From positions 62,001 through 126,000 of IMG/VR virus record IMGVR_UViG_3300032562_000003: DNA of 64,000 nt; one strand, written 5' to 3'. The translations under genes were made by a program, and so were the position numbers. Below, in pieces: positions 1 to 64,000 of the stretch. Under the pieces are notes generated by a model that was not told where the DNA came from, did no database searches, and saw only the letters and a list, made by a program, of their open reading frames with translations. Within the stretch, counting starts at the first letter, position 1; each line of letters opens with the position of its first letter.

Positions 1-666
1 GGCGGCTACATACAATGGAAGAATGTATCGATGGACCAGTCACAGCTTTTAAACTTCCTCTATAATGATCCATCAGGATTTATGGACATGATGGGTAGTG
101 AAATTGAAGCAGCAGACAAAAAGTTTAACAAGAAAGACAAGAAGACCAAACTAGTAATTCGTTGGCACGACGCAGGTGACTTCTTCTCTCCACAATATCT
201 TGCAATGGCATATTCACTAGCTAAAAAGTATCCTAAAGTAGACTTCTATGCTTACACAAAATTAGCATCGGTTGCTAAATCAGAAAAGCCTGATAACTTC
301 AAGATTAACTATTCAATGGGTGCAAAACCTTCTCAAGAAAAAGAAATCGATTTTGCTGTTACTAAAAACAGTAGAGTTGTTCCTCGTGAATTATTCACTG
401 ATCTTATTGCTAAAGACGGAGCAAAACTACTGAAGGACGCCAAAGGTCGTATGCAGTTCAAAACAAAACAGGATCTCAAGGCATTCAAAGAACGCCTTGC
501 TGCAAAATACAGTGTAGATCCAAAGTCAATACTAACATACGATGAAATGATGTCAACCCCAGTTAGTTCCGAAAAAAACAAGTACAACGTGATCGTCATG
601 CCGGGAGACGGTGACGACTCTGCAAACAGAAGTGACGTTCTAAACAGCTTCCTGCTAATGCACTAA
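1..666 (+). CDS. Gp88-like phage protein, 5'-truncated by the window edge
   Basis: Frame 1 is open from base 1 (GGYIQWKNVS-MDQ...). Motifs IRWHDAGDFF and FYAYTK are typical of the phage gp88-like family. Confidence 0.6.
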   Translation, partial: GGYIQWKNVSMDQSQLLNFLYNDPSGFMDMMGSEIEAADKKFNKKDKKTKLVIRWHDAGDFFSPQYLAMAYSLAKKYPKVDFYAYTKLASVAKSEKPDNFKINYSMGAKPSQEKEIDFAVTKNSRVVPRELFTDLIAKDGAKLLKDAKGRMQFKTKQDLKAFKERLAAKYSVDPKSILTYDEMMSTPVSSEKNKYNVIVMPGDGDDSANRSDVLNSFLLMH

Positions 667-2000
667 AATTCAAATAAATCTAGGCCCGATAGTTCTTTCT
701 TAGGTTCGAACATCGGGTCTTTTGTTAAGTATGTATCGTTATCCGTATAGATAACTCTGAACTTATGCTTATTGGTTAGAACAGACTTTATGTCATCGAT
801 GCAGATTATCTTTCTACCTAAATCTTTTATAAAATCAGCATACTTTACAGTGGTTTCATTGCATATCTTAGCAGTGCTATTGTTTGACTTCTTTTCAACA
901 AAGTTATTGATACAGTTACTCCAGCTGTGAAATACCGTTGATTCCATAGCTATAGCATTGGATAGTGATCCTACTTGATACCAATCATTTGCAGTAGGGT
1001 ACTTTTCATAAGCAACTATGATGTCATTAGCCATCGTTTTCTTATTGGTTTCAAAAAAGAATTTCTTGTTAAAGTTATTAGTCCATCGCTGATTTTCAAG
1101 CACAAATGTAGGTAATTGTATGTGCTGTTCATAAAAAGCCATGCCATAGCTTTCTACGGTGCTAGGATTAAATGCTATCCTAGACCCTGAAATGAAATCT
1201 ACTTTTTCTTGTCCTATGATCCCTACCTTAATTTCGTATTTGGCATTGATAGTTTTCAGACGATCTTCAAACTTCTTAGCGCCGGTGGCACTGGTCATGA
1301 TACGGGCCGGCAGTTTAACCTGATTTATCAATTCTATAAAAAGTTCGGGCTGTTTTCCGTCTTCCCATCTACCTACAAATAAAATACCCTCGCGAGGTCC
1401 GCTGTATTTTTCGAGCAATCCTTTTTCTGATATAGGAATAGGTAGATACTCTGCGTTAGAGAATGTCGATTGATTAAACCTACTTTGTGTTCCAATAGTA
1501 AGGCTATTCAACTGTAACTGCTCACGCATCATTTCATTGACACTGTCCAAAAAAGGATTTTTAGTATCTTTAAAAATCTGTGATTCTAGGTGAGTGTAAG
1601 CGATATTTTGAATACAATCAGATAATCCTAATGCGGCGGCAACTTGTATAGTTTCATAGGTGTTGCATACAAATGCGTCATAGATGTTAGTTGTTAATGC
1701 TTTAACGATTGCATCTCTAAAGTTAGCCATGCGTTCATAACAATAGCTATCTTCATACATAAAAATTGCACTGTGATCAGTGTATTGAAGCGGAACCTTA
1801 GGATAAATTACATTAACCTTAAGCTCTTTAACAAAATCTTCTGCAAGACCCTGTGGAACTTTATCTGTAATGATATCAACTTTTATGCCATGACTACTCA
1901 TCATTTCACAGAAACTCTTTGCGAATTGTCCAATTCCACCATGCGGAATTAGGGTCTGTGAACTAACCAAAAAGCCAATTCTGTGAGTATATAAGTTCAT
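663..2000 (-). CDS. GT-B (GT4-like) glycosyltransferase with C-terminal extension
   Basis: HGGIGQF N-terminal loop, ILFVGRWEDGKQPE, and PSTVESYGMAFYE (ExFG-type motif). Confidence 0.85.
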   Translation of the reverse strand: MNLYTHRIGFLVSSQTLIPHGGIGQFAKSFCEMMSSHGIKVDIITDKVPQGLAEDFVKELKVNVIYPKVPLQYTDHSAIFMYEDSYCYERMANFRDAIVKALTTNIYDAFVCNTYETIQVAAALGLSDCIQNIAYTHLESQIFKDTKNPFLDSVNEMMREQLQLNSLTIGTQSRFNQSTFSNAEYLPIPISEKGLLEKYSGPREGILFVGRWEDGKQPELFIELINQVKLPARIMTSATGAKKFEDRLKTINAKYEIKVGIIGQEKVDFISGSRIAFNPSTVESYGMAFYEQHIQLPTFVLENQRWTNNFNKKFFFETNKKTMANDIIVAYEKYPTANDWYQVGSLSNAIAMESTVFHSWSNCINNFVEKKSNNSTAKICNETTVKYADFIKDLGRKIICIDDIKSVLTNKHKFRVIYTDNDTYLTKDPMFEPKKELSGLDLFEF

Positions 2001-2230
2001 CTAGCAACCAACAATAGATGATAATCTTGAATCGTGTACCAACGATCTATCCTATAGGTAGTTCCTAATTCATTATATGTTAGTCTCTGCGATATTCTAT
2101 ATGCAGTTTTAAACCAAATCCAATCTCCGCTTTGACTGCACTTGTGTGGAAAGAAACAGAACATTAATCGAATTTCATCTGCACCCCTTATCCAAATTTG
2201 GTTAGCCTCTGTGTTGACCATATGCCACAT
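1997..2230 (-). CDS. Small hypothetical protein
   Basis: Fills the gap between queE and the GT and overlaps the GT start by 4 nt. True start uncertain. Confidence 0.6.
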   Translation of the reverse strand: MWHMVNTEANQIWIRGADEIRLMFCFFPHKCSQSGDWIWFKTAYRISQRLTYNELGTTYRIDRWYTIQDYHLLLVAR

Positions 2231-3112
2231 TTACGTTCCCCATTGGTTCTTCCAGAGCGTGACCTGCAATCTATCACTATAACGAAGCCCATGCTTCATT
2301 GCTGCTAGTGCCACGTTCTTGTTATTCAGTTGATACACACTTTCTACGCCACCAACTGGCATCAGATAAACATCACCCGTAAATCCAGCATCACGGTACA
2401 CTTGAGTCGTTTCTAAGGCCTCATCAATGTCATTTTCTGTAGCTACAACAAACTTTAGATACGTGTGTCCAACTTCCTCATAGCTGCATACGATATCGGG
2501 CTGAATCGCCTTCTCGCGTGCTTCGCCCGAGCAGCTTAGTTTGGCACTGACAGAAAACGTAATCTCACGATCCTTGTCATCTGAACCAAATCCTAACTTT
2601 CCACCTTCATACACCCAATCCTCTAGATAGTGTCTAAGTTCATGAGTAAGCGGCTGGGTGCCATTTGTCTCAAAGGTGATTTCTCGCAGACCCTTCATTT
2701 TGGGATGACTCAACAAAGACGGATATGATCGTTGCCACGTAAGCAATGGTTCTCCGCCAGTAATAACAAGATGCTCTCGCCTCCATTCATTGAACGGTAG
2801 TATTACCATAATGTCATCAACTATTTCATTGACCGTCTTGAATGGAGACAAGTCCTTGAAGCGAGGATCCCAGCTAGCATAACTGTCACACCCGGTGCTG
2901 ACTAATGGTAGAGATTCATAATTTTCATAAGGAGTATTCTTATGAGCGAAGGCGATAGCATCAACCTCGTCACTTAACTCACCTTTGGGCATTCCGAAAC
3001 CAGCACATTTGAAGTTACAGCCAAACGTGCGTAAAAATACCGACGGGACGCCTTGATATCTTCCCTCGCCTTGAATTGAGTAGAATAACTCACTGATCTT
3101 TATTTTTGTCAT
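2231..3112 (-). CDS. queE: 7-carboxy-7-deazaguanine synthase QueE (radical SAM)
   Basis: ISELFYSIQGEG, FLRTFGCNFKC...GCDS, VITGGEPLL, FETNGT, and C-terminal RYSDRLQV. Confidence 0.93.
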   Translation of the reverse strand: MTKIKISELFYSIQGEGRYQGVPSVFLRTFGCNFKCAGFGMPKGELSDEVDAIAFAHKNTPYENYESLPLVSTGCDSYASWDPRFKDLSPFKTVNEIVDDIMVILPFNEWRREHLVITGGEPLLTWQRSYPSLLSHPKMKGLREITFETNGTQPLTHELRHYLEDWVYEGGKLGFGSDDKDREITFSVSAKLSCSGEAREKAIQPDIVCSYEEVGHTYLKFVVATENDIDEALETTQVYRDAGFTGDVYLMPVGGVESVYQLNNKNVALAAMKHGLRYSDRLQVTLWKNQWGT

Positions 3113-3548
3113 TTTCTTCTTTCAAGTTATCATTTTCGGACTTATGCTGATTACTCGACAAGTATCGTATTAGTTCTTTGTCCGTTGGTTGAACCGCATA
3201 GTTATTTTTGAAAAATATTTCATAACTGTCGCTGCCGTATTTACCAATACCATAGAGCATTGTAGCATCATCATGATCCCAATTCAAATAATCTCGGGTC
3301 ATTCCAAGCAATCTTTTTACCCGAACATTAGTCATGCCTAAAGGAGAGACTACACGTTTGATATCGTCTTCGATAGCTAACAGCAACTTCTCAGGTGTAT
3401 CCCAACTCGTTAAAAACTCAGGTAATACTTTCTTTACTTGCTGCCTGGATGTTTGGTTCAACATGATTACTCCGACCATGTGTTGCCATGGTCCTTTTAT
3501 TTGCTGCTGCACCATCAAGTCGGCTCGCATTCTGTTAGATTTATCCAT
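3090..3548 (-). CDS. MBD4-like HhH-GPD DNA glycosylase
   Basis: VGVIMLNQTS and the HhH motif LYGIGKYGSDSY, matching the MBD4 glycosylase signature (LNxT...GIGKYxxDSY). Confidence 0.8.
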   Translation of the reverse strand: MDKSNRMRADLMVQQQIKGPWQHMVGVIMLNQTSRQQVKKVLPEFLTSWDTPEKLLLAIEDDIKRVVSPLGMTNVRVKRLLGMTRDYLNWDHDDATMLYGIGKYGSDSYEIFFKNNYAVQPTDKELIRYLSSNQHKSENDNLKEENDKNKDQ

Positions 3549-3705
3549 GCCAGTGTCTAATTGCGTTTTCGATAATAAAAATGTTGGTAATCACAGACTG
3601 GGTTATTAAGACTGTTCGAATCCAAGCGATCCGATCAGACTCTATATCACAAGGAGAAGCCTTTTCTCCTAAAGCCTTAGCCCATAATCCCCAAAGTTTA
3701 TTCAC
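3541..3705 (-). CDS. 54-aa small phage protein missed by the ORF track (MNKLWGLWAKALGEKASPCDIESDRIAWIRT...)
   Basis: Manual translation. The GTG start overlaps the queD stop, and the stop overlaps the glycosylase ATG, so it is coupled at both ends. Confidence 0.75.
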   Translation of the reverse strand: MNKLWGLWAKALGEKASPCDIESDRIAWIRTVLITQSVITNIFIIENAIRHWHG

Positions 3706-4211
3706 GCAAAAAGGTCCTCATTCCATTCACGGTGCCCTTCTCTGAATGCCATATTGCTTTGAGTCTCGCGCACTTCGACGCGATAGCACCACAGCCGGGC
3801 CGCCTCGGAAGGCCCCCACATTTCAGGAATATAAACTCCATTGACATACTTATAAAGCATGTCGGCTAAGCTTTCGCATCCCAATTTCGGGAGTATAGTT
3901 AACTTCATAAGACCACGCTTTTCTGCTTCTTTATACCAGTCAAGTTCCGGGTCATCAGAACTAACTAATGTGGTATGGTCAAATTGGTCTTCAAGTACCT
4001 TCTTTAGCTCCTTAAGACCGCCATAATCGGCGGCCCAATTACGAACGTCTAGCTCGTTAGTTCCAAAATAGAACTTCATAGAAAAGCTATATCCGTGAAT
4101 CAAATTGCAATGAGAATCTGCTCTCCATTGCCGATAAGCACAAGGAAACGCATCGTGGTATTCCTTTGTACTAGTATATGCATATGATACTGGTTGTAAT
4201 GTCATTTTCAT
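3702..4211 (-). CDS. queD: 6-carboxytetrahydropterin synthase QueD
   Basis: HCNLIHGYS, DQFDHTTLV, GCESLA and VEVRET motifs. Confidence 0.9.
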   Translation of the reverse strand: MKMTLQPVSYAYTSTKEYHDAFPCAYRQWRADSHCNLIHGYSFSMKFYFGTNELDVRNWAADYGGLKELKKVLEDQFDHTTLVSSDDPELDWYKEAEKRGLMKLTILPKLGCESLADMLYKYVNGVYIPEMWGPSEAARLWCYRVEVRETQSNMAFREGHREWNEDLFA

Positions 4212-4217
4212 TCTTTC

Positions 4218-4430
4218 TTACGTAAATCGTTCAACGGTTATGATACCGTAACGATACATTTTTGCTTCACAGCCAATTCTTTCTATGACTGCTTCTGCTA
4301 GCTTAATCATTTTTACACTGTTACCACACAGTATGGTAAGCGGAAACTCCTTCTGATTTAACAGAATGAAGTTTTCCACCATAACATCAACGTCTTGATG
4401 TCGTACACCATGTAAATCTAGATTTAGCAT
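4218..4430 (-). CDS. Small Smr-like domain protein
   Basis: N-terminal LDLHGV and the later ILCGNS resemble the Smr DLHG...ITG-G pattern. Confidence 0.55.
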   Translation of the reverse strand: MLNLDLHGVRHQDVDVMVENFILLNQKEFPLTILCGNSVKMIKLAEAVIERIGCEAKMYRYGIITVERFT

Positions 4431-5104
4431 TTTCCCATTCTTGCAATGCTTAGGAATTCATTTCTAGCAGCAGGGTCAGTCTTGAATCCACCACCTAAAC
4501 GAACAGTTACCGTTGAAGATCCGGTATCCTCAACACCACGCGATTTCACGCAATAGTGCTGTGCATCAATCATAACTGCAACATCCTCAGTATCTAGAAT
4601 AAATTGCAGAGTATGAAATACCTGTTCAGTCAGTCTCTCTTGAATTTGAGGACGCTTACTGAAGTATTCGACAATGCGATTGATCTTAGACAACCCAAGA
4701 ACCTTATCCTTAGGTACATATGCGACCGTCGCAACTCCATCGATGACCACAAAATGATGCTCACAGTTAGATTGAACGTTCACGTTTCGTTCTACTACCA
4801 TTTCGTTATATTTCATCTTATTCTCTACAGTCGTACACTTCGGGAATGCATCATAATCCAAACCCCAAAATATTTCGTTGCAGTACATTTTAGCAACCCG
4901 CTTTGGCGTTTCAGCCAAGCTGTCGTCTGTTAGATCAAGTCCTAACGTTTTCATAATATGTTCGAAATCTCGTTCGATGATTTCAATCTTGTCTTTACGG
5001 TCTAATCCGTTATCTTTAAACGGAGTTTCTACTCCGACTTTAACAAGATGTTCATGGACGCTACGACCCAGATCGGGGTCCGTTTTGGTTTTGTTGTATG
5101 ACAT
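4424..5104 (-). CDS. folE: GTP cyclohydrolase I
   Basis: ETPKRVAKMY, SNCEHH, GLSKINRIVEYFSKRPQIQERLT and HYCVKSRGV. Confidence 0.97.
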   Translation of the reverse strand: MSYNKTKTDPDLGRSVHEHLVKVGVETPFKDNGLDRKDKIEIIERDFEHIMKTLGLDLTDDSLAETPKRVAKMYCNEIFWGLDYDAFPKCTTVENKMKYNEMVVERNVNVQSNCEHHFVVIDGVATVAYVPKDKVLGLSKINRIVEYFSKRPQIQERLTEQVFHTLQFILDTEDVAVMIDAQHYCVKSRGVEDTGSSTVTVRLGGGFKTDPAARNEFLSIARMGKC

Positions 5105-5169
5105 AGTAAATCCTTCCTTACGCGGATGTCAATTTTGAGTGCGTCACCGTTGTGTGACACATGTATTTA
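5105..5169 (-). promoter_or_regulatory. folE leader: TAAATA promoter, two hairpins and SD
   Basis: Minus strand reads TAAATAC-at-GTGTCAC-acaacg-GTGACGC...ATCC-gcgtaaggaa-GGAT-ttact-ATG. Confidence 0.45.
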
Positions 5170-6342
5170 GTACTTTGATTCTCTTGTATATTTTCTATAA
5201 TCCGTACGATCACGATTCCACTTCTCCCCGTTTCCTTCAAGGATATCGCAAATACGATCCACAGTTTTATCGGTCCAATCACTGATCTTGCCCATATTTG
5301 CGTGTGGACGACGCAGCAAAGGATCTAGCTTGTTGATCGCATCTTGAATAGACCACGGAATGTACAAACGCTCAGGATCATTAGCAAAAGTTTCAGGAAA
5401 CGAACGATATGCGGGATACAGCACATTGCAACCCAATGCATCAGCCTCGCTTACAGTGTTGGATACCCAATCTTGTAATGCACAGTTGAAGACTACTCGG
5501 CTATCGTTAACAATCTCATAGTATTGATTCTTTTCCAAATCTTCATATAGCGTTAATTTTCGATCTTCGATCATCTTGCGAGTGCGTTGCATGTAGCTGT
5601 CATTGTTGCTTTTCAGCTTGCTGCCGCTACAAATAACGAATTCTACATTTTTGCTCGGATGTTGCTTGTGCCATTCATCGATCAAATCGAGATAGAAGTC
5701 AGGTTGCTTCTCCTGATCCCAGCGTGCAGAGAAAACAACTCGCATACGACGGTCATTGAACGGCTTGATACGTTCAACTCGACTTTGCACCTCATCCTTA
5801 CCAAAAGCAAGACCGGAAATATTATAGATGGGAGCAGTCCAACCAGCAATGGCCATGTGCGCAACCATTTCTTCATTGGTTGCAAGAACACCGTCGACAA
5901 ATTCGTTAACCATCTTCTCGTAATGCCCCATCCAGCGTTCCATTCCCCATACGTGAACAAAATCATCAGGGTCAATCGTTTGTGCTAGACAGCGAACATA
6001 TACTTTGGGTCTCATGTCATATGGAATCTGATCCATGATATACGGAAGAGACTCAATTCCCGGCTGAAACATATCTTCAAAGTAGATAACATCTTCTTGT
6101 GTGATCTTACCTTCCTTCATCAGCTTTACCAAATTCATCATCTGGCTCATACCGAAATAAGAACGACCATGTGCGTCTAGCACTTGACCAGTTACGATAG
6201 CCTTGCTGCTATCGAGCGTTTCGCCCGGCACCACTATGTAGTCGATGCCCCTACGATCAAAGACTCTAGTATTCCAGTATGTCAATTGGAGAGTGTACCG
6301 AGCCTTATAAGGCTCCAATCCCATATAGTATAGTTTACGCAT
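5167..6342 (-). CDS. GT-B glycosyltransferase (second)
   Basis: VVFSARWDQEKQPDF and NCALQDWVSNTVSEADALG. Confidence 0.82.
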   Translation of the reverse strand: MRKLYYMGLEPYKARYTLQLTYWNTRVFDRRGIDYIVVPGETLDSSKAIVTGQVLDAHGRSYFGMSQMMNLVKLMKEGKITQEDVIYFEDMFQPGIESLPYIMDQIPYDMRPKVYVRCLAQTIDPDDFVHVWGMERWMGHYEKMVNEFVDGVLATNEEMVAHMAIAGWTAPIYNISGLAFGKDEVQSRVERIKPFNDRRMRVVFSARWDQEKQPDFYLDLIDEWHKQHPSKNVEFVICSGSKLKSNNDSYMQRTRKMIEDRKLTLYEDLEKNQYYEIVNDSRVVFNCALQDWVSNTVSEADALGCNVLYPAYRSFPETFANDPERLYIPWSIQDAINKLDPLLRRPHANMGKISDWTDKTVDRICDILEGNGEKWNRDRTDYRKYTRESKY

Positions 6343-6355
6343 AATATTGTCCTAA

Positions 6356-6388
6356 TAAAAAGGTAACGGGTGGTTAACCACCCGTTAC
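6356..6388 (-). terminator. Rho-independent terminator
   Basis: Perfect 26-bp palindrome gtaacgggtggttaaccacccgttac (6363-6388) followed by a T-run on the minus strand. Confidence 0.75.
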
Positions 6389-6402
6389 TGTATGTCGATA
6401 CT

Positions 6403-6636
6403 TTATCGACGGGTATTAAGAAGTTCACGTTCCTTAAACTTCTCTGCATCGATTTCCCATTGATTCTTTGCAGGTTTGCTTGCAACTGTCTTTTGGTACT
6501 GCCGATAGATATAGCTCTTGTTGTTATATAAATCTCGCTCATCATATCGATAACCGTAGTCTCTACAGAAAATACGGTAGTTCTCCAAATCTTCAAAGAT
6601 TTGATTGACGATAGACTTATTGTCGAGCTTTGCCAT
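6403..6636 (-). CDS. Hypothetical protein, 77 aa (MAKLDNKSIVNQ...)
   Basis: SD TAAGGA lies before the ATG at 6636. The longer start at 6735 in the track is unlikely. Confidence 0.7.
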   Translation of the reverse strand: MAKLDNKSIVNQIFEDLENYRIFCRDYGYRYDERDLYNNKSYIYRQYQKTVASKPAKNQWEIDAEKFKERELLNTRR

Positions 6637-6646
6637 TTTTAGTTCC

Positions 6647-6742
6647 TTAGATGGTGAGTTGTTGAGATTGAGTAGTATTATAGAAAATCGTGGCACCGTT
6701 TTCACCGTCTTCTGAAACGGTAATTTCAATATCACGATTTGG
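6647..6742 (-). pseudogene. Orphan duplicate of the dpdL C-terminus
   Basis: Translates PNRDIEITVSEDGENGATIFYNTTQSQQLTI*, versus the dpdL end PNRYIQISVSEDGENGAELTFTTA*. Confidence 0.85.
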
Positions 6743-6817
6743 GTTAAAAATTTTATCTCATACTGGTCTCCTTTAAAGGTTTAGGCATAAATACAATGAT
6801 GAAAGAAAGATTGAACT

Positions 6818-7585
6818 ATGCCTAAACTTCAAGAGCAACATAATTATACTTGCGTATACTGCGGGAATCAAGCAAAATGGATAAGTGTAAATTCTAAGGT
6901 TTTCCGTTGTGTAGAAAAAATTACTCAATGTCCGGGCTTCATCGCAAAGGCAGAATCTTCTAGGAAAAAAAACATTACTCCTGAGGAAAGGAGAGTCCAC
7001 ATGAAGAAGATGAGTGAGGTTGGGAATAAGAAACTTCAGCAACTGCATACTGATCCTAACTGGGTAGAAGAAAAGGGTAAGAAAATTTCTGATGCTTTGC
7101 AGCAACGAGGTGGACATACCGGTGAACGCAATCCGATGTTCAATAAAAAACATACCTCTCATACTAAACAGATGCAATCATCGCGGGCATCAAACAGATC
7201 ACCTGAGTCATATCAAAAAGCTACACTGACAAAAATAGAACGTGGAATTTCTATACCGAAAGAACTCAAGACAGAATGGGAATTATATAGAGAGCAAGTC
7301 ACTAATTTCACTAATACTAGCTGGAAGTATGCAGAACATATTATTAATCCGAACAATCTAAAAAGAGGAAATGAATACGAACTAGATCACCGATTTAGCA
7401 TTACAGAGGGATTCAAACAAAGTATTCCACCTGAAATTATAGGCCATGCTGCCAATCTAGAACTGTTATTAAAAAGCGATAATAGATCAAAACGGACAAA
7501 ATGTTCCATCACTAAAGAAGAACTTTATGCTGTGGTAAAAGTTAGTTCTGCTCCATTTTCTCCGTCTTCACTCACTGATATTTGA
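6818..7585 (+). mobile_element. Free-standing HNH homing endonuclease (antisense)
   Basis: ELDHRFS...GHAANLELLLKSDNRSK, a NUMOD3-like NPMFNKKHT segment, an N-terminal CxxC, and its own TAAATA at 6788-6793. Confidence 0.85.
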
Positions 7586-7971
7586 ATATATCTGTTAGGA
7601 TATTTAGACGCAATAACTTCATATAAATCTTCTGCTATCATTTCGCAAGATTTATAATCTAATTGCAAAACGCCGTTACCGTATAAACTTTCCAACCAAC
7701 GCTTGAATTGTATAAATTCAATTGCTCGGTTAGAATGCTCTACCGCAATCGCCACCTTAAAATGAAAGATATGTCGGTGAGGATGTGCCAGAAAACTAAC
7801 GTCATATTCATCGCCAGTCTTAAGGTTGGGATCGTCTTCAGCAGCAGGATACCTATGAATGCCTTCGCGTTGAAAGGTCACCCACACTTTACGCTTTGCC
7901 CTTGCGGAGATTCTATTTCGTTGATCGGCTAGAGCCTGAATAGCTTGTTCGGGTAAATTATTAGTATTCAT
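7525..7971 (-). CDS. dpdL: QueD-paralog T-fold protein, DpdL-like (predicted CDG decarboxylase)
   Basis: FLAHPHRHIFHF fits LxxxHRHxF; also IEFIQFKRWL and SCEMIAEDL. Start reassigned to MNTNNL at 7971. Confidence 0.72.
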   Translation of the reverse strand: MNTNNLPEQAIQALADQRNRISARAKRKVWVTFQREGIHRYPAAEDDPNLKTGDEYDVSFLAHPHRHIFHFKVAIAVEHSNRAIEFIQFKRWLESLYGNGVLQLDYKSCEMIAEDLYEVIASKYPNRYIQISVSEDGENGAELTFTTA

Positions 7972-7978
7972 TATTTCT

Positions 7979-8173
7979 TCAGTAATCATTATATTCAATA
8001 ATATCAGACATTTGACGTTCTTGCAAGCGCTTAGCTGCCCGAAGTTCTTCAAAGGTATGTATACGTTGCATAGCCAGAATTTTTCGCACCGGCTCTTTTG
8101 TTTCATTGGCAATTTGTTCAGTTAGCAAATCCAGTTCGACTTGCAGAAGATTAATTTTGCTGGTCAAGTTCAT
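7979..8173 (-). CDS. Small coiled-coil hypothetical protein
   Basis: 64-aa ORF in operon order, with SD GGAG upstream. Confidence 0.65.
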   Translation of the reverse strand: MNLTSKINLLQVELDLLTEQIANETKEPVRKILAMQRIHTFEELRAAKRLQERQMSDIIEYNDY

Positions 8174-8239
8174 TTTTATACTCCACTGCTTAAGATTTAT
8201 TTTAACGTTTGTGTATATAATTTCAACCTATTTGGATAA

Positions 8240-9790
8240 CTATTCTAAAACTTCTAACATAGCGTCATCGCTATCTTCAACAACTTCTTCGATTTCAGGA
8301 TCAGGTTCTTCTATAGTAAAACACTCCTCAAACTTTGAAAGAGCATTTGTAGCCCTTTTTCCGGAAAACCCTTGTCCGGCCTTCATCTGCTGCCAGAATA
8401 GATTATATTGATCAATCATTGCAAGGCTTTTCTCACGATCCTTTAGAGAAAAAATCTTATCAATAAGATCACCGAATGTGGTACCATCAAACTTGTCCAA
8501 AACCATTTTAGGATTAATACCCGAGTCTGATTTACGATTGGCTTCTTGTACCGCATAAATGTGCCGATATACGTTATGTGCTTGCATCAATGTATAACTA
8601 AGAGTGTCCCAGCTGGTCTTCGTTTCTTTGCCGTGTTGCCCCAGAAAGCCTGGTCCTCTGTAACAGAGATCCTTAACCATCATTATATCAGTTACAGGGC
8701 TATCACTAAACACTTTATGGATGCCGTCTTCCAAAACCGCATCTTTGAACTTGCGAGTATCAGTCGCATAATTTTTGTTTTCAGCAGTTTTTTCCATCGA
8801 ATACGTCCACTTCGTGTTATGTCTAAACGTATTGTTGTTATACGCAAGCCCCTTTGCGGCCGCGTAGAATGGAGACGCACAATCAAACGTGATTTGCAAA
8901 TTTGGATTGTGATACTTGCGTATTGCTCTTTGAATATCGGTGAACAAAATAGCGTATTCTAGAATAGAAGTACCCAAACAGTGAATAAGATCATGTTTGC
9001 CTGGCTCAAGCAGACCATCATGAATGATGTTAACCATACGCTTTAGCATCAGATGCACGTCGATCTTTGTTTGACCACCAAACGCCCATCCGTTGAAATG
9101 ATTGTCTGGGTAAATATTAGGATCGCAATACTTCTTCATTTCTTCATACCAATCATCAGACTGTTTATGATTACGTCCTTGTAGAACGTTTAGAAACTTA
9201 CAACGGCCATCACGATTAGCAATGAAATACTCATTGTTAATATGAGTAGCAGCAATAGCGTCCTCAATGGTTCGAATGCCGTGCACGGACTTACCCGTTT
9301 TGGGGTCTTTGATATGATATGTAGTAAGCGACTGTGAAGGAATGTCGAGACACATACCGTAGTCCATGTACTCGTCCATCCACTTCAAAACCTCAGTGCG
9401 TTTCTTCATGGCCTTCGGGCAGTTAGGATCTTTCCAGTCAGCGGGCCATTGACACTTTAGAATTTGGAATCCACCAGAATCACCTAACATGAATGTATTT
9501 TTACGATCACGCTTACGAATGATGCTCTCATTGTGATCATTCTTCGTAATGTCTAGATTAGCGTGACCAGCTGAATACAGGCCCCACTTGTAAGTGTACA
9601 GTCCTTCTTTTTCGTTCAGAAAATTTAGCTTTTCAACATTACCGTTTAATCCAACAGGTATTCTAGCCGAATCAAAATAGTTTTCACCCTCACGTTGTTT
9701 ACCTAAACCAGCAATAAAAAATGACGATACTGCCGGCAGGAACAAAGCCCAGTCTGACTGGTGTGCGTTTGATAAGTTAATTTGTTCCAA
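8240..9790 (-). CDS. dpdA: DNA-guanine transglycosylase, DpdA2-like (TGT family)
   Basis: TGT motifs MLGDSGGFQI, CLDIP, LNVLQG, WAFGG, HCLGTS and TFDCASP, next to folE/queD/queE. Confidence 0.88.
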   Translation of the reverse strand: MEQINLSNAHQSDWALFLPAVSSFFIAGLGKQREGENYFDSARIPVGLNGNVEKLNFLNEKEGLYTYKWGLYSAGHANLDITKNDHNESIIRKRDRKNTFMLGDSGGFQILKCQWPADWKDPNCPKAMKKRTEVLKWMDEYMDYGMCLDIPSQSLTTYHIKDPKTGKSVHGIRTIEDAIAATHINNEYFIANRDGRCKFLNVLQGRNHKQSDDWYEEMKKYCDPNIYPDNHFNGWAFGGQTKIDVHLMLKRMVNIIHDGLLEPGKHDLIHCLGTSILEYAILFTDIQRAIRKYHNPNLQITFDCASPFYAAAKGLAYNNNTFRHNTKWTYSMEKTAENKNYATDTRKFKDAVLEDGIHKVFSDSPVTDIMMVKDLCYRGPGFLGQHGKETKTSWDTLSYTLMQAHNVYRHIYAVQEANRKSDSGINPKMVLDKFDGTTFGDLIDKIFSLKDREKSLAMIDQYNLFWQQMKAGQGFSGKRATNALSKFEECFTIEEPDPEIEEVVEDSDDAMLEVLE

Positions 9791-10145
9791 GTTTAGCTTC
9801 TTCTTTAATCAATATCTTAACGACTTCAATTTGTTTTTGTTTTTCTTTAATTTGATCAACCAGATCACGGATAGTAGCATTCGTTTCAGAAAGATTAAGC
9901 AGGTCTTTTTCTTCCTGCTGTTTATTTCTTGCCCAAGCTAAGATCGATACAACTTCCGGAGAAAGTTCCATGCTCGCAGTATTATTAATACCATACCAAG
10001 TAGAACCGTCATCTACTTCCAATGATTGGATGGTGCCGTTAAATCTTACCATGCCAGCACTCTGGTTGCTCATGTTGATGTAGGGTACCGAAGGCATCCC
10101 TCCATTAACAATAATTCCCTGTCCTCCGTAGATGCTCTTAATCAT
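9777..10145 (-). CDS. Hypothetical phage protein
   Basis: 122-aa ORF coupled to its neighbours, with a C-terminal coiled coil. Confidence 0.7.
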   Translation of the reverse strand: MIKSIYGGQGIIVNGGMPSVPYINMSNQSAGMVRFNGTIQSLEVDDGSTWYGINNTASMELSPEVVSILAWARNKQQEEKDLLNLSETNATIRDLVDQIKEKQKQIEVVKILIKEEAKLGTN

Positions 10146-10877
10146 TTACTTTCCCTGACAAGGAATCATATAGCGATATACTGCCAGACCACTATCAACG
10201 ACAATCTCTGCAACGCCCTGATCAGACATTCTGATGGTCTTGTCACCGTCTAAGTCTAATACGGACAAGAACACCTTTACCGGCAAATTCCAAACTTTTG
10301 TTAGCTTTCCGGTAATGTTAGTTTGGAACACAAAGTTACCAGAGTGAGACGACTTGTCACCAAAGAAAAACTTGAGTTCGTTGTTTTCGACCTTCGTTGA
10401 GAAGTTTACTTCTTCACTGTTAGCCTGTGCTTGCTTCTTAAGACGTTGAATGCCGGCGTTTGTAGGCTCAAACGTGATATCCCAAGTTGCTCCGTTGAAC
10501 TTAACTGGAGCAACAGTAGCTTCTATGACAGACTTAGCCATCAGTCGGTAGTCATTAACAAAGTCACCATTACTAGTTTCAAAGTGAATTGATGCAGGAT
10601 GATCTTGTCCATCGTATGTTTCGCGTACAAGGTTTATAGTTGAAGTGTCATCATAATCCTCGAATCCTAAAATAGTCTTTAGCTTAGACAAGTTAGGCAT
10701 ACCAAACGTGCCTTTGAATTCTGGGATCGGATTCTTGAAATCACCAAACAGAATAAGCGATCTGTCAGTCGCCAATCCTGCAATTTTTGTTTCTGTGTCT
10801 GTACCCACAACCTTTATAAGCTCGACTACACCGAGTCCTTGCGTGTGTTGGATCAGATCAACTAAGTAATCTTTCAT
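10146..10877 (-). CDS. Probable sliding clamp (gp45-like)
   Basis: 243 aa, directly downstream of polB, with a clamp loader elsewhere in the window. Assigned from size, context and family recall. Confidence 0.55.
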   Translation of the reverse strand: MKDYLVDLIQHTQGLGVVELIKVVGTDTETKIAGLATDRSLILFGDFKNPIPEFKGTFGMPNLSKLKTILGFEDYDDTSTINLVRETYDGQDHPASIHFETSNGDFVNDYRLMAKSVIEATVAPVKFNGATWDITFEPTNAGIQRLKKQAQANSEEVNFSTKVENNELKFFFGDKSSHSGNFVFQTNITGKLTKVWNLPVKVFLSVLDLDGDKTIRMSDQGVAEIVVDSGLAVYRYMIPCQGK

Positions 10878-10915
10878 GTGTTTTCCTTTAATGTATTTAG
10901 GTCTTTATTTTGTTT

Positions 10916-10944
10916 ATAATAGTGGAATTCTTTACGAAAGTCAA
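10916..10944 (-). promoter_or_regulatory. Sigma70-type promoter
   Basis: TTGACT-N17-TATTAT; a TAAATA follows at 10894-10899. Confidence 0.7.
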
Positions 10945-10952
10945 CTATACTG

Positions 10953-12197
10953 TTAGCCGAAAGTAAACAACGAACTAAATGTACTATTAGTATTGGTGTC
11001 ATATCTGATTTTCCAATCTAACACACCTAACAGGTTGTCTATCTTTTCATCCACTAGTTTACGTTCCATATCAAGATCATCGAATGGTAGTTCTAGGAAC
11101 CATTTTGGAAGTCGTAATTCATCGGTGGGATATGCGATTGAAGTAATACCTAAGGGATTTGATTTTAGTGTACACACCACAACCTTCATGCCGTCGACAA
11201 TTTTTTGGCTGTACTGGTCGCTATTCATCTTACGCAGTTGATTGTAGTGAATGGCGGCCTTAGCATGACCAACACTGCACTTACCGGTTCTCTCATACTT
11301 AATGGTATGATTTGTCAAATTATTAACTGATTTAGGTGAACCCTTAGTCCAACTGTCTTGTTCTGAAAGCTTTCTTTTAAACTCTTTGATCTTTTCGATC
11401 ACTTCGTCTCGGCCCTTACCCTCTTGAATTACCATACAAAGAATTTCCATAAGAAATTCCTGAACGTACTTAGGTGTATCTGCACGCTTTAGGTCTAGAC
11501 CCATAGCTTTGATTTCACCTAATTTACCTTCCTTATCCTTGCGTTTACCTTCTTTGTCGAAGATGTTGATTGCGTAACGCTTCTTTGTAATAAAGATAGA
11601 ACGATCACCGATCAATTCTCTACCAGCTTTGATGACCTCACCGTTCTTGCGGGGACAATGGAACGCTTTCTCCATGAAAGCAGGAAAGCTAGCGTTAGTT
11701 TGCTCTGCGATGTTGTCGTACAGTTCGATGCAAACTTCCTTGTTCCATTCTATTTCACCTTGTTCGATTCTATCTTTTAATATAGAATATGCAGTGAAGT
11801 AGCAGGAGTCAGTATCACCGTAGATGATCGCCTCACCTTCGTGAGTGTATTCACCTGCAATGATTTCATTGATCTGGCTCATCATGTGCCTAACAATTTG
11901 ACGACCAGACAAAGTAACTGACTGTCCGATCCGCTTATCATAAAACCTGCAATATTCGTTCAAAATGGATCCATATGTAGAGTTCAAGAGAATTTTTTTT
12001 ACTAACTGTCGTTTGTCCCAATACTCCATTGCTAACCCCCAAACTGATTTATATGCTTCCATTGGATGAATGGAGCGGTCTCGTATTTCTAATCCGAAAC
12101 CAGTTATGTATTCAACAAGACCAATTTTGTCTTTGTTTTGAATAAAATCATTCACTTTATTAGTATCGTATTCCAATATAATTTTCGTTAGATTCAT
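10953..12197 (-). CDS. polB: DNA polymerase B, C-terminal subunit (motifs B and C)
   Basis: EYWDKRQLVKKILLNSTYGS, IIYGDTDSCY, KKRYA and KAMGLDLKRADTP. Confidence 0.93.
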   Translation of the reverse strand: MNLTKIILEYDTNKVNDFIQNKDKIGLVEYITGFGLEIRDRSIHPMEAYKSVWGLAMEYWDKRQLVKKILLNSTYGSILNEYCRFYDKRIGQSVTLSGRQIVRHMMSQINEIIAGEYTHEGEAIIYGDTDSCYFTAYSILKDRIEQGEIEWNKEVCIELYDNIAEQTNASFPAFMEKAFHCPRKNGEVIKAGRELIGDRSIFITKKRYAINIFDKEGKRKDKEGKLGEIKAMGLDLKRADTPKYVQEFLMEILCMVIQEGKGRDEVIEKIKEFKRKLSEQDSWTKGSPKSVNNLTNHTIKYERTGKCSVGHAKAAIHYNQLRKMNSDQYSQKIVDGMKVVVCTLKSNPLGITSIAYPTDELRLPKWFLELPFDDLDMERKLVDEKIDNLLGVLDWKIRYDTNTNSTFSSLFTFG

Positions 12198-12251
12198 ATT
12201 TTTGCTCTATAAGATAAATACATATGGTGCTTTTTTAAAGGAGAGTCGTAT

Positions 12252-13151
12252 ATGGTGGATTGTGCTATTTGTAACAAAGAAATGAAACGAGTGACTAGTA
12301 GTCATTTAAAAACTCACAATATAACTACGGCTGAATACTTAGCGCAATTTCCAGGATCTGTTTTATTTTCTGATGAGCTAAGGCATGCATACGGAAAACA
12401 CGCGAGAGATAACAACCCAATGCATGATCCAGTTAGTGTAGAAAAAGTAAGAAACGCATTAACTGGTAAACGAAAAACAGAGGAACATAAACAAAAATTA
12501 TCAACCGCACGAACCGGAGTATCTTGGGGAACCCACACACCTGAACATAAAGAATACATGAAGGTTGTCAGCAAGATTAATATGGAAGAGAGAATAGCCA
12601 ATGGATGGAAACAGAAACCGTGGACTGCGGAGAGAAGAGCCAAACAGTCTACTAAAATGATAGGAAATACCATTGGGTTAGGCGGCTCCGGAAATAAGGG
12701 TAAAAAGCTTGATCTATCAGATAACCAACGACGCAATAGGAGTAAAAAACGAGTAGAATTCATGTCTAAGAACGATACTCCTAAAAAACATACTTCTATT
12801 GAATTGTCGTTTATTGAATTTTGCAAGAATAATGATATATTGTACATTCATCAGCATCCTATACATACTGAAAAGGGTAGTTGGTTATTTGATTTCTTAT
12901 TACCAAATCTAAATTTACTAGTAGAAGTTGATGGTGAATATTGGCACACATCTAAAAGACAAATAAATCGAGATTTAATAAAAAATAACGTGGCATTGGC
13001 AAGCGGACATACAATATTGCGCTTATCAGACACTAACCTTGATTTCTCCTTTATCTTCGGCAGCAAGGATGCAATCATTTCGCATACTAATGGCATAATG
13101 GAAAGTAGGATTCAATCGGTAAAAAAATCATCAGGTAAAGATTTACCATAG
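12252..13151 (+). mobile_element. Antisense homing-type endonuclease (Vsr/DUF559-like PD-(D/E)XK, with zinc finger and NUMOD3-like repeats)
   Basis: CAIC...HLKTH, FDFLLPNLNLLVEVDGEYWH and RDLIKN. SD AAGGAG and TAAATA (12215-12220) lie upstream. Confidence 0.85.
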
Positions 13152-14791
13152 AGTATTTCTCTAACTGCGTATTGTTTTTTCTGAAGTTTTTTACGTTCAG
13201 TATACCACCGAGAAAGTAGTCCTGGAATCACTCCTTCTTTTTCGTAAGTAAAGATGGTACCATTTGCTGAAAGGATCCATGGTCTGTTACTGTCGAAGAT
13301 CATCTTCCAAATTTCAGCAGCAGACATTTGTACACTTCTACCATCTTCATAGTCTATCCAAAGGGTAGTTCCGCGTTCTTGATTCATGATTGCTGTATAC
13401 TCAATTGAGCCAAACAATCCTTCCCACAGAATTGCACCAATGACGCCTTCTTCCTCGCTGTCATCTCCGAACTTTTTCTTCTTCTTGTTCTTCTTTTCAG
13501 AAGCCAATCTCATGCTCTTTTCGTGCATGTATTGGTCAGTCAGTGTTTGACGAACTTGACCTATGATGGTTTCCGGAGACATGTTCAGCGCTCGAATGTC
13601 AGACGGATACAGAGAGTTGATGTCAACTGCACCAGGATATTCGTGCATTCCTTGTTTAGGAATAGCAACAAACGCACCAGCTGCCGGAAACCCAGTATCT
13701 TCTTTGGGCTTCTTGTTAGGTACGATCATTCCACGTGCGTGAGCTTCATTGAAGATAGCCATTTCGATCATCTGCACCGAACCCATAACTGTCGGAAGAA
13801 GTACGCTATTCTCGTGTGCTAGTGCGTTAGCAAGATCAAGGAACTTTAGCTTATTGTGAATTTTAACCATAAGCATCGTGTCTTGTCTGTTATACTCCAC
13901 GAACGTTTTAAAGTCCTGATTGTATAACTGATCCAAACTGCCTTCGTACTGAGTTTTACGTTCACCTACTTCCATCTCACCGATAGCATCAAGAGAATAA
14001 CTATGACGAGACTCGTAGTTGTACTTCTTATACAGTTGAAGGTAGTCCATATGAATTCTACCAACTAGATCGTATGTTTCTTCTTCCTTGCCGAAACGTT
14101 CATAGGTACGAGTCTTAGGGAGTTTCCCCAGCAGACAAAACTTACGAGTATCGTTTTTAGACATGATTCTAGTAACGCGATTAACCGTATACGGAATGTC
14201 GTATCCCTCTGAGTTCCAGCCAGTTAGAATGTCAGCATCTTCGATCAACTCAAAGAAGGTTTCAAACATCTCTATTTCAGAACGAAACAGAAAGCAGTTT
14301 GGAAAATCTTTAGTTAACTCTTGCGCAGTTTCATCTGTCATGTGCTTAGGTGGCATGACCAACGTAATCAGTTGATCAAGCCAATCTAGATACATTGAGA
14401 TTGCAGTTACTGGATTGAACGGATCACTAGTAGGACTAAATCCTCGCTCAGGATCAAAGTCCACTTCAATGTCGAAAAAGCAAGTATGAAGCTTTGGTGG
14501 TTCAGCATTAAGGTAGTTATCAGCCAAACACCTAAATACTACGTTAACGTCGCTCTCAAATAGTTTTTTGTTACTATGTATTCTGCGTTCCTTCTCGAAT
14601 TCGCTACGTTTACGAGTAGAGAACCGAGACAGCGGATCACCGTAAATAGAACGATACTTTCCTTTAGGATCAGCATAGTACATTACGTAGTTCGTAGGGA
14701 ACTCTTTGTATGCACGTTTACCTTCAGGAGTACGTTCTACAACGTGGATTCGATCTGCGTTGGAATCTAATACTGCATCGACATATGCCAT
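13112..14791 (-). CDS. polB: DNA polymerase B, N-terminal subunit (3'-5' exonuclease and motif A)
   Basis: FFDIEVD, TGWNSEGYDIPY, YNRQDT, AVDINSLYPS and GLLSRWYTERKK. Confidence 0.95.
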   Translation of the reverse strand: MAYVDAVLDSNADRIHVVERTPEGKRAYKEFPTNYVMYYADPKGKYRSIYGDPLSRFSTRKRSEFEKERRIHSNKKLFESDVNVVFRCLADNYLNAEPPKLHTCFFDIEVDFDPERGFSPTSDPFNPVTAISMYLDWLDQLITLVMPPKHMTDETAQELTKDFPNCFLFRSEIEMFETFFELIEDADILTGWNSEGYDIPYTVNRVTRIMSKNDTRKFCLLGKLPKTRTYERFGKEEETYDLVGRIHMDYLQLYKKYNYESRHSYSLDAIGEMEVGERKTQYEGSLDQLYNQDFKTFVEYNRQDTMLMVKIHNKLKFLDLANALAHENSVLLPTVMGSVQMIEMAIFNEAHARGMIVPNKKPKEDTGFPAAGAFVAIPKQGMHEYPGAVDINSLYPSDIRALNMSPETIIGQVRQTLTDQYMHEKSMRLASEKKNKKKKKFGDDSEEEGVIGAILWEGLFGSIEYTAIMNQERGTTLWIDYEDGRSVQMSAAEIWKMIFDSNRPWILSANGTIFTYEKEGVIPGLLSRWYTERKKLQKKQYAVREILYGKSLPDDFFTD

Positions 14792-15048
14792 TAATTAGCT
14801 CGACCAACAGTCTCCAAAATGGTATTGAGTTCCTCATTTTCCTCGTTAGTTTGTGCGAGGCGCTGCTTCTGTGCAACCTTGATAGCCTTCTTAAGAATGG
14901 CTGGCTTTATTTCTAGTTCTTCTGCGATTGCCTTAATGGTGTCGTTTAGACCTTCATTAAGAGTTTCAATTTCTTGTAGGACACCTAAGCCCTCGTTAAC
15001 CAGTTGGGTCAACTTAATCTTTGCGTCAGTGTTGAATACTCTAGACAT
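14791..15048 (-). CDS. T4 DsbA-like small dsDNA-binding protein
   Basis: EIETLNEGLNDTIKAIAEELEIKPAILKKAIK pattern, upstream of polB. Confidence 0.6.
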   Translation of the reverse strand: MSRVFNTDAKIKLTQLVNEGLGVLQEIETLNEGLNDTIKAIAEELEIKPAILKKAIKVAQKQRLAQTNEENEELNTILETVGRAN

Positions 15049-15072
15049 GTATACTCCTTCTATGTCTTGTGA

Positions 15073-15101
15073 AGTATATAGTACTTACAAGTATAGTTCA
15101 A
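15073..15101 (-). promoter_or_regulatory. Sigma70-type promoter
   Basis: TTGAAC-N17-TATACT, followed by SD GAAGGAG and the ATG at 15048. Confidence 0.7.
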
Positions 15102-15126
15102 TTGTTTTGGGAGGATGTACTGTATA

Positions 15127-15504
15127 TTACTTTGCTTTTAGTTTAGCAACCAAAGCTTTAACTTTGTCTGTTGGGTTTTTTATAAGGTCAAATGCACGCA
15201 TGTCTCTTCGAACAGCAGCCAATTGTACTTTTTCGGTGGGGTTTTTTATATTCTGAATATGGTACGTTTCAGAGTTAATAATTTGTGCTTGTTCGGTTGG
15301 GTTTTGTATAAATCGTATTGCGGACGCCGCATCAGTTACCGCCGCAAGTTGTATTTGGGCTGAAGGATTTGTGATATCCCTTATAAGGAATCCATTTTTA
15401 GAAACTGTTTCAAATTGTACTTTTTCGGTAGGATTTTTTATATATATAAATGCACGTATGTCTCTTCGGACCGCAGCCAGTTGAACCTCTTCTGGTGGAT
15501 TATC
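15127..15504 (-). pseudogene. Frameshifted continuation of the KNP-x4-QLAAV repeats of the upstream ORF
   Basis: The alternate frame reads DNPPEEVQLAAVRRDIRAFIYIKNPTEKVQ...KLKAK* and has no start of its own at the junction. Confidence 0.8.
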
Positions 15505-16513
15505 TATATATGTAGCGTTTCATAGACATCGGATTAGTTTTAACCGCGGCCATCATAACCGCATTACTTGGATTTTTTATATAACGAATAAGGTATCCAT
15601 CAGACTCAACTGCAACTAGTTGCATTTGTTCAGTTGGGTTTTCTATGTATTGAATTATCTCAGGATCGGATGTTATTGCTGCTAATTTAACTGCATTACT
15701 TGGATTTTTTATATATTCTAGAGCTAGCAATGCCGAATCCGTAACTGCTGCTATTTTTTGTTTCTCAGTTGGGTTTTTTATGTATTTTAACATCTCAGCT
15801 GGACGATTGATAAACGCATCATTCCATATCTTTTTAGAAAAATAATGCGAGACTGATCTTACTTGTTCTATACCGAGTTCATTATCAGCCTCATCCATAA
15901 ACTGGGCAGTTTCAAAATGAAACTGCCACTTGTTCGGAAATTTCTTGAATAGAATTATATATATCTTGCCTTTTGTATTATAATGATTGAAATAATTTTC
16001 ACCCTTTGTGGCTGCTGTACACCACCGCGTGCCTCTACCATAATAACATGCTGCTGCCTCATCTTCTGGTATGATTATTCTTACATTATCATCTTCAAAA
16101 TAAAGAGTAGATTTTCCTTTGTTGACCTCCTTCGGATCAGTATTCAATTGTGAATACTTTGACATCATGGTATCTTCAAATTCTTTATATGTTTTAAATT
16201 TGTTGATGTCAGCGTCTTCTGGTTGAATTTGTCTTCTCTTCTTGCCTATATTATATGAACTTAAAACATCCATTCTGTTTAGGTCTTCGAACGGTACTCC
16301 GCCTTTGGCATACATACGAGCCAACCACTGAGTATATTCTTTATTTGGAGTTGGATCCTTAGTCTCTATCTTTTCTAAAATATCAGATGGTGTTATTCCG
16401 GACCTATAGGTCCTATAGGTGTTATCTTCGTACGCAACATGAATGAGCTTATCACCCAAAGTAGCGGCGGTCTTTGTTCTGTCATATTCAATAAGAAATT
16501 CATTTGCTCGCAT
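15500..16513 (-). CDS. PcfJ-like domain protein with DUF4116-like helical repeats
   Basis: DPTPNKEYTQWL, AACYYGRGTRWCTAA and repeated IKNPxxxxxxAAV. Leader MRANEFLIE. Confidence 0.7.
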   Translation of the reverse strand: MRANEFLIEYDRTKTAATLGDKLIHVAYEDNTYRTYRSGITPSDILEKIETKDPTPNKEYTQWLARMYAKGGVPFEDLNRMDVLSSYNIGKKRRQIQPEDADINKFKTYKEFEDTMMSKYSQLNTDPKEVNKGKSTLYFEDDNVRIIIPEDEAAACYYGRGTRWCTAATKGENYFNHYNTKGKIYIILFKKFPNKWQFHFETAQFMDEADNELGIEQVRSVSHYFSKKIWNDAFINRPAEMLKYIKNPTEKQKIAAVTDSALLALEYIKNPSNAVKLAAITSDPEIIQYIENPTEQMQLVAVESDGYLIRYIKNPSNAVMMAAVKTNPMSMKRYIYR

Positions 16514-16524
16514 GTATACACCAA

Positions 16525-17100
16525 TTATTGGAATATATAATGATGACGTTCACCATAAATTTTAATGTATTTGCCAGCTAAGAGGTCGGCCATCGCTTCG
16601 ATTGGGCTACCAGGATAGCTGTCACCAGGCTTAATCATACCTAGTTCACTTTGACGACAGTGTACGATTTCATGGAATACCGTTCTAAGAATATCTACTA
16701 GGTTTCTGTTCTTAGCATAAACCCAGATCGTGGGATCACCTTCAGTGTGCCTGCCAGTATGATGATTATGCTGAGCTTCTTCGGTGTCGTAGCTGAGGTC
16801 TACTTTAATGGGATTCTTTAGATGAACTCTACGTGAAGCCCATTCTGCAAACTTTTGTACTTCTTCGGGAATATTTAATTCTTCATCGGTTTCATCTAAC
16901 TTATTTTTGATCCAACTGTCAGGTGTAGAGCTATATCGCTTCACAAAAAGGTCGTGCAGGGCCTTACCAGTAATGTGATGCTTAGCAGCAATCTTTCGCA
17001 TTAGTTGGTCAATAGTGTTATAGTCGTGCTTTTCTAAAGATGGTAGCTTTTTGGCTAACTCACTAGCAGCAGACTCTAGAATGATTTCATTTCCGATCAT
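16525..17100 (-). CDS. Zincin-like metallopeptidase domain protein
   Basis: RTVFHEIVH (HExxH) with a downstream E in GSPIEAMAD. Confidence 0.7.
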   Translation of the reverse strand: MIGNEIILESAASELAKKLPSLEKHDYNTIDQLMRKIAAKHHITGKALHDLFVKRYSSTPDSWIKNKLDETDEELNIPEEVQKFAEWASRRVHLKNPIKVDLSYDTEEAQHNHHTGRHTEGDPTIWVYAKNRNLVDILRTVFHEIVHCRQSELGMIKPGDSYPGSPIEAMADLLAGKYIKIYGERHHYIFQ

Positions 17101-17124
17101 GAATATATTTATCTTACATATGAA

Positions 17125-17152
17125 TAACGGCGGAGATTGCTCCCCGCCGTTA
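17125..17152 (-). terminator. GC-rich hairpin after the OMP gene, probable terminator
   Basis: taacggcgg...ccgccgtta inverted repeat. Confidence 0.6.
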
Positions 17153-17173
17153 CTTTAATCAGTTCAAGTTTTA

Positions 17174-17734
17174 TTAAAAGTTGCGAGTATAGTTAACACC
17201 CAAGATGTCAGAGGTGACACTATTGCTACGAGTGCGATAGTAATTTACACCTACAATATTATCTTCGGTGATAGCAAAAGCGACACCGCCGTTAAGACGA
17301 TCTTCTGTAAAGGTAGGAGTGTTAGGTCCTTGACGATGACGATAACCAACGTTTACTGATACCGGGCCGTATACTTCATGCGAAACAGAAGCACCGTATC
17401 CCCAGAAGTTAAAGTCCTTATTAGTGTTCAGTGAACGGCCATACTCACCATAAGCAGCAGGAGTAAATCCTGCAACTGTGGGAAGTGCAGGGCCGCCTTG
17501 CAGCACGATCTTGCTGTTTAGAGTACCGTTATGATACGGTTGAGACCCGGTGAACTCGGCGCCGACATTAGCAATATTGGCAACAGTTTCACTATAGGTT
17601 AGACGATATTCAGTTGAGTTTGCTATCTTAGCAGGTTGCGGATCAATAGTACGAACTTCACCGGTGATAGATTCAGCAAGAGCCGGAGTAGCAACAGCCG
17701 CCGCAAGTGCTGCGATCAAGAATAACTTATTCAT
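17174..17734 (-). CDS. Outer-membrane beta-barrel protein
   Basis: Signal peptide ending ALA, alternating beta-strand pattern, and C-terminal VNYTRNF (BAM-type terminal Phe). Confidence 0.75.
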   Translation of the reverse strand: MNKLFLIAALAAAVATPALAESITGEVRTIDPQPAKIANSTEYRLTYSETVANIANVGAEFTGSQPYHNGTLNSKIVLQGGPALPTVAGFTPAAYGEYGRSLNTNKDFNFWGYGASVSHEVYGPVSVNVGYRHRQGPNTPTFTEDRLNGGVAFAITEDNIVGVNYYRTRSNSVTSDILGVNYTRNF

Positions 17735-17886
17735 AGATTGTATTTCCTTTTGTTAATCTGGCTTTTAAGGCCAGTGTATTGGTACCTGTGTAAGTCTTAT
17801 ATTGGTACCCACAAGAACCTATTAAGGAGCTTGAGATATATATTTAGTATGTATAACACTACTATAAACATATAACATATTGTAAG

Positions 17887-19923
17887 TTACTTTGAAGTTG
17901 CCCTATACACTCCATCCCAGTTAACTGGTGGATTCTTAGCATATTCCTCTATACGGTCAATCATTTCCGTGTAGTACTTGTTTAGCTCTCCGCTCCAGAA
18001 CTTCTTCATATTAGAAGCATATGTTCTAGCAGAGTCCCATTCACCCTTACGATAGCTATCCAAGAATCTCAAGTGTTGTTTTTCTCCCGATGCATCATAT
18101 GAAGATAGGACAGTATAGATGCGAGCCGGTTCAGTTTTTCCTTTGACTGCAATAAGATCAAGTTCTACTACCTGATATTCATCTCTCACGTATTCGGCAG
18201 TTTTTGGTCCGATGATGATTTTGACCCCGTACGGTTTAGATTGACCTTCGAGGCGAGATGCAAGATTGACGCCGTCCCCAAGACAAGTATAGTCAAACCG
18301 CTGAGTGCTACCCATATTACCAACAACCACAGTATCAGTATTAATACCGAGGCCCATTCCAAAAGCCGGGACTCCTTCCAGTGTAATCTCATCGTTAAAT
18401 CTCTCTAATGCCTTCATCATCTCAAACGCCGTCTTGACAGCATCCTTAGCGTGTTGTTGATTACTAAGAGGTGCATTCCAAAATGCCATCTGAGCATCAC
18501 CTATGTACTTATCGAGGGTGCCGTTGTTCTCTAGAATTGCTTTTGTCATCGCAGTCATATAGCGATTCATGATCTTTGTAAGACCTTGAACATCTTTGCC
18601 GTAATGTTCAGAAATAGTAGTAAATCCACGAACATCTGTAAACATAATAGAAAGTTCTCTAGAATCACCTCCAAGTTGTAATAGTTCTGGATTCTTTTGT
18701 AATTTTTCAACCATAGCTGGAGATAGATAAGTTCCAAATTGCTTTTTGATTTGTTGCTTCTGTAAGAATTCTGAGATAAACTTGATTGTATAAATGTGCA
18801 AATAAAGTATCATTGCAATAAGTGCATTAAATGTTACATCTATTAGAATATGATTATGATTAAACATATAAACGGGGAAGTAAAGATAAACACCAATAAG
18901 AGCTATAATCCAAACTACAGAGAATCTTACTTTAGATAACAAAATGATTCCGAGAGCCAATACTACTAAAAGTGCATAATCCAATATTCCAGCCCAGTTT
19001 GGAATAGAAACTGTATCTCCATTAATTAGAGTTTGAAGAAGACTAGCTTGAACTGCTTGTGGAAATTGTGCACCAACTGGAGTAGCTACTGGATTGGCCA
19101 CACCTGAAGCAGTTACACCAAGAATTACAATTTTATTAAGCAAATCTGGAGTTTTGTCTCCAATATCAAATTGAGTAAACTTATAGTTCCAGTTCACAAA
19201 TACTCTAGAGTACTCATCTGTTTTAATAGTATTGAATGATGGAATTCTTAAAGCTTCCACACCAGTCTCGTTAATCTTAGCTTGATAAGATGGATCACCG
19301 GAAATTGCTCTTAACATTTCCATAGAAAAAGATGGATAGTATTCACCTTGAGACATTGATAATAAAGGTACACGGCGAACAACACCATCAGATTCCGGTA
19401 AAGTAGAAGTTACACCAATACCAACAGCAGCATCTTGAAATTCTGAAATATTATTAAGAACTGAAGGATAATTTGGCAAAAACTGTGTAGTTTTACCATC
19501 TCCAATTATAGCCACACCAGTTTTACGAATATTTTGATTTGGCTTAGATTGCGTCGATAGTGTCTGAGATAAAATTATTGGATGCTGTTTTAAAGTAGCA
19601 GTAAGATTTTTGTCTGTATTAAATCTATCTGGTTCAGAAAAGATTATTGTATTTCCAATTACACCAACACGATGTAAATACAAATCGTTGATTATTTTAG
19701 AATAAGTTTCTCTTGGAAAAGGATATTGTCCATATTTCTCTATAGTCTTATCTGATATATTTGCAATTACAATCTGTTCAGACTGTTTTGCTGGACCACG
19801 CATAAGATAATCATAGTATTTTAATTTGATTGCATCTACCAAAAATGGATTGGATATTTTAATAGTAAGTAATAGAGCAAAAGTAATAATCGCAAGCCAA
19901 GGCGATAGAAGAATCTTTTTCAT
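17887..19923 (-). CDS. CHASE2-domain class III adenylate cyclase
   Basis: N-terminal TM, periplasmic CHASE2 (YGQYPFPR, DGVVRRVPL), three TMs, then FTDVRGFT, DKYIGD and GDGVNLASRLEG. Confidence 0.93.
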   Translation of the reverse strand: MKKILLSPWLAIITFALLLTIKISNPFLVDAIKLKYYDYLMRGPAKQSEQIVIANISDKTIEKYGQYPFPRETYSKIINDLYLHRVGVIGNTIIFSEPDRFNTDKNLTATLKQHPIILSQTLSTQSKPNQNIRKTGVAIIGDGKTTQFLPNYPSVLNNISEFQDAAVGIGVTSTLPESDGVVRRVPLLSMSQGEYYPSFSMEMLRAISGDPSYQAKINETGVEALRIPSFNTIKTDEYSRVFVNWNYKFTQFDIGDKTPDLLNKIVILGVTASGVANPVATPVGAQFPQAVQASLLQTLINGDTVSIPNWAGILDYALLVVLALGIILLSKVRFSVVWIIALIGVYLYFPVYMFNHNHILIDVTFNALIAMILYLHIYTIKFISEFLQKQQIKKQFGTYLSPAMVEKLQKNPELLQLGGDSRELSIMFTDVRGFTTISEHYGKDVQGLTKIMNRYMTAMTKAILENNGTLDKYIGDAQMAFWNAPLSNQQHAKDAVKTAFEMMKALERFNDEITLEGVPAFGMGLGINTDTVVVGNMGSTQRFDYTCLGDGVNLASRLEGQSKPYGVKIIIGPKTAEYVRDEYQVVELDLIAVKGKTEPARIYTVLSSYDASGEKQHLRFLDSYRKGEWDSARTYASNMKKFWSGELNKYYTEMIDRIEEYAKNPPVNWDGVYRATSK

Positions 19924-19942
19924 AGTATAATCCCCGTTTTAA

Positions 19943-21094
19943 TTATTTATTTGCTATATTAGTTTGAATTATAGTTATATGACCATTTGGTCTACCGGTT
20001 CCTGATGTTGGCCATTTCTGCTCAGAGAAGTTATAATAATCATAAGATCCGTCTTGTATTGTTGTAATATCTACACCAGTTGCTTTTGGTAAAACCACAG
20101 TAACAACTTCTAGTTTAGCTTGAGATAATAAAGAATATGCCCAACCAATTTGAATTTGTTTTTTCAAAAGTGGAGAAATATCTGTATATAAAGTCTGTTT
20201 TAATGGAGCATCAGAATTATATTCTTCATATACTTGTAATAATTCTGACGGAGTTGGAGTTCTTTGAAGAGCAGCAAACACTTGATTTAAATCATCCGTT
20301 CCAGTATTAGGATCTTGGTTATTGTCTGCGGCCGCCCCAGCTGGATTTACTTTATTCTTAATATCTTTTCTAGCTTGTGTTAATAGATTAGCTCCTCCTT
20401 CAAGAGAAGGAGTTGAAAGTTGAATATTATTATCTGCCGATCTTCCTTCCATACTAATTACTGATGGAGTGCTTGGGGGACCAGAAGATGTTTCTACGAC
20501 TGTAGCCTGGAATGGTTTATCCATTTTAACTACTCCAGCAGCAGTAGCTACTTCAATAGCTCCAGTTTCACATTCTTTATCCATTCTAATCTCACCATTA
20601 TTCATAAAGCATTCTGGAACTAAAATTACTGTAGTTCTTCCTACTTCATCTACAGACATAAGGAAATCTGTTCCACGAACAGCTATGGTGGCAGTTGGAG
20701 TTCTAATATCTACTGAATTTGGATTGTTGTGAGCAATTGCTCCGGAGGTATATCGTACTGTTCCTAAAGCTACTTTAAGTCCAAGTTTTCCTTTAGATTT
20801 CTCATTATCATCATATACAAAATCATCAATGACTAATTTACTATTTTCAGTAATGTTAACTTTAGTCTGATCATTAAATGTAATTCCAAACTTACCCTGA
20901 CTATTAGTTATGATGGTGTCCATCTTCTCTATACCTGAACTTTTATTTGCCGGTATAGTAGAAGATGAACGTTTTATTTGTCCGCCGCCTTTAAAATCTG
21001 TTATTGCACCAATACTAGCAAAAGCTGGAGTAGCTAACAGAAGAAAAAAACTAGTGGCCAGTCTTAATGTTAATGTTACCATTATTTCCAACAC
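19943..21094 (-). CDS. FecR-domain exported protein
   Basis: Signal peptide ending AFA; DQTKVNITENSKLVID and IRTPTATIAVRGTDF. Exact start uncertain. Confidence 0.85.
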   Translation of the reverse strand: MLEIMVTLTLRLATSFFLLLATPAFASIGAITDFKGGGQIKRSSSTIPANKSSGIEKMDTIITNSQGKFGITFNDQTKVNITENSKLVIDDFVYDDNEKSKGKLGLKVALGTVRYTSGAIAHNNPNSVDIRTPTATIAVRGTDFLMSVDEVGRTTVILVPECFMNNGEIRMDKECETGAIEVATAAGVVKMDKPFQATVVETSSGPPSTPSVISMEGRSADNNIQLSTPSLEGGANLLTQARKDIKNKVNPAGAAADNNQDPNTGTDDLNQVFAALQRTPTPSELLQVYEEYNSDAPLKQTLYTDISPLLKKQIQIGWAYSLLSQAKLEVVTVVLPKATGVDITTIQDGSYDYYNFSEQKWPTSGTGRPNGHITIIQTNIANK

Positions 21095-21857
21095 TTGTCA
21101 CATTAATAACAGTTTCAGTAGCTCCATATTGTTGTGTAGTAATAGCATTTCCAGTTCCTGTTAGATTTACATATAGACTGTGCCCATATGTGCCACCAAG
21201 GTCTGTTTGTGTAGTATTTAAAGTATTGTAATCACCAGATACTAAGATTGTTTGAGAAGCATTTGGTGAAATTGCAGACATTGTTAATGAGTTATTTCCA
21301 CCAGTAATATCAAGGGTAGTTGTAATATTAGCACCTGCACCATGATAATTTAGAGAATTACTATCACCTGTAAATCTAGCATTAAAGTTTAGACCGGTAC
21401 AACTCGCGTCGCCTAAACTACTTCCACAACGAATTAGAGCATAGTTGCTATTTCCAATTTGTTGAAGAGATAATGAAGCATTATCTGTTCCAGCAGTACC
21501 AGATACAACTGAGATTAGGGCTTCATTATTATTACCAGTTTGAATACCAATAATAGATTGGTTAGCTCCTCTCAAATATACAGGATCTGTAAAAGTACCA
21601 AAGATATTTGTCTGGCCAGTTTGTTTAATATTAATATTAACATTATCACCAGATTGATTAATATAAACATCATTTGTCGTTGACATACTATCAGCATTAT
21701 TTTGATTTGGTGAAGTTGCTATAATAGATGGTGCTGATGGCGCACCAGGTAATGCCGCAGTTGCTGGAGTTGCGGGACCAGTTGGCGATGCAGTTTGAGC
21801 TAATGCTGGTGTAGTAAATAGCATCGCCATTATTGCTAGTGTTTTTAATAGTTTCAT
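21051..21857 (-). CDS. Curlin-like repeat protein
   Basis: Signal peptide, Pro/Ala linker, and repeated QxGxxN (INQSGDN, KQTGQTN, IQTGNNN, QQIGNSN). Confidence 0.75.
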   Translation of the reverse strand: MKLLKTLAIMAMLFTTPALAQTASPTGPATPATAALPGAPSAPSIIATSPNQNNADSMSTTNDVYINQSGDNVNINIKQTGQTNIFGTFTDPVYLRGANQSIIGIQTGNNNEALISVVSGTAGTDNASLSLQQIGNSNYALIRCGSSLGDASCTGLNFNARFTGDSNSLNYHGAGANITTTLDITGGNNSLTMSAISPNASQTILVSGDYNTLNTTQTDLGGTYGHSLYVNLTGTGNAITTQQYGATETVINVTSVGNNGNINIKTGH

Positions 21858-22675
21858 TTGTGTTTCTCCTGTGTGGTTTTATAATGCCATAGCCCTATTT
21901 TTTCACCACTCTTTATTAATTCAACAACACCTGTTTCTATGGCAGATCGAATAGCATAATTTTCCGGCTCATTCTTAGTTTGTTGTGAATCTATTTCAAA
22001 AGCATTAGTTCCCTGATTAAAGAAAGTAAATGCGCTAATGCCTTCAGAAGTAGACAATAGATTCTTTTCTACAGATACTGAAGTAAGTACTTCTCCAGTC
22101 TGTACAGACACCAATCTCATATTAATTGTTACTTGATCTTGGATATACTGCGTGTTTGGTCCAATACCAAGATATCTAGCACCATTTCCTCCAGTTTTTA
22201 TAGAAGAATTATAATCTATAATTGCGCCTTCTAGCAATACTCCTGCAACTAAAAGTGGAGGAAGAGCTTGAGCCTTATCGCCTTGTTCTTGCTCTCTCAT
22301 TTGACGAATAAGTTGGCGCTCTTTTACTAAATCATCTAATCCTACTCTTTCAACTGGCTTAAACCATTTCCCATTTCCAGCTTCATAAAGTGCTTTTACA
22401 ACGTAAGCATCTGCTCCCTGAGTTACTGCGGTAGAAAATGAACTTACAGTTTGAGAAGGTTTTCTTTGACCAGTTTTATCAATAAATGAATATACCGCAA
22501 TTGGAATAGGTGTACCATCTAATTCTGGAATATTATCAAATATATGCGGTTGAGCTGTATGAGTTATCTTTGGTGAATCTTTTTGAAGAAAAGACTGGTT
22601 TAATGCCGGAATAGATCCACCTAAACAGCCAGATAGAAATACACAAAGAAATGGAACTATAATTATTCTCTTCAT
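21854..22675 (-). CDS. csgG: Curli secretion channel CsgG (lipoprotein)
   Basis: Lipobox LSGC; AVYSFIDKTGQRK, FSTAVTQGA, ERVGLDDLVKERQLIR and RLVSVQTGEVL. Confidence 0.92.
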   Translation of the reverse strand: MKRIIIVPFLCVFLSGCLGGSIPALNQSFLQKDSPKITHTAQPHIFDNIPELDGTPIPIAVYSFIDKTGQRKPSQTVSSFSTAVTQGADAYVVKALYEAGNGKWFKPVERVGLDDLVKERQLIRQMREQEQGDKAQALPPLLVAGVLLEGAIIDYNSSIKTGGNGARYLGIGPNTQYIQDQVTINMRLVSVQTGEVLTSVSVEKNLLSTSEGISAFTFFNQGTNAFEIDSQQTKNEPENYAIRSAIETGVVELIKSGEKIGLWHYKTTQEKHK

Positions 22676-23124
22676 CAGAATGCAAACGTTGCTATTGGAA
22701 CAGTAACTATAGTTTGATTTCCATTTGTATCTACAACTGTAAGTGTTACACTGGTTCCAGATTTAACATATGATATTGTATCACCAGACAAATTAAACAT
22801 TCCGGAATTAGAAGAACTAGTTCCAGAGAATAGATTATTTGATAGCTGTGTAGCCAATTGAGAATATACTTGGCTTGTGAACAAAGCTATAAATTTTGCG
22901 GTTGGAGTACTGGCAGCAGCATTTTGTTGAGCTATTATAGAATTTTGTTTTGCGGTAGCTATAGTTTGTTTAGCTGATTCTTCTTGTTGATATGTAGAAG
23001 TAGCAAACGTGCCATAGCTGACCCCATTAAATATAGGATCTTTAAATTGTTGAACTAACTCCGAAGCAAATGCCGAACTACTCAAGCACGATGCAAACAG
23101 AGAAAGTAGTATGATCTTCTTCAT
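22675..23124 (-). CDS. csgF: Curli assembly protein CsgF-like
   Basis: Signal peptide followed by SELVQQFKDPIFNG (CsgF N-terminus pattern), directly upstream of csgG. Confidence 0.8.
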   Translation of the reverse strand: MKKIILLSLFASCLSSSAFASELVQQFKDPIFNGVSYGTFATSTYQQEESAKQTIATAKQNSIIAQQNAAASTPTAKFIALFTSQVYSQLATQLSNNLFSGTSSSNSGMFNLSGDTISYVKSGTSVTLTVVDTNGNQTIVTVPIATFAF

Positions 23125-23174
23125 AATACATATCTCCAAATATACTAACTATCACTATCAGCAGCTTTCTTATC

Positions 23175-23483
23175 TTAGTCGGTCCTGTGATCAGACCTGC
23201 TTAACTGGTTAATTGCTTTTTCTGCTTCTACTCTTCCATACTCGATTGTCTTGCCGCGTAAATGCAACACTGTTTTGACTTTTTGGTTTAGTCTAATTAG
23301 ATCATTATCTAGCATTCTAATACGGTCTATAAGTGCGATCAAAGTTGTATTAGCTTCGCCCAGCACTGGTTTAACTTCTTTAGTAGCCCACTCCCATACA
23401 TAGAATATGAGATATCCCATACCGACCGCTGCTATGATCGGAAAACCGTACTTGTTTACTAGATCAGCTAAGTCAGATCCCAT
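23175..23483 (-). CDS. Small membrane protein (TM plus coiled coil)
   Basis: KYGFPIIAAVGMGYLI and LIDRIRMLDNDLIRL; paralog of the next ORF. Confidence 0.75.
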   Translation of the reverse strand: MGSDLADLVNKYGFPIIAAVGMGYLIFYVWEWATKEVKPVLGEANTTLIALIDRIRMLDNDLIRLNQKVKTVLHLRGKTIEYGRVEAEKAINQLSRSDHRTD

Positions 23484-23764
23484 TAATCTCTCCGTGCATC
23501 TGTTTTACCATCGGCGCGGGCTATTCTATCTATATCTGGTTCTAGCCCTAAAGCGTTAGAAACCATAGTGTCAATACGAATAACATCATGATTCATGGTT
23601 TTTACACGATTGTCAAGCGCCGTGATGATGCCAGCCATACCTTTGATACTACCGGTGACGCCGGCAAGTATGAATTTCAGTGTTAGGAATACGAAGTATC
23701 CTGCACCCATTGCGGCCGCAATAGGAAAACCAACATCAGCAATAAGTTTTAGGAAATTTCCCAT
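23483..23764 (-). CDS. Small membrane protein (TM plus coiled coil)
   Basis: DVGFPIAAAMGAGYFV and LDNRVKTMNHDVIRI; TAATG coupling to the previous ORF. Confidence 0.75.
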   Translation of the reverse strand: MGNFLKLIADVGFPIAAAMGAGYFVFLTLKFILAGVTGSIKGMAGIITALDNRVKTMNHDVIRIDTMVSNALGLEPDIDRIARADGKTDARRD

Positions 23765-23856
23765 CTCTATCTCTTTAAACACGAACATGCCATAGCACAA
23801 CTGTACTATGACACATTAGTATTTAGTCAAAATGGGTAAAAAAATCGCTGTATATA

Positions 23857-24135
23857 TTACAGCGACTGCAGGACCTTAGCGAAATCGTCCTTGCTGCGAA
23901 TAGCGATGTCTTGCAGACGCTCGCGATCCATGGGCTTAAGGCGAGAGAACTTGCTCATGAATTGAGTGATGATATGAGTGGGAACAACCGCCTTAGTGCC
24001 ATCCTTAAAAACAATCGGATAGTTGCCCTTCAGATCAAGAACCTTCTTGAACTGCATGACGATGTGGGGGACCTGATCTTGATCAGGATCCGAGACCGAG
24101 TCAACTTCATTTTGGAAATCGTCGTAGATGTTCAT
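23857..24135 (-). CDS. Hypothetical early protein
   Basis: 92-aa ORF with SD AGAGGA and a sigma70 promoter. Confidence 0.75.
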   Translation of the reverse strand: MNIYDDFQNEVDSVSDPDQDQVPHIVMQFKKVLDLKGNYPIVFKDGTKAVVPTHIITQFMSKFSRLKPMDRERLQDIAIRSKDDFAKVLQSL

Positions 24136-24165
24136 AGTGGTGTAGTCCTCTGTTTGAATGAAGAC

Positions 24166-24194
24166 ATACTACTGTCCATCATTCAGAGTGTCAA
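24166..24194 (-). promoter_or_regulatory. Sigma70-type promoter
   Basis: TTGACA-N17-TAGTAT. Confidence 0.8.
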
Positions 24195-24203
24195 CCGAAA
24201 TTA

Positions 24204-26474
24204 TTATATTCTTTTAAAAAGAACATCACCCTTAATAGGAGTAATTAACTTGCTTTTATTTTGATTAAGCATCCCTGTTTGAAGATGCTTCACGATTTCA
24301 GGAGTTAAATGTCTAGCACGAAGTTCACCTAATCCAAACATATGAACCTCTACCGGATCGTCACCTTCTAAATCTTGAATAGCCAATATACGGTTACGAC
24401 CTTCGTGTCCTACTATTCTAGCTGACTCGCTGAAATCACCGTCTTCCCATTCAACGGGAAAATCAAAAATTAAAAATGGTGAACCTAATGCTCCGCCGGC
24501 CTGCATATGTTGTTTTATATGCTCTACTGATACTGGTTTATCTAAAGGTAGTGCCAAAGATAAGAATGTGCTAGGACGCATAAGAACACGCATTCCTCTG
24601 TACGCTACATTCGCATTGTATCCAGTAGCACCAAGACCTTCACCATTTATGTCGTTATCAACTTTATACTCGTTTACTGGCGAAGGTGTTGATCTATGAT
24701 TATTAGCTATTACTTGCATAATAGCATTAAATTTGTTTACTCTATCTTCAAGACCATGCAGCCCTGCGTTAATTGGTTTAGTCGCAGCCTGAGTATTGTT
24801 GAAATTAGTAACCTTAGGTGCAACTCTGTTTTGCCAAAACCAAACAGCAACCCTGGCTGCAACGTTTGGTCGTTCAACAAGTTCAGGTTGCTGCTCTAAT
24901 GGTAAACCTAAGGCTTTTCCTACCTTACGGTAATTTTCTCTACCTGTTAATTGAATGAATCCTCGCCCGTGATATCGTGCACCATCTCCTGGATGTGTGT
25001 TACCCAATAGCTTTGCTTTTTCTGGATTATATTTAGGATCATATTTCTTAAAATCTAATTTTCCGCCAAACTCTTTTAGTGACGAAAAATTTTGTGTCTC
25101 ATGTGCGCATTGTGCCAGAAACTGCGCAAGTTCGGTTCCGGTGATGCCAGCTGCCTGTGCTGCTCGTCTAAGTGCTACACCATATGGGTTAGTTAACCCG
25201 GACAGCGTTTGCTTTACTACAGCAGGATCAACCTTAGGTAATTGCACCTGATGTGATACCGGCATGTGTGGCGTAACTGGTTCTACTGTCTTGTTGGGCA
25301 TACCGTGCATACCCAAAGCTAATCCTGCAGCTACGCCCATACCTTTAGCGGCTGATTTCCAGTCTTCGTCTAATTCACTTGTAGAATTATCTTTGACTAG
25401 TGCCTTCTCTAATTTAGGATCAAGGGTAATTGCTAGCTTAACTGTATTAGGATTTGGATTTTTAATAAGTAGAATAGCAGCAGGATATTCGGTGACTGCT
25501 ATTTTTTGTACTTCCAGTGAAGGATTCTTGATGACCTGAATTGCGTCCGGAACTTCAATTACAATATCTCTTAATACCTTTTCATTTGGTTGAGGGTTCA
25601 TGCATCTCAATACAGAAGGACTATATACTGCTGCATCTACTAATAATCGATCCGGTATTTTAGATACATCTACATTATTACTAACTAGTTCTGAGATATA
25701 ATCATATGTATATTTGGTATTATTGATAAAAAGTAGATCCTTTTCTATAGATAAATCACGATCCACGTAGCTTCTCGGGCCGTATAACCAATCCTTTACG
25801 CGAGTTACTGCGCTAGAGTGCGGTACTCTAGCTAATTCAATTTTATCCTTTTTTTGTAAAGCTAGGTTGAGTAATTTTTCTGAAGATAACTTAGTTTCTG
25901 CTGCAAATGAACTGTGAGAAATTTCGTCATCCTCTGCATCAAAATATTGAGTATCCCCGTCGTATTCTGATCCTCGCATAGTGTTGTCAGAAGGCATTAG
26001 GTTGGTTACCGTGTGTGACGCGATTGCCCACTTGGCGCCGGACTGTTTATTGATACAATATATTAAAATAGATTCATCTTGATAGAAGTGTTGTTCAAAA
26101 TGACCTGGAGCACGTTTGGCTGTGCACCAATCAGTATTTTTACCATAGAAACAACTTGCATCTTTATCTAGAGGAACAATGACAAGCCACTTGTCATTGT
26201 CAACCAATGTAATACTTTTTCCAGGAATCTTTCCGCGCTTTAGTTGTCTTTTTGTTCTTGATGGATCGATAGAATTTACAAACTGCGTAAACTCACTAAA
26301 GGACTTCTTTCCCCACCAGTCAATATTTCGCTCAGTGCCACTAACTTGATTTTTGTTGACGAGTTCCTTAAAGGCGGCGATGGCTCTTTGTACATCCTCT
26401 GCAGGTACTCCTGAGTTAATATATTTCTGCGCTACTTCTTTGTAGCCCTCAGCGATGAATTCTGTTACTCGCAT
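24204..26474 (-). CDS. Multidomain protein: PcfJ-like, helical repeats, GH19 lysozyme-like and ParB-like
   Basis: SCFYGKNTDWCTA; KNP repeats; AQFLAQCAHET...YHGRGFIQLTGRENY; C-terminal IVGHEGRNR. Confidence 0.8.
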   Translation of the reverse strand: MRVTEFIAEGYKEVAQKYINSGVPAEDVQRAIAAFKELVNKNQVSGTERNIDWWGKKSFSEFTQFVNSIDPSRTKRQLKRGKIPGKSITLVDNDKWLVIVPLDKDASCFYGKNTDWCTAKRAPGHFEQHFYQDESILIYCINKQSGAKWAIASHTVTNLMPSDNTMRGSEYDGDTQYFDAEDDEISHSSFAAETKLSSEKLLNLALQKKDKIELARVPHSSAVTRVKDWLYGPRSYVDRDLSIEKDLLFINNTKYTYDYISELVSNNVDVSKIPDRLLVDAAVYSPSVLRCMNPQPNEKVLRDIVIEVPDAIQVIKNPSLEVQKIAVTEYPAAILLIKNPNPNTVKLAITLDPKLEKALVKDNSTSELDEDWKSAAKGMGVAAGLALGMHGMPNKTVEPVTPHMPVSHQVQLPKVDPAVVKQTLSGLTNPYGVALRRAAQAAGITGTELAQFLAQCAHETQNFSSLKEFGGKLDFKKYDPKYNPEKAKLLGNTHPGDGARYHGRGFIQLTGRENYRKVGKALGLPLEQQPELVERPNVAARVAVWFWQNRVAPKVTNFNNTQAATKPINAGLHGLEDRVNKFNAIMQVIANNHRSTPSPVNEYKVDNDINGEGLGATGYNANVAYRGMRVLMRPSTFLSLALPLDKPVSVEHIKQHMQAGGALGSPFLIFDFPVEWEDGDFSESARIVGHEGRNRILAIQDLEGDDPVEVHMFGLGELRARHLTPEIVKHLQTGMLNQNKSKLITPIKGDVLFKRI

Positions 26475-26477
26475 TTA

Positions 26478-27458
26478 TTAAGCCAATTCGGGTTGTTCAG
26501 GATTTTCTTTGGGTTCTGATGCAAATGCTGTTGGGAAATCACGTTTTATTCGACCTACTTCTTCTGCGATGTTCCACCCACCGTGTGTAATTCCCATATC
26601 CTTAGAGGCTTGTTTGAGGTCTTCTGAATGTTTTTCTAAAGCACTAACAATTTGCTTCATCAATCCCGGAAATAATTCAGCAAATTCAGCATCATTACGG
26701 TGCGGATAGCCTCTGTTATTTTGGTTTGCATCTACTAGCTGATTAGTCTGAGAATGCATTTGCCACTTTCCCTTAGGGTCATTCATGTTTTTCTTATCGA
26801 TGATACTCACAATCGGACCGTCTTTAGAATATCGGTTGAACCAACGTTCACCGTCACTGCTACCAGTACAGAATGATGCCTGAACACCCTCTTCATTGTT
26901 GAATGTATAGCAAGAACCGTAATTCAATGGTACCATGACAAAAAAGCGGTCGTCATTAATCAAAATGATTTCCTTTTTGTCTCGCTTCATCTTTGCAATA
27001 CGCTCAGCATCTTTAATTCTGGCCAATGCGTCTCTGTATTCTCTGCTACGAACTACATTATATAATTGTTCTAAAGAACGAAATCTATTAAAGTCTTGAT
27101 GTTCTGGGCGAAGGAGATTACGAATACTAAGTGCCTTCCATTGACCAAGAGCAGGTACTCCTTCACCTGATATATCTTCATAATCAGCAACGTGATTCAT
27201 ATATAGTCTAAGCAACCACTGATCAAACTTACCATCTCTGGATAGATCACCATATTCAGAATTGGCCAAAGCATTGTCTACCATATTAGCCCAAAGTAGT
27301 GCGATGTCATGGTCAGATGCGTTTGGGCCAATCGACGCCCTTTTTGCAGCAGGAAAGGTATGATCATGGCGAAGAGCCAATGCGATCATTTTTTCTGTTT
27401 TTGGATCATTTGCTATTTTAGCAGCTATAGTCTCAGTGAGATTTACTCTAGTTTTCAT
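26478..27458 (-). CDS. PcfJ-like domain protein (divergent)
   Basis: VPLNYGSCYTF...SFCTGS...KWQMH, homologous to the domain in 15500, 24204 and 30087. Confidence 0.6.
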   Translation of the reverse strand: MKTRVNLTETIAAKIANDPKTEKMIALALRHDHTFPAAKRASIGPNASDHDIALLWANMVDNALANSEYGDLSRDGKFDQWLLRLYMNHVADYEDISGEGVPALGQWKALSIRNLLRPEHQDFNRFRSLEQLYNVVRSREYRDALARIKDAERIAKMKRDKKEIILINDDRFFVMVPLNYGSCYTFNNEEGVQASFCTGSSDGERWFNRYSKDGPIVSIIDKKNMNDPKGKWQMHSQTNQLVDANQNNRGYPHRNDAEFAELFPGLMKQIVSALEKHSEDLKQASKDMGITHGGWNIAEEVGRIKRDFPTAFASEPKENPEQPELA

Positions 27459-27463
27459 GATTT

Positions 27464-28501
27464 TTATACGTGCACCAATTCTTGCTTGAGGAAGGCCATC
27501 ACAGTTGATAACTTTTTAGTATCCCCGTTGATGATATCAGCAATAACCTTATTTGGACCGGCTGAATAAGCAGAACTAGCATTTGATAGCATTACTATAT
27601 AATGATCGCGGGGACCACCGCCGCGACTAATGTTTCCGGTTTCTTCAGGATAATAATAACCTGCTGCCATCAATATAGCTAAATTTAGCGTCTGATTAAG
27701 CACAGGCGGCAAAGCCTGTACTGACTTTGCTTGTTCCAGAGTGTCGTACAATTCTTGTAGACGCTTTGCTACTTGTAACTTTTTCTTGGCTCTATCGAAT
27801 GCGTCATTCTTAATAGAAATACCAACGGCTCCTTTAACGTCCGCTAATGCTTGTTGAACATATTTTCCTAACAGAGGACGTAACTTAGCCAATAGTACCT
27901 GTCTATTATGCGATGACCCGCGGTTTATATCATACATATTAGGAATAGTTAGGGCCTTTGCTTCTCTGCGTTTTGTGCGAAGTTGATCTACTGAAGTTTC
28001 AGATCCATGTGCAGCACTGTGATAAGCGCCAGGTCCACGAACACGATACGTTTTAGGATTAATCCAAAATCCAGTTATTTTACCGATATTAGATTTAATT
28101 TGGCTAGCTGCTGCGTTTATACTAGTAATTCTATCAGTCTGTATACCTTCACTATTCGCAGTTACCAAATAATAATGTCCACTTGCCCATTTTACAGCAG
28201 CGGTTCCTTTAGTACCTGCCATAAGAACAAAATTAGGTGCATAATCCTTAACATCAGTCCAACTAATAGAATCTACCGGAGCCCATTCTTGATTATGAGG
28301 CAATGATAAGCTACTGTGAATTGTCTTTATGAGTTGATCAGCATATGGGCTGTTTCTAACTGCGGACATTGCAGTAGATGCCTCAGAAAGAATCTCTGAT
28401 AGGAAATGTCCTACAGATTCAGTCAACTCGTTTGCCGGTTTTTTAGCTGAACCAATCATTGGTTTAGATACATTTTCGGATAGAAATTCTGTAACTCTCA
28501 T
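27464..28501 (-). CDS. Hypothetical protein with CTS-like leader
   Basis: Start reassigned to MRVTEFLSE at 28501. Confidence 0.7.
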   Translation of the reverse strand: MRVTEFLSENVSKPMIGSAKKPANELTESVGHFLSEILSEASTAMSAVRNSPYADQLIKTIHSSLSLPHNQEWAPVDSISWTDVKDYAPNFVLMAGTKGTAAVKWASGHYYLVTANSEGIQTDRITSINAAASQIKSNIGKITGFWINPKTYRVRGPGAYHSAAHGSETSVDQLRTKRREAKALTIPNMYDINRGSSHNRQVLLAKLRPLLGKYVQQALADVKGAVGISIKNDAFDRAKKKLQVAKRLQELYDTLEQAKSVQALPPVLNQTLNLAILMAAGYYYPEETGNISRGGGPRDHYIVMLSNASSAYSAGPNKVIADIINGDTKKLSTVMAFLKQELVHV

Positions 28502-28503
28502 AA

Positions 28504-28947
28504 TTATGCCCTTGAAATTTTTAGTATGGAACGAAGCATCCATTGATGTTTACCGTGGGCGTCAATTCTCTCCGCGATAAAGTTAGCAATACCTTGCTCA
28601 TCTGCATCTTCTGCTACGTGAAATGCTGCCTTATACATCGCAAGCATTTTGGCATTATCTTCAAAAAGTTCTTTCATCATTAATTCGGCGCGGGGAACTT
28701 TAGTTTGGTCTGCGATTTGACTAAGTTCTGAAAAACGAATGAGACTGCCCGGAGTGTATTCATCAACTTGACGAATTATTTCTGCCAGTCTATCAATCGT
28801 ATTGTCATACACTTCTTCATAGTAGTTACCGAAAAATTCATGGTATTGGGGAAAATCCGGAGTTTCTACATTCCAGTGAAAGAATTGAGCTTTGATCGAT
28901 AGTGCATACGCGGATGCCAATAGTGTCTTAAGAGTATCTGCTAACAT
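28504..28947 (-). CDS. dps: Dps/ferritin-like protein
   Basis: FHWNVE..F..HEFF...Y, IDRLAEIIR and HGKHQWMLRS. Confidence 0.9.
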   Translation of the reverse strand: MLADTLKTLLASAYALSIKAQFFHWNVETPDFPQYHEFFGNYYEEVYDNTIDRLAEIIRQVDEYTPGSLIRFSELSQIADQTKVPRAELMMKELFEDNAKMLAMYKAAFHVAEDADEQGIANFIAERIDAHGKHQWMLRSILKISRA

Positions 28948-28968
28948 GTTTGTAATCCTATAGACTAT

Positions 28969-30090
28969 TTATGCTTCTTGACTCACATCCACGTACTTAA
29001 TTGGTTTCCTATTTAATATCGCTGCTAATGCACGATGATGCCCGTCGACTACAATTCCGTCGTTCATGACAATAATACTATTTGATAAATTAGGATCTGA
29101 TCTATATGAATCTACAATATCTTCTTGATCAGAATCTAGCATGTCATAAATTTCATCGATATGATCTACGCCATATTGACTTTTAAATAGTAGTTCCAGT
29201 TTAACTGGTGAAATAGTTTGAACTGTAAAAGGTACATTAAAGTCTGAGTCACCTACAAAATTCCAAATCATCTCATCGTGATCTGGGAGACCCTTACTAT
29301 ACAACTGTTTCAATGTAATCTTATTTTCTGATGAAAAATCCTCATATGTCATAGCAGTAATACGATGAGGTCCTTTGGTTTTGAATTGACCATACTCTTG
29401 TTCATATGTAGTTGGACCCCCGACCATCGATCCGCCGCCTATCCCGGCCGAACCTCCGCCCTGACCAGTACTGATGGTTTCTCTCAGCTTCTCAACATCA
29501 GCAATAGGATCAGTGATAACAGGAATGTCACCTTTTCTCCAAAGTATGTTACTTATACCTACATCTATTACAACGGTTCCACCTGCTGCACTTCTAATAA
29601 AATCCAAAACTGGTTTTAGTTGAGGGAATTCTTCAAAAAGTGTAGTTTCTTCTGCGTATGGGCGCCGCGGATATACCTCTAAATATTCTTGTATCTGATA
29701 TCTAATATTTTTTCTCTCTAAAGTGAATAGATTTTTGTTATCCAACAACTCCATTCGCATTAGATTAAATCTGCGCAATAACTTTACTGGGCGGCCAATA
29801 ATCTTTGGAACATGTGGGTTAGATTGATTCTGTAACACAAAAGAAAGATAGGTGTCATATGCAGGATCATCTTTCCAAAGCTTGATGATACTGTCTTCGC
29901 CGGGACGCTTGAATGCTGTGCCGAAACAACCTGAGCCTAATACGTATTGCTGATATCCTGCCAGTTTTAAGGCATCCAAAAATTCTTCCATATTTCTGCT
30001 GTTCTGCAACAGAGAATACACTGGATCTTTCTTATAACCAGTTAACTCGTTGAGCGGTTCATTTTCAGAGATGAATTCTCGGGCTCTCAT
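28969..30090 (-). CDS. Protein-kinase-like domain fused to a ParB-like domain
   Basis: LGSGCFGTAF, IIKLW, PHVPKI, RMELL, DVGISNI and ITDP; C-terminal VVDGHHRALAA. Confidence 0.75.
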   Translation of the reverse strand: MRAREFISENEPLNELTGYKKDPVYSLLQNSRNMEEFLDALKLAGYQQYVLGSGCFGTAFKRPGEDSIIKLWKDDPAYDTYLSFVLQNQSNPHVPKIIGRPVKLLRRFNLMRMELLDNKNLFTLERKNIRYQIQEYLEVYPRRPYAEETTLFEEFPQLKPVLDFIRSAAGGTVVIDVGISNILWRKGDIPVITDPIADVEKLRETISTGQGGGSAGIGGGSMVGGPTTYEQEYGQFKTKGPHRITAMTYEDFSSENKITLKQLYSKGLPDHDEMIWNFVGDSDFNVPFTVQTISPVKLELLFKSQYGVDHIDEIYDMLDSDQEDIVDSYRSDPNLSNSIIVMNDGIVVDGHHRALAAILNRKPIKYVDVSQEA

Positions 30091-31376
30091 TTGTTTCTTT
30101 CGATCAAATCTACGTCCCAGCTACCATCTTTCTTTTTTTGTACAAGAACGTTCTTTACCAAATATTTAGCAATACCAGTGTCATGTAGTCGGCTACCTCT
30201 AAAATGGTTTAACAACATGTCTGATATTATGCTTGGTGTGTCATCTATTCCGACACCGACATAATCACCTTCTTGTGTCATCTCTTGCGTGCAGGCCTTC
30301 AGATGACGCGGTGATGGTGTAACTATGCTTTCAATATTATCCACCCATTCTTTAGCATCTGGATTCCAAGACATATAATCGTTACCTGCTGCATATGCTG
30401 CGTCCCAATCAATATCTCCGTCCTCATCGCCATAAAGTTCTCTCATGTCTCGATAATAATAATCGTCATTCTGTTCCCATTCCGCAATTTCTTCGTATGC
30501 CTTATCCATAGCTATTTGACTAATTTTAGTAATAACCGAAGTCAGAACGTCGTCATCTGCAAATAATATGCTGTTTTTAATTGCTGGTTCATTTTCTCTA
30601 AAGAATGAGGACAAATCTCCAAATCTTTTGGTAATTAATTCCTCTACGTTTACTGGAGAATCGGCTTCATCCATGAATGAACCGGTTTGAAAATGTATTT
30701 GGTATTTTTCACCGTCGCGTTTAGGATGTTTTGGTATCAAGATATACAATTTACCTTGACTACTATAATTTTTGAAGTAGTTCGTTCCTTTAGTTGCAGC
30801 AGTACACCAGCGGGTGCCTCTTCCATAGTAACATGCAGCGGCTTCGTCCTCAGGAACAATTATGCGTACTTGTTCATTGTCAAATATTGTGTTAGCCTGA
30901 CCCTTTTCTTTAGCTTTTGCAGAATCCGCACCTTCAATCTGATCTAAATCATAATTACTCAGCATAGTATCTTCAAATTCTTTGTAGTTTTTGAATCGAT
31001 TAATATCAGCATGTTCTGGTTTAATCATCCTGCGTTTCTTACCTAAATTGTAGATACCAAGTAGATTTCCTCTGTTTAAGTCCTCTAACTTCACTCCACC
31101 TTTAGCATACATTCTAGCAAGCCACTGAGTGTATTCTTTATTTGGTGTTGGATCTTTTTCTTCTATAGCCTGCAATATGTGTTGAATTATGTCGGCTTTG
31201 TCGGCCTCAGTAGCCTTATTACCAGGTACTAGAACTTCTCTAGCGAATTGCCTGTATACCATCATATTACCACTAATGGCGCCCATATCCTTAGCAAATG
31301 CAGGAATGAGACCAGTACCTAGTGTCTGTGCGGTTTTGTTTCTATCATATTCAATTAGAAACTCTATGGCTCGCAT
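30087..31376 (-). CDS. PcfJ-like domain protein, close paralog of 15500-16513
   Basis: Shares DPTPNKEYTQWLARMYAKGG and EDEAAACYYGRGTRWCTAATKG, with a different acidic C-terminus. Confidence 0.75.
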   Translation of the reverse strand: MRAIEFLIEYDRNKTAQTLGTGLIPAFAKDMGAISGNMMVYRQFAREVLVPGNKATEADKADIIQHILQAIEEKDPTPNKEYTQWLARMYAKGGVKLEDLNRGNLLGIYNLGKKRRMIKPEHADINRFKNYKEFEDTMLSNYDLDQIEGADSAKAKEKGQANTIFDNEQVRIIVPEDEAAACYYGRGTRWCTAATKGTNYFKNYSSQGKLYILIPKHPKRDGEKYQIHFQTGSFMDEADSPVNVEELITKRFGDLSSFFRENEPAIKNSILFADDDVLTSVITKISQIAMDKAYEEIAEWEQNDDYYYRDMRELYGDEDGDIDWDAAYAAGNDYMSWNPDAKEWVDNIESIVTPSPRHLKACTQEMTQEGDYVGVGIDDTPSIISDMLLNHFRGSRLHDTGIAKYLVKNVLVQKKKDGSWDVDLIERNK

Positions 31377-31380
31377 AATC

Positions 31381-33363
31381 TTAGCGACGAAGTCCCTTCA
31401 TTACAGAGCTTTCCTTTTTGATGACCTTTTTTGGTTGTTCGTTAATAGAACCTCTAAACTGTCTATCTTTTTGTCCACCGTATGGATTAACTGCAGGAGT
31501 CTTTTCGGCAGCGAATCGCATATCAGAGTCTTCTTTGAATGTTCCAGCCACCTTAGGTTTAAACTTGCGATATGATTGACCAGCATTTCCACCTTGACCC
31601 ATACCACCTGCATATGCAGTATCTTCCTTAAGATCATCATAGTATCCAGACTCTAGATCCTTAATAACTTCTTTAGTCCAAATACTAACATCACTTGAAC
31701 CAATTTCTTCTAAGTCATGATAATGACTTGCAAGTTCATCAACTGCCGCCATCACTGCGGCTGGACCGTATTTACTCAATACATCCAAATATTGAGTAGT
31801 GATGCGGCGTATGATAGCATTAGCAACTGCTTCAGTCGTGTCTTCACCCTCTGACAATTTACCAGCTGGTTTTGTGCGGTATTTACGCCATCCACCTGGT
31901 TGCTGAGCAACTGCAGGATAATCTGGGCTTTCACCGATTGTCCATGTGCCGTCATCGTCCTTAGGACCGATTGTCCATGTGCCGTCATGACAGGCCCATG
32001 CCCATGTGCCGTCATCGTCCTTAGGAGCCTTACGTTGGTATGAGTTTTTCCAATCTTCGGCGGCGTGTAGATTTTTAAATGCCTTCTCGACGCCGTCTTT
32101 AGACTTAACTATGTACATTACACCTGAGCCGCGGGCTTCTTCAACTTCGCTTGATCCAGTTAAGCTCGGCTTTTCTTTTAGCTTCTTTAGAAGCAATGAC
32201 TTATAGTGCGGTACTGATCGTTTGTTAAGTCCAGTTACTGCTGGTTTACCGTCGATAAAAACTGCCCAACTATTCTCGTCATTTCCGCCGTGCTTTTTTA
32301 CAGTTATACGCTTGAGTAGGTGAGCATCCGCTTGAGCTTCTCTGACCTCAGGCTTAAGATCATATTTGCTGCTAGGGTGCTTTTTTCTTAAAAGTTCCAT
32401 GGCTGCTAATGTTTGATCTGGATCTCTATATTTTATACTAGGTTTATCATTGATATAAAGTGTATCAACTGCATCGGATGCATGACCTTCAGGTTGATGC
32501 TTTATCTCAAATTTCTTATCAGGGAACTTTGACTTCATCATACTAACTGCGGCTTCAGCTTTTTTGGAATTTACATATTTAGTTGCTGGTTTGCCATTAA
32601 TGTAGATGACAAAAGATGCTCCATCTTCATCTACGATGCCTTTCATGATACTACTTTCACGTAGACCTTTCATATTATTACTCATTTTATTCTCCTTAAT
32701 GGGTATGTCGTTGTATTCTGGTAAGTTAATGCCGAATTTTAAAACTACAAAGGTTCTTAATTTATCGTATTGAACAATACTATTAAACAGTAAGGTGACC
32801 ATAGGCGCGACATCTGACAGTGTTTTTTCAGGCAATTTTACTGTTCTGTTTTCAGCAGGTATATACAATACATATGAATCGTCGTTGATTTCTAACAATT
32901 TGGCAATACATGGCTGATGCGTCACACCTAATGTGTCATTAATAAGATACAACCCAATAATCAGATACGAGGTTCCTACTTCTGGGGCCGCAGCTTGTTT
33001 GGGTAAATTACGAAATGCTGTTAATAAAGTCGTGTCATTAGATTCTAGTAAACTCTCATTATTAAGTAGATATGATTCCATAAATGCTACTCTTGTGGAC
33101 ATATCGCCTAAGGATTCAGTGTCTACAAATGAAAGTTTTGTGATCGACGTTTTATTGTTACAATGGCTTAGCCCTTCGGTAAGTCCCTGTTTACGGAATT
33201 CGTTGTCTCTACTCATCCACTTGTGTATAATAGATTCCTGAATAATAGTGTTACCTGTAGCAAATAAAGCTCTGTCTTCTTTCCAATTAGCCTCTGTGGT
33301 ATTGTTTTTCAAATCATAGGCATCGCGGACATTCAACGTATTCACTACAATAGAGTTTGACAA
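31381..33363 (-). CDS. Modular hypothetical protein, possibly with an internal start at 32685
   Basis: Three units of the type YINGKPA / YINDKPS / FIDGKPA; in-frame SD AAGGAG before MSNNMKG. Confidence 0.65.
   Translation of the reverse strand: MSNSIVVNTLNVRDAYDLKNNTTEANWKEDRALFATGNTIIQESIIHKWMSRDNEFRKQGLTEGLSHCNNKTSITKLSFVDTESLGDMSTRVAFMESYLLNNESLLESNDTTLLTAFRNLPKQAAAPEVGTSYLIIGLYLINDTLGVTHQPCIAKLLEINDDSYVLYIPAENRTVKLPEKTLSDVAPMVTLLFNSIVQYDKLRTFVVLKFGINLPEYNDIPIKENKMSNNMKGLRESSIMKGIVDEDGASFVIYINGKPATKYVNSKKAEAAVSMMKSKFPDKKFEIKHQPEGHASDAVDTLYINDKPSIKYRDPDQTLAAMELLRKKHPSSKYDLKPEVREAQADAHLLKRITVKKHGGNDENSWAVFIDGKPAVTGLNKRSVPHYKSLLLKKLKEKPSLTGSSEVEEARGSGVMYIVKSKDGVEKAFKNLHAAEDWKNSYQRKAPKDDDGTWAWACHDGTWTIGPKDDDGTWTIGESPDYPAVAQQPGGWRKYRTKPAGKLSEGEDTTEAVANAIIRRITTQYLDVLSKYGPAAVMAAVDELASHYHDLEEIGSSDVSIWTKEVIKDLESGYYDDLKEDTAYAGGMGQGGNAGQSYRKFKPKVAGTFKEDSDMRFAAEKTPAVNPYGGQKDRQFRGSINEQPKKVIKKESSVMKGLRR
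31933..32026. repeat. Short in-frame tandem duplication (33-bp period)
   Basis: ccatgtgccgtcat occurs three times, encoding PKDDDGTW...HDGTWTIGPKDDDGTWTIG. Confidence 0.85.
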
Positions 33364-33367
33364 GCAG

Positions 33368-34456
33368 TTAACCCTTTTTGTTTTTGTTATCTAGATAGCC
33401 ACGCTTGTTGACCGTGGCCCATGCAATATCTGTTGCTTTCTTTGCTGGCTTGCCGGCTTCACGTTCTGACTTAGCAATGTGCTTAACCATGCGATCTACT
33501 TTGGCACCTTCGTCAGTTACCTTCTTACCGAAGTCTTCCATATCTTGCCAGGGGCTACCCTTGCTAGGTTCTCTACTGATGATTTTTCTAGTGGTGCCTA
33601 GATCGTCGTGATTGTCTTTGCGCCACTTCTTATAATCTTGTACTTCTTTCTCGCCGCCCTGTTTACCTTCGCTTAACTCTTCTTCCATGCTATCAGCTAC
33701 GCTACCTAGATAGTCACTAGCTAAAGTGATATAGCTTTGCTGCCATGCCATTAATTCATCACGCTCATCTAGCATTTGATAGATTCTTTTTGCGGCTTTA
33801 GCAGCGCTACGCATTTCGCTCTTAGCCATGCTTATCTCATGATCGAAGTGTTCTTGGTTTTCACCGACGCCACCGGCGGCAATAACACCTTCTGATTGTT
33901 GTTTCTTGCTAACCATGTAATTATTAACATTGGTCATCATGCCCTTAATCTGGCCGACCTTCTCACTTACCCATTCAGGAATACTATCACAATTTTCTAA
34001 TACGTCATATAGTTCTTTTGCATTACGTGATATTGTTCTGAGACTGTTCTTTAGAGTTTCACCTTCGTGTTCTGCTTTATCCGGATCAAATGAATGGAAT
34101 CCAGTCTTCAATCTATGACCTTGGCCTGGCACAAGAATCAAATCGTCTTCTTCTAATTGTGCTTCTTGTATCTTGAATCTTGCTCTAATTTGTTCTTTGG
34201 TAGCCTTGTACTTTTTCTGAAAGTTTAGATTGTCAAGGTAATCTAAATCTGACGCGAGTTCCTTCATCTTACCTTCATGAAGGGAATTAGCAAATTTCTT
34301 GTTGGTCTTCTTACCGGTAAGAAGATTCCCGGGCTTTTGATTAGCGTAGACTCCTTTGCCTACAGTTGAACGTTTTTGTGTTGCGCCGGCCATTGGCTGT
34401 GCGACAGTAGCAATCGCGCCTGAGGTCGTACTTTCATAGATATCGCTAATTTTCAT
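33368..34456 (-). CDS. Probable head/internal protein with a duplicated helical domain
   Basis: Leader MKISDIYES; two related units (HEGETLKNSL...PEWVSEKV and HEISMAKSEM...AWQQSYITLASDYL). Confidence 0.6.
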   Translation of the reverse strand: MKISDIYESTTSGAIATVAQPMAGATQKRSTVGKGVYANQKPGNLLTGKKTNKKFANSLHEGKMKELASDLDYLDNLNFQKKYKATKEQIRARFKIQEAQLEEDDLILVPGQGHRLKTGFHSFDPDKAEHEGETLKNSLRTISRNAKELYDVLENCDSIPEWVSEKVGQIKGMMTNVNNYMVSKKQQSEGVIAAGGVGENQEHFDHEISMAKSEMRSAAKAAKRIYQMLDERDELMAWQQSYITLASDYLGSVADSMEEELSEGKQGGEKEVQDYKKWRKDNHDDLGTTRKIISREPSKGSPWQDMEDFGKKVTDEGAKVDRMVKHIAKSEREAGKPAKKATDIAWATVNKRGYLDNKNKKG

Positions 34457-34496
34457 GAATCAAATCCTTAGTAGTGTAGTATTTATGCTGATTGAT

Positions 34497-35191
34497 TCAA
34501 GTTGTCGGTTTGTATTTGCATCGGTCAAAGTGCCATACCTTTATGCCGCCGGCACCTCCTGTTTTCCCACAATATGGACAGGTTACGATTTCGTGTTTTT
34601 TAATAGATTTCCCCAGACGAGTTGCGGATCGTTTGGCGATTGCCTCTGCGGATTTATTCACGCCGCGCTGCCAGTCCCCCAATTTAGGGTAGGTTTTTCC
34701 CTTACGAGTTTTGGTTCTTTTTGAAATAGACTCCGCTGATTTAGGTACTCCGATGAGTGCAGCACTAACTTTAAGATTTGGTTTCCCCTTTAGTCTATCA
34801 GACACATCTGGGCGCGACTTTCCAGTAAGAGCATCACTTCGTTTTTTATTAGATGAAGCGGATTGAACCATTCCCGACACGCCCTCGTCGCCGTCAGTTC
34901 TATTGTGTAATATTCCCCAAGATATTTTATCTTTACGACCATACCACCTAATATACCTGCGTTCTAAAGCGAAAGCACCAACCTCAGTAAGATTTGTTTC
35001 CATAATAATGATTCTAGAATTGGGAGGGACGTGTACCCCTTCCATTTCCCACTATTTGCGTCTTTGTATCGGTGACCTGTCCAGGCTCTACCGTCTTGTC
35101 CTTTGCCTATATAATAAGGGGTTCCACTAGTTCGCACATACGCATAGATATAGAAACCAATTGGTAGATTGTCTGTAGAATAAATATTCAT
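34497..35191 (-). pseudogene. GIY-YIG-like homing endonuclease with NUMOD3-like tail, broken by a -1 frameshift near 35037
   Basis: FYIYAYVRTSGTPYYIGKG...GKWKG joins [18 protein letters not shown]...LHNRTDG if one G is added to aagggg. Confidence 0.85.
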
Positions 35192-35217
35192 TGCTGATAC
35201 TCCATAACAGTGTTAGA

Positions 35218-35258
35218 GTAGTTGGGAATCTCACCTCCGCGAACTACATTTTTATTTA
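35218..35258 (-). promoter_or_regulatory. TAAATA promoter plus leader hairpin upstream of the endonuclease
   Basis: TAAATA at 35253-35258, then GTAGTT-cgcggaggtgagattccc-AACTAC. Confidence 0.55.
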
Positions 35259-35271
35259 TTACGAAATATCC

Positions 35272-35302
35272 AAAAAGGGAGGGAAGATTTCTCTCCCCTC
35301 CC
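35272..35302 (-). terminator. Rho-independent terminator
   Basis: gggagggaaga...tctcccctccc hairpin followed by TTTTT on the minus strand. Confidence 0.65.
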
Positions 35303-35316
35303 AGTCCTATAGAAAC

Positions 35317-36219
35317 TTAAATCTCGTTTCCGTTTTCGTCAATAATCTTGTAGCCTTTTGCCTTCTGCGCTTCAGCCCACATGGGGCCGATTTGATCAAG
35401 CAAATACTGCTGATTTTCCATTGAAAACACATAGCTTCCCGAGTGACGTAGCAATACTCGCTTGTCAACCCAAATCTTACCGCCTAAATCTCTAAAGTTC
35501 TCACACCAGGTCCAGTCCTCGCTATAATAGCGATTTTGGCGAACAGCAGTATCAAAATAAGTCTTCAAATACTGATCGTACATGGGATCAAGACCGATAT
35601 CGTTTTTATATTGCTTAACAGCCGGATGTGAGTTTAACTTTTCAAAACAGCGTCGTTTCATAAGAAGAAATCCAGTACCAGCCTTAGATACTTCTTGCAA
35701 GCCATCAGGGCCTTCTTCTGCGCCTTCAAATCCATTAACTACCCACTTAACTGGCATAGTCTTCATTGGATATAGGCCCCCGATCGCATCAACATCTCTG
35801 TTCAAGAGGACTAGCAAGTGCCATGGTTCCCAACCAATATCAGCGTCAACGAAGAACAAGTGAGTTGCGTCCGGCATTGCAAGAAACTTAGCAGTAAGAG
35901 TATTTCTTGCACGACTGATTAAACTCTCATTGGTCATGGTTTCGAGAGTCCAGTCGACACCCAATTGACGTGCAGTATTTGCCCACTTGATAAATGACAT
36001 GAATGTAGATTCAGTCAACATACCACCGTAGCATGGCATTGCGATGTGAACCTTAGTGGTACGTAGATAGTCTACGTTTACTTGAACTTGGCCTTCTTGT
36101 GGCTTTTGTTCCTGAGCAGCCTGCTCAATAACCTCTTGTACTTGTTCTGCAGGTACAGTTTGTTGCTCGCCGTTCGGCTTAGCGATAGTGACGTTTGAAT
36201 TTTTTGATTTACGTGCCAT
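35317..36219 (-). CDS. GT-A fold glycosyltransferase
   Basis: IAMPCYGG, SLISRARN, LFFVDADIGW (DxD), GTGFLLMKR and SEDWTWC. Confidence 0.8.
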   Translation of the reverse strand: MARKSKNSNVTIAKPNGEQQTVPAEQVQEVIEQAAQEQKPQEGQVQVNVDYLRTTKVHIAMPCYGGMLTESTFMSFIKWANTARQLGVDWTLETMTNESLISRARNTLTAKFLAMPDATHLFFVDADIGWEPWHLLVLLNRDVDAIGGLYPMKTMPVKWVVNGFEGAEEGPDGLQEVSKAGTGFLLMKRRCFEKLNSHPAVKQYKNDIGLDPMYDQYLKTYFDTAVRQNRYYSEDWTWCENFRDLGGKIWVDKRVLLRHSGSYVFSMENQQYLLDQIGPMWAEAQKAKGYKIIDENGNEI

Positions 36220-36223
36220 TAAG

Positions 36224-36264
36224 TCCTCTTTGTTGTAAAACTATACAGTTATTTACAACGAAGA
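36224..36264 (-). promoter_or_regulatory. Late promoter embedded in a hairpin that overlaps the SD
   Basis: 13-bp inverted repeat (36227-36239 and 36252-36264, one mismatch); TAAATA at 36250-36255; SD AAGAGGA at 36224-36230. Confidence 0.7.
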
Positions 36265-36276
36265 CAGGGGGTGGAA

Positions 36277-37911
36277 TTATTTTTCGTCTAGATAATCAGC
36301 GTTTTTTGTAAAACTCTCTTTAACTGTTTGTTTTACGATCCATTTATCGGGAACCACACGATGCTTTTTCACAAAATCGTTATGTAATTTATCACCGGTT
36401 AGATGATATTTTTTACAGATTAATTGCATCATTTTATCTATTTTGTCATAGTCTAGTTTAACGCCGGGCGCTTTGGTTCTTAGCAATGCTTTTTCTAAGG
36501 CCTCTACAGAACCAGATTTTTCTTCACCAGTAACATGAGTCGGTTTCATAGTGCCTTCCTTCAATCTTTGAGCAGGAAAATCTACCGATTTGGAAGAATT
36601 CATTTTTCCAACCTTTCGGTCCAGAGTATCAACTCTGTCTTTTAGTTCATCGACTTCTTTATCTAAACGCTCATCGTCTTCCTTAGAATGCTTGAGGCTG
36701 CGCTGAACAAACTTGATAAATGCAGCTTGCTTTTTTGGATTACGATAGTGCTGTTGTGCAAAAGATACAGTAGCATTTAGTTCTGGATCAATATCAAATG
36801 GATCCTCTTCTTCGTCCAGAGGACTTTTGGCTTCATCAGCCGCGATAATACGGTTTATTTCAGCTTCAAGTTGACCAGGCTTACGATTGCCAGGATAAGG
36901 ACTTACTTTCAGGGTACCAACTGGAATATATTTCTTTGTTTCGTTTGGAGCAAGCTTAACTACTTCAAAACCTTCCTTACGAACATCATCATCTTCGTCC
37001 ATCTCGTATGAAAGTAAGTATCCGTTTCCTAAATCTTTTACAATGTTTACGTCTGATGGACCATAGATACGTTGAACACTATACGATTCCTTCACCGGAA
37101 CGCAATTAGGAACAGTCTTACCGTTCTTCTTTTTGGTGCCAACTGGTTTGTACCCATCCCAACATGGGTTAGTATTTCTTAGTGTCTTCTTAGCTTCACT
37201 CAATAGCTTAACAAACTTTGCCTTTTGTTGAGGGGACGCCTCACTGATAAGAGGTTTGATTTTGTTGATTAGAGCGCGGATGCTCTCAGTGACTTGTAGG
37301 TTATTGTCGAATGTCTGCTTCATTTTCTCTGCTGAGTCTCCGTATAAATCTGTAAGAATTTTCATTTTTGTTTTGTTATCAGAGCCTGCATATGCCTTAC
37401 GAATAGCACTAGCATCGCGCATAGTTTTGCCAGCGATAGGAAACTCTGCTACGTCAGTAGAAAGAATGTATCCGTGCTGTGTCATTGGTTTAATGTTTTT
37501 GCCTTTTAGCGGCTGAAAGTAAGATGCTGTACCATCCTTTTTAGGCTTAAAGGAGAAGCGAGGATCGGGTTCAATGCCCATAGAAGGATCACCCTCCATA
37601 TCCTTTTTACTGACACCAAATACCAAAGCAGTATGTTCGGGATCATATCCTTTAGTTTGAAACATTTTCATGTACTCATCGCCTGAGTACGGATTCTTCA
37701 CTGCAATAATGTTTTTTGATGGAATGCCCAAAGCCATTGCCATCTTTGCACGATCTTGTGCTGAAAAAGGACTCTTTGGTTGATCTTGTTTAGCAGAGAT
37801 AGCAAGGTAAGTGTTTTCCAAACCAAATCTACTAGCCAGCTGCTTAAAACTTGCGGCGTGGCCTTTGTGAAAGGGATGAAATCTTCCCGGATAAACTGCT
37901 ATCACCTTCAT
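36277..37911 (-). CDS. HxGH nucleotidyltransferase (cytidylyltransferase/NMNAT-like) with additional C-terminal modules
   Basis: YPGRFHPFHKGH, SPFSAQDR, DASAIRK and the CWDGYKPVGTKKKNGKTVPNCVP module. Confidence 0.8.
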   Translation of the reverse strand: MKVIAVYPGRFHPFHKGHAASFKQLASRFGLENTYLAISAKQDQPKSPFSAQDRAKMAMALGIPSKNIIAVKNPYSGDEYMKMFQTKGYDPEHTALVFGVSKKDMEGDPSMGIEPDPRFSFKPKKDGTASYFQPLKGKNIKPMTQHGYILSTDVAEFPIAGKTMRDASAIRKAYAGSDNKTKMKILTDLYGDSAEKMKQTFDNNLQVTESIRALINKIKPLISEASPQQKAKFVKLLSEAKKTLRNTNPCWDGYKPVGTKKKNGKTVPNCVPVKESYSVQRIYGPSDVNIVKDLGNGYLLSYEMDEDDDVRKEGFEVVKLAPNETKKYIPVGTLKVSPYPGNRKPGQLEAEINRIIAADEAKSPLDEEEDPFDIDPELNATVSFAQQHYRNPKKQAAFIKFVQRSLKHSKEDDERLDKEVDELKDRVDTLDRKVGKMNSSKSVDFPAQRLKEGTMKPTHVTGEEKSGSVEALEKALLRTKAPGVKLDYDKIDKMMQLICKKYHLTGDKLHNDFVKKHRVVPDKWIVKQTVKESFTKNADYLDEK

Positions 37912-37912
37912 G

Positions 37913-38299
37913 TTAGTAACTGAGTTTCACGTAATTGACACCGCCACCTTGAAAGTCCTGAATCTGTGCGCGCATGTATACGAAATTTCCATCGATATTA
38001 GTATACATTGAGGCGTTTGATGCAATCTGTGGAGCTGAATTTGCTACAGCATTTGCGTTAGCTTCTAATTCATACACATTAAACCAGTCAGTGTCAAGTG
38101 GGGCAGGTGCCAACGTAGCTTGAATCACGATATTACCCGTACATTGTGTCAAACTAATATTAACGGTCTGCAAATCCTTGTTTCCTAAATAATAGGCCGC
38201 CGCTGGTTTTGAATCGCCGATAACAGTGTAGGGTGCTCCGTTGCCTGGATTTATATAGGTTGTTTGTGGGAATAGGATTAGGGTCGTAGATTGGCTCAC
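37913..38299 (-). CDS. Hypothetical beta-rich protein, possibly structural
   Basis: 128-aa ORF coupled to its neighbours. Confidence 0.65.
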   Translation of the reverse strand: MSQSTTLILFPQTTYINPGNGAPYTVIGDSKPAAAYYLGNKDLQTVNISLTQCTGNIVIQATLAPAPLDTDWFNVYELEANANAVANSAPQIASNASMYTNIDGNFVYMRAQIQDFQGGGVNYVKLSY

Positions 38300-38982
38300 G
38301 GGTTTACTCCAGGATTAGATATAACTCGAAACGTGTACCCGTTTCGAGTTACTCCGTTTTTTATTGATCCACGTTTGACGTTATTATTTCGACACCATTC
38401 GCACATATTAACGATGGTAATTATCTCTCCGACAGGTGAGGTTATCTCCCAAACTTTAGCCGTTTGACTGGCAGTTTGGGTAGCTTTCTTAGCTAAGTAT
38501 GCGTGGGTCAGTTTTGTTCGGCCGGCAAGTTTGGCTGCCGCCGCTGCAATATGTGGATGGGTTTCTTTTGTTCGGCCTGAAAACCTAATAGACAGTTCCA
38601 TCAATGCAGGCCAATTGTCCTTGTTTCGGGTTTTTCGTTTGGCTGCTGCAATTTTGGCAGATTTACCACAATCTTCAGGTGATATCGATTTGTTATCCGT
38701 GCGATTTAAAAACGTAGGATTGGTTATTACTTTCCTTCTACGTAACACGGTGTGTTCCCAGCGTTGAGCCTTTTCTACCGCGTTTTTACCACGAAATACC
38801 TTCCGTACGGAAATTATGTCAGGATTTCCATACTCCTGAACATATGATTTAACGTGCTTACTTGAAGTCTTGTATGGATTCCATAAATCTGTCGGATGAC
38901 AACCAGAGGCGTACCTGACACCATAGTACTTCATTCCGGTAGTTGACCATTTAAGTAAATATGTGTAAGGTAGTTGCGACAT
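38296..38982 (-). mobile_element. Seg-like/GIY-YIG-type homing endonuclease
   Basis: PYTYLL...KYYGVR...YKTSS, ..WE..VL and FLNRT, with a basic NUMOD-like tail. Confidence 0.7.
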
Positions 38983-39146
38983 TAAGCTTTCGCAACCTCC
39001 ACTATGATCCCATCGCCTACTAGTTCTTGGGCTACTTGTTCCAGTGCAGATTGCACTTCATTAGTAAGGATTCCGCTGTCAGCAGCATCATCCTTCACAA
39101 GCTTACTAAGCTTGATAACAAGTACGTCTTCGACGACCTTTGCCAT
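38982..39146 (-). CDS. 54-aa protein missed by the ORF track (MAKVVEDVLVIKLSKLVKD...)
   Basis: Manual translation; SD GGAG upstream and TAATG coupling to the endonuclease. Confidence 0.75.
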   Translation of the reverse strand: MAKVVEDVLVIKLSKLVKDDAADSGILTNEVQSALEQVAQELVGDGIIVEVAKA

Positions 39147-39177
39147 AAAAATACTCCATTTTATTAGAGTATTTATC

Positions 39178-39852
39178 TTATACCGTTTTCTTTTCTAATT
39201 TGTAACTTTTACCTATGATGTTCGGAAACATCAGATACATCATCATGAGATTCTTTTCATCATTGTAGTTGATAAAGTGGCTAGTGCTTAGGTAAGTAAA
39301 ATTATAATTTAATACCATTGACAAAGACTCACTAATGACAAGATCCGGTGTTCTTTTCAAGTATTCTTTTAGGTCTTCCTTAATATTGCCGTCTCTGTCG
39401 TAAAAGTTTTTTAGATAAACCCTAAACTTAGCAGGCGGATCCTTCTTGAAATATTTTATACCGGCTGGTAACAAATTCGCTTCATGAATTTTAGGATCTG
39501 ACCAAAATTTACAAATCTCCTTAATGATATTCTCGTCATTTGTATAGACAGAAAATGCAGAATCATACTGCCGGGTTTGAATTTTAGGATCTTTGTAGTG
39601 ATTTGCTCTAAATTTAATGAGGCCTTCCATTTTAGACAAATCTATATCTTCTAACCTTATTTTTCGGGACCACCGGTCCTTTAGTAATATTTGGTTCTTA
39701 ACGTACTGCACGTATTGTTCAATGGTTTTGGCTCTAAATACAAAGCTAATTGCATTGTCTTTTAACACAACCTTATACTTGAAATTGTTGTAGTATAGAA
39801 GGGTTCGGTCTTCGACCTCAACCTTCGACTTGAATGATGCCGTCATCGCCAA
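39178..39852 (-). CDS. Hypothetical phage protein
   Basis: 224-aa ORF overlapping the clpA end. Confidence 0.7.
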   Translation of the reverse strand: MAMTASFKSKVEVEDRTLLYYNNFKYKVVLKDNAISFVFRAKTIEQYVQYVKNQILLKDRWSRKIRLEDIDLSKMEGLIKFRANHYKDPKIQTRQYDSAFSVYTNDENIIKEICKFWSDPKIHEANLLPAGIKYFKKDPPAKFRVYLKNFYDRDGNIKEDLKEYLKRTPDLVISESLSMVLNYNFTYLSTSHFINYNDEKNLMMMYLMFPNIIGKSYKLEKKTV

Positions 39853-42082
39853 TTCTCGCAGTTTGCTTTGAAGTTACTTGAAACACGATTTCATTGTTCT
39901 CCAACACAGCCATAATGTTTGCGTTAGCAATACGCTCAAACAAAATTTTCTTTGAAAGAGGAACACGAATCAATTCATCGATCTTACGACCGAGAGGTCT
40001 TGCACCCATCTTGCTATCATAGCCCTTATCAGCCAAATACTCAATGACTTCCTCACTGAGGTTCAGCGTGATATTGTGCTTGTCAAGCAACGGCTTCTTA
40101 ACATCTTCCAAGAATTTCACAACGATCTTCTTTATCGAAAGCATGTCTAGCTTTTGGAATTTGCAGACCATATCAAGACGATTACGGAACTCAGGCTTGA
40201 AGAATTGCTTAAGAGCCTTATCATCTTCACCAGTGCGTTCTTGCGAACCGAAACCAATATTGTTTCGTTCACCGTCAGCCGACCCTAAATTAGAAGTCAT
40301 AATGATAAGAGTATTCTTACAAGAAACTTCCTTACCGTTTGATCCGGTGATTCGACCTTCATCCAAAATCTGTAGGAAGATGTTGAAGATATCAGGGTGA
40401 GCCTTTTCGACTTCATCGAACAGAAGAATAGAGTGCGGGTTCTTGCTCAAGTCTGAAATTAGGCGTCCACCTTGAACTTGTGAATCGCCAAAGCCTACGT
40501 AGCCCGGGGGCGGCCCGATCAAGCTGCTTACGCTGTGCTTCTCTGCGTACTCCGACATGTCATACTTGAGAAGCGGCATATCCAAATTTTTGGACAGCAA
40601 CTTAGCCAATTCCGTTTTACCCGTACCCGTTGGGCCCAAGAACAAGAAGCTCGCAATCGGCTTCTTATCGTTACCGATCCCCGCAAACGAGACATACACT
40701 CGTTCAAGAACCTTATCGACAGTCTCATCCTGCCCATACAGCTTATTCTTGACGTTCATTTCAAGATTATTGATCCGGTCGAAGTTATCACCGCTCAACT
40801 TATCTGCCGGAACGCCGGTGAACTTTTCAACTTGTTCGTGAATAAGTGCCGTAGTAATTTCAGCGTCCTTGTTCTGCAGGACACGTTGCTTAGCACACGC
40901 CGCATCTAGTAGGTCGATAGACTTGTCAGGATTCTTACGATCATGGATGTATCGATCAGCGGACTCTACTGCTGCTTTAATGGCTTCTGGTGTAATCTTC
41001 ACATTGTGGAAATCATTGAGACGTTCAGATAATCCGTTAAGAATACGAACAGTCGTGTCATGAGAAGGTTCATCAACCGAAACACGATAGAATCGACGCA
41101 TCAACGCACGATCCTTTTCAAATGATTCGTAGAATTCTTCCCACGTGGTAGAAGCAATGACCTTAAGCGTACCCTTAGTGATTGCAGGCTTGATCATGTT
41201 AGCAAAATCAACTGATCCAGTAGTGGATCCGCCCGCACCTTGCATAGTATGCGCTTCGTCAATGAACAGAATCGCCTTCTTTTTGACGTTCAACGCATCA
41301 AGAACCTGCTTGACCTTTTCTTCAAAGTCACCTCGATAACGAGAACCAGCAAGAAGCGAACCAACTTCAAGTGAATAAAGTTCGTGGTCTAGTAGGAAGT
41401 CCGGAACTGTTCCGGCAACGATTGCGTTTGCGATACCTTCAGCGATAGCAGTCTTACCTACACCCGGATCGCCGACCATAAGTACGTTAGACTTGAATCT
41501 CTTGGCAAGAACATTGATAATGTCATCGATTTCCTTATGACGACCGATCACTGGCTCCAACTTGTCTTGACGAGCCAAATCAGTCAGATTGATTGTATAC
41601 TCATCAAGAATTTCGTCAGCCTGATTTGGACTGATAGCTGCGTAGTCGCCACCCGCATAATGCTTCTGCCAGTAAGTAAGAAAATCAGACTTAGAGACAC
41701 CGTACTTAAGTAGGAAATAGTGAGCATGAGAATTAGATTCTGTTGCGATGCTCATGTACAAATCAATAGTAGCAACTTGTCTGCGGCCGGTGAATAGAAC
41801 CTGTGTCACAGAACGATTCATCACACGTTCAAGCGTGTTAGTGCGCTTTGGTTGGCAATTTGGATCTTTAGAAACAATTGCGTGCAGTCCATTGAGATAA
41901 GCCTCAATTTCAGCAAGCATCAAATCCGTATCTACATTGATGCCATTTAGACATTTCTTAAAAGGAGGGTGCGAAACGAGAGCCCAAAGCAAATGCTCTA
42001 CAGTAACATATGCATGTTGTCTTTGCTTTGCAGCTTGGACTGCATGTTCAATAATATTTTCAATTTCAGGGGATGATTGCAA
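39818..42082 (-). CDS. clpA: ClpA-type AAA+ chaperone/protease subunit
   Basis: Clp N-domain, GDPGVGKT and GPTGTGKT Walker A motifs, FIDEAH and LFDEVEKAH, no ClpB middle domain, IGF loop (NNIGFG). Confidence 0.93.
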   Translation of the reverse strand: MQSSPEIENIIEHAVQAAKQRQHAYVTVEHLLWALVSHPPFKKCLNGINVDTDLMLAEIEAYLNGLHAIVSKDPNCQPKRTNTLERVMNRSVTQVLFTGRRQVATIDLYMSIATESNSHAHYFLLKYGVSKSDFLTYWQKHYAGGDYAAISPNQADEILDEYTINLTDLARQDKLEPVIGRHKEIDDIINVLAKRFKSNVLMVGDPGVGKTAIAEGIANAIVAGTVPDFLLDHELYSLEVGSLLAGSRYRGDFEEKVKQVLDALNVKKKAILFIDEAHTMQGAGGSTTGSVDFANMIKPAITKGTLKVIASTTWEEFYESFEKDRALMRRFYRVSVDEPSHDTTVRILNGLSERLNDFHNVKITPEAIKAAVESADRYIHDRKNPDKSIDLLDAACAKQRVLQNKDAEITTALIHEQVEKFTGVPADKLSGDNFDRINNLEMNVKNKLYGQDETVDKVLERVYVSFAGIGNDKKPIASFLFLGPTGTGKTELAKLLSKNLDMPLLKYDMSEYAEKHSVSSLIGPPPGYVGFGDSQVQGGRLISDLSKNPHSILLFDEVEKAHPDIFNIFLQILDEGRITGSNGKEVSCKNTLIIMTSNLGSADGERNNIGFGSQERTGEDDKALKQFFKPEFRNRLDMVCKFQKLDMLSIKKIVVKFLEDVKKPLLDKHNITLNLSEEVIEYLADKGYDSKMGARPLGRKIDELIRVPLSKKILFERIANANIMAVLENNEIVFQVTSKQTARIGDDGIIQVEG

Positions 42083-42102
42083 CTTTTAATCCTTTTAAAA
42101 AG

Positions 42103-42909
42103 TTATTTAGATCGACTACGCTTGATACTTTCAATAATATCATTGTCGATGTTAGCAGGGACTATTACCTTTAACAATAGTATTTGGTCACCATAACCGT
42201 TGTTGGCTGTGGGCATTCCGTAGCCAGGCAGTCTAAACTGATGATATGTTTGAGTTCCAGCTGGAATATCAACCTCAATTTTATTTCCGCCTATGGTAGT
42301 AAACTCAATTTTAGTACCGACAATCAAATCTAAGACAGAGATAGGTATATTCGTATACAAATCGTCACCTTTTCTGTCAAATCGTAGATCATCTAGAACA
42401 TGGAATTCGATGATTAGCGTACCTTCTTCAATCAGATTGTCATATCGAATGCTACTTCTAGACGAGATGCCGGGTGGCACCTTAACATTCACGACCTTTA
42501 CGCCGTTTGGCGTACCTAATTGCAGTACCTGCTCGGCACCACTAAATGCATCTTGCAATGACACTGATACTCTAGTTCTAAAAACTGGTTTCTGTGGTTG
42601 TCTATTTTGTGCAAAGTTTTGTGGTCCGCCAAATGATTGTGCAAAAAACTCGTTTAAATCAAATCCATTGAAGCTGAATGAGAATCCACCCGGTCCAAAT
42701 TGCGGCGAAGGCTGGGGAGGCCTGTCATATGCTGCTCTCTTGTCAGCATCACCTAATATTTCATAAGCCACACTGATTTCTTGAAATTTTGCTAGATCAC
42801 CTCCCCGATCAGGGTGATGCTCCATTGCTAATTTACGATATGCTTTTTTAATTTCTTCTTGGGTGGCTGTCCTAGAAACACCCAGCGTCATATAATGATC
42901 CATAATCAT
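42103..42909 (-). CDS. dnaJ: DnaJ/CbpA-type co-chaperone (no zinc finger)
   Basis: IKKAYRKLAMEHHPDRGG, G/F-rich linker and C-terminal substrate-binding domain. Confidence 0.92.
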   Translation of the reverse strand: MIMDHYMTLGVSRTATQEEIKKAYRKLAMEHHPDRGGDLAKFQEISVAYEILGDADKRAAYDRPPQPSPQFGPGGFSFSFNGFDLNEFFAQSFGGPQNFAQNRQPQKPVFRTRVSVSLQDAFSGAEQVLQLGTPNGVKVVNVKVPPGISSRSSIRYDNLIEEGTLIIEFHVLDDLRFDRKGDDLYTNIPISVLDLIVGTKIEFTTIGGNKIEVDIPAGTQTYHQFRLPGYGMPTANNGYGDQILLLKVIVPANIDNDIIESIKRSRSK

Positions 42910-42938
42910 ATAGTATCACGCTGGGTGTTATATGTCAA
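42910..42938 (-). promoter_or_regulatory. Sigma70-type promoter
   Basis: TTGACA-N17-TACTAT immediately before the dnaJ start. Confidence 0.75.
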
Positions 42939-42941
42939 TTC

Positions 42942-43463
42942 TTACTTTCCAGGAATTCCCGGTGGAGGTGTACCCACTGAAGTATCTACGTTCGTTGCAC
43001 CTTGAAGTTTTTCTTGTGTACGACCAAAAGCAGCAATACCAAGAACAGCGCCCATTGCAATGTGAAATAAACCTGCACCTTGAAGGGTCAATGGTTGCCA
43101 TGGCGTCGTGACACTTCCCTTACCGACAAGCTGTACGATAGACCAGAGAATTGGGAATAAAATGAAGTCGCATATGCAGACTGCCATATACATCCACCCC
43201 ATTGCTGGGCGCCACTTCTTATTGATCCAATCCTCATTATCGTTCTTAACAAGAACATCTGCGTTCTGTGCAGCATTGCTTCCTGCTTGCGTGAGAGAAG
43301 CATTGGTTAGATTCTGCAATTCATTTTTCTGTACCATATCTTCGTAAAACTCCTTATCATTTACCATGCTATCATAGTGTTCATCGTTCTTTGCGACGAC
43401 TTGCATTTCTTCATTATCGTTCGGTTCTGGCAATGTCATGCCGGGTAATCCTGAATCTGCCAT
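42942..43463 (-). CDS. 3TM holin-like membrane protein
   Basis: KWRPAMGWMY...DFILFP...LTLQGAGLFHIAMGAVLGIAAFGRTQEK. Confidence 0.7.
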   Translation of the reverse strand: MADSGLPGMTLPEPNDNEEMQVVAKNDEHYDSMVNDKEFYEDMVQKNELQNLTNASLTQAGSNAAQNADVLVKNDNEDWINKKWRPAMGWMYMAVCICDFILFPILWSIVQLVGKGSVTTPWQPLTLQGAGLFHIAMGAVLGIAAFGRTQEKLQGATNVDTSVGTPPPGIPGK

Positions 43464-43464
43464 A

Positions 43465-44058
43465 TTACATTCCTGCCATTGATTTTATATTTTTAATGTA
43501 TTCATCATTATTGTATGGCGCCTTCGGATCAATACCTGCACGAATTCTCACTTCATTTAATCCGTCATCTTTTTCGTTTTTTTCGTTTTTTTCGTCATCA
43601 ACGTTTCCGTCGTCGCCGCGATCAATCTTGTATTCATTAGGATTGCATATAATAGCCTGATGTAGAATTTCTTCGTCAGCATCATAATCTTCTCCCTCAA
43701 CCTCAACGGTCCAATCCTTAAGCTTTAATCCAGTTAAGGTCTCAAGATCAGAAAGAAGCGAAATGATTCTTTTAGGCGTAGTTGATCTGCGATCCATTTC
43801 AACAAATACTAACCACTTACCAGGTTCAATTTCACCATCGCTTACACTGGCATCTAATACCCAGGTATACCCACGTTCAAACCAGGTTACTAAATCCTTT
43901 GCAGCCAACTTTGAATATGCCATAAAAGTGACAGTTACTATGTCTGCATCTGAACCGATTTTAGCAGAATATTCGTCAACCGTTATCTTATCTGATAACT
44001 GGTCTTCTAGATCCATGTAATCGAGGGCTTCATTTAAAATTTTCATTATACGCCTCAC
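43465..44058 (-). CDS. Hypothetical jumbo-phage protein
   Basis: 197-aa acidic ORF in operon order. Confidence 0.75.
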   Translation of the reverse strand: MRRIMKILNEALDYMDLEDQLSDKITVDEYSAKIGSDADIVTVTFMAYSKLAAKDLVTWFERGYTWVLDASVSDGEIEPGKWLVFVEMDRRSTTPKRIISLLSDLETLTGLKLKDWTVEVEGEDYDADEEILHQAIICNPNEYKIDRGDDGNVDDEKNEKNEKDDGLNEVRIRAGIDPKAPYNNDEYIKNIKSMAGM

Positions 44059-44666
44059 ATCATCGGAGCAGGGCCCAGCGCGGCGCCAGGAGCATTACCT
44101 AATTGATTTTCATCTGCTGTGGTTTTAACTGATGGTTCTTCTTTAGTGGAGTCATCCAAATCCTCAGCATATGCATCTTCAATCTCAGACAAGTCGATAG
44201 TTTGGTCTGCAAGATCAATAGTACCTTCCTTAATGTCATCCATAAGTTCGAACGGAATAGTGATTTCTACAAACCAAACCTTACGTTCCTTCATCTTTGG
44301 ATAGCGAGTTCCTGGTACAAAATCTTCATAATCTTTTACTTCTACGGGAACTTTCAACTCACCCTTTCCAAAGGTTACTTTACACCCAATAGTAGTGAGG
44401 CGCAGAGCCCCACGTGGATCAGGCATTAACTTATATGGCCACATGAAAATACATTTACAAGTGTATCTGCCTATTTCTGGACCTTGAACCAACTCGCCTA
44501 AAATCCAATTTTTGAAGGCATAAAGATCAGCTTCGTCTAAAACTCTCTCAAAGTCTATCAAAGTAGACATCGAGCCGTCACTCATGTAGATACCTTTGAT
44601 CGTATCTACAATACTGACAAAATCGATGTCATTAAAAAAAGTATCTGCTGGTAATGATTTGCTCAT
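44055..44666 (-). CDS. Hypothetical jumbo-phage protein
   Basis: 203-aa ORF with TAAATA 5 nt before the ATG. Confidence 0.75.
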   Translation of the reverse strand: MSKSLPADTFFNDIDFVSIVDTIKGIYMSDGSMSTLIDFERVLDEADLYAFKNWILGELVQGPEIGRYTCKCIFMWPYKLMPDPRGALRLTTIGCKVTFGKGELKVPVEVKDYEDFVPGTRYPKMKERKVWFVEITIPFELMDDIKEGTIDLADQTIDLSEIEDAYAEDLDDSTKEEPSVKTTADENQLGNAPGAALGPAPMM

Positions 44667-44840
44667 GTAAGTATTTATCTTTACAGCGTATTAATGAAGG
44701 AAACGTTTTTGAAACGAACATTATATTTATCATAGGAAACTATTTCCTAGATGCTCATAGTTTACTTAATTACAGACCTTAAATACATTCGAAGGCAGAA
44801 TACAGCTTTCAATACTTTGTTTCAAACTCAGGAGACTTTA

Positions 44841-45620
44841 GTGAGTAAAAGAAAAACAAGCGAGCTTCGCAAAGACACAAGATATGCTAATAGAAGATAT
44901 CAAGATGAGAATAGAACATACTATATGAAGGAATCTAAAACTATAGATTTTGCTCAAGCCCAACCTAAAAGAGCTAACAAAAAACCAGTCGAACTAATAC
45001 CTCAGAGTATAAATCAGGAAAAATACATCATCGCATTGACCGACCCTGAAACAGATATCGTCGTGGTGAGTGGCCCTGCAGGAACAGGTAAAACTTATCT
45101 TGCTATGCTAGCAGCTATCAAAGCTATGAAACAAGGAGAGTGTGATAAAATTCTACTAACAAGACCTGCAGTTGCAGTTGACGATGAGAAGCACGGCTTT
45201 TTGCCTGGCGACTTAAACGAAAAAATGGAACCGTGGGTTAGACCATTATTTGACGTGCTGAGAGAATTCTATACAGCTACGGAACTCGAATATATGGTCA
45301 AAGAACAAGTCATCGAAATTGCACCATTAGCATTCTGTCGTGGTCGTAATTTTAAGCACAGTTGGATCATTCTTGACGAAGCGCAAAATGCCACACCTAG
45401 CCAAATGAAAATGTTGATGACTAGAATCGGTGAAGGCAGTAAAATTGTCATCACCGGTGACGTAGAACAAACAGATCGCAAAACCCCTGAAAACGGGCTA
45501 TTGGATCTTACTCACAGACTTCAAAAATATAGCGTGCCTGGCATGGTAGCTTGTGAGTTTGATAAAAAGGACATTAGAAGACATTCAATTATTGAACATG
45601 TCTTAACAATGTATTCGTAA
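44841..45620 (+). CDS. phoH: PhoH-like ATPase
   Basis: GPAGTGKT, GFLPGD, RGRNF and ILDEAQN. GTG start chosen from SD GGAG. Confidence 0.93.
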   Translation: MSKRKTSELRKDTRYANRRYQDENRTYYMKESKTIDFAQAQPKRANKKPVELIPQSINQEKYIIALTDPETDIVVVSGPAGTGKTYLAMLAAIKAMKQGECDKILLTRPAVAVDDEKHGFLPGDLNEKMEPWVRPLFDVLREFYTATELEYMVKEQVIEIAPLAFCRGRNFKHSWIILDEAQNATPSQMKMLMTRIGEGSKIVITGDVEQTDRKTPENGLLDLTHRLQKYSVPGMVACEFDKKDIRRHSIIEHVLTMYS

Positions 45621-45622
45621 AG

Positions 45623-45647
45623 GTAAACGGGGCAGTGCCCCGTTTAC
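45623..45647. terminator. Bidirectional hairpin between convergent genes
   Basis: gtaaacggggc-agt-gccccgtttac. Confidence 0.8.
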
Positions 45648-45922
45648 TATTTCTTCTTCTTTTCTTTGGCAGTAATAGGAGCTTCTCGCTCTAACTGGTC
45701 AATCAACTGAGGATATATCTTTTGATAGTAATTGCGCATTTGCTCGAATGTAGTGTCGTGCTTCTTCCCCTCAATTACGCACTTGTCAACTTTCTTTTCA
45801 GCAAAGTCTAGAATGACATTGGAGTTGGTTAGGTCAGAAGTTCTAACTCGCTTACTAGTGGTTACCATTTCGTCAATTTGACCATTGGCCTTACGGGAAA
45901 AGGTGAGGAGAAGATATCTCAT
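45647..45922 (-). CDS. Hypothetical phage protein
   Basis: 91-aa ORF coupled to the clamp loader stop. Confidence 0.7.
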   Translation of the reverse strand: MRYLLLTFSRKANGQIDEMVTTSKRVRTSDLTNSNVILDFAEKKVDKCVIEGKKHDTTFEQMRNYYQKIYPQLIDQLEREAPITAKEKKKK

Positions 45923-46845
45923 GATGTTAACTCTATAATTGTAGCTGCCAATGAAATTTCGGGAATACCAACAAGCGGAAGATTAGCGAGTCCGTTACGA
46001 ATGATGACGATACTGGCATCCTTACGTTCTTGTGTCTTTCCCCACAAATCTAAGTTCATATACATCCATCGATAGGTGTCTTCAATCCTAGTCGGGTAGA
46101 GGCTGATGTACTGCATTAGTTGTTGGCGCCCCTCAAGAATCTTGCCATCTTTAAAAAGTTCGGTAGCAGCGAGCAATATTTCGTCCTCGCTATTTCCCTC
46201 AGTATTAGGAGGAACAAGTTTTCCTGTTTTAGAGTTATTCTGTAATTGATTCAAGCACTTACGCAAATCAGGATAGGATGCACGAACATATGTGTCTAGA
46301 GTGTCTAGATCAAAATCTATACCTTCGGATACCAATACTGTTGCTGCTCTTGCGGTAAACTCTACGTGATCAGGTTTGGCGATATGAAATTTATAACAGC
46401 GGCTTTCTCTTAGAGCAGGGATAATCTTAGATTCATAGTTACAAGTCAGAATGAATCTAACGGTGTCTGCATAAGTTTCCATATCGCTACGCAATGCAGC
46501 CTGAAAGTTAGGAGTCGTATAGTCTGCTTCGTCAAGTAGAATGACTTTAAACTTACCAAAAGGCATAGTCTGCGCAAAACCGTTAATCTTGTCTTTTACG
46601 ATATCGATGCCGTTTTGACGAGAAGCGTTGATTTCCATCACGTCATATGGTTGTACACCAAGTTCACTGATCAGAACCTTAGCTAGGGTAGTCTTACCTG
46701 TACCCGGATCACCTGACAAAAGTAGATGTGGAATAGTCCCTTCCTTAATCCAAGCTTCTACCTGATCCTTTTGTCGCTGATCTACGAATACATAGTCAGT
46801 GATTGATGTCGGGCGGTATCTCTCAACCCAAAGGGCATTTTTCAT
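45919..46845 (-). CDS. Clamp loader AAA+ subunit (gp44/RFC-like)
   Basis: LWVERYRP, GDPGTGKTT, EINAS, LLDEAD and RFILTCN. Confidence 0.93.
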   Translation of the reverse strand: MKNALWVERYRPTSITDYVFVDQRQKDQVEAWIKEGTIPHLLLSGDPGTGKTTLAKVLISELGVQPYDVMEINASRQNGIDIVKDKINGFAQTMPFGKFKVILLDEADYTTPNFQAALRSDMETYADTVRFILTCNYESKIIPALRESRCYKFHIAKPDHVEFTARAATVLVSEGIDFDLDTLDTYVRASYPDLRKCLNQLQNNSKTGKLVPPNTEGNSEDEILLAATELFKDGKILEGRQQLMQYISLYPTRIEDTYRWMYMNLDLWGKTQERKDASIVIIRNGLANLPLVGIPEISLAATIIELTS

Positions 46846-47042
46846 AAATATTCTCTCATTTCTCTCAACAATGATTGTATCGCAGGATCCTGATCAAAGT
46901 CAAGGGGAGGATCTTCTATAGGTTCCCGTTCTTCTTCACCTTTAGAAGAAAGATACCAGGTATATGCCGCAACAGCTAAACTTGCCGCAACAAAATACGG
47001 AGCAGCCTGCATAAGGGCACTCTTTTTATTTTCAGTTTTCAT
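46842..47042 (-). CDS. Small membrane-anchored protein
   Basis: Single hydrophobic helix followed by an acidic tail. Confidence 0.6.
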   Translation of the reverse strand: MKTENKKSALMQAAPYFVAASLAVAAYTWYLSSKGEEEREPIEDPPLDFDQDPAIQSLLREMREYL

Positions 47043-47109
47043 TGATTTGCCTTAAAATCGGGGAGCACGGGGCCAATTGCACCGTATTTTTCTCGCTCCC
47101 CTTTTGTTT

Positions 47110-47475
47110 TTAAATTTTATCACTCATAGTATAATCGTTAACGTACTCATCGCTAACTAGTAAAATATCATTTGAATCAACTTTACGGATAATTTTCTCG
47201 CCGTCCGCGTCTTCTATAGTCTGTCCGCGCGACCAGCGACCGTGCGCTATCATAATATAACTGCCTACTTTAATATCTTCATCTTTTACTTCAGGCCCCA
47301 CTGCATATACTTTTGCCCAGCGGGGTCGAATCCCTGAACTTTTCATGTCATCATCCATGAGAATAATTCCCCCACGGCTTAGACGTTCTTTAAACTCCAT
47401 GTCACATACTAGAATAGTATCTCTTAGTGGTCGGAGTTTTTCTAATTTAGTTATTGTAGCGTTAACTTTTGTCAT
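47110..47475 (-). CDS. groES: GroES-like co-chaperonin
   Basis: LRPLRDTILV, GGIIL, VYAVGP and IKVG. Confidence 0.85.
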   Translation of the reverse strand: MTKVNATITKLEKLRPLRDTILVCDMEFKERLSRGGIILMDDDMKSSGIRPRWAKVYAVGPEVKDEDIKVGSYIMIAHGRWSRGQTIEDADGEKIIRKVDSNDILLVSDEYVNDYTMSDKI

Positions 47476-47481
47476 ATGTAT

Positions 47482-47931
47482 TTATTTTGTTTTCTTAGGT
47501 TCTGGTTTGAAAAAATCTGGAGCCTCACTAGCAGGCTTGATTACTACTTTTTTCTTTGCTTCGGCTGCTTTAATAGATTCAATTTCTGCTGCCTCTGCGT
47601 CGTCTTCCAATTCAAGTTCGTTTGCTAATAGCTCGTCAACTGGAATAGGTACCGGAGCCGCTACTGGCGCCGGTGGAACATTATCAACTGGTTGTGGATT
47701 TGGTCTACGTTGAAGTCCTTGATTAAGTTCATTTGCTGTACGGTTGTTTACAGTATTTTGATAACGTTGGCCTGCCTTTTGTGTCATAGGGGAAATAATT
47801 CGACCTTGAGAATCGATGCTATCACCACGCGCATTAACCTTCATATTACCGACTGCACGCACACGCTCATTTCTAGCCACAATCTGGGACATATCTACTG
47901 ATCTTCCCATTGCTGATCTATGTGTTGCCAT
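47482..47931 (-). CDS. Hypothetical protein
   Basis: 149-aa ORF with SD and TAAATA upstream. Confidence 0.7.
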   Translation of the reverse strand: MATHRSAMGRSVDMSQIVARNERVRAVGNMKVNARGDSIDSQGRIISPMTQKAGQRYQNTVNNRTANELNQGLQRRPNPQPVDNVPPAPVAAPVPIPVDELLANELELEDDAEAAEIESIKAAEAKKKVVIKPASEAPDFFKPEPKKTK

Positions 47932-47973
47932 TTTAGTCTCCTTTTTTGTATTTATGCTCGTATATACACGACT

Positions 47974-48483
47974 TTATTTTAAGAATTCGTCTATGGACAA
48001 ATCGTAATGTAAAGAATTAATCCGATGGACTCCTAGAAGATACAGAACGAAACTACTTACGCTTGAACCTCTCCCCACACCCCACACTATTTTATTTCTG
48101 CGCATTGTATCTACTAGATATTTTAGATACTGCAATAATATAAACATGCCGCGTTCTTGATAGAGAATCAATTCTTCTCCTGCTCGTTGAAGTTCTGCTT
48201 CATTTTTGCATTGGTCTAACACGAACTTTGCGATGTCAAAGTTTTTATATGCCTCAGGCAAATGCCAATTTTGCTGGCATATTTCATCAAATTTTTCTAC
48301 TGTATTAGACTCATCTACTATATGATGAATGAGTTTAGGAACTTGATCTAGGTTTAACTTAGGATCAAAGTTTATATCAGATGAAACCAAAGCATTATTG
48401 AATACCATATCTGGATTGGTCATGTATAAATCGCAGATGTCCTGCTCAGAATAGATTTGTTGACCATATTTGTCGGTAATCAT
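47974..48483 (-). CDS. dnaE: DnaE (Pol III alpha)-like fragment
   Basis: LQYLKYLVDTMRRNKIVWGVGRGSSVSSFVLYLLGVHRIN; ends before the PDxD catalytic motif. Confidence 0.8.
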   Translation of the reverse strand: MITDKYGQQIYSEQDICDLYMTNPDMVFNNALVSSDINFDPKLNLDQVPKLIHHIVDESNTVEKFDEICQQNWHLPEAYKNFDIAKFVLDQCKNEAELQRAGEELILYQERGMFILLQYLKYLVDTMRRNKIVWGVGRGSSVSSFVLYLLGVHRINSLHYDLSIDEFLK

Positions 48484-48489
48484 ATTTCA

Positions 48490-48518
48490 TATATACGACA
48501 TTATGTCTTAAATGTCAA
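48490..48518 (-). promoter_or_regulatory. Sigma70-type promoter
   Basis: TTGACA-N17-TATATA before the dnaE-like fragment. Confidence 0.6.
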
Positions 48519-48767
48519 TTACTTTTGGGTATCAGATTGAATATTGATTTTGGTGTTGATCTTTTGTTTTTCAAAAATCTCATCCATCTTTTTTCGTTGC
48601 TGGCCTTTGTATGATTCCAGTGCCATCTGCAATTGCTGAATCAGCGGACCGTTCATGGTTCTATATGCGAACGTTAGCTTGTTTGTTAGGCTAGATACTG
48701 TTTCTTGAAGTTCTTCTAGAGATTTACTTTCAAGTACAATTCGATCAATGAATGGATGTTCAGACAT
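48519..48767 (-). CDS. Hypothetical protein
   Basis: Start reassigned to MSEHPFID, after the upstream stop. Confidence 0.7.
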   Translation of the reverse strand: MSEHPFIDRIVLESKSLEELQETVSSLTNKLTFAYRTMNGPLIQQLQMALESYKGQQRKKMDEIFEKQKINTKINIQSDTQK

Positions 48768-48771
48768 CAGA

Positions 48772-50061
48772 TTACCACGGCGTGAGCGAAATGCGTTTCC
48801 AAATATCATTTCCACCAGTATAACATGTTGCTACAGCAGTGCCGTTAGCATCAGTAAGAGCAATATTTGCACCGGCGACACCGTTGACACGGGTTTGGCT
48901 TACTGAAATATTAGGAGAACTAATTGATGTAATGTAGTAAACTGTATTAGCTACAATACCACCGAACACGTTACCCGTAAATACGATTGGAGCATTAACT
49001 ACTAAGTTTGCAGTACCATCTAGATTAATTAGGTTACCAGTTGCATACGTATTCTGTACTTGTTTGGCCTGCGGGGTCGAGTTAAAATTTCCAGTAGCCA
49101 GATAAAGATATGTAGCCGGATTAGCGTACATTGACAATGTAGGTGAAGAGCATCCTGCTAAATTTACATTGGCTCCACCTAATGTACTTGATACGGTAAA
49201 CGTATTGCTAGAATATACGTTTCTTACATAATAGGTTGTACCAGCAGTAATGTTTGCCTCAAAGCTAGTACCGGTGAACACAATTGGTAAAGTTGGATAT
49301 AGTTGAGAAGTATTTCCGCTAGTAGTAAATAATTCGCTTGTTCCGGCTGATGACGTGATTGTCAATTGTCCAATAGATGACCCCATTGCAACGTCGCCGG
49401 CTGTGTCTCCTGGCAGACCAGTTGGTGGAGGGTCACGAGTAACAATTTGGGTTGACTTGTATGATCGATTGATTGGAGAAACTATAACTGTATTTCCACA
49501 ATCTATTGTCGAAAAGGTGTATTCTAATAGAGAAGTATTTGCGGGTGCTGTTAATGTTGCAACATTGGCTATGTTTGCATAATTTTCTAATAACGTAACA
49601 CCATAATCATTATTCGAAGAAACACAGCTACTAGGAAGCGAAATAGTTGCATTAGCATTTGCGACAGTCAGTCTCAATACGACATTGCTTTCGGTGTTAG
49701 TCGGAGACCAACCACCAAATTGAAGTGTTACATTTCCTGTTATAGCGCCAATTTGCACATCTGCTCTGTTTACATCCACAAGAACAGTTCCTGACAACGC
49801 ATTGCCTAGATTATAAGTGGTAGCTCTAAATCCTCTAGTAGAGGCATTGCTGATTAAAGTATTGGCCATGTCATTGTTCAACGTGGAGTTGTTCAATGCA
49901 GCTTTTAACAAAACCTTAGACTGCAAATCTGTAATTTCAGACGCACCGGTATCTAGCTGTGTCGTTATTTGACTAAAATTATCTCTGAAACCCTGTGAAC
50001 TATTGTTTTGTCCAGGTACAGGATAATTAGTGTTGATTCCGTTTGTGTTTATTTGGCTCAT
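48772..50061 (-). CDS. Baseplate/tail structural protein
   Basis: NYPVPGQNNSSQGFRDNF N-terminus, beta-rich Thr/Asn/Gly composition, and C-terminal DIWKRISLTPW. Confidence 0.65.
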   Translation of the reverse strand: MSQINTNGINTNYPVPGQNNSSQGFRDNFSQITTQLDTGASEITDLQSKVLLKAALNNSTLNNDMANTLISNASTRGFRATTYNLGNALSGTVLVDVNRADVQIGAITGNVTLQFGGWSPTNTESNVVLRLTVANANATISLPSSCVSSNNDYGVTLLENYANIANVATLTAPANTSLLEYTFSTIDCGNTVIVSPINRSYKSTQIVTRDPPPTGLPGDTAGDVAMGSSIGQLTITSSAGTSELFTTSGNTSQLYPTLPIVFTGTSFEANITAGTTYYVRNVYSSNTFTVSSTLGGANVNLAGCSSPTLSMYANPATYLYLATGNFNSTPQAKQVQNTYATGNLINLDGTANLVVNAPIVFTGNVFGGIVANTVYYITSISSPNISVSQTRVNGVAGANIALTDANGTAVATCYTGGNDIWKRISLTPW

Positions 50062-50083
50062 ATTTCTCTATTCCGTAATGTAT

Positions 50084-52627
50084 TTAGTATTGAGTCTTGT
50101 TCGGTAAAATTGTTTGTTGCGGGAACAACACACTAAAGTCTTTAGAATCCAGTGGATTAGGTGTAGGAGTAGCACTTGGAAGACCAGTCCATGCGGGAGG
50201 ACTTAGATTGTTTTCATAATCGTAAGTAACACTCTTATCTACTGTGATTCTGTCTATCTTGAAGTTAATAGTATTAAGTGTGTTTACATATCCCAACTCG
50301 TTCACCCAGTTGTTTTGAATTTGATATTGAATGTACTGTGCATAGCTAACGTTGGTACCATTTAAATTTACTGTACCTGGGCTACAATATGCTATTACCC
50401 AAGCAGGAGTATATCCTAATGTGGATCCATCTGATTGTTGACTAGTCATCCAAGCGGGAAGTATCTTAGAGTTAAATGTCTGTCCTAGTTCTTGCCCGAC
50501 TCTGTTTCTCATATTTGGTAGAGAGTTAGGATATACGACTTGAGCAACTCCGGGAGTTAGACTAGTATAAAACTCTTGACCGTCAGGAGCCTGTTCGTAG
50601 CTCGTAAAAATGTCCGTGACGCTATCATACCATGGTCCCAAATTCAATGGAATAGGTCTAGGCCAATACAGTTCTTCTGAAACGCTAATACCTTGAGGAT
50701 TTATCAAGTTATCTATAACTTCGCTATATACTACTTCATAAATGATATTTCCGTTATCATCTTTTGCGACCGCAGTTTTTATTTCACCTAAGGTTATGTT
50801 TCTCCAATAGTGATTTTTTGTGATTGCTGCTACATATTCATCAAAGTTGCTTGCGAAAATACCATATGCATGTTCATATACAATACTGGATGCCTTACCG
50901 AAATAAGGATCATTTGGTCTGTACAGATAGCTATTTGGTATTAATGAATCATTGTTAAGCAAACTAGCTAATAACTGTCTATCCGATACACTAGGTACAC
51001 ATTTTATGTAGATAGTATCTGTGGGTTGAGAATACTCTTGATAAACAGACAGAGTAAATGTCTGAGTCGAAGATATCATAGGAAAGGATGATGAATAGGC
51101 TTCTACAGTAAAAGTAAAATCTGTAGTTGTTCCAACATCTAGAAGTACATCAGTCGGTTGAAATGCAACTACTCCAGAAATTTCACCGTTGTCGAACAAG
51201 GACAAATTAGGTGGTAATGCATTTGAACCAGGTGCCAATCTATAATTCAACGGAACATCAGACAAAGCTTTTACTTTACTCGTGCTAATAGTACCATTAT
51301 AGATTTCACCCAGATTAGAAGGTGTTATCCATACGACATTTCCTAATATGCCGTTTGAAACCGTTAGAGAAAAGTTAAACGACGGCGTTTGAATTGCAGG
51401 ATTATTTGTTTTAGAAACAGACACACTAAAATTGTACTCGCTTATGGAATTATTACCTATAATAGGTATTCCAGTAAGCCAACCAGTAACAGTATCACCT
51501 GATAACCATATCGGCAAGTCAGCAAATATATACGTTAGAGGATTACCATCAAAATCATGTCCCAAAATCTTAAAAGAAAAATAGTTATCGTTAGATACTT
51601 GACCTATATACGCTAGCTGAGTAGGTGCATATGTTTGACCTTCCGAATTCGGGGGCAGTACATAATATCCAAATTCTTGCTCATTACTAGCCAAATTGTA
51701 TGTTTCTGGTCTAGTATTAAAAATTGTAGGTATTCTGGTATTAGGTGGTTTGGCCGGCCCAAACGAAGACGCCGCATTTTGATTACTTACTGTGATTGAA
51801 TAATTTTGAACACTACTACCATTTGGGCTATCTAACTTCAAGGTAAACGAATATGTTTGTGTAGTTGGTTCACCAACTGTTATCGATGGTAAAGTCACTG
51901 TCATGAATCCCGAAGCGTCGTCCAATAGAAATACCGGGCCGCCTGCAGTAGTAGAAATTGTGAATGAATTACTGTTAACGATAGATTGAATGTAGTATGT
52001 TGTAGAGGGATCAACGCCACCAAAAACTGTACCAGTAAATACGACTGGTCTGCCTACTGTAAATCCAGTGGTACTAAAACATACAATAGCATTAGCATGT
52101 GTAGAAGTAGCAGTTGTGGTAACTGCTACTAAGTTCACACTTATTATCGGGGGAGCCGCGTATCCCTGTATTAGTCCATATGGATTAATCTCTATTCCCG
52201 GGGGCAATCCACCTTGAACCACTCGAATGTCTACTGGATTTGTGCTTATTTGATTACTATATTCTATTTGATATGAGAACCAGGTACTGTCTAATATAGT
52301 TGCAATAACACCTGAGGAAGTAGTGAATTTAGGAGCTACATTTCCGGAAATTACCAAATTAAAAGTTCTGTCTCTGATGTTTTGAAGATTGTCTGTTGCA
52401 CGTACCACGAACGTAGAGGTAGCATTACCGTTTACTATCGACGGGATTCCAGTAATTAGACCAGCAAAATCCATGTTCAGACCCGGCGGAAGATTTCCGC
52501 TGATTATAGTGTAAGTTACCGAAATCGCAGGTAAAACCGCCGATGCTGACAGTTGATAAACCAATGCGCTGTTTGCAGAATATGTTCCTAATGCTCCTGC
52601 AGGAGTATTCCAAATCGGCTGTGCCAT
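50084..52627 (-). CDS. Large virion protein with Ig-like (He_PIG-type) repeats, probable baseplate component
   Basis: Repeated GNLPPGL / GGLPPGI / NALPPNL...G.I.G.P units. Confidence 0.7.
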   Translation of the reverse strand: MAQPIWNTPAGALGTYSANSALVYQLSASAVLPAISVTYTIISGNLPPGLNMDFAGLITGIPSIVNGNATSTFVVRATDNLQNIRDRTFNLVISGNVAPKFTTSSGVIATILDSTWFSYQIEYSNQISTNPVDIRVVQGGLPPGIEINPYGLIQGYAAPPIISVNLVAVTTTATSTHANAIVCFSTTGFTVGRPVVFTGTVFGGVDPSTTYYIQSIVNSNSFTISTTAGGPVFLLDDASGFMTVTLPSITVGEPTTQTYSFTLKLDSPNGSSVQNYSITVSNQNAASSFGPAKPPNTRIPTIFNTRPETYNLASNEQEFGYYVLPPNSEGQTYAPTQLAYIGQVSNDNYFSFKILGHDFDGNPLTYIFADLPIWLSGDTVTGWLTGIPIIGNNSISEYNFSVSVSKTNNPAIQTPSFNFSLTVSNGILGNVVWITPSNLGEIYNGTISTSKVKALSDVPLNYRLAPGSNALPPNLSLFDNGEISGVVAFQPTDVLLDVGTTTDFTFTVEAYSSSFPMISSTQTFTLSVYQEYSQPTDTIYIKCVPSVSDRQLLASLLNNDSLIPNSYLYRPNDPYFGKASSIVYEHAYGIFASNFDEYVAAITKNHYWRNITLGEIKTAVAKDDNGNIIYEVVYSEVIDNLINPQGISVSEELYWPRPIPLNLGPWYDSVTDIFTSYEQAPDGQEFYTSLTPGVAQVVYPNSLPNMRNRVGQELGQTFNSKILPAWMTSQQSDGSTLGYTPAWVIAYCSPGTVNLNGTNVSYAQYIQYQIQNNWVNELGYVNTLNTINFKIDRITVDKSVTYDYENNLSPPAWTGLPSATPTPNPLDSKDFSVLFPQQTILPNKTQY

Positions 52628-52635
52628 TTTAATCC

Positions 52636-53259
52636 TTAGCTCAATGCAGCAATAGCAAGTTCATAGTTATGTTTTCTATCTTCTAATCCGATGGTTCCAC
52701 CATTTATTCGTCTAGTTAAGCCCACAAAATCTTCTGTGTCTGCATATATACTTAGCTTGTTAACGTCCCAAAACCAACCCGCACTTGCTGTTGCACCTTC
52801 TGGTGTTTCTAAGTATGCGACCGTTTCGTCAAGTGTTTTACCAATTGATGCTGCAAACTTAGTATAATTCTGTCTTCCGGTTAACTGAATTAGGCCCCGT
52901 CCGCAGAATTTATATCCATCACCGGATGCTTCGTTTCCATTACCCATACGATTGGCATATACTTTGCTTGCAATCTTTTGTGCATTACGTTCATATGGTT
53001 TAGCGGAATCTACCGTAGGGAAATACTTTTTAAAGACTTCATTCAGAGAAATTGCTGAGTAGCTCAATCCTTCTTTGATGGAGTTGAACCCACCAGATTC
53101 ATGTGCTACTTGTGCCAAAAAGGCCGCCATTCTTTTTGGATTATCAAACAATCCAAAATGATGACCTACCGTATTTAGAGGGTCAAAAAATTTAGCCAAA
53201 ACAGTAGATTTTGTATTTGGACAAATTTTCTGTAATAACTCTAGTGTAACTTCGCTCAT
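52636..53259 (-). CDS. GH19 lysozyme (endolysin or tail lysozyme)
   Basis: AAFLAQVAHESGGF, GRGLIQLTGRQNY and RRINGG..GL.DR. Confidence 0.92.
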   Translation of the reverse strand: MSEVTLELLQKICPNTKSTVLAKFFDPLNTVGHHFGLFDNPKRMAAFLAQVAHESGGFNSIKEGLSYSAISLNEVFKKYFPTVDSAKPYERNAQKIASKVYANRMGNGNEASGDGYKFCGRGLIQLTGRQNYTKFAASIGKTLDETVAYLETPEGATASAGWFWDVNKLSIYADTEDFVGLTRRINGGTIGLEDRKHNYELAIAALS

Positions 53260-53261
53260 GC

Positions 53262-53444
53262 TTAGCTACCTTGTCCACGATATGCTTTATAGCTTGCACG
53301 CTTCTTCTTATTCATAGTGCTGAATTTGATTGAGCTAGGATTTTTGCCGATAGAGCTTTTACCTTTTTGTGTACTAAATATGACCTTAGTACCTTTACTT
53401 GAACCTGAAGTTGAACCTGAAGTTGAACCTTTTGCTTTAGCCAT
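53262..53444 (-). CDS. Small basic protein
   Basis: 60 aa, Lys/Ser-rich, ending YRGQGS; contains a 12-bp tandem repeat at 53401-53430. Confidence 0.7.
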   Translation of the reverse strand: MAKAKGSTSGSTSGSSKGTKVIFSTQKGKSSIGKNPSSIKFSTMNKKKRASYKAYRGQGS

Positions 53445-53460
53445 TTTAATTTCCCTTCAA

Positions 53461-55521
53461 TTAAGCGTATGTGGCGCCTACTGTATACCACTGAGTGGTA
53501 GTTGGTGCAATGTACTGTATTGTTGAACCTGCAGACTGAACAAATGCTACGTTGGCTGCCAATGTGTTTATTGCACCAGATGATGATGGGTAAACATTTA
53601 ATGCGTTCGCTGAAGTGTTAGTAATGAAAATTATACCACCTGCAAGGTTAAGAGGAAGTTGCACGCCATTTGCGCCGGAAGATACTGTACTTACCACATT
53701 AATTTCTTTAGTTAGAACTGTAGCATTTCCTTGAGCGGAGCCGGCCGCCGCGATACCAGTCGCAACTGGATGAATATAATATGATGTCGCTGTTATGTTG
53801 GCCGAGACACCTAAAGTACCTGTGATATTTGCACCAGTGCCAGTGACAATTAAGATATTGGCGTTACCCGCCGATGAGATATTAACATTGCCATTTGCAG
53901 CAGGAATATTGACGTTTGAGTTGCCGTTAGCATGTGGCCCAATCAAGTTACCACCGGTGATATTGCCAGTCGTAGTAATAGTATTACTACCTGCTGCAAT
54001 AATACCTATGATATTACCAGCAGTGATGTTACCAGTGCCAGTTATAACACCCGAACCAAAGCCCAAATTACCAACGTTAGCATTACCTGTAGCATTTAAT
54101 GTACCGGATACGTTAACACCAGTTCCAGTAACTACAAATGTCACATTCCCGGCAGCAGTTATGTTAACATTGCCATTTGCAGCAGGAATATTGACATTGC
54201 TATTGCCATTTGCATGAGGTCCTATTAAGTTTCCACCTGTAATATTGCCTGTAACAGCAAGTGACGTTAGTGTACCTACAGACGTAATGTTTGGCTGTGC
54301 GTTAGTATATACAGTTCCTGCTACTAGTGCATTAGCTACTTGTCCAGTAACATTAGCACCTGCAAGACCGGTCAATGCCTGACCATTACCAATGATGTTG
54401 CCAACACGAACGTTACCTAGTGTAGTAATAGTTTCAACATTAGCAGTTTGAGTAACGTTACTTGCAAAAACAAATTCAGCATTAGCTGATTTCCAACCCA
54501 TAAACGCAGCTACCGGAGCACTTGTGTAATAATTGAGTTGTAGACCGACATCATAGCCAGTATTACTTACTAACGGAGCACCATTTGAACCTGTTTGTAG
54601 ATTAATGATTGGATCTACAACAGCAAGAGTCTGTGAGTTGATATAGGTTACAGTGCCGCCAACTGTTAAGTTACCAGTCAATACCAAGTTACCACCAGTG
54701 ATGTTACCTGAACCCGTGATCTGACCTGAACCGAAACCTAAGTTACCAACGTTAGCATTGCCAGTTGTGTTTAGTGTACCGCTGACATTGACACCTGTGC
54801 CTGTTACAACAAGAACGTTTGCTACACCAGCAGCAGTTAAGTTGATGTTACCATTTGCAGCAGGGATACTAATGTTTGAGTTACCATTAGCAACCGTACC
54901 GATCAAGTTACCAACTGTAGTGTTGCCAGTTACACTCAATGATGTAAGAGTACCAACACTTGTGATATTTGGCTGTGCTGCTGTAGTGACCGTACCTGCG
55001 GTTGTAGCACTTGAAACTGTTCCACTGACATTAGCACCCTGAATATTACTGAGATTGCCACCCTCACCCTTTACTGTAGTAAATACGCCAGTTGCTGCGC
55101 CGATATTACCTACGTTAGCGTTGCCAGTAGCATTCAATGTGCCTGAAACATTTACACCAGTACCGGTTACTACTAAGATATTAGCATTACCGACAGCAGA
55201 TATGTTGACGTTGCCGTTAGCTGCTGGGATATTTACGTTTGAGTTGCCGTTAGCATGTGGCCCAATCAAGTTACCACCGGTGATATTGCCAGTCGTAGTA
55301 ATAGTATTACTACCTGCTGCAATAATACCTATGATATTACCAGCAGTGATGTTACCAGTGCCAGTTATAACACCCGAACCAAAGCCCAAATTACCAACGT
55401 TAGCATTACCTGTAGCAGTTAACGCATTAGCCGTAACATTGGCGTTAGCGTCTATTACGCTAACTATAGTAGCATCTCCTACTGTGAATCCCTGTATTGC
55501 GTTAAACTGTTTGCTTGCCAT
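53461..55521 (-). CDS. Tail fibre-like repeat protein
   Basis: ANGNSNVNIPAANGNVNI...VTGTG repeats. Confidence 0.8.
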   Translation of the reverse strand: MASKQFNAIQGFTVGDATIVSVIDANANVTANALTATGNANVGNLGFGSGVITGTGNITAGNIIGIIAAGSNTITTTGNITGGNLIGPHANGNSNVNIPAANGNVNISAVGNANILVVTGTGVNVSGTLNATGNANVGNIGAATGVFTTVKGEGGNLSNIQGANVSGTVSSATTAGTVTTAAQPNITSVGTLTSLSVTGNTTVGNLIGTVANGNSNISIPAANGNINLTAAGVANVLVVTGTGVNVSGTLNTTGNANVGNLGFGSGQITGSGNITGGNLVLTGNLTVGGTVTYINSQTLAVVDPIINLQTGSNGAPLVSNTGYDVGLQLNYYTSAPVAAFMGWKSANAEFVFASNVTQTANVETITTLGNVRVGNIIGNGQALTGLAGANVTGQVANALVAGTVYTNAQPNITSVGTLTSLAVTGNITGGNLIGPHANGNSNVNIPAANGNVNITAAGNVTFVVTGTGVNVSGTLNATGNANVGNLGFGSGVITGTGNITAGNIIGIIAAGSNTITTTGNITGGNLIGPHANGNSNVNIPAANGNVNISSAGNANILIVTGTGANITGTLGVSANITATSYYIHPVATGIAAAGSAQGNATVLTKEINVVSTVSSGANGVQLPLNLAGGIIFITNTSANALNVYPSSSGAINTLAANVAFVQSAGSTIQYIAPTTTQWYTVGATYA
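53912..55417. repeat. 183-bp exact direct repeat (53912-54094 and 55235-55417)
   Basis: Base-by-base comparison by eye from acgtttgagttgccg to cattacctgtagca. Confidence 0.85.
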
Positions 55522-55558
55522 AATTTATTCTCAGGTATTTATTCGGAGAAACAAATCA

Positions 55559-58500
55559 TTAAACTAATCTATACTGTGTTGTCCAAACAGTTGAGTTGCT
55601 GCTGGCTGGTGTAACAGCCAAACGAATCGTAGAACCTGATATATTAACTGATAGAGAACCAGTAGTACTTACTAAGTATGCTCCGCCGTATACCACCCAG
55701 TCAACGTTAGCACCATCTGTTACTGCATGTACAGTTGACATGCTGTACTTGCCACCAACAGAATCGATTCCTTTAACTAGGAATTCTACACCAGTTACAC
55801 CAGTTACTGAGAAGCTTGCAATTGTTTGGTTTGCTGTAACTGAGGTTGTAGTAACAGAGCCCCAGGTTATAGTAGTAGTAACCGAAGTGTTGCCTAAGAC
55901 GACACTAGTACCTACGTTTGCGGTGGTGCTTATGTTTGCAGAACCGGCTGAGCTTATATTACCAGCAGATACGTTTCCTGCAACGTTCGCATAACCTGCA
56001 ACATTGACTCCAGTAGATGCAATTACAAACTGAGCAGTAGAGTTGCCACCTGTGTACGTAGAAACATTGCCGCCGGATGCAATTGTTACGTTGGTTGTTC
56101 CGTTTTGCAATAGTCCACTGTTTATAGTAGTAATATTACCAGTAGTGATAATTGCAGTAGTTGTACCTAAATTACCTACGTTTGCGTTACCAGATACGTT
56201 TGCAGTACCTGTTATATTCGCACCAGTACCAGTAACAACTAATGTTGTATTACCGACAGCAGCTATATTGACATTGCCGTTAGCAGCAGGAATATTTACG
56301 TTTGAGTTGCCGTTTGCTAATGTACCAGTAAATGTAGTAGCAGATATAGTATTTGATGCAAAATTAGCGGTAATACCTGTCACAATGTTAAGTGCGCTAT
56401 TACCGTTTGAAGAAGAGGTTACACCAGCAAGATATACAGTAGAGCTAGTAGAAGTGTTGGTCTGTACTGCTGCTGCGTTAGTAGCACTTCCTGCAGTAGC
56501 AACGTTTAGATTTGCTACCTGAGTAGTTGAGGTCACGACGAACGGAGCAGTACCAGTTGAAATGTTTGAGATTAATTGCGGAGCAGTTACGTTTGCAGTT
56601 GCAAGTACTTGTGCGGTACCTAAGTTACCAACGTTCGCGTTACCAGTAGTAGTAAATGCTCCGCTGCCTAAGTTTGCATAGCCTGCAATATTAACACCAG
56701 TGCCAGTTACAGTTACGATGTTAGTACCTACTGCGGCGATGGTTACGTTACCATTTGCAGCAGCAATATTGACGTTTGAGTTTCCGTTTGCTAGACGCCC
56801 TACAAAGTTACCAGCGGTCGCATTTCCGGTTACAGATAGTGATCCAAGAGTACCTACGCTCGTTAAGCTTGAGTTAATAATAGACGATGCAAGAGTATTA
56901 CCTGTCAGATTGGCAGCATTTGCGGTGATTGAAACATTAGAGGCGGCAGTTAATTGTCCTTGACCGTTAACAGTAAATGTTGCAACTGCGTCTCCATTAC
57001 CATAACTACCAGAAGGTACTGTAGTATTAGTGATGCTGAACTGTAAGTTGGATGCAAGTGTTAATCCAGTACCAGCGGTGTATACCTGAGTCTGTGAGAA
57101 CAGAGCAAATGTTAAATTAGTAGTACCAAACACAATTGTTCCGGTAGTACTTAGAACATATGCTGCACCTCCATCACTGGCGCTTGTTACTAAGAAATAT
57201 GCACCAGTGTCAAGTCCTGCTGCGCTATCTAGAATATATGTGTTGCCGTCAGTTGCGCGAGTTAGAATCCATGGAGTAGAACTTACAACACCAACCTGTG
57301 AGATATAATACACACCGTTTTGTGAAGCAGTTGACTGTCCAACAACAAGAATTCTGTCATTGAGTGCAGCAGTATATCCTGCAATTACAAGTGGGCCTGT
57401 ACCAGTTGATGTTAGTGTTGCGCCAACACCCGCATTTGCAAGTGATGTAATCGTTAGACCTGTACCATTTGTTAATGCTACTGCATCACCGCTCCAATTT
57501 AACGATACCGTAATCGCAGTTGACGAAACAATTGACTGGACGAAATATGGTGTACCAGCAGTCAATCCTGTTCCCGTTGTGCCTGTATTGAATACGATGA
57601 CATCGTTTACAGACAAGCCGTGAGCAGAACCTGTATTAAGTGTGTTGCCGCCGGTGATGCTTGTCCAAGTAGGAGTTGTACCGCCATTGGCATATGTTGC
57701 AGATAGGTTAGTGTCTGAGGCATCAACTACTGCTGGGTGAATATCAATTCCTGCTGCAACTGCGTTATCAACGTAGTATTTTGTAGCGGCGTCCTGTGCA
57801 GCAGTTGGGTTAGAAACTTCCTTAATCTGAACATTATTAAGAACAACATTTCCGCTAGTAGCAGAAAGATTAACATTGCCACTTGTTGCAGTTAATGTTA
57901 GTGATGTTGAACTTGTTACGTTTGGTGTGTTGACACCGACTGATGCGTTTGCGTTAGATACAACAGCATTAGTTGCACCAATGTTTCCGACATTGGCATT
58001 TCCAGATACGTTTGCAGTACCTGTGATGTTTGCACCTGTGCCAGTTACAACAAGTACGTTGGCAGTGCCGGTAGCAGAGATATTAACGTTGCCATTAGCA
58101 CTTGGAATGTTAACATTTGAATTACCATTTGCAAGTGCGCCAGTTAGATTACCTACAAACGTAGTTGCGGAGAACGATCCGTTTGCTACGTTAGCAGTAT
58201 ACGCCGAATTTGCAGCAGTTTGAGTATTACCTGAAGTTGCGCTAGTAAACTGCGGATAATAAGTACCACCAGTGACCGCAGTAACGTTTGAATACATACT
58301 AACGTTTGCTCGTTCAACAAATAAGTTAGGTACCTGAGTTGTGGATGATACAACTAATGGAGCAGTACCAGTCGCAACATTAGATATTAACTGAGGTGCA
58401 GTGACGTTTGCGGTTGCGAGTACCTGTGCAGTACCTAAGTTACCAACGTTTGCGTTTCCAGATACGTTTGCTGTACCTGTGATGTTTGCACCAGTACCCG

Positions 58501-59806
58501 TAACAACAAGAACATTTGCAGTACCAGCAGCAGAGATGTTCACATTATCGCTTGCAGTAGGAATTGCAACGTTTGACGTACCATTTGCAAGAATACCTTG
58601 AATGTTTCCGATCACGTTGCCGCTTAAATTACCAACAAATGTTGTAGATGTAATTGCGTTGTTGGCGTAGTTTGCAGTAATACCAGTTACAATATTAAGT
58701 GCGCTGTTACCATTTGAGCTTGACGTAGTACCAGTCAGATACACAGTTGAGCTAGTAGAAGTGTTGGTTTGCACTGCTGCGGCATTAGTTGCTGCTGTTG
58801 CAGTACCTGAAAGCGATCCGACAAAAGTAGTTGCCGTGATCGAGTTATTTGATAAGTTAGCACTGATACCAGAAACTGTATTCAATGAATAGTTTGCATT
58901 GGTCGACGCAGTTACGAATGTAGGGTATACCGTAGTTGCAGTTGAAGCATTTGTCTGTACTGCGGCTGCGTTAGTTGCAGCATCGGCGAATCCGGCATTT
59001 GCTACGTTTAAATTAGCAACGCGAGTTACTGACACCACTGTAAACGGTGCAGTACCAGTTGCAGCGTTTGATATAAATTGCGGTGCAGTTACGTTCGCTG
59101 TCGCGCCAACAAAACCTGTACCAATATTACCTAGATTTGCATTTCCTGTAGTAGTTAGTGCACCAGAACCTAGATCTGCATAACCTGCAATATTAACACC
59201 AGTACTAGTAAATGTCACAGTATTAGCAGTGCCGCCAATAGAAACGGTAATGTTACCGTCAGTTGTGCCTGCAGTGATGTTAGAGGAACCGTTACTAATA
59301 GCGTTTCCGGTTGCTACTGCTTCCCAAGATAGGCCGCCTGACCCGTCTGTTTGCAAATAGTAACCTGATGAACCACCGGTAATAGTTAAATTGCCTACTG
59401 CGCCTAAATTGCTTAATCCAGAAACATTTAGATTAGCAGTATTTGACGTTCCAGTTACATCAGATGTACCGGATACATTTATTCCGGTATCAGTAATTAC
59501 AACTACGTTGGCATTTCCTGCACTACTGAAGTTGATATTACCATTATTAATTACCTGTATATTACTAGTACCATTGGACAGCGATGCAGTACCTACTGTA
59601 GTGAATGATAAGTTTCCAGTACCATCAGTGGAGATGACCTGCCCAGACATCCCACCAGTAATTTTGACGTTACCGATCGAGTTGAGATTGGCTACACCAG
59701 TAGTAGTTATGTTCGTCGTGGTGATGTCTCCGTTAGCCAATATAATATTGGAAGGTGTTTCTCCTACCGAGAAACCTGCTACTGAATTTAAAGATTTAAT
59801 GGCCAT
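55559..59806 (-). CDS. Long tail fibre-like repeat protein
   Basis: 1415 aa with the same repeat family, a central DRILVVGQ...QNGVY...LTRATD module, and a C-terminal beta domain. Confidence 0.82.
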   Translation of the reverse strand: MAIKSLNSVAGFSVGETPSNIILANGDITTTNITTTGVANLNSIGNVKITGGMSGQVISTDGTGNLSFTTVGTASLSNGTSNIQVINNGNINFSSAGNANVVVITDTGINVSGTSDVTGTSNTANLNVSGLSNLGAVGNLTITGGSSGYYLQTDGSGGLSWEAVATGNAISNGSSNITAGTTDGNITVSIGGTANTVTFTSTGVNIAGYADLGSGALTTTGNANLGNIGTGFVGATANVTAPQFISNAATGTAPFTVVSVTRVANLNVANAGFADAATNAAAVQTNASTATTVYPTFVTASTNANYSLNTVSGISANLSNNSITATTFVGSLSGTATAATNAAAVQTNTSTSSTVYLTGTTSSSNGNSALNIVTGITANYANNAITSTTFVGNLSGNVIGNIQGILANGTSNVAIPTASDNVNISAAGTANVLVVTGTGANITGTANVSGNANVGNLGTAQVLATANVTAPQLISNVATGTAPLVVSSTTQVPNLFVERANVSMYSNVTAVTGGTYYPQFTSATSGNTQTAANSAYTANVANGSFSATTFVGNLTGALANGNSNVNIPSANGNVNISATGTANVLVVTGTGANITGTANVSGNANVGNIGATNAVVSNANASVGVNTPNVTSSTSLTLTATSGNVNLSATSGNVVLNNVQIKEVSNPTAAQDAATKYYVDNAVAAGIDIHPAVVDASDTNLSATYANGGTTPTWTSITGGNTLNTGSAHGLSVNDVIVFNTGTTGTGLTAGTPYFVQSIVSSTAITVSLNWSGDAVALTNGTGLTITSLANAGVGATLTSTGTGPLVIAGYTAALNDRILVVGQSTASQNGVYYISQVGVVSSTPWILTRATDGNTYILDSAAGLDTGAYFLVTSASDGGAAYVLSTTGTIVFGTTNLTFALFSQTQVYTAGTGLTLASNLQFSITNTTVPSGSYGNGDAVATFTVNGQGQLTAASNVSITANAANLTGNTLASSIINSSLTSVGTLGSLSVTGNATAGNFVGRLANGNSNVNIAAANGNVTIAAVGTNIVTVTGTGVNIAGYANLGSGAFTTTGNANVGNLGTAQVLATANVTAPQLISNISTGTAPFVVTSTTQVANLNVATAGSATNAAAVQTNTSTSSTVYLAGVTSSSNGNSALNIVTGITANFASNTISATTFTGTLANGNSNVNIPAANGNVNIAAVGNTTLVVTGTGANITGTANVSGNANVGNLGTTTAIITTGNITTINSGLLQNGTTNVTIASGGNVSTYTGGNSTAQFVIASTGVNVAGYANVAGNVSAGNISSAGSANISTTANVGTSVVLGNTSVTTTITWGSVTTTSVTANQTIASFSVTGVTGVEFLVKGIDSVGGKYSMSTVHAVTDGANVDWVVYGGAYLVSTTGSLSVNISGSTIRLAVTPASSNSTVWTTQYRLV

Positions 59807-59807
59807 T

Positions 59808-59839
59808 TGTTTTTCCTTTGTTTTTCCTATGTTTTTCCT
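59808..59839 (-). repeat. Triple 11-bp repeat containing an SD (AGGAAAAACA)
   Basis: tgtttttcct at 59808, 59819 and 59830, directly before the ATG at 59806. Confidence 0.8.
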
Positions 59840-59865
59840 ATTTTATATTATTTATCTATTTTGTG

Positions 59866-61359
59866 TTAATCCGAATACACTGTAATCAACATTCCGTATA
59901 TAATTGACGAAGATGAATTTGGACTAACGTTGAGTTGCACTGCCGGCGGACTACTGATGTCTCCGGGATTATATTGTATTTCAAATGACCCTATACCACC
60001 ATTGATCTGCAACCCTGCATATTCGTTGAACTGCACCTGTCCATTATAAACGATAGATGTAATTTTTGATGACTGCCTAGTTAGTGTACTTTGGTCTGTA
60101 GCAATAATATTAAATTCTACTCCTGAAATGTTGCCTGCAGGAATACTGTATAAAACTTGATTAGGAACAGTGCTTGCAGTCGAAGCGAAGTACACAGCAG
60201 AAGTGCAATACTGATATACACCTGAGCCCAATTGCAATGTGTTAGCGACTAAGTTTCCAGCAATTGTTACCGTTTTGCTGTAGTCATCGTATGTGAAATA
60301 CGGACTTGCACCAAACAGTCCATTTAAATTATATTGAATCTCAGTATTTGATCCGCCTGGTTCGCCGTTGCCTCCGCCGCCACCTCCGCCAGCTTGCCAA
60401 CTCAAGTTACCTAATCCATCGGTAGTCATAACATAACCGCTAAGTCCGCCGGAGATATGAAGATTTGATATTGATCCTAGATTTACGCTAGGAGAATCTA
60501 TCAGATTGACAAGACCAGTAGCGCTAAGTGTTCCACCTACAAATGATGTTCCGGTAACATTCACATTACCTGCATTAACATTTCCTGATGTTTGTACTCC
60601 TGCTCCACTGATCTGATCCCCTGAAACTATATTTCCAGTGACAACCAATGTTGTGAGATTGCCAACGGAAGTGATATTAGGCTGAGCGTTGTCAGTTACG
60701 GTATTTGCAGTATCAGAAATAACACCAACAAGATAGTGTGCATTACCAAAATAATACGTACTCGTGGTATTTCCAGTGACCGTTAGATTCGCAATAGTAG
60801 CATTGCTTGTATGCACATTAGAAATATTAGCATTAGGTGCTGCTAGGGTGCTTGTAGTAGTATCAAATGTAAATACAGATGAACCGTCGAAGTATCCTGA
60901 GTTATTGAACTGAATCTCAGTATTTGATCCGCCTGGATTACCGTTTCCGCCGCCGCCTCCACCAACTGCCCATGACAGATTTCCGGCGCCATCAGTCTGT
61001 AAGAAATAACCGTTATTTCCTCCGCCGATGCTAACATTTGATACGTCACCTAGCGTGGTGTTATATGCTACACTAAGCTTAGGAACGGAAAGCAATTGTG
61101 AATAGTTGTCATATGTGAAATATGGATCTGCACCGAATGATCCGTTATTGTTGAACTGAACCTGCGTATTACTACCAGCAGCACTAATTGTAAGTGATTG
61201 ACCATTAGCGTAACGATAAGTGTTTGCGTAGAACACATTAGCTGCTACGTTACCTGGCGTAAAGACATTGGTTACTACATTACCGTTGGCATCGATCACC
61301 TGTACAGGTGGAACGCCTACTGAAAAGCCACCATATGAATTAAAAAGTTCTACTGTCAT
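59866..61359 (-). CDS. Tail fibre-like protein
   Basis: Shared N-terminal FNS..GFSVG motif; GY.L.TDG.GNLSW...GGSNTEIQ repeats. Confidence 0.78.
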   Translation of the reverse strand: MTVELFNSYGGFSVGVPPVQVIDANGNVVTNVFTPGNVAANVFYANTYRYANGQSLTISAAGSNTQVQFNNNGSFGADPYFTYDNYSQLLSVPKLSVAYNTTLGDVSNVSIGGGNNGYFLQTDGAGNLSWAVGGGGGGNGNPGGSNTEIQFNNSGYFDGSSVFTFDTTTSTLAAPNANISNVHTSNATIANLTVTGNTTSTYYFGNAHYLVGVISDTANTVTDNAQPNITSVGNLTTLVVTGNIVSGDQISGAGVQTSGNVNAGNVNVTGTSFVGGTLSATGLVNLIDSPSVNLGSISNLHISGGLSGYVMTTDGLGNLSWQAGGGGGGGNGEPGGSNTEIQYNLNGLFGASPYFTYDDYSKTVTIAGNLVANTLQLGSGVYQYCTSAVYFASTASTVPNQVLYSIPAGNISGVEFNIIATDQSTLTRQSSKITSIVYNGQVQFNEYAGLQINGGIGSFEIQYNPGDISSPPAVQLNVSPNSSSSIIYGMLITVYSD

Positions 61360-61468
61360 AGCGCAAACCCAGTATCTGATATAGTATTTATCGCATAGTC
61401 AGATTTTGGCTAGCCGGATCAAAGATCGCAGGAGTGCTTTATTTTCATCATATCTATAAATACAACGT

Positions 61469-61837
61469 ATGATTACGCAGCAACCAACACGGCCTATCTG
61501 TGCTCACTGCAAATTCGCTCTTGCTAAACCCAATGGCAAGAGTAAGCACGGATTTCAAAAATGGCATAGATATTGCGTTGACTGCGCAAAAGCAATTTAT
61601 GATGATAGATTCAAACATCTGCAACACAAGAAAACCTCATGTATGCAATGTGGATTCTTGCCTGAAGATTTATGTCAGATAGATTTGGTTTTTGCTGACG
61701 GCAATAAAGCCAACAAAAACAAAAAGAATCTACTGACGTTATGTGCTAATTGCGCCAGACTATACAACAAAAAAGCTAGAACAGGAAGAAAATCTATTCT
61801 AAACGTGTCAGTGGATTCTGATACTAGAATAGCGTGA
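61469..61837 (+). CDS. Zinc-finger protein with a degenerate HNH-like domain
   Basis: CxxC pairs; IDLVFADGNKAN...NLLTLCANC lacks the usual His; TATAAATA at 61455-61462. Confidence 0.65.
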   Translation: MITQQPTRPICAHCKFALAKPNGKSKHGFQKWHRYCVDCAKAIYDDRFKHLQHKKTSCMQCGFLPEDLCQIDLVFADGNKANKNKKNLLTLCANCARLYNKKARTGRKSILNVSVDSDTRIA

Positions 61838-61838
61838 A

Positions 61839-61860
61839 CTAGTGAACTATAGTTCACTAG
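61839..61860. repeat. Perfect 22-bp palindrome between convergent genes
   Basis: ctagtgaactatagttcactag. Confidence 0.8.
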
Positions 61861-61865
61861 AAAAA

Positions 61866-62135
61866 TCAGTCGTCGGCTTCGTCTTCCTCACCCGACTCAC
61901 TAGCATCTACAATCTCATCAATTAATTCTTCGGTCAGCCATCCAGCCTCTCTGAGAAAATCTACTGACTTTACAAACAGACTAAACATAGTAGCAGTAAA
62001 ATCATAGTTTGGAACAGTGTTTTGTTTTTCAAGAAGTTCTTCGATTACTGCATTTGCCTGCTGATCGCATACTGCTAAATCAAAGTAGTATACCGTACCA
62101 TCATCTAGAATTTCAATCACTTCATTGTCTTTCAT
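61866..62135 (-). CDS. Acidic hypothetical protein
   Basis: 89 aa, Asp/Glu-rich. Confidence 0.7.
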   Translation of the reverse strand: MKDNEVIEILDDGTVYYFDLAVCDQQANAVIEELLEKQNTVPNYDFTATMFSLFVKSVDFLREAGWLTEELIDEIVDASESGEEDEADD

Positions 62136-62157
62136 TTTAATGCTTTCTTAGCTAAAA

Positions 62158-62736
62158 TTACCTAGTGCGCTCATAACCAGTCACTGGATCAGTTATAACA
62201 ATAGTTTTCCCACGCATCATGATATTACCTAAATGCATATCCATATTTACCTTAGGTAACGTAGCGATAAGATCACACGCTTCAGTTATACCAGGCTGCG
62301 TCTGTTCTAAGACATACATAGCTTGAATATCACGCTCCAGATTGGCCGGCCAGCTTAGCAGCTTAGCACTATGCCATATATAACTCTCTAGCACACTCAC
62401 CATATCGTACATGTCTCTAGTTCTAACTACAGGACTGAGCTTTTCCATTCGAATTGCGTTATAGTTATCATTGACTCTCATGAATGACCCACGAAACTTC
62501 GGAAAATGCGGATTAGGATTGGACATGCACATTCTAACATATCTCGCATACGCTCTATCATCTGAGCTAACCAACTTTAATACGTAGGATTTGTCTTTTC
62601 TCCACCAAACGTTAGCATACAACCCATGACCTAATTTTTGATATCCTGCTTTTTCTAGAATATCCTCAGCCGTCCGCTGATCGGGACGTGTTACTTCTGT
62701 TAACTCTGATTCATTTAGGAGTTCTTGAATCTTCAT
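62158..62736 (-). CDS. Protein-kinase-like enzyme
   Basis: LGHGLYANV, VLKL, PHFPKF, RMEKL, DMHLGNIM and ITDP. Leader MKIQELLNES. Confidence 0.8.
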   Translation of the reverse strand: MKIQELLNESELTEVTRPDQRTAEDILEKAGYQKLGHGLYANVWWRKDKSYVLKLVSSDDRAYARYVRMCMSNPNPHFPKFRGSFMRVNDNYNAIRMEKLSPVVRTRDMYDMVSVLESYIWHSAKLLSWPANLERDIQAMYVLEQTQPGITEACDLIATLPKVNMDMHLGNIMMRGKTIVITDPVTGYERTR

Positions 62737-62738
62737 GA

Positions 62739-63320
62739 CTATAACTTCTTGATCAGAACGCCGGCCGGTCCCAGCTTAAACGGAGAAACCTCAAATTTAT
62801 CACCCAACACAGATTCTACATACTGCTGTAGTTCTTTTGTAGTAAATCCTTTTTGGTAAGTGCCGGTACTTGTAACAATGCTCATTGGCTCAGGACCCGG
62901 TTTACCTTTAGCGTCAAGAACATCTCTTCCGCGCGTTGTAATCAGAGCTATGCCACCAGACTTCAACACTCTACCAATATGTTTTACGATTTCTTTTCTG
63001 GTCTTAGGTGGAACCACATTCAGTACATTGAAGTTCGTTACCTTTTCATAGCTGTCATTAGGAATGTCTGCTGCATGATCATACGTAGGCGTGAACTTAC
63101 CTTTAGGAAATGGTTCGTAAGTATCTGCACCAAGAATGTGACTACCGTGTCCTAACCCTGCACCGAAATCCAAAACTTTACCATGCGCAGAGTGAGTATC
63201 TAAATGTGCCTTAGCTTTTGTATAGGTAGGAGCGGTTCCACTAATCTGAGTTTTTTGTGATTTCTCAGGATCTGGAAATTCAAAATCTTCTACCGATTCA
63301 AATAGTTCTTGGATTTTCAT
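62739..63320 (-). CDS. Class I SAM-dependent methyltransferase
   Basis: VLDFGAGLG and FNVLNVV. Leader MKIQELFES. Confidence 0.85.
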   Translation of the reverse strand: MKIQELFESVEDFEFPDPEKSQKTQISGTAPTYTKAKAHLDTHSAHGKVLDFGAGLGHGSHILGADTYEPFPKGKFTPTYDHAADIPNDSYEKVTNFNVLNVVPPKTRKEIVKHIGRVLKSGGIALITTRGRDVLDAKGKPGPEPMSIVTSTGTYQKGFTTKELQQYVESVLGDKFEVSPFKLGPAGVLIKKL

Positions 63321-63335
63321 GTATAACCGTTTACA

Positions 63336-63848
63336 TCATAACCCTGTGATTCTAGGATCACGGGCGGCGCCATATATCGGTTTATTGTTTCGAGACGGAC
63401 TTTTTATATTTGATTTCTTTGATATTCGGTACCTAATTTTTCTCAATGCTCTATCCAGTCGTTGGCGTATTCCTTCGCGGTTTATACCAAGCTTTTCTCC
63501 TATCTGCTCTAGAGACATTTCAGGGACTCCGATACCAAAAGCCATTCTAGCTAGGCGTTCTTCCAATGGATCTAGATCAAGCAAAATAGAATTGACTATT
63601 TTACGAACATCAGCAGCTTGGATGGCTGCGTTAGGATCTTCTTCAGAATCTGGAGTATTATAAGCTTTGTGTATTAGCGTAGTAATCTCTTGTGGATCGT
63701 CTACTATTTCCATTGGTTCTGGTAGTTGCGGTCCCTTACCAGAGAAAAAAGACCGTTGAAAGTTTGTGGGACCAAGCTTGCTGTCATCGTCAGGATTGTT
63801 GTTCTCATTGATTATGTCAATGTATGTTCTGAAAAGGTCTGCGCTCAT
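63336..63848 (-). CDS. Sigma70 region-4 domain protein (no regions 1-3)
   Basis: LDPLEERLARMAFG...MSLEQIGEKLGINREGIRQRLDRALRKIR. Confidence 0.85.
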   Translation of the reverse strand: MSADLFRTYIDIINENNNPDDDSKLGPTNFQRSFFSGKGPQLPEPMEIVDDPQEITTLIHKAYNTPDSEEDPNAAIQAADVRKIVNSILLDLDPLEERLARMAFGIGVPEMSLEQIGEKLGINREGIRQRLDRALRKIRYRISKKSNIKSPSRNNKPIYGAARDPRITGL

Positions 63849-63899
63849 GAATAACCCCGTTTTAGTTATTTATCGGTGTTTGCAGTTATCACCGTACAA

Positions 63900-63998
63900 T
63901 TAATCAACATACGGTAAATATGATTCCATCACAAAACCATTTCCACTAAACATTGGCCAAGCTGAGAAGTCTCCGGTATTCTCTAGTATGAGGCGCCA
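63900..63998 (-). CDS. 3' end of a CDS truncated by the window edge
   Basis: Open frame ...WRLILENTGDFSAWPMFSGNGFVMESYLPYVD*. Confidence 0.5.
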   Translation of the reverse strand, partial: WRLILENTGDFSAWPMFSGNGFVMESYLPYVD

Positions 63999-64000
63999 AT

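Follow-up and report, generated by a model that had tools for sequence, protein, structure and literature searches.

A 7-deazaguanine DNA-modification cluster with a predicted glycosyltransferase conserved beside dpdL in an uncultured jumbo phage

Introduction

A predicted glycosyltransferase is consistently linked to the 7-deazaguanine pathway gene dpdL in an uncultured jumbo phage and in about a hundred related and unrelated phage loci, which points to a sugar-bearing deazaguanine that has not yet been described. Here, we report the analysis of a window of 64,000 nucleotides (positions 62,001 to 126,000 of IMG/VR record IMGVR_UViG_3300032562_000003), in which the genes for making 7-deazaguanine and, by inference, for inserting it into DNA in place of guanine lie together with two GT-B (GT4-like) glycosyltransferase genes, here GT#1 and GT#2. 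GT#2 was found next to or within about 4 kb of dpdL in every GT#2 locus examined, that is 73/73 flank-eligible loci of the phage's own clade and 25/25 loci in other lineages, 9 of the latter being phages in culture.

The starting point was a sequence-only reading of positions 663-9790, which described a co-oriented 7-deazaguanine run lacking queC but carrying two glycosyltransferases with no evident acceptor, and proposed that these glycosylate a deazaguanine derivative or add a second modification layer. The observation is confirmed, with the main genes all in place on the minus strand, although several details of the description required correction. The interpretation is partly supported, in that at least one glycosyltransferase belongs to the deazaguanine pathway, now on much stronger grounds than position in a single genome.

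Results

The gene run

The following features were identified.

663..2000 (-), GT#1, 445-aa GT-B (GT4-like) glycosyltransferase, accessory to the cluster
1997..2230 (-), 77-aa ORF without predicted function
2231..3112 (-), QueE, 7-carboxy-7-deazaguanine synthase, radical SAM
3090..3548 (-), MBD4-like HhH-GPD DNA glycosylase, accessory to the cluster
3702..4211 (-), QueD, 6-carboxytetrahydropterin synthase
4218..4430 (-), 70-aa ORF without predicted function
4424..5104 (-), FolE, GTP cyclohydrolase I
5167..6342 (-), GT#2, 391-aa retaining-type GT4-like glycosyltransferase, the conserved partner of dpdL
6403..6636 (-), 77-aa small ORF between dpdL and GT#2
6671..6742 (-), relic of the original 3' end of dpdL
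6818..7585 (+), homing-endonuclease gene (NUMOD3 motif) inserted at the 3' end of dpdL
7525..7989 (-), DpdL, a QueD paralogue and predicted 7-carboxy-7-deazaguanine decarboxylase
7979..8173 (-), 64-aa small ORF between dpdA and dpdL
8240..9790 (-), 516-aa divergent DpdA-like DNA transglycosylase (TGT fold, predicted)
10146..10877 (-), 243-aa protein between PolB and the cluster, probably a sliding clamp

The base-synthesis genes were readily assigned. FolE matched Pfam GTP_cyclohydroI at 3.4e-62, while QueD matched Pfam PTPS at 8.5e-16 and NCBIfam QueD at 1.9e-8 and keeps the Cys of the CxxxHG motif, as CNLIHGY. QueE matched Pfam Radical_SAM at 2e-5, its N-terminal motif was matched by five NCBIfam QueE models at 4e-12 to 1e-10, and it is 44% identical to the annotated QueE of phage BUCT-ZZ01. 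DpdL carries LAHPHRHIF, which is the published LxxxHRHxF signature (PMC10516641), matched phrog_17812 at 1.6e-31, and is 36% identical to the DpdL of Cellulophaga phage phiST and 52% identical to that of Acidovorax phage ACP17.

The run is not purely co-oriented, since the plus-strand homing-endonuclease gene (Pfam NUMOD3 1.1e-4; phrog_5104 and phrog_23051) sits in the 3' end of dpdL. This gene is absent from the related loci L009 and L010. The 24-aa relic is 62.5% identical to the present dpdL C-terminus, and matches the C-termini of the endonuclease-free orthologues in L009 and L010 better than the present end does. The ORF at 4218-4430, which had been read as Smr-like, gave no Pfam or PHROG hit and that label found no support, but the ORF is conserved in L010 at 71%. 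The 77-aa ORF at 1997-2230 matched phrog_7749 at 3.6e-5 and was found by tblastn only in copies of this same genome (L006-L008), not in the relatives L009, L010 or BUCT-ZZ01. Genes are called in L006 at both small ORFs flanking dpdL, neither of which had a family hit; ORFs of 68 and 87 aa in L009 and L010 hold the position between dpdL and GT#2, and ORFs of 69 and 65 aa that between dpdA and dpdL. The 243-aa protein at 10146-10877 is a homologue (32% identity) of the Phosso protein annotated "DNA polymerase III sliding clamp beta". The arrangement is far beyond chance. The same order recurs in 80 IMG/VR loci.

The 516-aa protein had been described as dpdA2-like, which holds only distantly and at profile level: hhalign to the nt-1 DpdA2 gave 88.8% with E 2.5e-6, and no Pfam, NCBIfam or PDB sequence hit was obtained. 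It contains the motifs DSGGFQ, LDIP, LNVLQG, GWAFGG, IHCLG and FDCASP, and the TGT motifs are invariant across relatives down to 24% identity. Its AF2 model (pLDDT 85.8) had only QTRT1 (2.1e-6) and archaeosine TGT (5.5e-5) as PDB fold hits at E<=1e-3. Homologues lie next to queE in Pseudomonas jumbo phage PA5oct (Wroclawvirus) and next to queF, queC and folE in Vibrio phage 2.275.O.

The HhH-GPD glycosylase matched Pfam at 3.7e-7, above the gathering score, and PDB MBD4 glycosylase domains at 1e-16, with GIGKYGSDSYEIF and the catalytic Asp aligned. It is present in 5/38 clade loci. In Phosso a protein known by its annotation alone as a "glycosylase" lies directly upstream of dpdL.

No queC, queF, gat-queC or thymidylate-synthase-like hydroxymethylase was found in the window, which covers only 64 kb of a genome of roughly 305 kb. 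Searches by tblastn with QueC, QueF, Gat and YhhQ of Vibrio phage 2.275.O and with T4 gp42, a-gt and b-gt found nothing, and Pfam scans of the non-overlapping ORFs of 100 aa or more that were taken as genes showed no QueC and no thymidylate-synthase family. A queC or hydroxymethylase elsewhere in the genome had been named beforehand as a refuting condition; in the complete genome of BUCT-ZZ01, the closest cultured phage with both glycosyltransferases, there is no queC and no ThyA-like hydroxymethylase, only ThyX.

The two glycosyltransferases

The sequence-only reading had invoked the T4-type enzymes that glycosylate hydroxymethyl-pyrimidines, but the glycosyltransferases are GT4-like and not T4-type. 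Neither shows similarity to T4 a-gt or b-gt. GT#1 matched Pfam Glycos_transf_1 at 5.7e-5 (below the gathering score) and Glyco_transf_5 at 3.8e-3, and its Atlas structure matched GT4 families at TM 0.63-0.68. GT#2 gave only weak Pfam GT1 hits, below gathering scores, although 42/69 of its relatives match Glycos_transf_1. Its AF2 model has pLDDT 95.3, and Foldseek against PDB gave BshA (2.5e-13), then MshA, PimA and others, that is retaining GT4 enzymes acting on small acceptors; the T4 enzymes do not appear among the top 50 fold matches. R207, K212 and E299 are invariant or nearly so, and D291 with E299 forms a D-x7-E motif, the Arg/Lys pair and the acidic-x7-Glu motif being conserved, so that GT#2 looks like a working GT4 enzyme on the evidence of sequence and predicted structure.

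All 6 tblastn hits of GT#2 among 50,697 phage records fall in the 28 dpdL-positive records, where about 0.003 would be expected by chance. Homologues in PA5oct and Phosso were added by pairwise and local search. The loci of other lineages include ACP17, PA5oct, BUCT-ZZ01, Phosso, BUDD, X1 and BCSR5, and the linkage was also seen in loci L099-L101 and L108-L123. The GT#2-dpdL pair travels with two different DpdA types, and within the clade GT#2 is better conserved than DpdA.

GT#1 is only loosely tied to the pathway, being present in 23/38 clade loci. Orthologues are found in BUCT-ZZ01 next to FolE (39%), and in L009 and L010 beside sugar-tailoring genes, an NAD-dependent epimerase/dehydratase and a methyltransferase. 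GT#1 relatives also occur away from the cluster in BUDD and X1, and in Erwinia jumbo phages that gave no dpdL hit.

Discussion

Relation to known systems

The closest known system is that of phiST (FolE, QueD, QueE, DpdL, DpdA3; Cui et al., NAR 2023, PMC10516641), which has the same queC-less core, the LxxxHRHxF signature in DpdL, a position beside the replication genes and a TGT-superfamily enzyme as the presumed inserter. However, phiST has no glycosyltransferase and no MBD4-like glycosylase, and its transglycosylase is a 259-aa DpdA3 with no detectable similarity to the 516-aa protein. In PA5oct, a DpdA of the 516-aa type (35% identity) is followed directly by a GT#2 homologue, DpdL and QueE beside a split PolB, while ACP17 has the order DpdA2, GT#2, DpdL, QueE. 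Neither gave a GT#1 hit, their glycosyltransferase genes are annotated "hypothetical", and no paper in the literature searched links these genes to the pathway. PA5oct DNA resists enzymes with G in their sites and is attacked by nucleases that sense hypermodified bases (PMC12191111), and is reported to be G-modified, of unknown chemistry.

The assertion that no acceptor is evident overlooks a precedent. In huimycin biosynthesis in actinomycetes the GT4-type HuiG puts GlcNAc on the exocyclic N2 of a 7-deazaguanine base, and dapiramicin carries a disaccharide at N2, requiring two sugars, deoxy-sugar enzymes and methyltransferases (bioRxiv 10.64898/2026.04.15.718813). These are soluble secondary metabolites made from preQ0 (queC present), with no DNA or tRNA insertion enzyme. 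The T4 alpha- and beta-glucosyltransferases on 5-hydroxymethylcytosine are likewise GT-B fold enzymes that use a nucleotide sugar to decorate an already modified DNA base after replication, for protection against restriction, but here the acceptor would be a purine analogue without a hydroxyl group. In eukaryotic tRNA a GT-B enzyme of the QTMAN family glycosylates a 7-deazaguanine derivative already in a nucleic acid, giving mannosyl-Q and galactosyl-Q. A single Atlas feature hit pointed to a QTMAN cluster, but this lead remained unconfirmed. None of 69 GT#2 relatives matches Pfam QTMAN_N, and the sugar in tRNA goes onto a cyclopentenediol hydroxyl that 7-deazaguanine lacks.

Alternative explanations

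The best-surviving alternative, although doubtful, is that GT#2 is an auxiliary enzyme of base synthesis acting on a small-molecule intermediate (a pterin, CDG or DG), for example by making a transient glycosyl conjugate that DpdL or DpdA needs, and that the DNA ends up with plain dDG. The best structural matches do have small acceptors, and one match is a tetrahydrobiopterin glucosyltransferase (5zes, rank 33). In L108-L123 GT#2 is the last gene of a QueD-QueE-FolE-DpdL-GT2 operon, and GT#2 goes with dpdL whichever DpdA type is present. Also, DpdL plus DpdA of phiST and of ACP17 gave no dDG in E. coli, and the authors suspected missing enzymes. On the other hand, phiST makes fully substituted dDG without any GT#2 homologue in its cluster, no known decarboxylation or base-exchange step needs a sugar donor, and the second glycosyltransferase with sugar-tailoring genes is left unexplained.

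It is unlikely that the glycosyltransferases act on something unrelated to deazaguanine, such as a hydroxymethyl-pyrimidine made by an enzyme encoded outside the window, a virion or host protein, or host envelope glycans, with their position reflecting only shared early or replication-time expression. The small part of the genome covered, the GT#1 relatives away from the cluster or in phages without a dpdL hit, and the commonness of glycosyltransferases in large viruses allow for this reading. It is opposed by the linkage of GT#2 to dpdL in every locus examined, across unrelated phage families, by the lack of a hydroxymethylase in the window and in BUCT-ZZ01, and by the lack of resemblance to the T4 enzymes.

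Least likely is that the cluster, or its FolE-QueD-QueE-DpdL-GT2 core, makes a soluble glycosylated deazapurine similar to huimycin, a metabolite acting on the host or on competitors and not built into DNA, since, although the huimycin and dapiramicin pathways combine the same core with a GT4-type glycosyltransferase, methyltransferase and deoxy-sugar genes, the same kinds of genes as are seen beside GT#1 in L009 and L010, and 16 PolA-UDG phage loci lack a recognisable DpdA near the operon, a DpdA-like transglycosylase is present in 69/69 flank-eligible clade loci and in the cultured phages, PA5oct DNA behaves as G-modified, and bacterial gene clusters for such secondary metabolites lack nucleic-acid insertion enzymes.

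A proposed pathway

We tentatively favour the explanation that this is a queC-less DNA-modification system of the phiST type with a glycosylation step added. FolE, QueD and QueE turn GTP into 7-carboxy-7-deazaguanine by established chemistry. DpdL would then remove the carboxyl group to give 7-deazaguanine, as predicted by Cui et al. 2023, which is consistent with dDG in phiST but has never been reconstituted. The divergent DpdA-like protein would exchange guanine in phage DNA for the deazapurine, as inferred from fold, motifs and context.

The presence of the genes, their order and the linkage of GT#2 to dpdL are results of the sequence analysis, whereas sugar transfer by either enzyme, the identity of the sugar and its attachment site are inferred without chemical measurement. 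Several considerations oppose the proposal. 7-Deazaguanine has no hydroxyl group, while the best-matching retaining GT4 enzymes are O-glycosyltransferases acting on small molecules and not on DNA. An N2 sugar would lie in the minor groove and could hinder replication, and a TGT-type enzyme might not accept an N2-glycosylated base. In the 16 PolA-UDG phage loci GT#2 sits in the base-synthesis operon with no recognisable DpdA nearby, which fits a step at the small-molecule level as well as it fits DNA glycosylation. In favour of placing the glycosyltransferase downstream of 7-deazaguanine, phiST has dpdL, no glycosyltransferase and plain dDG.

In this view GT#2, a nucleotide-sugar-dependent GT4-like enzyme inherited together with dpdL, transfers a sugar onto the deazaguanine, either on the free base before insertion or on the base in DNA. 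The exocyclic N2 is the one attachment site with a biochemical precedent, and C7 or O6 are alternatives. Where present, GT#1 would add a second sugar, which in relatives may be tailored by the neighbouring epimerase/dehydratase and methyltransferase. The expected result would be a bulky sugar-bearing deazapurine that protects the phage DNA from restriction.

The gene cluster and its surroundings

The cluster is real and well delimited, and the sequence-only reading was correct in placing a run of 7-deazaguanine pathway genes and two glycosyltransferases here. Between 663 and 9790 fourteen features were identified, all but one of them on the minus strand. From high to low coordinates they are:

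8240-9790 (-), a 516-aa protein of the predicted DpdA/TGT type
between this gene and dpdL (-), a 64-aa ORF
7525-7989 (-), DpdL, a QueD paralogue and predicted CDG decarboxylase
6818-7585 (+), a homing-endonuclease gene with a NUMOD3 motif, overlapping the end of dpdL
6671-6742 (-), a relic of the dpdL 3' end
between the relic and GT#2 (-), a 77-aa ORF
5167-6342 (-), GT#2, a GT4-like glycosyltransferase
4424-5104 (-), FolE (Pfam 3.4e-62)
between folE and queD (-), a 70-aa ORF
3702-4211 (-), QueD (PTPS 8.5e-16)
3090-3548 (-), an HhH-GPD glycosylase
2231-3112 (-), QueE (radical SAM plus the QueE N-terminal motif in five NCBIfam models)
between queE and GT#1 (-), a second 77-aa ORF
663-2000 (-), GT#1, a GT4-like glycosyltransferase by weak Pfam hits and a database structure

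The 70-aa ORF, which the sequence-only reading had called Smr-like, gave no family hit. The absences noted in that reading hold for this window, as tblastn with QueC, QueF, the Gat domain and YhhQ of Vibrio phage 2.275.O and with T4 gp42, a-gt and b-gt found nothing, and Pfam scans of the non-overlapping ORFs of 100 aa or more that were taken as genes showed no QueC and no thymidylate-synthase family. Within the 64-kb window a DpdA-like protein, FolE, QueD and QueE are encoded without QueC, which is the gene content associated with DpdL. The exact sequence of the cluster is found on a 304,896-bp freshwater metagenome contig (Ga0316217_10000008, JGI 3300031813) and on copies in other samples. 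Megablast of the region against 50,697 phage records found nothing, and all comparisons were therefore made at the protein level.

The homing-endonuclease gene sits in the 3' end of dpdL. The present C-terminus of DpdL differs from that of orthologues free of the mobile gene, while the 24-codon relic downstream matches them, and the mobile gene therefore seems to have brought a substitute gene end. The same pattern, an HNH gene plus a duplicated folE end, is seen at 12065-13003 of L010, one of two related loci (L009 and L010) used for close comparison. The glycosylase at 3090-3548 is specifically like the MBD4 glycosylase domain (1e-16), with the catalytic Asp kept. MBD4 removes T or U opposite G, and no role next to a G-replacement pathway suggests itself for such an enzyme, which was present in only 5/38 loci of the clade, while an annotated 'glycosylase' lies directly before dpdL in the phage Phosso.

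Upstream of the cluster lie a clamp-like gene and a family-B DNA polymerase that is split into two ORFs (10953-12197 and 13112-14791, both minus strand). A plus-strand ORF between them (12252-13151) carries a PvuRts1I-like N-terminal domain (5.4e-5), a domain known from modification-dependent endonucleases. L009 and L010 have an unsplit PolB of 901-902 aa, and PA5oct has a different endonuclease at its split. Elsewhere in the window, 17887-23139 (-) holds a block of bacterial-type signalling and secretion genes, comprising a CHASE2 sensor fused to an adenylate/guanylate cyclase, a FecR-domain protein, an unknown protein, CsgG (6.6e-52) and CsgF, the last two being curli secretion components. 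Host-like stress and chaperone genes encoding a ferritin-like protein, ClpB, DnaJ, PhoH and a GroES-like Cpn10 are found at 28504-28947, 39818-42909, 44751-45620 and 47110-47475, together with two glycoside-hydrolase-19 domains (24204-26474 and 52636-53259) and a GTA-type holin (42942-43463). Other genes, at 31-666 (+), 36277-37911 (-) and 62739-63848 (-), are a GP88-family protein facing the cluster (full length 400-412 aa in L006-L008, loci carrying copies of this same genome), a 544-aa protein with a cytidylyltransferase-like N-terminus, a SAM methyltransferase, and a sigma-70 region-4 protein. No tRNA genes were found in the window.

DpdL and the putative transglycosylase

The DpdL protein contains LAHPHRHIF, which is exactly the LxxxHRHxF signature used by Cui et al. 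(PMC10516641) to separate DpdL from QueD, in which the corresponding motif is CxxxHGH. The neighbouring QueD keeps the catalytic Cys (CNLIHGY). The DpdL signature is also present in L009, L010, ACP17, Phosso, phiST and BUCT-ZZ01, while PA5oct has HFH. By tblastn the window protein is 36% identical to the DpdL of phiST (CGPG_00067; 1e-8) and 52% identical to that of ACP17 (2e-35), and DpdL was found in 28 phage records, including ACP17 as well as phiST and its relatives, where dDG replaces all G. In the Vibrio phage Bakedbeans (gp176; L016, 6245-7396) DpdL forms the C-terminal third of a 383-aa protein whose N-terminal 250 residues or so have no family hit, a possible fusion that could hint at a partner activity.

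The 516-aa protein gave no Pfam or NCBIfam hit at E<=0.01, including the TGT (PF01702) and DpdA (PF23859) models, and no PDB sequence hit with either the single sequence or the profile. Its identity rests instead on motifs, hhalign and predicted fold. In an alignment of 12 sequences reaching down to 24% identity, DSGGF, LDxP, LNVLQG, GWAFxG, IHxLG and xFDxAS are invariant (D104-S-G-G-F108, D149, L200-G205, G234-G239, H270-G273 and D303), and these correspond to the catalytic Asp motifs (DSGGFQ and xFDC) and the substrate-pocket motifs of TGT. An AlphaFold model (pLDDT 85.8) has only two PDB fold matches at E<=1e-3, human QTRT1 (2.1e-6) and archaeosine TGT (5.5e-5), with modest TM-scores of 0.42/0.53. 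Its neighbours in the Atlas of predicted structures carry PF01702 and PF23859, and homologues sit beside queE in PA5oct and beside queF, queC and folE in Vibrio phage 2.275.O. Exchange of guanine in DNA for a 7-deazaguanine base is inferred for this protein from context only.

The sequence-only reading had called this protein dpdA2-like, which is right only distantly. Against DpdA2 of Vibrio phage nt-1 the family profile reaches 88.8% (hhalign, E 2.5e-6) over about 170 core residues, and tblastn finds no DpdA2 phage (the experimentally tested subfamily of nt-1 and VH7D), while the 420-440-aa DpdA of ACP17, BUDD, BCSR5 and BUCT-ZZ01 matches nt-1 DpdA2 at 99.9% (5e-33). We treat the window type as a separate DpdA clade. 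The DpdA3 of phiST shows no significant similarity to the window type. In BUCT-ZZ01, a 511-aa protein at the start of the locus (L004) was considered but is not a DpdA homologue; the real one there is a 416-aa protein of the DpdA2 type.

The glycosyltransferases

GT#2 gave a very confident model (pLDDT 95.3) with a predicted two-Rossmann-domain GT-B fold. Its best PDB matches are retaining GT4 enzymes that act on small acceptors, led by BshA (2.5e-13; TM 0.65/0.70) and followed by MshA, PimA, glycogen synthase, SenB and OtsA, with a tetrahydrobiopterin glucosyltransferase at rank 33. In 69 relatives R207 and K212 are invariant, and D291 and E299 are nearly so and spaced as x7, a D-x7-E variant of the E-x7-E motif; the Arg/Lys pair and this motif are donor-binding elements of GT4 enzymes. 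The N-terminal, acceptor-side domain is also strongly conserved. The window protein itself remains below the Pfam gathering score for Glycos_transf_1 (17.7 bits against a cut-off of 26.4), although 42 of 69 relatives match this family at E<=0.01, the best at 4.5e-10. One homologue (P0387, 726 aa) is interrupted by an intein (Intein_splicing 9e-6). An alignment used in structure prediction left out sequences from the annotated phage collection. GT#1 scores 23.1 bits against the same cut-off of 26.4, and its Atlas model (pTM 0.71) matches GT4 clusters at TM 0.63-0.68. The two glycosyltransferases are hardly similar to each other.

Two other identities were tried and dropped. The T4-type reading was rejected since tblastn and phmmer found no match to T4 a-gt or b-gt, neither of these is among the top 50 fold matches of GT#2, and no gp42-like sequence that could supply a hydroxymethylated acceptor was found in the window or in the complete genome of BUCT-ZZ01. 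An Atlas lead to tRNA-queuosine mannosyltransferase was rejected since none of the 69 GT#2 relatives matches QTMAN_N. The calculated pI gave no discrimination between DNA and small-molecule acceptors.

Linkage of GT#2 to dpdL

Among 50,697 phage records GT#2 hits six, from the five phages BUCT-ZZ01 (at 65%), ACP17, BUDD, X1 and BCSR5, and every one is among the 28 dpdL-positive records, where about 0.003 such records would be expected by chance. Homologues in PA5oct and Phosso appeared by pairwise and local search. In each of these phages the glycosyltransferase gene is adjacent to dpdL or within about 4 kb of it. In 80 IMG/VR loci of the window's clade, counting for each gene only loci with enough flank, dpdL was present in 73/73 and the DpdA in 69/69, while FolE was in 60/68, QueE in 37/38, QueD in 32/38, GT#1 in 23/38 and the glycosylase in 5/38. 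Nineteen further loci (L099-L101 and L108-L123), found with GT#2 relatives only 29-33% identical to the window protein, all have dpdL directly beside the glycosyltransferase. The pair occurs with two different DpdA types. A scan of bacterial genomes with a single distant query found no GT#2 relatives.

Conversely, dpdL occurs without a glycosyltransferase in phiST, which makes dDG, and in RHph_I1_18, Bakedbeans and Ahp1. GT#2 is therefore nested within dpdL contexts, as expected for a step that uses the DpdL product. Within the clade GT#2 stays 71-80% identical while DpdA drops to 35-50%; across the 80 loci (L019-L098), compared with window 5167-6342 and 8240-9790, GT#2 stays 71-99% identical whereas the DpdA-like protein falls to 35-50% in many loci. 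GT#2 of the T4-like cyanophage BUCT-ZZ01 is 65% identical although its other cluster genes are only 35-58%, which suggests strong constraint or recent transfer.

The 16 loci L108-L123 belong to phages with a UDG-fused family-A polymerase. Here the operon QueD-QueE-FolE-DpdL-GT#2 is followed by two conserved proteins (about 300-360 aa and 340-376 aa) to which our comparisons gave no assignment, and no recognisable DpdA lies within 6 kb. The first begins ...FIDSGAHS... and has LDVIFNPE, which resembles LDILFNKD in the DpdA3 of phiST, but no comparison was significant.

In relatives GT#1 is followed by an NAD-dependent sugar epimerase/dehydratase, and in L010 it is preceded by a SAM methyltransferase, while L009 adds a cytidylyltransferase-like gene, an aldolase and an FAD oxidoreductase. 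Phosphoribosyltransferase genes lie inside the deazaguanine cluster of L010 (two, 13957-15044) and of BUCT-ZZ01 (one, L004 4093-4554), but the window cluster has none. They could salvage the guanine released by base exchange, or make a deazapurine nucleotide as in tubercidin biosynthesis. The complete BUCT-ZZ01 genome, which has both glycosyltransferases, shows no gp42-like protein, QueC, QueF, a-gt or b-gt, and has only ThyX and a UDP-glucose 4-epimerase.

Interpretation

In the literature searched, no paper describes a glycosylated deazaguanine in DNA or links these glycosyltransferases to DpdL. DNA of PA5oct is targeted by END nucleases that sense hypermodified bases, and a modified G of unknown structure was inferred by the authors (PMC12191111). 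In E. coli, DpdL plus DpdA of phiST and of ACP17 gave no dDG. In huimycin biosynthesis a GT4-type enzyme (HuiG, KALB_4073; Pfam PF13439) transfers GlcNAc to N2 of a 7-deazaguanine base, and dapiramicin carries a disaccharide there with a 6-deoxy sugar and an O-methyl sugar. An acceptor on the deazaguanine skeleton therefore has a precedent, although in a soluble metabolite.

The genes, the motifs, the predicted folds and the linkage of GT#2 to dpdL are what the present analysis demonstrates, while the conversion of GTP to CDG by FolE, QueD and QueE is established elsewhere and the decarboxylation by DpdL is a prediction of others that has not been shown biochemically, even for phiST. We infer beyond this that the DpdA-like protein exchanges guanine in DNA, that GT#2 glycosylates the DG skeleton, on the base or in DNA and at N2, C7 or O6, and that GT#1 adds a second sugar. 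The suggestion in the sequence-only reading that the glycosyltransferases may act on a deazaguanine derivative is supported in part. We favour this interpretation only tentatively and at somewhat less than even likelihood, as DG lacks a hydroxyl group, the best structural matches of GT#2 have a small-molecule character, and the absence of competing genes is known for the window and not for the rest of the genome. An auxiliary, sugar-dependent step that ends in plain dDG is the next candidate but appears unlikely, a target unrelated to deazaguanine is more doubtful still, and a soluble metabolite like huimycin is the least likely; some likelihood is left that falls to none of these readings.

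The cluster belongs with the known deazaguanine systems but has a glycosyltransferase partner that appears not to have been noticed before. Deazaguanine modifications are a major way in which phages escape restriction, and of the eight derivatives known none carries a sugar. The linkage to dpdL, which held in every GT#2 locus examined, gives a concrete candidate both for a ninth and much bulkier derivative and for the 'missing enzyme' that has blocked reconstitution of the dDG pathway. The family is large, with more than 6,800 DpdA-type and at least about 8,000 GT#2-type proteins in metagenomes, on contigs up to 360 kb, and it also includes phages in culture. Knowledge of the chemistry would matter for predicting which defence systems (type IV enzymes, END nucleases, DNA glycosylases) hit phages of the PA5oct type that are used against Pseudomonas, for sequencing such genomes, and for possible enzymatic tools that label guanine positions in DNA. 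In its most far-reaching form, which we consider possible but less likely than not, many phages, including a very abundant freshwater jumbo-phage clade and the therapeutic candidate PA5oct, would carry an undescribed DNA base, 7-deazaguanine bearing one or two sugars that in some lineages are tailored deoxy or methylated sugars, made by a dedicated GT4-like enzyme that is the obligate partner of DpdL. This would be the first glycosylated purine analogue in any genome, and the dpdL-GT pair would serve as its genomic marker.

What the first reader, a model, noticed from the sequence alone, without database searches (positions are those of the whole stretch)
6647..7620. Antisense HNH endonuclease inserted in dpdL and supplied a replacement C-terminus; the old 3' end survives downstream
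Seen: dpdL ends PNRYIQISVSEDGENGAELTFTTA*, overlapping the HNH stop by 61 nt. Beyond the HNH, 6742-6647 encodes PNRDIEITVSEDGENGATIFYNTTQSQQLTI*, whose TAA runs into the SD (TAAGGA) of the next gene. The two copies use different codons (ggt gaa aac ggt versus gga gaa aat gga). Established: some fungal mitochondrial endonucleases (for example in Allomyces atp6) carry a foreign 3' gene end. Inference: the same strategy operates here, in a phage DNA-modification gene. The ORF track misses this entirely.
Basis: partly seen in the sequence, partly recalled or inferred. Interest (0 to 1): 0.8.

Follow-up and report, generated by a model that had tools for sequence, protein, structure and literature searches.

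The report
Homing endonuclease swapped a phage gene's end
A selfish nuclease gene sits backwards at the end of a lake phage's DNA-modification gene (dpdL), has brought its own replacement end for that gene and left the original end stranded downstream. This trick was known from fungal mitochondria; here it recurs across many related phages.

Summary

**What is in the window**
- dpdL (7971..7525, - strand) ends ...PNRYIQISVSEDGENGAELTFTTA*.
- An antisense 255-aa nuclease ORF (6818..7585) overlaps it by 61 nt.
- A start-less second copy of the dpdL end (6744..6647) runs into the ribosome-binding site of the next gene.

**Comparative evidence from 171 related loci**
- 118 loci have no insert, and about 110 of them carry the downstream-type long tail joined directly to dpdL.
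- The upstream-type short tail (xLTFxxx*) travels almost only with the 256-aa form of this nuclease.
- The stranded copy is closer than the in-frame copy to 100 of 102 distinct insert-free alleles.
- Nuclease presence is patchy on the tree of the neighbouring gene.
- One insert-bearing/insert-free pair is 99-100% identical on both sides, but only 65-75% identical across the last ~230 nt of dpdL. This is a co-conversion tract.
- The window's nearest relative carries an internally deleted copy of the nuclease.
- Two other nuclease lineages made similar duplications, with nearly the same breakpoint.

**Limits**
- No intron signal was found.
- The arrangement is assembled identically in several lake metagenomes.
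- The HNH label rests on motif and fold hints only; no Pfam HNH model matches.
- No cleavage or RNA data exist.

**Verdict:** a free-standing homing endonuclease with an Allomyces-atp6-like hybrid gene, i.e. a new variant of a known kind.

The parts
7525..7971 (-). dpdL hybrid gene (148 codons plus stop). It is a QueD-like T-fold protein proposed to be a CDG decarboxylase.
   Evidence: ORF and sequence. The signature LxxxHRHxF is present as LAHPHRHIF. It is 52% identical to the Acidovorax phage ACP17 protein and matches Cellulophaga phiST at E = 1e-8; both were named DpdL in PMC10516641. It matches PHROG 17812.
7525..7599 (-). In-frame replacement 3' end (PNRYIQISVSEDGENGAELTFTTA*). This is the duplicated, nuclease-linked copy. 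The imported tract probably extends further upstream, but that was not mapped in this genome.
   Evidence: It is closer to all 6 distinct nuclease-linked alleles than the stranded copy is. Identity to nuclease-bearing loci rises towards the 3' end of dpdL: 65, 75, 82, 79 and 48%, against 64.5, 68, 69, 74 and 18.5% for insert-free loci. pN/pS is about 0.1 against L089.
6818..7585 (+). Antisense free-standing nuclease ORF of 255 aa. It has an N-terminal Cys4 cluster, a NUMOD3 motif, and a C-terminal D-H...N...N beta-beta-alpha domain. Its last 12 residues are simply the antisense reading of the dpdL tail.
   Evidence: NUMOD3 at E = 1e-4. 146 homologue clusters were found. D190, H191, N213 and N222 are invariant, and C12, C15, C31 and C38 nearly so. 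The model has pLDDT 87, but residues 244-255 fall below 50. The domain model has pLDDT 92 and its top Foldseek hits are Cas9 HNH domains, with E of 0.11 or higher.
6786..6817 (+). Conserved leader of the nuclease gene (CATAAATACAATGATGAAAGAAAGATTGAACT). The ATAAATA core resembles a T4-type late promoter; this is an inference.
   Evidence: It is conserved in every nuclease-bearing locus, in both the 256-aa and the 243/245-aa types, and is decayed in L104.
6647..6744 (-). Stranded native 3' end of dpdL ((N)PNRDIEITVSEDGENGATIFYNTTQSQQLTI*). It has no start codon and lies behind an in-frame stop.
   Evidence: Translation. Homology to insert-free alleles starts 26 nt before the V codon. It is 83-89% nt identical to the best insert-free alleles and 72% on average, against 54% for the in-frame copy.
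6745..6785 (.). Linker between the nuclease leader and the stranded copy. It is not shared with relatives and contains AGGAG followed by ATG AGA TAA.
   Evidence: Sequence. The linker differs in length and sequence in L089.
6403..6649 (-). Next gene (77 aa, unknown function), with its ribosome-binding site TAAGGA formed by the stop codon of the stranded copy.
   Evidence: ORF. Homologues follow dpdL directly in 118 compact loci, with a gap of about 10-45 nt. The same stop-plus-site arrangement is seen in the insert-free L031.

Best explanation
A free-standing homing endonuclease gene, probably of the HNH type with a NUMOD3 DNA-binding motif, lives antisense at the dpdL/next-gene junction in a large group of lake phages.

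It most likely works as follows. During co-infection the enzyme cuts nuclease-free genomes in the conserved 3' part of dpdL. The break is repaired from the nuclease-carrying genome. That repair copies in the nuclease gene together with the adjacent stretch of the donor's dpdL (co-conversion).

The donor's dpdL end differs at many synonymous and some non-synonymous positions, so the carrier genome is presumably not cut. The donor end is also complete, with the short tail typical of DpdL elsewhere, so the gene still makes a full-length protein.

In the window's lineage, and in L089, repair seems to have been clean only on the upstream side. On the other side the recipient's own broken end, starting at the Y-P codons, was kept. 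The native 3' end therefore survives as an untranslated stub, whose last bases still provide the ribosome-binding site of the next gene.

Shown: the anatomy, the allele affinities, the patchy distribution, a mapped co-conversion tract in a relative pair, and a decayed copy in the nearest relative.

Inferred: the nuclease activity, the position of the cut, immunity of the hybrid allele, late expression, and one-sided repair.
For: - **Anatomy and duplication:**
- **Fixed site:** all sampled members of the nuclease family (146 clusters) sit at this same junction.
- **Census of 171 loci:** 118 are compact, and about 110 carry the long tail. The xLTFxxx* tail occurs only with the 256-aa nuclease, apart from L104 and two lineages with a similar short tail.
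- **Allele affinities:** the stranded copy is closer to 100 of 102 insert-free alleles, and the in-frame copy is closer to 6 of 6 nuclease-linked alleles.
- **Patchy distribution:** well-supported (starred) branches of the neighbouring glycosyltransferase tree force at least 6 gains or losses. Nuclease-bearing L096/L097 nest among the insert-free L022, L031 and L051.
- **Before/after pair L096 and L031:** they are 99-100% identical upstream and over dpdL nt 1-200, then 65-75% over nt 201-400. A 793-nt insert replaces 49 nt, and identity returns to 99% at the next gene.
- **Gradient in the window:** identity to nuclease-bearing loci rises towards the 3' end of dpdL.
- **Decay stage:** the nearest relative, L104, keeps the short tail plus only the first ~28 and last ~20 codons of the nuclease.
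- **Independent repeats:** the same duplication occurs with a GIY-like/PHROG 681 nuclease (L048/L050) and with a 198-aa HNH relative (L062). The breakpoints lie within 8 nt of each other.
- **Codon switches:** nuclease-linked alleles switch six-fold-degenerate codons, AGA against CGT in 92% of insert-free alleles.
- **No intron:** no intron or ribozyme signal was found.
- **Same assembly everywhere:**
Against: - No Pfam HNH model matches, and the structural matches to HNH domains are not significant (E of 0.11 or higher, TM 0.36 or lower).
- No cleavage, homing or RNA data exist.
- No near-identical nuclease-free version of the window's own phage was found. The co-conversion tract is therefore mapped only in a relative pair and merely suggested by a gradient here.
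- The window and L089 stubs differ mostly at synonymous sites (pS 0.56, pN 0.11, P = 0.0007). This is unexpected for an old pseudogene and needs either two independent captures or some selection on the stub.
- A similar short tail exists in two insert-free lineages (L157, L128), so the donor of the tail is not identified.
Confidence: 0.82

Rival explanations
1. Local tandem duplication of the dpdL 3' end within this lineage, followed by divergence. The nuclease later landed between the copies, and nothing foreign was imported.
For: Two homologous copies in direct orientation flank the insert. The donor of the in-frame tail was not identified.
Against: The in-frame copy is only 67% nt identical to the stub, yet it groups with the tails of nuclease-bearing phages from different clades of the neighbouring-gene tree. 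The stub is 83-89% identical to insert-free alleles. The L096/L031 pair shows direct import of a diverged 230-nt tract together with the nuclease. The nuclease ORF itself extends 61 nt into the in-frame tail, so the two are physically one unit.
Confidence: 0.05
2. The insert is an intron-like or otherwise processed element. The mature dpdL message or protein joins the body to the downstream copy, and the in-frame short tail is not the functional end.
For: The stub is intact over 32 codons. Its divergence from the L089 stub looks selected. Phage genes do host group I introns with nuclease ORFs (general knowledge; PMC2988022).
Against: An Rfam scan at permissive E-values found no intron or ribozyme family in 6300-8300. 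The nuclease is on the opposite strand. The in-frame tail is complete, conserved among carriers and under purifying selection. Five of seven carrier lineages retain only 6-10 codons of the old end, and L089's stub is frameshifted at its end, so joining to it cannot be the general mechanism. Short tails are normal for DpdL in other phages.
Confidence: 0.03
3. The stub is kept because it is useful, not merely left over. It might carry the ribosome-binding site and perhaps a promoter for the next gene. It might also serve as a spare part, so that recombination between the two copies removes the nuclease cleanly and restores the native gene.
For: Every carrier locus keeps at least the last 6-10 codons plus the TAAGGA-type site in front of the next gene. 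A -35/-10-like pair (GTGAAA, 17 nt, TATAAT) lies inside the stub at 6705..6677. Divergence between the two long stubs is biased towards synonymous sites.
Against: Promoter-like sites are no more frequent than in shuffled sequence (7 found, 6.3 expected). Most carriers have lost the part containing TATAAT. The two copies share only short runs of identity, which makes recombination between them inefficient. This rival is compatible with the main explanation rather than opposed to it.
Confidence: 0.1

Closest known systems
Mobile endonuclease ORFs (mORFs) that create hybrid genes with a duplicated C-terminus in fungal mitochondria. Examples are Allomyces macrogynus atp6 (Paquin, Laforest and Lang 1994); Rhizopus atp9; Mortierella cox2; and Glomus atp6, atp9, cox2 and nad3 (PMC3630166).
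   Same: An endonuclease ORF arrives together with a foreign, in-phase replacement 3' end of the host gene. The native 3' end stays downstream. The native copy is more like the gene of element-free relatives than the inserted copy is (for the literature, for this case).
   Different: The host is a phage, not an organelle. The nuclease is on the opposite strand and overlaps the new tail by 61 nt, rather than being fused in phase. The nuclease family is putative HNH with NUMOD3. Here the same locus shows the whole series from empty site to decayed element, with three nuclease lineages.
Free-standing homing endonucleases of T4-type phages ('intronless homing': SegB, SegF, SegG, MobE; reviewed in PMC2988022, with PMC2790892 and PMC2330249).
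   Same: The nuclease gene lies between or beside conserved genes. It is spread by cutting nuclease-free genomes, with co-conversion of flanking markers. Its distribution is patchy. ORFs overlapping neighbours are common.
   Different: The review does not mention target-gene duplications (no occurrence of 'duplicat'). Here a piece of the target gene is duplicated and the old end is left as a stub. Activity is not shown here.
Homing-endonuclease insertion that splits a gene but leaves it functional (Aeromonas phage Aeh1 nrdA split by mobE; Friedrich et al. 2007; PMC3045599).
   Same: A nuclease gene sits inside a phage metabolic gene, and the gene product stays functional through a workaround.
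   Different: In Aeh1 the two gene pieces are both translated and assemble. Here the gene is made whole by an imported end, and the old piece is not translated.
Nuclease genes at the boundaries of exchanged segments in ICP1 phages (PMC10448857).
   Same: Nuclease genes mark the borders of mosaic, recombined segments between related phages.
   Different: That work describes exchange boundaries. It does not describe a duplicated gene end with a stranded native copy. I did not read it in detail.

Membership tests
Free-standing homing endonuclease gene (phage intronless homing) | Present or absent at one fixed genomic site, in a pattern that disagrees with the phylogeny of flanking genes | tested here: met
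   All sampled homologues sit at the dpdL/next-gene junction. Well-supported (starred) branches of the glycosyltransferase tree force at least 6 gains or losses.
Free-standing homing endonuclease gene (phage intronless homing) | Empty-site allele in a close relative, with a tract of diverged flanking sequence next to the insert (co-conversion) | tested here: met
   This was met for the element family. L096 and L031 are 99-100% identical outside the tract and 65-75% identical over dpdL nt 201-400. For the window itself only a gradient is seen, and no near-identical empty-site strain was found.
Free-standing homing endonuclease gene (phage intronless homing) | Not embedded in a self-splicing intron or intein | tested here: met
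   No Rfam family matched at E up to 1 in 6300-8300. The ORF is antisense to the host gene.
Free-standing homing endonuclease gene (phage intronless homing) | The enzyme cleaves the nuclease-free allele and spares its own genome | not testable with these tools
   Indirect evidence only: many codon differences in the carrier allele, including AGA against CGT and AGT against TCN.
HNH (beta-beta-alpha-metal) nuclease superfamily | Match to a curated HNH profile | tested here: not met
   Pfam matched only NUMOD3, in the window protein and in 28 of 33 homologues. A PDB profile search found nothing.
HNH (beta-beta-alpha-metal) nuclease superfamily | Conserved His/Asn catalytic motif on a strand-strand-helix unit | tested here: met
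   D190-H191, N213 and N222 are invariant in 33 sequences. The model places them on E187-191, E214-218 and H219-225.
HNH (beta-beta-alpha-metal) nuclease superfamily | Significant structural similarity to a solved HNH domain | tested here: inconclusive
   The top 8 Foldseek hits of the domain model are Cas9 HNH domains, but E is 0.11 to 1 and TM is 0.36 or lower. Atlas leads to PF01844 clusters score 0.88-0.89.
mORF-type hybrid gene with duplicated C-terminus (Allomyces atp6 type) | Inserted C-terminus in phase with the gene, native C-terminus retained downstream, and native copy closer to element-free relatives | tested here: met
   The feature is defined in the literature in PMC3630166.
mORF-type hybrid gene with duplicated C-terminus (Allomyces atp6 type) | Endonuclease ORF on the same strand, often in phase with the host gene, in a mitochondrial genome | tested here: not met
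   The ORF is antisense with a 61-nt overlap. The host is a lake phage, with contigs up to 259 kb in IMG/VR.
DpdL (proposed 7-carboxy-7-deazaguanine decarboxylase) | QueD-like protein with LxxxHRHxF in place of CxxxHGH, homologous to the phiST and ACP17 proteins | tested here: met
   The motif is present as LAHPHRHIF. ACP17 is 52% identical at E = 1e-35, and phiST matches at E = 1e-8. The definition is in PMC10516641.
DpdL (proposed 7-carboxy-7-deazaguanine decarboxylase) | Gene neighbourhood with DpdA, FolE, QueD and QueE, and without QueC | tested here: inconclusive
   FolE and QueD are clear. A radical-SAM protein scores below the cut-off. The 516-aa neighbour has the DSGGFQ motif but no profile hit. 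QueC was not seen in 1-10000, and the rest of the window was not scanned.
DpdL (proposed 7-carboxy-7-deazaguanine decarboxylase) | Decarboxylase activity | not testable with these tools
   The activity is also unproven in the literature. Heterologous expression gave no dDG, the proposed 7-deazaguanine DNA modification.

The most novel reading that the evidence does not exclude
The Y-P codon position of dpdL may be a shared cleavage hot spot used by at least three unrelated nuclease lineages. On this reading, the long stubs are molecular scars of independent one-sided repair events that mark the cut site to within a few bases. The stubs may also be retained under selection, for instance as a spare end that allows clean loss of the nuclease or switching between two DpdL C-termini. 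If the short and long tails change DpdL function, selfish nucleases would be driving diversification of an anti-restriction DNA-modification pathway.
Probability: 0.2. Interest if true: 0.65.

Novelty: new variant of a known kind. Interest (0 to 1): 0.5.

Why it matters
- **A natural series at one locus.** In uncultured lake phages, one gene junction shows nearly every stage of a homing endonuclease's life. The stages are the empty site, a simple intergenic insert, an insert that overwrites and replaces the gene's end, long and short leftovers of the old end, and an internally deleted nuclease.
- **Wider reach of a known trick.** The 'bring your own gene end' solution described for fungal mitochondria also operates in phages, and in a gene of the 7-deazaguanine DNA-modification pathway that protects phage DNA from restriction.
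- **Practical consequences.** Gene callers miss the stub and mis-start the nuclease. dpdL trees will be misled by imported 3' halves. The coinciding breakpoints give a concrete, testable prediction of where the enzymes cut.

Tried and rejected
- **Phage record searches.** Megablast of the locus and of 24 kb of the window against 50,697 phage records found nothing.
- **Search for an empty-site strain.** A near-identical nuclease-free strain was sought in several ways. The metagenome scan with the neighbouring glycosyltransferase gave 86% identity at best. Contigs of four runs showed no joint skipping the insert. An exact 38-mer of the stub in IMG/VR returned only five copies of the same phage, all with the insert.
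- **Intron or ribozyme.** The Rfam scan was negative.
- **Nuclease family.** Pfam, PHROGs, and PDB sequence and profile searches did not name the catalytic family. Whole-protein Foldseek was uninformative, and the domain model gave only sub-significant HNH hits.
- **Trees of dpdL halves.** They were too short to resolve clades, with few starred branches, so I relied on identity gradients and on the L096/L031 pair.
- **Promoter and terminator scan.** It was no better than shuffled sequence for promoters.
- **Neighbouring 516-aa gene.** Pairwise comparison with an annotated queuine tRNA-ribosyltransferase of phage BUDD was not significant (E = 0.065).
- **Literature.** Searches found no phage case of a nuclease-linked C-terminal duplication. 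This covers a limited search of the held library only.
Full report
**What is in the window**

On the - strand the genes run as follows:
- a 516-aa DpdA-like gene (9790..8240, with a DSGGFQ motif);
- a 64-aa gene;
- dpdL (7971..7525);
- a 77-aa gene (6636..6403);
- a glycosyltransferase (6342..5167);
- folE, a 70-aa gene and queD.

dpdL ends ...KYPNRYIQISVSEDGENGAELTFTTA*. A + strand ORF of 255 aa (6818..7585) overlaps that end by 61 nt.

Beyond the ORF's start, the - strand reads TGA-DKIFN-PNRDIEITVSEDGENGATIFYNTTQSQQLTI-TAA (6760..6647). The TAA forms TAAGGA in front of the ATG of the 77-aa gene.

The two copies of PNR..ENGA share 14 of 17 residues but only 34 of 51 nt. Their differences include two six-fold codon switches, AGA/CGT and AGT/TCA. 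No other place in the window resembles the 17-mer.

**Is it real DNA?**

Positions 5200-8200 are assembled without a single difference in contigs of four lake-water or freshwater runs from three studies, at depths 19-91. Five IMG/VR contigs, up to 259 kb long, carry the same arrangement at 99.7-100% identity. It is not an assembly chimera.

**Identity of the genes**

The host gene carries the DpdL signature LxxxHRHxF. It is homologous to the ACP17 and phiST proteins for which the name DpdL was coined. Its decarboxylase activity is proposed, not proven.

The antisense ORF has these features:
- four nearly invariant N-terminal cysteines;
- a NUMOD3 motif, which Pfam describes as a motif of homing endonucleases;
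- a C-terminal domain with invariant D-H, N and N on a predicted strand-strand-helix unit.

No HNH profile matches it. Foldseek puts Cas9 HNH domains on top, but without significance. I therefore call it a putative HNH-type nuclease.

Its last 12 residues (APFSPSSLTDI) are the antisense reading of dpdL's VSEDGENGA. They are absent from the 240-249-aa family members and are modelled as disordered. They look like read-through, not a functional part.

**Comparative census**

IMG/VR and metagenome scans gave 171 loci with dpdL.
- In 118 loci, dpdL is followed within a few tens of bases by the 77-aa gene homologue.
- About 110 of these end ...ENGATIYYNTTKPYQQLAI* or a close variant, which is the downstream type.
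- The 8-residue tail xLTFxxx* occurs with the 256-aa nuclease (window, L089, L012, L090-L098), in L104, and in a similar form in two insert-free loci with a divergent next gene (L157, L128).

Quantitatively, the stub is closer than the in-frame copy to 100 of 102 distinct insert-free long-tail alleles (72.3% against 53.8% nt). Its best matches are 83-89% identical. The in-frame copy is closer to all six distinct nuclease-linked alleles (69.9% against 59.1%).

**The nuclease is a site-specific mobile element**

A protein search found 146 clusters. Every context I fetched has the gene antisense between dpdL and the next gene.

In the 243-aa type (L102/L103), dpdL keeps its full long tail and the overlap is 11 nt. 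That is a plain intergenic insert.

On a tree of the neighbouring glycosyltransferase, carriers are scattered, and well-supported (starred) branches force at least 6 changes. L096/L097 nest inside a 100%-supported clade with the insert-free L022, L031 and L051.

L096 and L031 form a before/after pair:
- they are 99-100% identical for about 1.5 kb upstream and over the first 200 nt of dpdL;
- they are 65-75% identical from codon ~67 to the end;
- 793 nt in L096 replace 49 nt in L031;
- identity returns to 99% from the start of the next gene.

That is a co-conversion tract. It shows that the element imports about half of dpdL, not just a tail.

In the window, identity to other carriers rises along dpdL (65, 75, 82, 79 and 48%). 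Identity to insert-free loci stays flat and then collapses in the tail (64.5, 68, 69, 74 and 18.5%).

**Life-cycle stages**

The window's nearest relative is L104. Its glycosyltransferase is 86% identical, and the two are sisters with 98% support. L104 has the short tail but only the first ~28 and last ~20 codons of the nuclease, plus a decayed leader.

Most carriers retain only the last 6-10 codons of the old tail in front of the ribosome-binding site. Examples are TIFKQQLAI* in L098 and FYNNIAI* in L012. Only the window and L089, whose nuclease is 79% identical, keep a long stub, and L089's is frameshifted at its end.

**Recurrence and breakpoints**

The duplication also occurs in two other settings:
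- with an unrelated antisense nuclease in L048/L050 (PHROG 681 'endonuclease', with a GIY-like motif by eye);
- with a 198-aa relative of the HNH in L062.

Homology of the four stubs to insert-free alleles begins 26, 27, 27 and 19 nt before the V codon of VSEDGENG, which is at the Y-P codons.

I infer that this marks the position of the break. The upstream end invaded the donor and copied the donor's dpdL end plus the nuclease. The downstream end was kept and joined without homology.

This would also explain why the stub is tolerated: it would hold only half of a recognition site spanning the break. None of this is shown.

**An unexplained point**

The window and L089 stubs differ mainly at synonymous sites (pS 0.56, pN 0.11, P = 0.0007 against neutrality).

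The simplest reading is that two already diverged insert-free genomes were invaded separately, each leaving its own end at the same breakpoint. The different linkers next to the stubs fit this. Selection on the stub cannot be excluded.

**Rivals**

- **Purely local duplication.** This is contradicted by the allele affinities and by the L096/L031 tract.
- **Splicing to the stub.** This is contradicted by the missing intron signal, the antisense nuclease, the conserved complete short tail, and the loss of the stub in most carriers. Short tails are the norm for DpdL in distant phages, so the imported end should be functional.

**Comparison with what is known**

The logic matches the mitochondrial mORF hybrids (Allomyces atp6; Glomus atp6, atp9, cox2 and nad3). 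It also matches intronless homing of T4 seg and mob genes.

What differs:
- the phage setting;
- the antisense overlap;
- the putative HNH/NUMOD3 enzyme;
- three nuclease lineages converging on one breakpoint;
- a complete series of stages at one locus.

I found no phage report of such a duplication in limited searches.

**Verdict**

It is of moderate interest: it would not surprise a homing-endonuclease specialist, but it is a clean and testable natural system.

Noticed in passing
window 10953..14791: The family-B DNA polymerase is in two ORFs on the - strand: 14791..13112 (559 aa, exonuclease domain plus the start of the polymerase domain) and 12197..10953 (414 aa, the rest of the polymerase domain). 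They are separated by an antisense 299-aa ORF (12252..13151) that overlaps the first piece by 40 nt. That ORF has weak, sub-threshold hits to PvuRts1I-like_N and DUF559 nuclease families. A relative (L094) has an unsplit 905-aa polymerase. This is probably a second mobile nuclease in the same window.
   Followed up: partly
L104:2940-3200 (dpdL orientation): The window's nearest relative has an internally deleted nuclease. The N-terminal MPKLSSPNINNTCFLCGSQAFYVSVNSK* and the C-terminal ..ITLEKLYEATGAPNVNNAPFSPSSLISI* remain within 162 nt between a short-tailed dpdL and the next gene.
   Followed up: yes
L048:3875-4819, L050 (same sequence): A different antisense nuclease (PHROG 681) also ends in the antisense reading of the dpdL tail (..PFSPSSLTSI*). 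It leaves a long stub, YPSRSIEISVSEDNENGATIQYNLTYPSQSIVI*. The upstream extension of its ORF reads ..SQCEMISND.. on the strand opposite to dpdL, close to where dpdL would read CEMISDD. I do not know whether this is chance or a small inversion.
   Followed up: partly
many relatives, between the 77-aa gene homologue and the glycosyltransferase (e.g. L010, L016, L023, L098, L036): A second variable site: about 760 nt or more of extra DNA lies there in many loci. It includes a DUF723 ORF in L098 and a distant relative of the HNH ORF in L036. The window has no insert there, only a strong terminator-like hairpin at 6388..6363.
   Followed up: no
L039, L040, L065/L066/L072, L110, L140, L152, L171, L178: Other inserts of 0.2-1.5 kb lie between an intact long-tailed dpdL and the next gene. 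They are unrelated to the two nucleases used as queries. Their content was not examined.
   Followed up: no
window 6818..7585: The protein collection holds the window's nuclease as a 194-aa product (P0002), starting at Met62. The 61 residues upstream include the nearly invariant Cys4 cluster, so the 255-aa ORF is the likely gene.
   Followed up: partly
window 6677..6705 (- strand): A -35/-10-like pair (GTGAAA, 17 nt, TATAAT) lies inside the stub. The TATAAT comes from the YNTT codons, which are conserved in insert-free long tails. It could be an internal promoter for the next gene or mere chance, since the scan found no excess over shuffles.
   Followed up: no
window 4218..4430 (- strand): A 70-aa ORF between folE and queD begins MLNLDLHGVRH.. 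By memory only, the LDLHG stretch recalls the Smr nicking-nuclease domain. Pfam gave no hit at E = 0.01.
   Followed up: no

Follow-up and report, generated by a model that had tools for sequence, protein, structure and literature searches.

The family B replicative DNA polymerase gene (polB) of a freshwater jumbo phage is divided at the tip of the fingers domain into two cistrons, and a predicted homing endonuclease gene lies between them on the opposite strand. The explanation we favour, and consider probable, is that an EDxHD nuclease cassette of about 1.2 kb entered the fingers tip, that the two polymerase halves associate, and that the element moves by intronless homing and escapes its own cleavage through a changed motif B. 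The locus lies in a window of 64,000 nt (the whole stretch of DNA analysed; Table 1), which belongs to a 259-kb contig of an uncultured freshwater jumbo phage from lake water (CheckV completeness 73%). The phage is related to the Rak2/PA5oct/Atu_ph07 group, and its polB is about 45% identical to theirs.

Table 1. Features of the polB locus, in window coordinates
Feature	Position	Strand	Details or basis
polB-C cistron, 414 aa	10953..12197	-	ORF; Pfam; PHROG 262 and half-length family 1918
Motif B substitution cluster	11952..11999	-	R67K, A74T, A77S, L78I, H82Y (C-part)
Putative mobile cassette, approximate, ~1.2 kb	11991..13189		polB alignment; derived nucleotides shared with L092
Divergent spacer between polB-C and endonuclease starts, 54 nt	12198..12251		
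T4-late-promoter-like box GATAAATAC, 30 nt 5' of endonuclease ATG	12213..12221	+	
Endonuclease Shine-Dalgarno AAAGGAGAG, 6 nt 5' of ATG	12237..12245	+	
Predicted free-standing homing endonuclease gene, 299 aa	12252..13151	+	ORF, family alignment, profile match, PHROG, model
Convergent 3'-end overlap of polB-N and endonuclease, 40 nt	13112..13151		ORFs; L092 has the same layout, 37 nt
polB-N cistron, 559 aa	13112..14791	-	ORF; Pfam; PHROG 262 and half-length family 2062

The divided polymerase and its antisense neighbour

The arrangement is real and recurs unchanged across independent metagenomes. It is found whole, at 100% protein identity, in four further IMG/VR contigs, and a fifth, truncated by its contig end, has polB-N together with the last part of the nuclease gene. 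Every sampled word of the 3.7-kb stretch is present in 20 lake or freshwater metagenome runs from many samples. Single contigs span the stretch fully in three of these runs (word depths 21–91), and in a fourth a contig at depth 5.6 spans all but the last 120 nt, each with 0 differences and 0 joints. The genome is a metagenome assembly and 73% complete, yet the identical sequence in these five contigs and 20 runs rules out an assembly artefact, and the strong purifying selection on the coding sequence speaks against a pseudogene; we regard either account as hardly credible. The DNA runs bear on the arrangement alone, and none of the RNA runs searched contain this DNA. Neither Megablast with the locus nor tblastn with the nuclease gave a match in 50,697 phage records, and a close relative in culture is not available.

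The polB-N product comprises the N-terminal domain, the 3'-5' exonuclease (Exo I FFDIE, aa 105–109; Exo II around N193/D198; Exo III Y300–D304), palm motif A (DINSLYPS, aa 390–397) and the first finger helix (RWYTERKK, aa 528–535), and ends in ...RWYTERKKLQKKQYAVREILYGKSLPDDFFTD, 24 aa past RWYTERKK, where a reading of the sequence alone (hereafter the sequence-only reading) had estimated about 20. The polB-C product begins with a 57-aa head, the remaining part of the fingers tip, before EYWDKRQLVKK. The second finger helix with motif B (KILLNSTYG, aa 68–76), motif C (YGDTDS, aa 126–131), KKRY, the thumb and a C-terminal ...SLFTFG tail follow, and an in-frame TAG stands four codons 5' of the ATG. 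The same reading had described about 55 extra residues at this end; the count was close, but the residues are extra only in comparison with the nearest relatives, being homologous to an insertion in the fingers tip that is present, unbroken, in more distant jumbo-phage polBs.

Pfam matches place DNA_pol_B_exo1 and positions 11–138 of DNA_pol_B in polB-N and the remainder of DNA_pol_B, from position 146 on, in polB-C, so that the family B domains PF03104 and PF00136 are divided between the two ORFs, and each half matches its half-length PHROG family end to end. Exo I, II and III and motifs A (DxxSLYPS), B (KxxxNSxYG) and C (YGDTDS) are all present and invariant in the alignments. Alignment, including the translated cistrons of Aeromonas phage 25, places the break between the two long finger helices and thereby upholds the fingers-domain position proposed beforehand, which is the same as that in gp43A/43B of phage 25. 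This is the sole polB on the contig and no PolA was found there; as the contig is only 73% complete, another polymerase could lie outside it. Both polB halves and the nuclease are under purifying selection, a qualitative conclusion from dN values of 0.07 (polB-N) and 0.10 (polB-C) against the close relative L012 and 0.34 (endonuclease) against L092, as dS is saturated throughout and dN/dS ratios are therefore not computable.

Sequence comparison and modelling identify the antisense ORF as a putative homing endonuclease, free-standing and of the Vsr-like EDxHD family, in agreement with the sequence-only reading as to both its strand and its Vsr-like character; the 40-nt overlap of polB-N with its stop had likewise been read correctly. 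Its N-terminus carries a CxxC...H..H zinc-finger-like motif (aa 4–22), followed by NUMOD3-like repeats at aa ~75–135 (e.g. TEEHKQKLSTARTG), a likeness that was judged by eye and aligned across homologs, with no Pfam NUMOD model matching at E ≤ 0.01. The C-terminus forms a Vsr-like/EDxHD nuclease domain (aa ~181–262). Invariant positions of the family alignment include C4, C7, H18, T181, E184, Q201, D214, E225, D227, H232, D241 and K244, and the catalytic residues E225, D227, H232 and D241 (VEVDGEYWH...D) are unchanged in nine homologs at 21–59% identity; the family descriptions in PMC2677866 and PMC3239194 equate the EDxHD residues with Vsr D51/H69/D97. The family profile matches the catalytic domain of I-Bth0305I (PDB 3r3p, E = 4.9e-9), and Foldseek with the nuclease model returns 3r3p at probability 1.0 and a TM (target) of 0.61, together with PvuRts1I, AbaSI and Vsr. 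PHROG matches are to homing endonuclease families, and Pfam gives Vsr-like matches to PvuRts1I_N, DUF559 and MTES_1575 that are weak and all under the gathering score. The pLDDT of the whole-nuclease model is a mediocre 68. The nuclease is predicted to be active.

The endonuclease appears to be equipped with a late-type promoter and a ribosome-binding site of its own. Of all upstream 7-mers in the genome, ATAAATA is the most strongly enriched (47 upstream regions vs 3.4 expected), the box GATAAATAC is an instance of this motif, and a comparable late-type box precedes every polB-associated nuclease homolog. Neither a recognisable promoter nor a strong Shine-Dalgarno sequence was found for polB-C, whose transcription would have to cross 900 nt of antisense gene. 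In a scan for sigma-70 promoters and terminators, shuffled sequence gave more sites than the real one and no useful candidate emerged for polB-C, and hairpins that would sequester the nuclease ribosome-binding site or precede polB-C were no better than shuffles (z = 0.44 and 0.12).

Probable acquisition of the cassette

Some 65 nearest relatives (73–90% identity) have a contiguous polB of 898–917 aa with a short fingers tip, in which the equivalent of N aa 1–539 joins directly to C aa 50 onward. Our allele is sister to L012/L014 within this unbroken clade (SH-aLRT 95 and 96). Since the relatives are unbroken and our allele is nested among them, a cassette of ~1.2 kb was probably acquired and brought the break into this lineage with its nuclease; the earlier idea of a split that the endonuclease created or colonised is supported. 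The cassette would comprise the last part of the first finger helix (KKLQKK), the N-tail, the stop, the antisense endonuclease, the spacer, the C-head and, as far as motif B, the second finger helix. Its core (12051..13174) is missing in all nearest relatives.

The same break is found in other metagenomic phages. In L092 and L094–L104, polB-N and polB-C flank a homologous nuclease gene that lies on one strand or the other, L092 being the other antisense carrier. Five of them (L097, L098, L099, L101 and L103) also contain a group I intron (RF00028, 74–92 bits) right after the ...NLNS codon of motif B, and the three-part layout of these intron-bearing relatives is that of Aeromonas phage 25. Together with the ~65 unbroken alleles, the two antisense carriers, the several same-strand carriers, the intron-bearing carriers and the three-piece genes form a natural before-and-after series from which the cassette borders, the likely target and the route to immunity can be read.

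An AU test rejects the grouping of our allele with L092 (p = 0.011, for a group chosen after the tree had been inspected). The derived nucleotides that the two share are restricted to the flanks of the insert: they increase from about N codon 521, and make up 10 of 30 in C codons 60–69 and none in codons 70–79. These shared nucleotides are more informative on co-conversion than the drop in identity to L012 near the junction (62% vs ~90%), which is mostly the variable tip itself. Break, tip and nuclease are thus common with L092 as one tract, and we infer that they arrived together, a statement about this lineage as distinct from the original donor lineage. Carriers are patchily distributed on the polB tree, with at least four changes of state.

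The order of events could also have been the reverse, with the endonuclease settling in a harmless intercistronic gap that already existed. The polB of Atu_ph07 is broken at the same place, with its cistrons only 18 nt apart and enclosing no nuclease, and the review PMC2988022 considers such an order for phage 25 as against 44RR. However, Atu_ph07 could equally stem from nuclease loss, a route put forward in PMC2677866, and the nearest 65 relatives have neither the break nor the long tip. Given also the single tract common with L092, we consider a pre-existing break unlikely.

Proposed reassembly, homing and escape

One alternative is a single protein or mRNA made from both ORFs, whether through an intron, ribosomal bypass, trans-splicing or a split intein. 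Related loci offer precedents, with split-intein-like ends at motif C in PA5oct/MIJ3 (PMC6892783), L092 and L094 and group I introns in motif B of L097–L103. At our locus, on the other hand, Pfam detects no intein or Hint domain in the ORFs, and the ends at the break (polB-N ...DDFFTD, polB-C MNLTK) show no Cys/Ser/Thr +1 context and no His-Asn, as the sequence-only reading had stated; the homology of tail and head is to the polB tip of unbroken relatives and not to inteins. No Rfam family is found on either strand between 10500 and 15500 at E ≤ 1, and hence there is no intron here. The coding sequence runs continuously through motif B, with no intron of the phage 25 type, and the 914 nt between the halves are occupied by the antisense protein gene. 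Joining into one protein or mRNA is thereby very improbable. Two narrower candidates, an intron-encoded nuclease and a fractured gene of the split-intein type, were rejected, the former on the empty Rfam result and the latter on the absence of intein blocks and the alignment of tail and head.

Association of separate chains is instead predicted. Modelling of the two halves as a complex, a check suggested with the sequence-only reading, gave an ipSAE of 0.84 in three runs (best control 0.01), a score that may stem from single-chain polB folds remembered by the model; 58 of 80 solved complexes attain the ipSAE mark applied, as do 2 of 110 mismatched pairs. The 559-aa and 414-aa products would then associate non-covalently as one polymerase, as in the biochemistry of Aeromonas gp43A/gp43B, with one chain giving the dNTP-contacting Arg/Lys helix and the other giving motif B.

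In the mechanism that we propose, the nuclease would be made late in infection and, in mixed infections, would cut endonuclease-free polB alleles, most likely in or beside the motif B coding sequence, ~200–250 nt from the nuclease gene. Repair would copy the cassette and, by co-conversion, the fingers tip that flanks it (intronless homing), and the carrier allele would escape cutting by its changed motif B, related carriers by the group I intron at that place. The patchy distribution on the polB tree and the shared flanking tracts give indirect support to the predicted cleavage and homing. Its site near motif B is suggested purely by analogy with phage 25 seg43 and with I-Bth0305I, which cuts adjacent to its own intron site (PMC3239194).

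The motif B region had struck the sequence-only reading as divergent, and indeed five of the ten private substitutions at conserved sites lie within 16 residues (scan P = 7e-4). The cluster straddles the group I intron position of the related endonuclease-bearing alleles, and it is a candidate target or immunity region of the endonuclease that fits target immunity or co-conversion. Hitch-hiking donor sequence is as possible an explanation as cleavage resistance, and the cluster could represent donor polymorphism or structural compensation. In L092 the motif B protein sequence equals the consensus and only the codon changes CGT to AGA and AAG to AAA are shared; amino-acid changes are thus not a general requirement for immunity.

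This consensus motif B in L092 would also suit an endonuclease that is decaying or domesticated and no longer homes, with the split merely persisting and the motif B changes due to drift or compensation, as would the mediocre whole-nuclease model and the sub-gathering Pfam matches. We find such a passenger quite improbable. The nuclease ORF is intact in every copy, the catalytic E/D/H/D and zinc-finger Cys/His residues are invariant across the nine homologs, and dN against L092 is 0.34 with dS saturated. Moreover, the promoter box and Shine-Dalgarno sequence are retained in all homologs, the at least four state changes fit ongoing mobility, and the substitution cluster is unlikely to have arisen by chance.

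Beyond acquisition and homing as proposed above, we tentatively entertain, while leaning against it, that the element is a self-contained gene-breaking module that combines a nuclease, a replacement fingers tip, an antisense timing switch and a motif B target with intron or recoding protection. The replacement piece may be a long fingers-tip mini-domain, pre-divided into N-tail and C-head, that joins the halves. If so, the module would enter short-tip polymerases without killing them and fill the role of a split intein without splicing; its antisense late promoter, set against polB transcription, would act as a built-in timing switch, and the motif B coding sequence would be what the EDxHD nuclease recognises, with protection via a group I intron or recoding.

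Comparison with known split polymerases and fractured genes

Naturally split T4-like gp43 had been named in the sequence-only reading, and the literature supports it: gene 43 is divided in the Aeromonas salmonicida phages 25 and 44RR (Petrov, Ratnayaka, Karam 2006, summarised in PMC2988022 and PMC2677866), and the subunits of phage 25 co-purify and are active (PMC2988022). In phage 25, as in our phage, the family B replicative polymerase is interrupted in the fingers tip. In the former, 43A ends 27 aa past the conserved QRK and 43B starts 46 aa before KILINS, and the corresponding distances here are 24 aa past ERK and 67 aa before KILLNS. Phage 25 has a group I intron in motif B, as do our relatives L097–L103, whereas our allele has none. 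The nuclease of phage 25 is seg-like (GIY-YIG) and lies on the same strand, whereas ours is EDxHD/Vsr-like and antisense and overlaps the polB-N 3' end. Phages 25 and 44RR are T4-like Straboviridae and ours is a freshwater jumbo phage; unlike in the former, the gain of cassette and foreign fingers tip can be read here from ~65 unbroken relatives.

With respect to the nuclease, I-Bth0305I (PMC3239194) matches ours in nuclease fold and composite catalytic motif, and the EDxHD endonucleases of PMC3239194 and PMC2677866 share with ours the order of an N-terminal DNA-binding region and a C-terminal nuclease. I-Bth0305I, however, is intron-encoded in recA and has NUMOD2/HTH modules, whereas ours has a zinc-finger-like motif and NUMOD3-like repeats. 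The fractured-gene nucleases of Dassa et al. 2009 (PMC2677866) are free-standing between the gene halves and have their own control elements, as here, and the broken gene is likewise a DNA-metabolism gene in two halves. Most fractured genes use split inteins and ours does not; one intein-less case (SbcD-like) has extra residues flanking the break, as at our locus. Neither a B-family polymerase host nor an antisense orientation occurs in the passages of the two papers considered here.

The other precedent named from the sequence, the splitting of Aeromonas phage Aeh1 nrdA by mobE, is also documented (PMC2988022): a free-standing endonuclease splits an essential gene whose enzyme still functions. 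T4 SegF/SegG show intronless homing with flanking co-conversion and a cleavage site away from the endonuclease gene (PMC2988022). Compared with ours, mobE and SegF/SegG belong to other nuclease families (HNH, GIY-YIG), sit with other host genes and lie on the same strand. Within the same wider clade, the jumbo phages MIJ3 and PA5oct have polB as two genes with a homing endonuclease in between (PMC6892783). Their break is at motif C (YGDTDS) and carries split-intein blocks, and the protein is thus presumably religated, whereas ours is in the fingers tip and has no intein.

Our locus would extend the EDxHD family to a B-family polymerase target, and suggests that two unrelated nuclease families, GIY-YIG in phage 25 and EDxHD at our locus, have arrived by convergence at one polymerase site and one kind of partnership with an intron. 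Split replicative polymerases gauge how much fragmentation an essential enzyme tolerates and how selfish nucleases reshape core phage genes. Practical value is modest: the locus offers a PolB scaffold that is split by nature, and a candidate site-specific nuclease whose target is conserved. The kind of arrangement is known from T4-like Aeromonas phages; the nuclease family, its orientation and the traceable gain of the cassette are what differ here.

Two polymerase halves around an antisense gene

The window belongs to a single IMG/VR virus contig of 258,859 bp (40.6% GC), which CheckV estimates to be 73% complete; on this 73% of a genome, the broken polB is the only family-B polymerase and PolA is absent. 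The three open reading frames, their strands and the 40-nt overlap agree exactly with the description in the sequence-only reading, whose observation is thereby confirmed and whose interpretation is supported by the analyses below. In Pfam searches, polB-N matches the exonuclease domain plus the first third of DNA_pol_B, polB-C matches the remaining DNA_pol_B, and the plus-strand ORF gives weak Vsr-like matches. polB-C begins at the first ATG to follow an in-frame TAG, which lies four codons upstream. Rfam detected no RNA family in 10500..15500.

Features of the polB locus and of sequences discussed with it (window positions unless a record position is given)
Feature	Position	Strand	Remark
polB-N	13112..14791	-	559-aa ORF
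polB-C	10953..12197	-	414-aa ORF
Nuclease ORF	12252..13151	+	299 aa; final 40 nt overlap final 40 nt of polB-N
GATAAATAC late-promoter-like box	12213-12221	+	30 nt before nuclease ATG
Shine-Dalgarno AAAGGAGAG of nuclease gene	between GATAAATAC box and nuclease ATG	+	
ATAAATA(C), examples	6787, 12214, 34479, 39169, 44671		
Insertion relative to short-tip relatives	~12051..13174		
Candidate mobile unit	~11991..13189		first finger helix end to second finger helix as far as motif B
516-aa ORF	8240-9790	-	beside clamp-like gene
243-aa ORF	10146-10877	-	downstream of polB
337-aa ORF	15500-16513	-	
Weak match to nuclease NUMOD-like region	G000:C1:142134-142250	-	outside window

The whole arrangement recurs in four other IMG/VR contigs at 100% protein identity, and a fifth, truncated by its own end, still includes polB-N together with the last part of the nuclease gene. 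Every word sampled from the 3.7-kb stretch is present in 20 lake-water or freshwater metagenome runs. Contigs from three of these runs cover the entire stretch, and one from a fourth run covers all but its last 120 nt, in each case with no differences and no joints. Identical contigs and independent runs spanning the stretch thus exclude an assembly artefact. None of the RNA runs searched contains the sequence.

In the two halves, every exonuclease and polymerase motif is preserved, dN relative to the comparison locus L012 is 0.07 for polB-N and 0.10 for polB-C (dS saturated), and each protein matches a half-length PHROG polymerase family along its entire length. Structure prediction of the two halves together, the check proposed for a heterodimeric enzyme, has them associate through about 400 predicted contacts that include the N-tail and the C-head. 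The ipSAE was 0.84 in three runs, against 0.01 for the best control; of 80 solved complexes, 58 attain this mark, as do 2 of 110 mismatched pairs, and the tool's memory of single-chain folds can give such a pass.

The cultured phages most closely related to this one, with about 45% identity, belong to the jumbo phages: Sinorhizobium Phosso, Pseudomonas PA5oct/MIJ3 and Agrobacterium Atu_ph07, together with Vibrio 2.275.O, XaC1, GAP32 and Rak2-like phages. They share the gene order small DsbA-like gene, polB, clamp-like gene, and in most of them polB is one gene, whose product of about 1000 aa has a long insertion at the fingers tip. The N-tail (...YGKSLPDDFFTD) and the C-head (MNLTKIILEYDTNKVNDFIQNKD...) align with this insertion and are therefore polymerase rather than intein sequence; Pfam likewise finds no intein domain at the locus, in keeping with the initial view that no intein is involved. 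In Atu_ph07 (L003, 5001-7970), polB is broken at the same fingers-tip point, but only 18 nt separate the cistrons and, unlike here, no nuclease lies in the break. Its annotation contains two 'DNA polymerase' CDS; the Atu_ph07 paper counts gp276 and gp277 as two polymerases, and the word 'split' does not occur in it. In PA5oct/MIJ3 the break lies elsewhere, at motif C, where a published split intein is found with a nuclease gene between the halves.

Among the neighbouring genes, the 243-aa ORF occupies the place of the sliding-clamp-like gene of relatives (annotated as clamp in Phosso) and matches phrog_12062 alone, a family of unknown function. The 516-aa ORF has no Pfam or PHROG match and contains GDSGGFQ, which we take to be reminiscent of tRNA-guanine transglycosylase/DpdA-type enzymes. 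In the 337-aa ORF, DUF4116-like repeats (IKNPS/IENPT...) lie at the C-terminus, and the matches are to several PHROGs with no known function.

An EDxHD-family nuclease

Aligning nine homologs, 21-59% identical to the antisense nuclease, reveals a shared N-terminal CxxC...H zinc-finger-like motif, NUMOD3-like repeats and a C-terminal block T..E...Q...DF...L.VEVDGEYWH...D..K...R. The family profile matches the catalytic domain of I-Bth0305I (3r3p) with E=4.9e-9. The AlphaFold model has a pLDDT of 75-93 over residues 181-290, a confident nuclease domain (68 for the whole protein), and Foldseek matches it to PvuRts1I, I-Bth0305I (probability 1.0), AbaSI, Bax1 and Vsr. The Vsr-like character proposed from sequence is upheld by these matches, PHROGs classes the protein as a homing endonuclease, and by profile and predicted fold we assign the antisense ORF to the EDxHD family. 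This family was defined by Dassa et al. (PMC2677866) and Taylor et al. (PMC3239194); its characterised member is a homodimer with a pseudopalindromic cut site adjoining its intron insertion point.

Compared with its counterpart in L092, another antisense carrier, the nuclease has a dN of 0.34 with saturated dS and is therefore a protein under constraint. Around 45 further IMG/VR loci (L105-L151) encode proteins sharing the C-terminal EDxHD nuclease domain alone; none of them adjoins polB, and the family therefore occupies other sites too. Elsewhere in the same genome, a 240-aa ORF contains the weak match listed in the table (44% over 39 aa, E=9e-5) and may be another homing endonuclease.

Recurrence and probable acquisition of the cassette

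The same break in polB harbours homologous nucleases in further phages from metagenomes, with a polB-N that shares 49-78% identity with the one studied here. The nuclease is antisense in L092, L097 and L100 and same-strand in L094-L096, L098, L099 and L101-L104. In five of these loci (L097, L098, L099, L101 and L103), motif B is additionally interrupted, immediately past its ...NLNS codon, by a group I intron (RF00028, 74-92 bits) that lacks an ORF and lies beside the free-standing nuclease. In L092 (reverse strand, 1216-4526), the nuclease shares 59% identity with the one described here, and its gene overlaps the polB-N 3' end by 37 nt. L094, L095 and L092 also have split-intein-like sequence at motif C, so that their polB is in three pieces; in L092, polB-C enters this sequence and the contig then ends. 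In L094 (3214-8558; also L095), the fingers-tip break holds a same-strand EDxHD nuclease at 5001-5894. At motif C of L094, split-intein-like sequence closes the middle piece and intein-C-like sequence opens the last one, with a 318-aa ORF (6607-7563; phrog_22677, CxxC start) between the two pieces.

The nearest relatives are about 75 IMG/VR loci with 73-90% identity, in each of which residues 1-539 of polB-N adjoin polB-C from residue 40-58 onward, depending on the locus. About 65 of them, those read from the first residue, form one continuous ORF of 898-917 aa with the short tip RWYTERKTIQKQAREAYGTDMYDYYDKRQLVRKILLNS.... In a maximum-likelihood tree of the polB N-part (62 rows), this allele is sister to L012/L014 (SH-aLRT 95) within a 49-row clade (SH-aLRT 100) whose other members are short-tip except L092, its basal branch. 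Forcing this allele and L092 together, a grouping picked with the tree already in view, lowers the log-likelihood by 54.9 units (AU p=0.011). The tree requires at least four changes in nuclease presence and at least three in tip length.

Relative to the endonuclease-free consensus, derived nucleotides common to this allele and L092 cluster beside the insert: they increase from about N codon 521, and reach 10/30 in C codons 60-69 and 0 in codons 70-79. This flanking pattern points to a moved unit of about 1.2 kb comprising, in order, the closing part of the first finger helix, the tail with its stop codon, the nuclease gene in antisense, a spacer, the head with its start codon, and the second finger helix as far as motif B.

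The suspected divergence of motif B is borne out. At 475 sites with at least 97% conservation in 49 distinct short-tip relatives, this allele differs at ten, five of which (R67K, A74T, A77S, L78I and H82Y) fall inside 16 residues of polB-C (scan statistic P=7e-4). These five changes lie on either side of the point at which related carriers have their intron, just past the right-hand limit of the tract that this allele has in common with L092. Target-site immunity would fit this pattern, with motif B as the presumed nuclease target; a co-converted donor polymorphism fits equally well. L092 keeps the consensus protein at motif B, and the two alleles have codon changes alone in common there (CGT->AGA or AAA, AAG->AAA); an amino-acid change is therefore not the sole possible route to immunity.

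Expression signals and comparison with known systems

ATAAATA is the most enriched 7-mer upstream of this genome's genes (47 upstream regions vs 3.4 expected), with GATAAAT and TAAATAC as extensions. Across the whole genome, ATAAATA(C) is enriched 14-fold within 80 nt upstream of genes, and 52 of its 91 copies lie at most 100 nt upstream of a same-strand called gene. The motif resembles the T4 late promoter, TATAAATA, and is probably a promoter of this type; the jumbo phages of this group have a gene for a T4-type late sigma factor. The box and Shine-Dalgarno preceding the nuclease gene, which have comparable counterparts at every polB-associated homolog, point to a cassette with its own, probably late, expression signals. 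For polB-C, no recognisable promoter or good Shine-Dalgarno was found, the latter being present in about 41% of this genome's genes. Its transcription would most simply occur by read-through from polB-N across the antisense gene, in which case the polB mRNA would be antisense to the nuclease mRNA.

The intron-bearing relatives share their three-part layout with Aeromonas phage 25, in which 43A ends and 43B begins in the tip, the nuclease is same-strand, and a group I intron lies just past KILINSLYGAL. The phage 25 nuclease is seg-like and unrelated to the one described here. In 2006 work by Petrov and colleagues, this nuclease reportedly cut intron-free alleles at the intron site. The two phage 25 polymerase subunits co-purify and are active (PMC2988022).

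The kind of system described here is thus already known from the HEG-split gp43 of Aeromonas phages and from gene-fracturing EDxHD nucleases. It differs from these in pairing an EDxHD nuclease with a B-family polymerase and in the antisense, overlapping orientation of the nuclease gene. As judged from the sequence comparisons, it also differs in a cassette that appears to bring its own fingers tip, and in a comparative series that documents the probable gain of that cassette.
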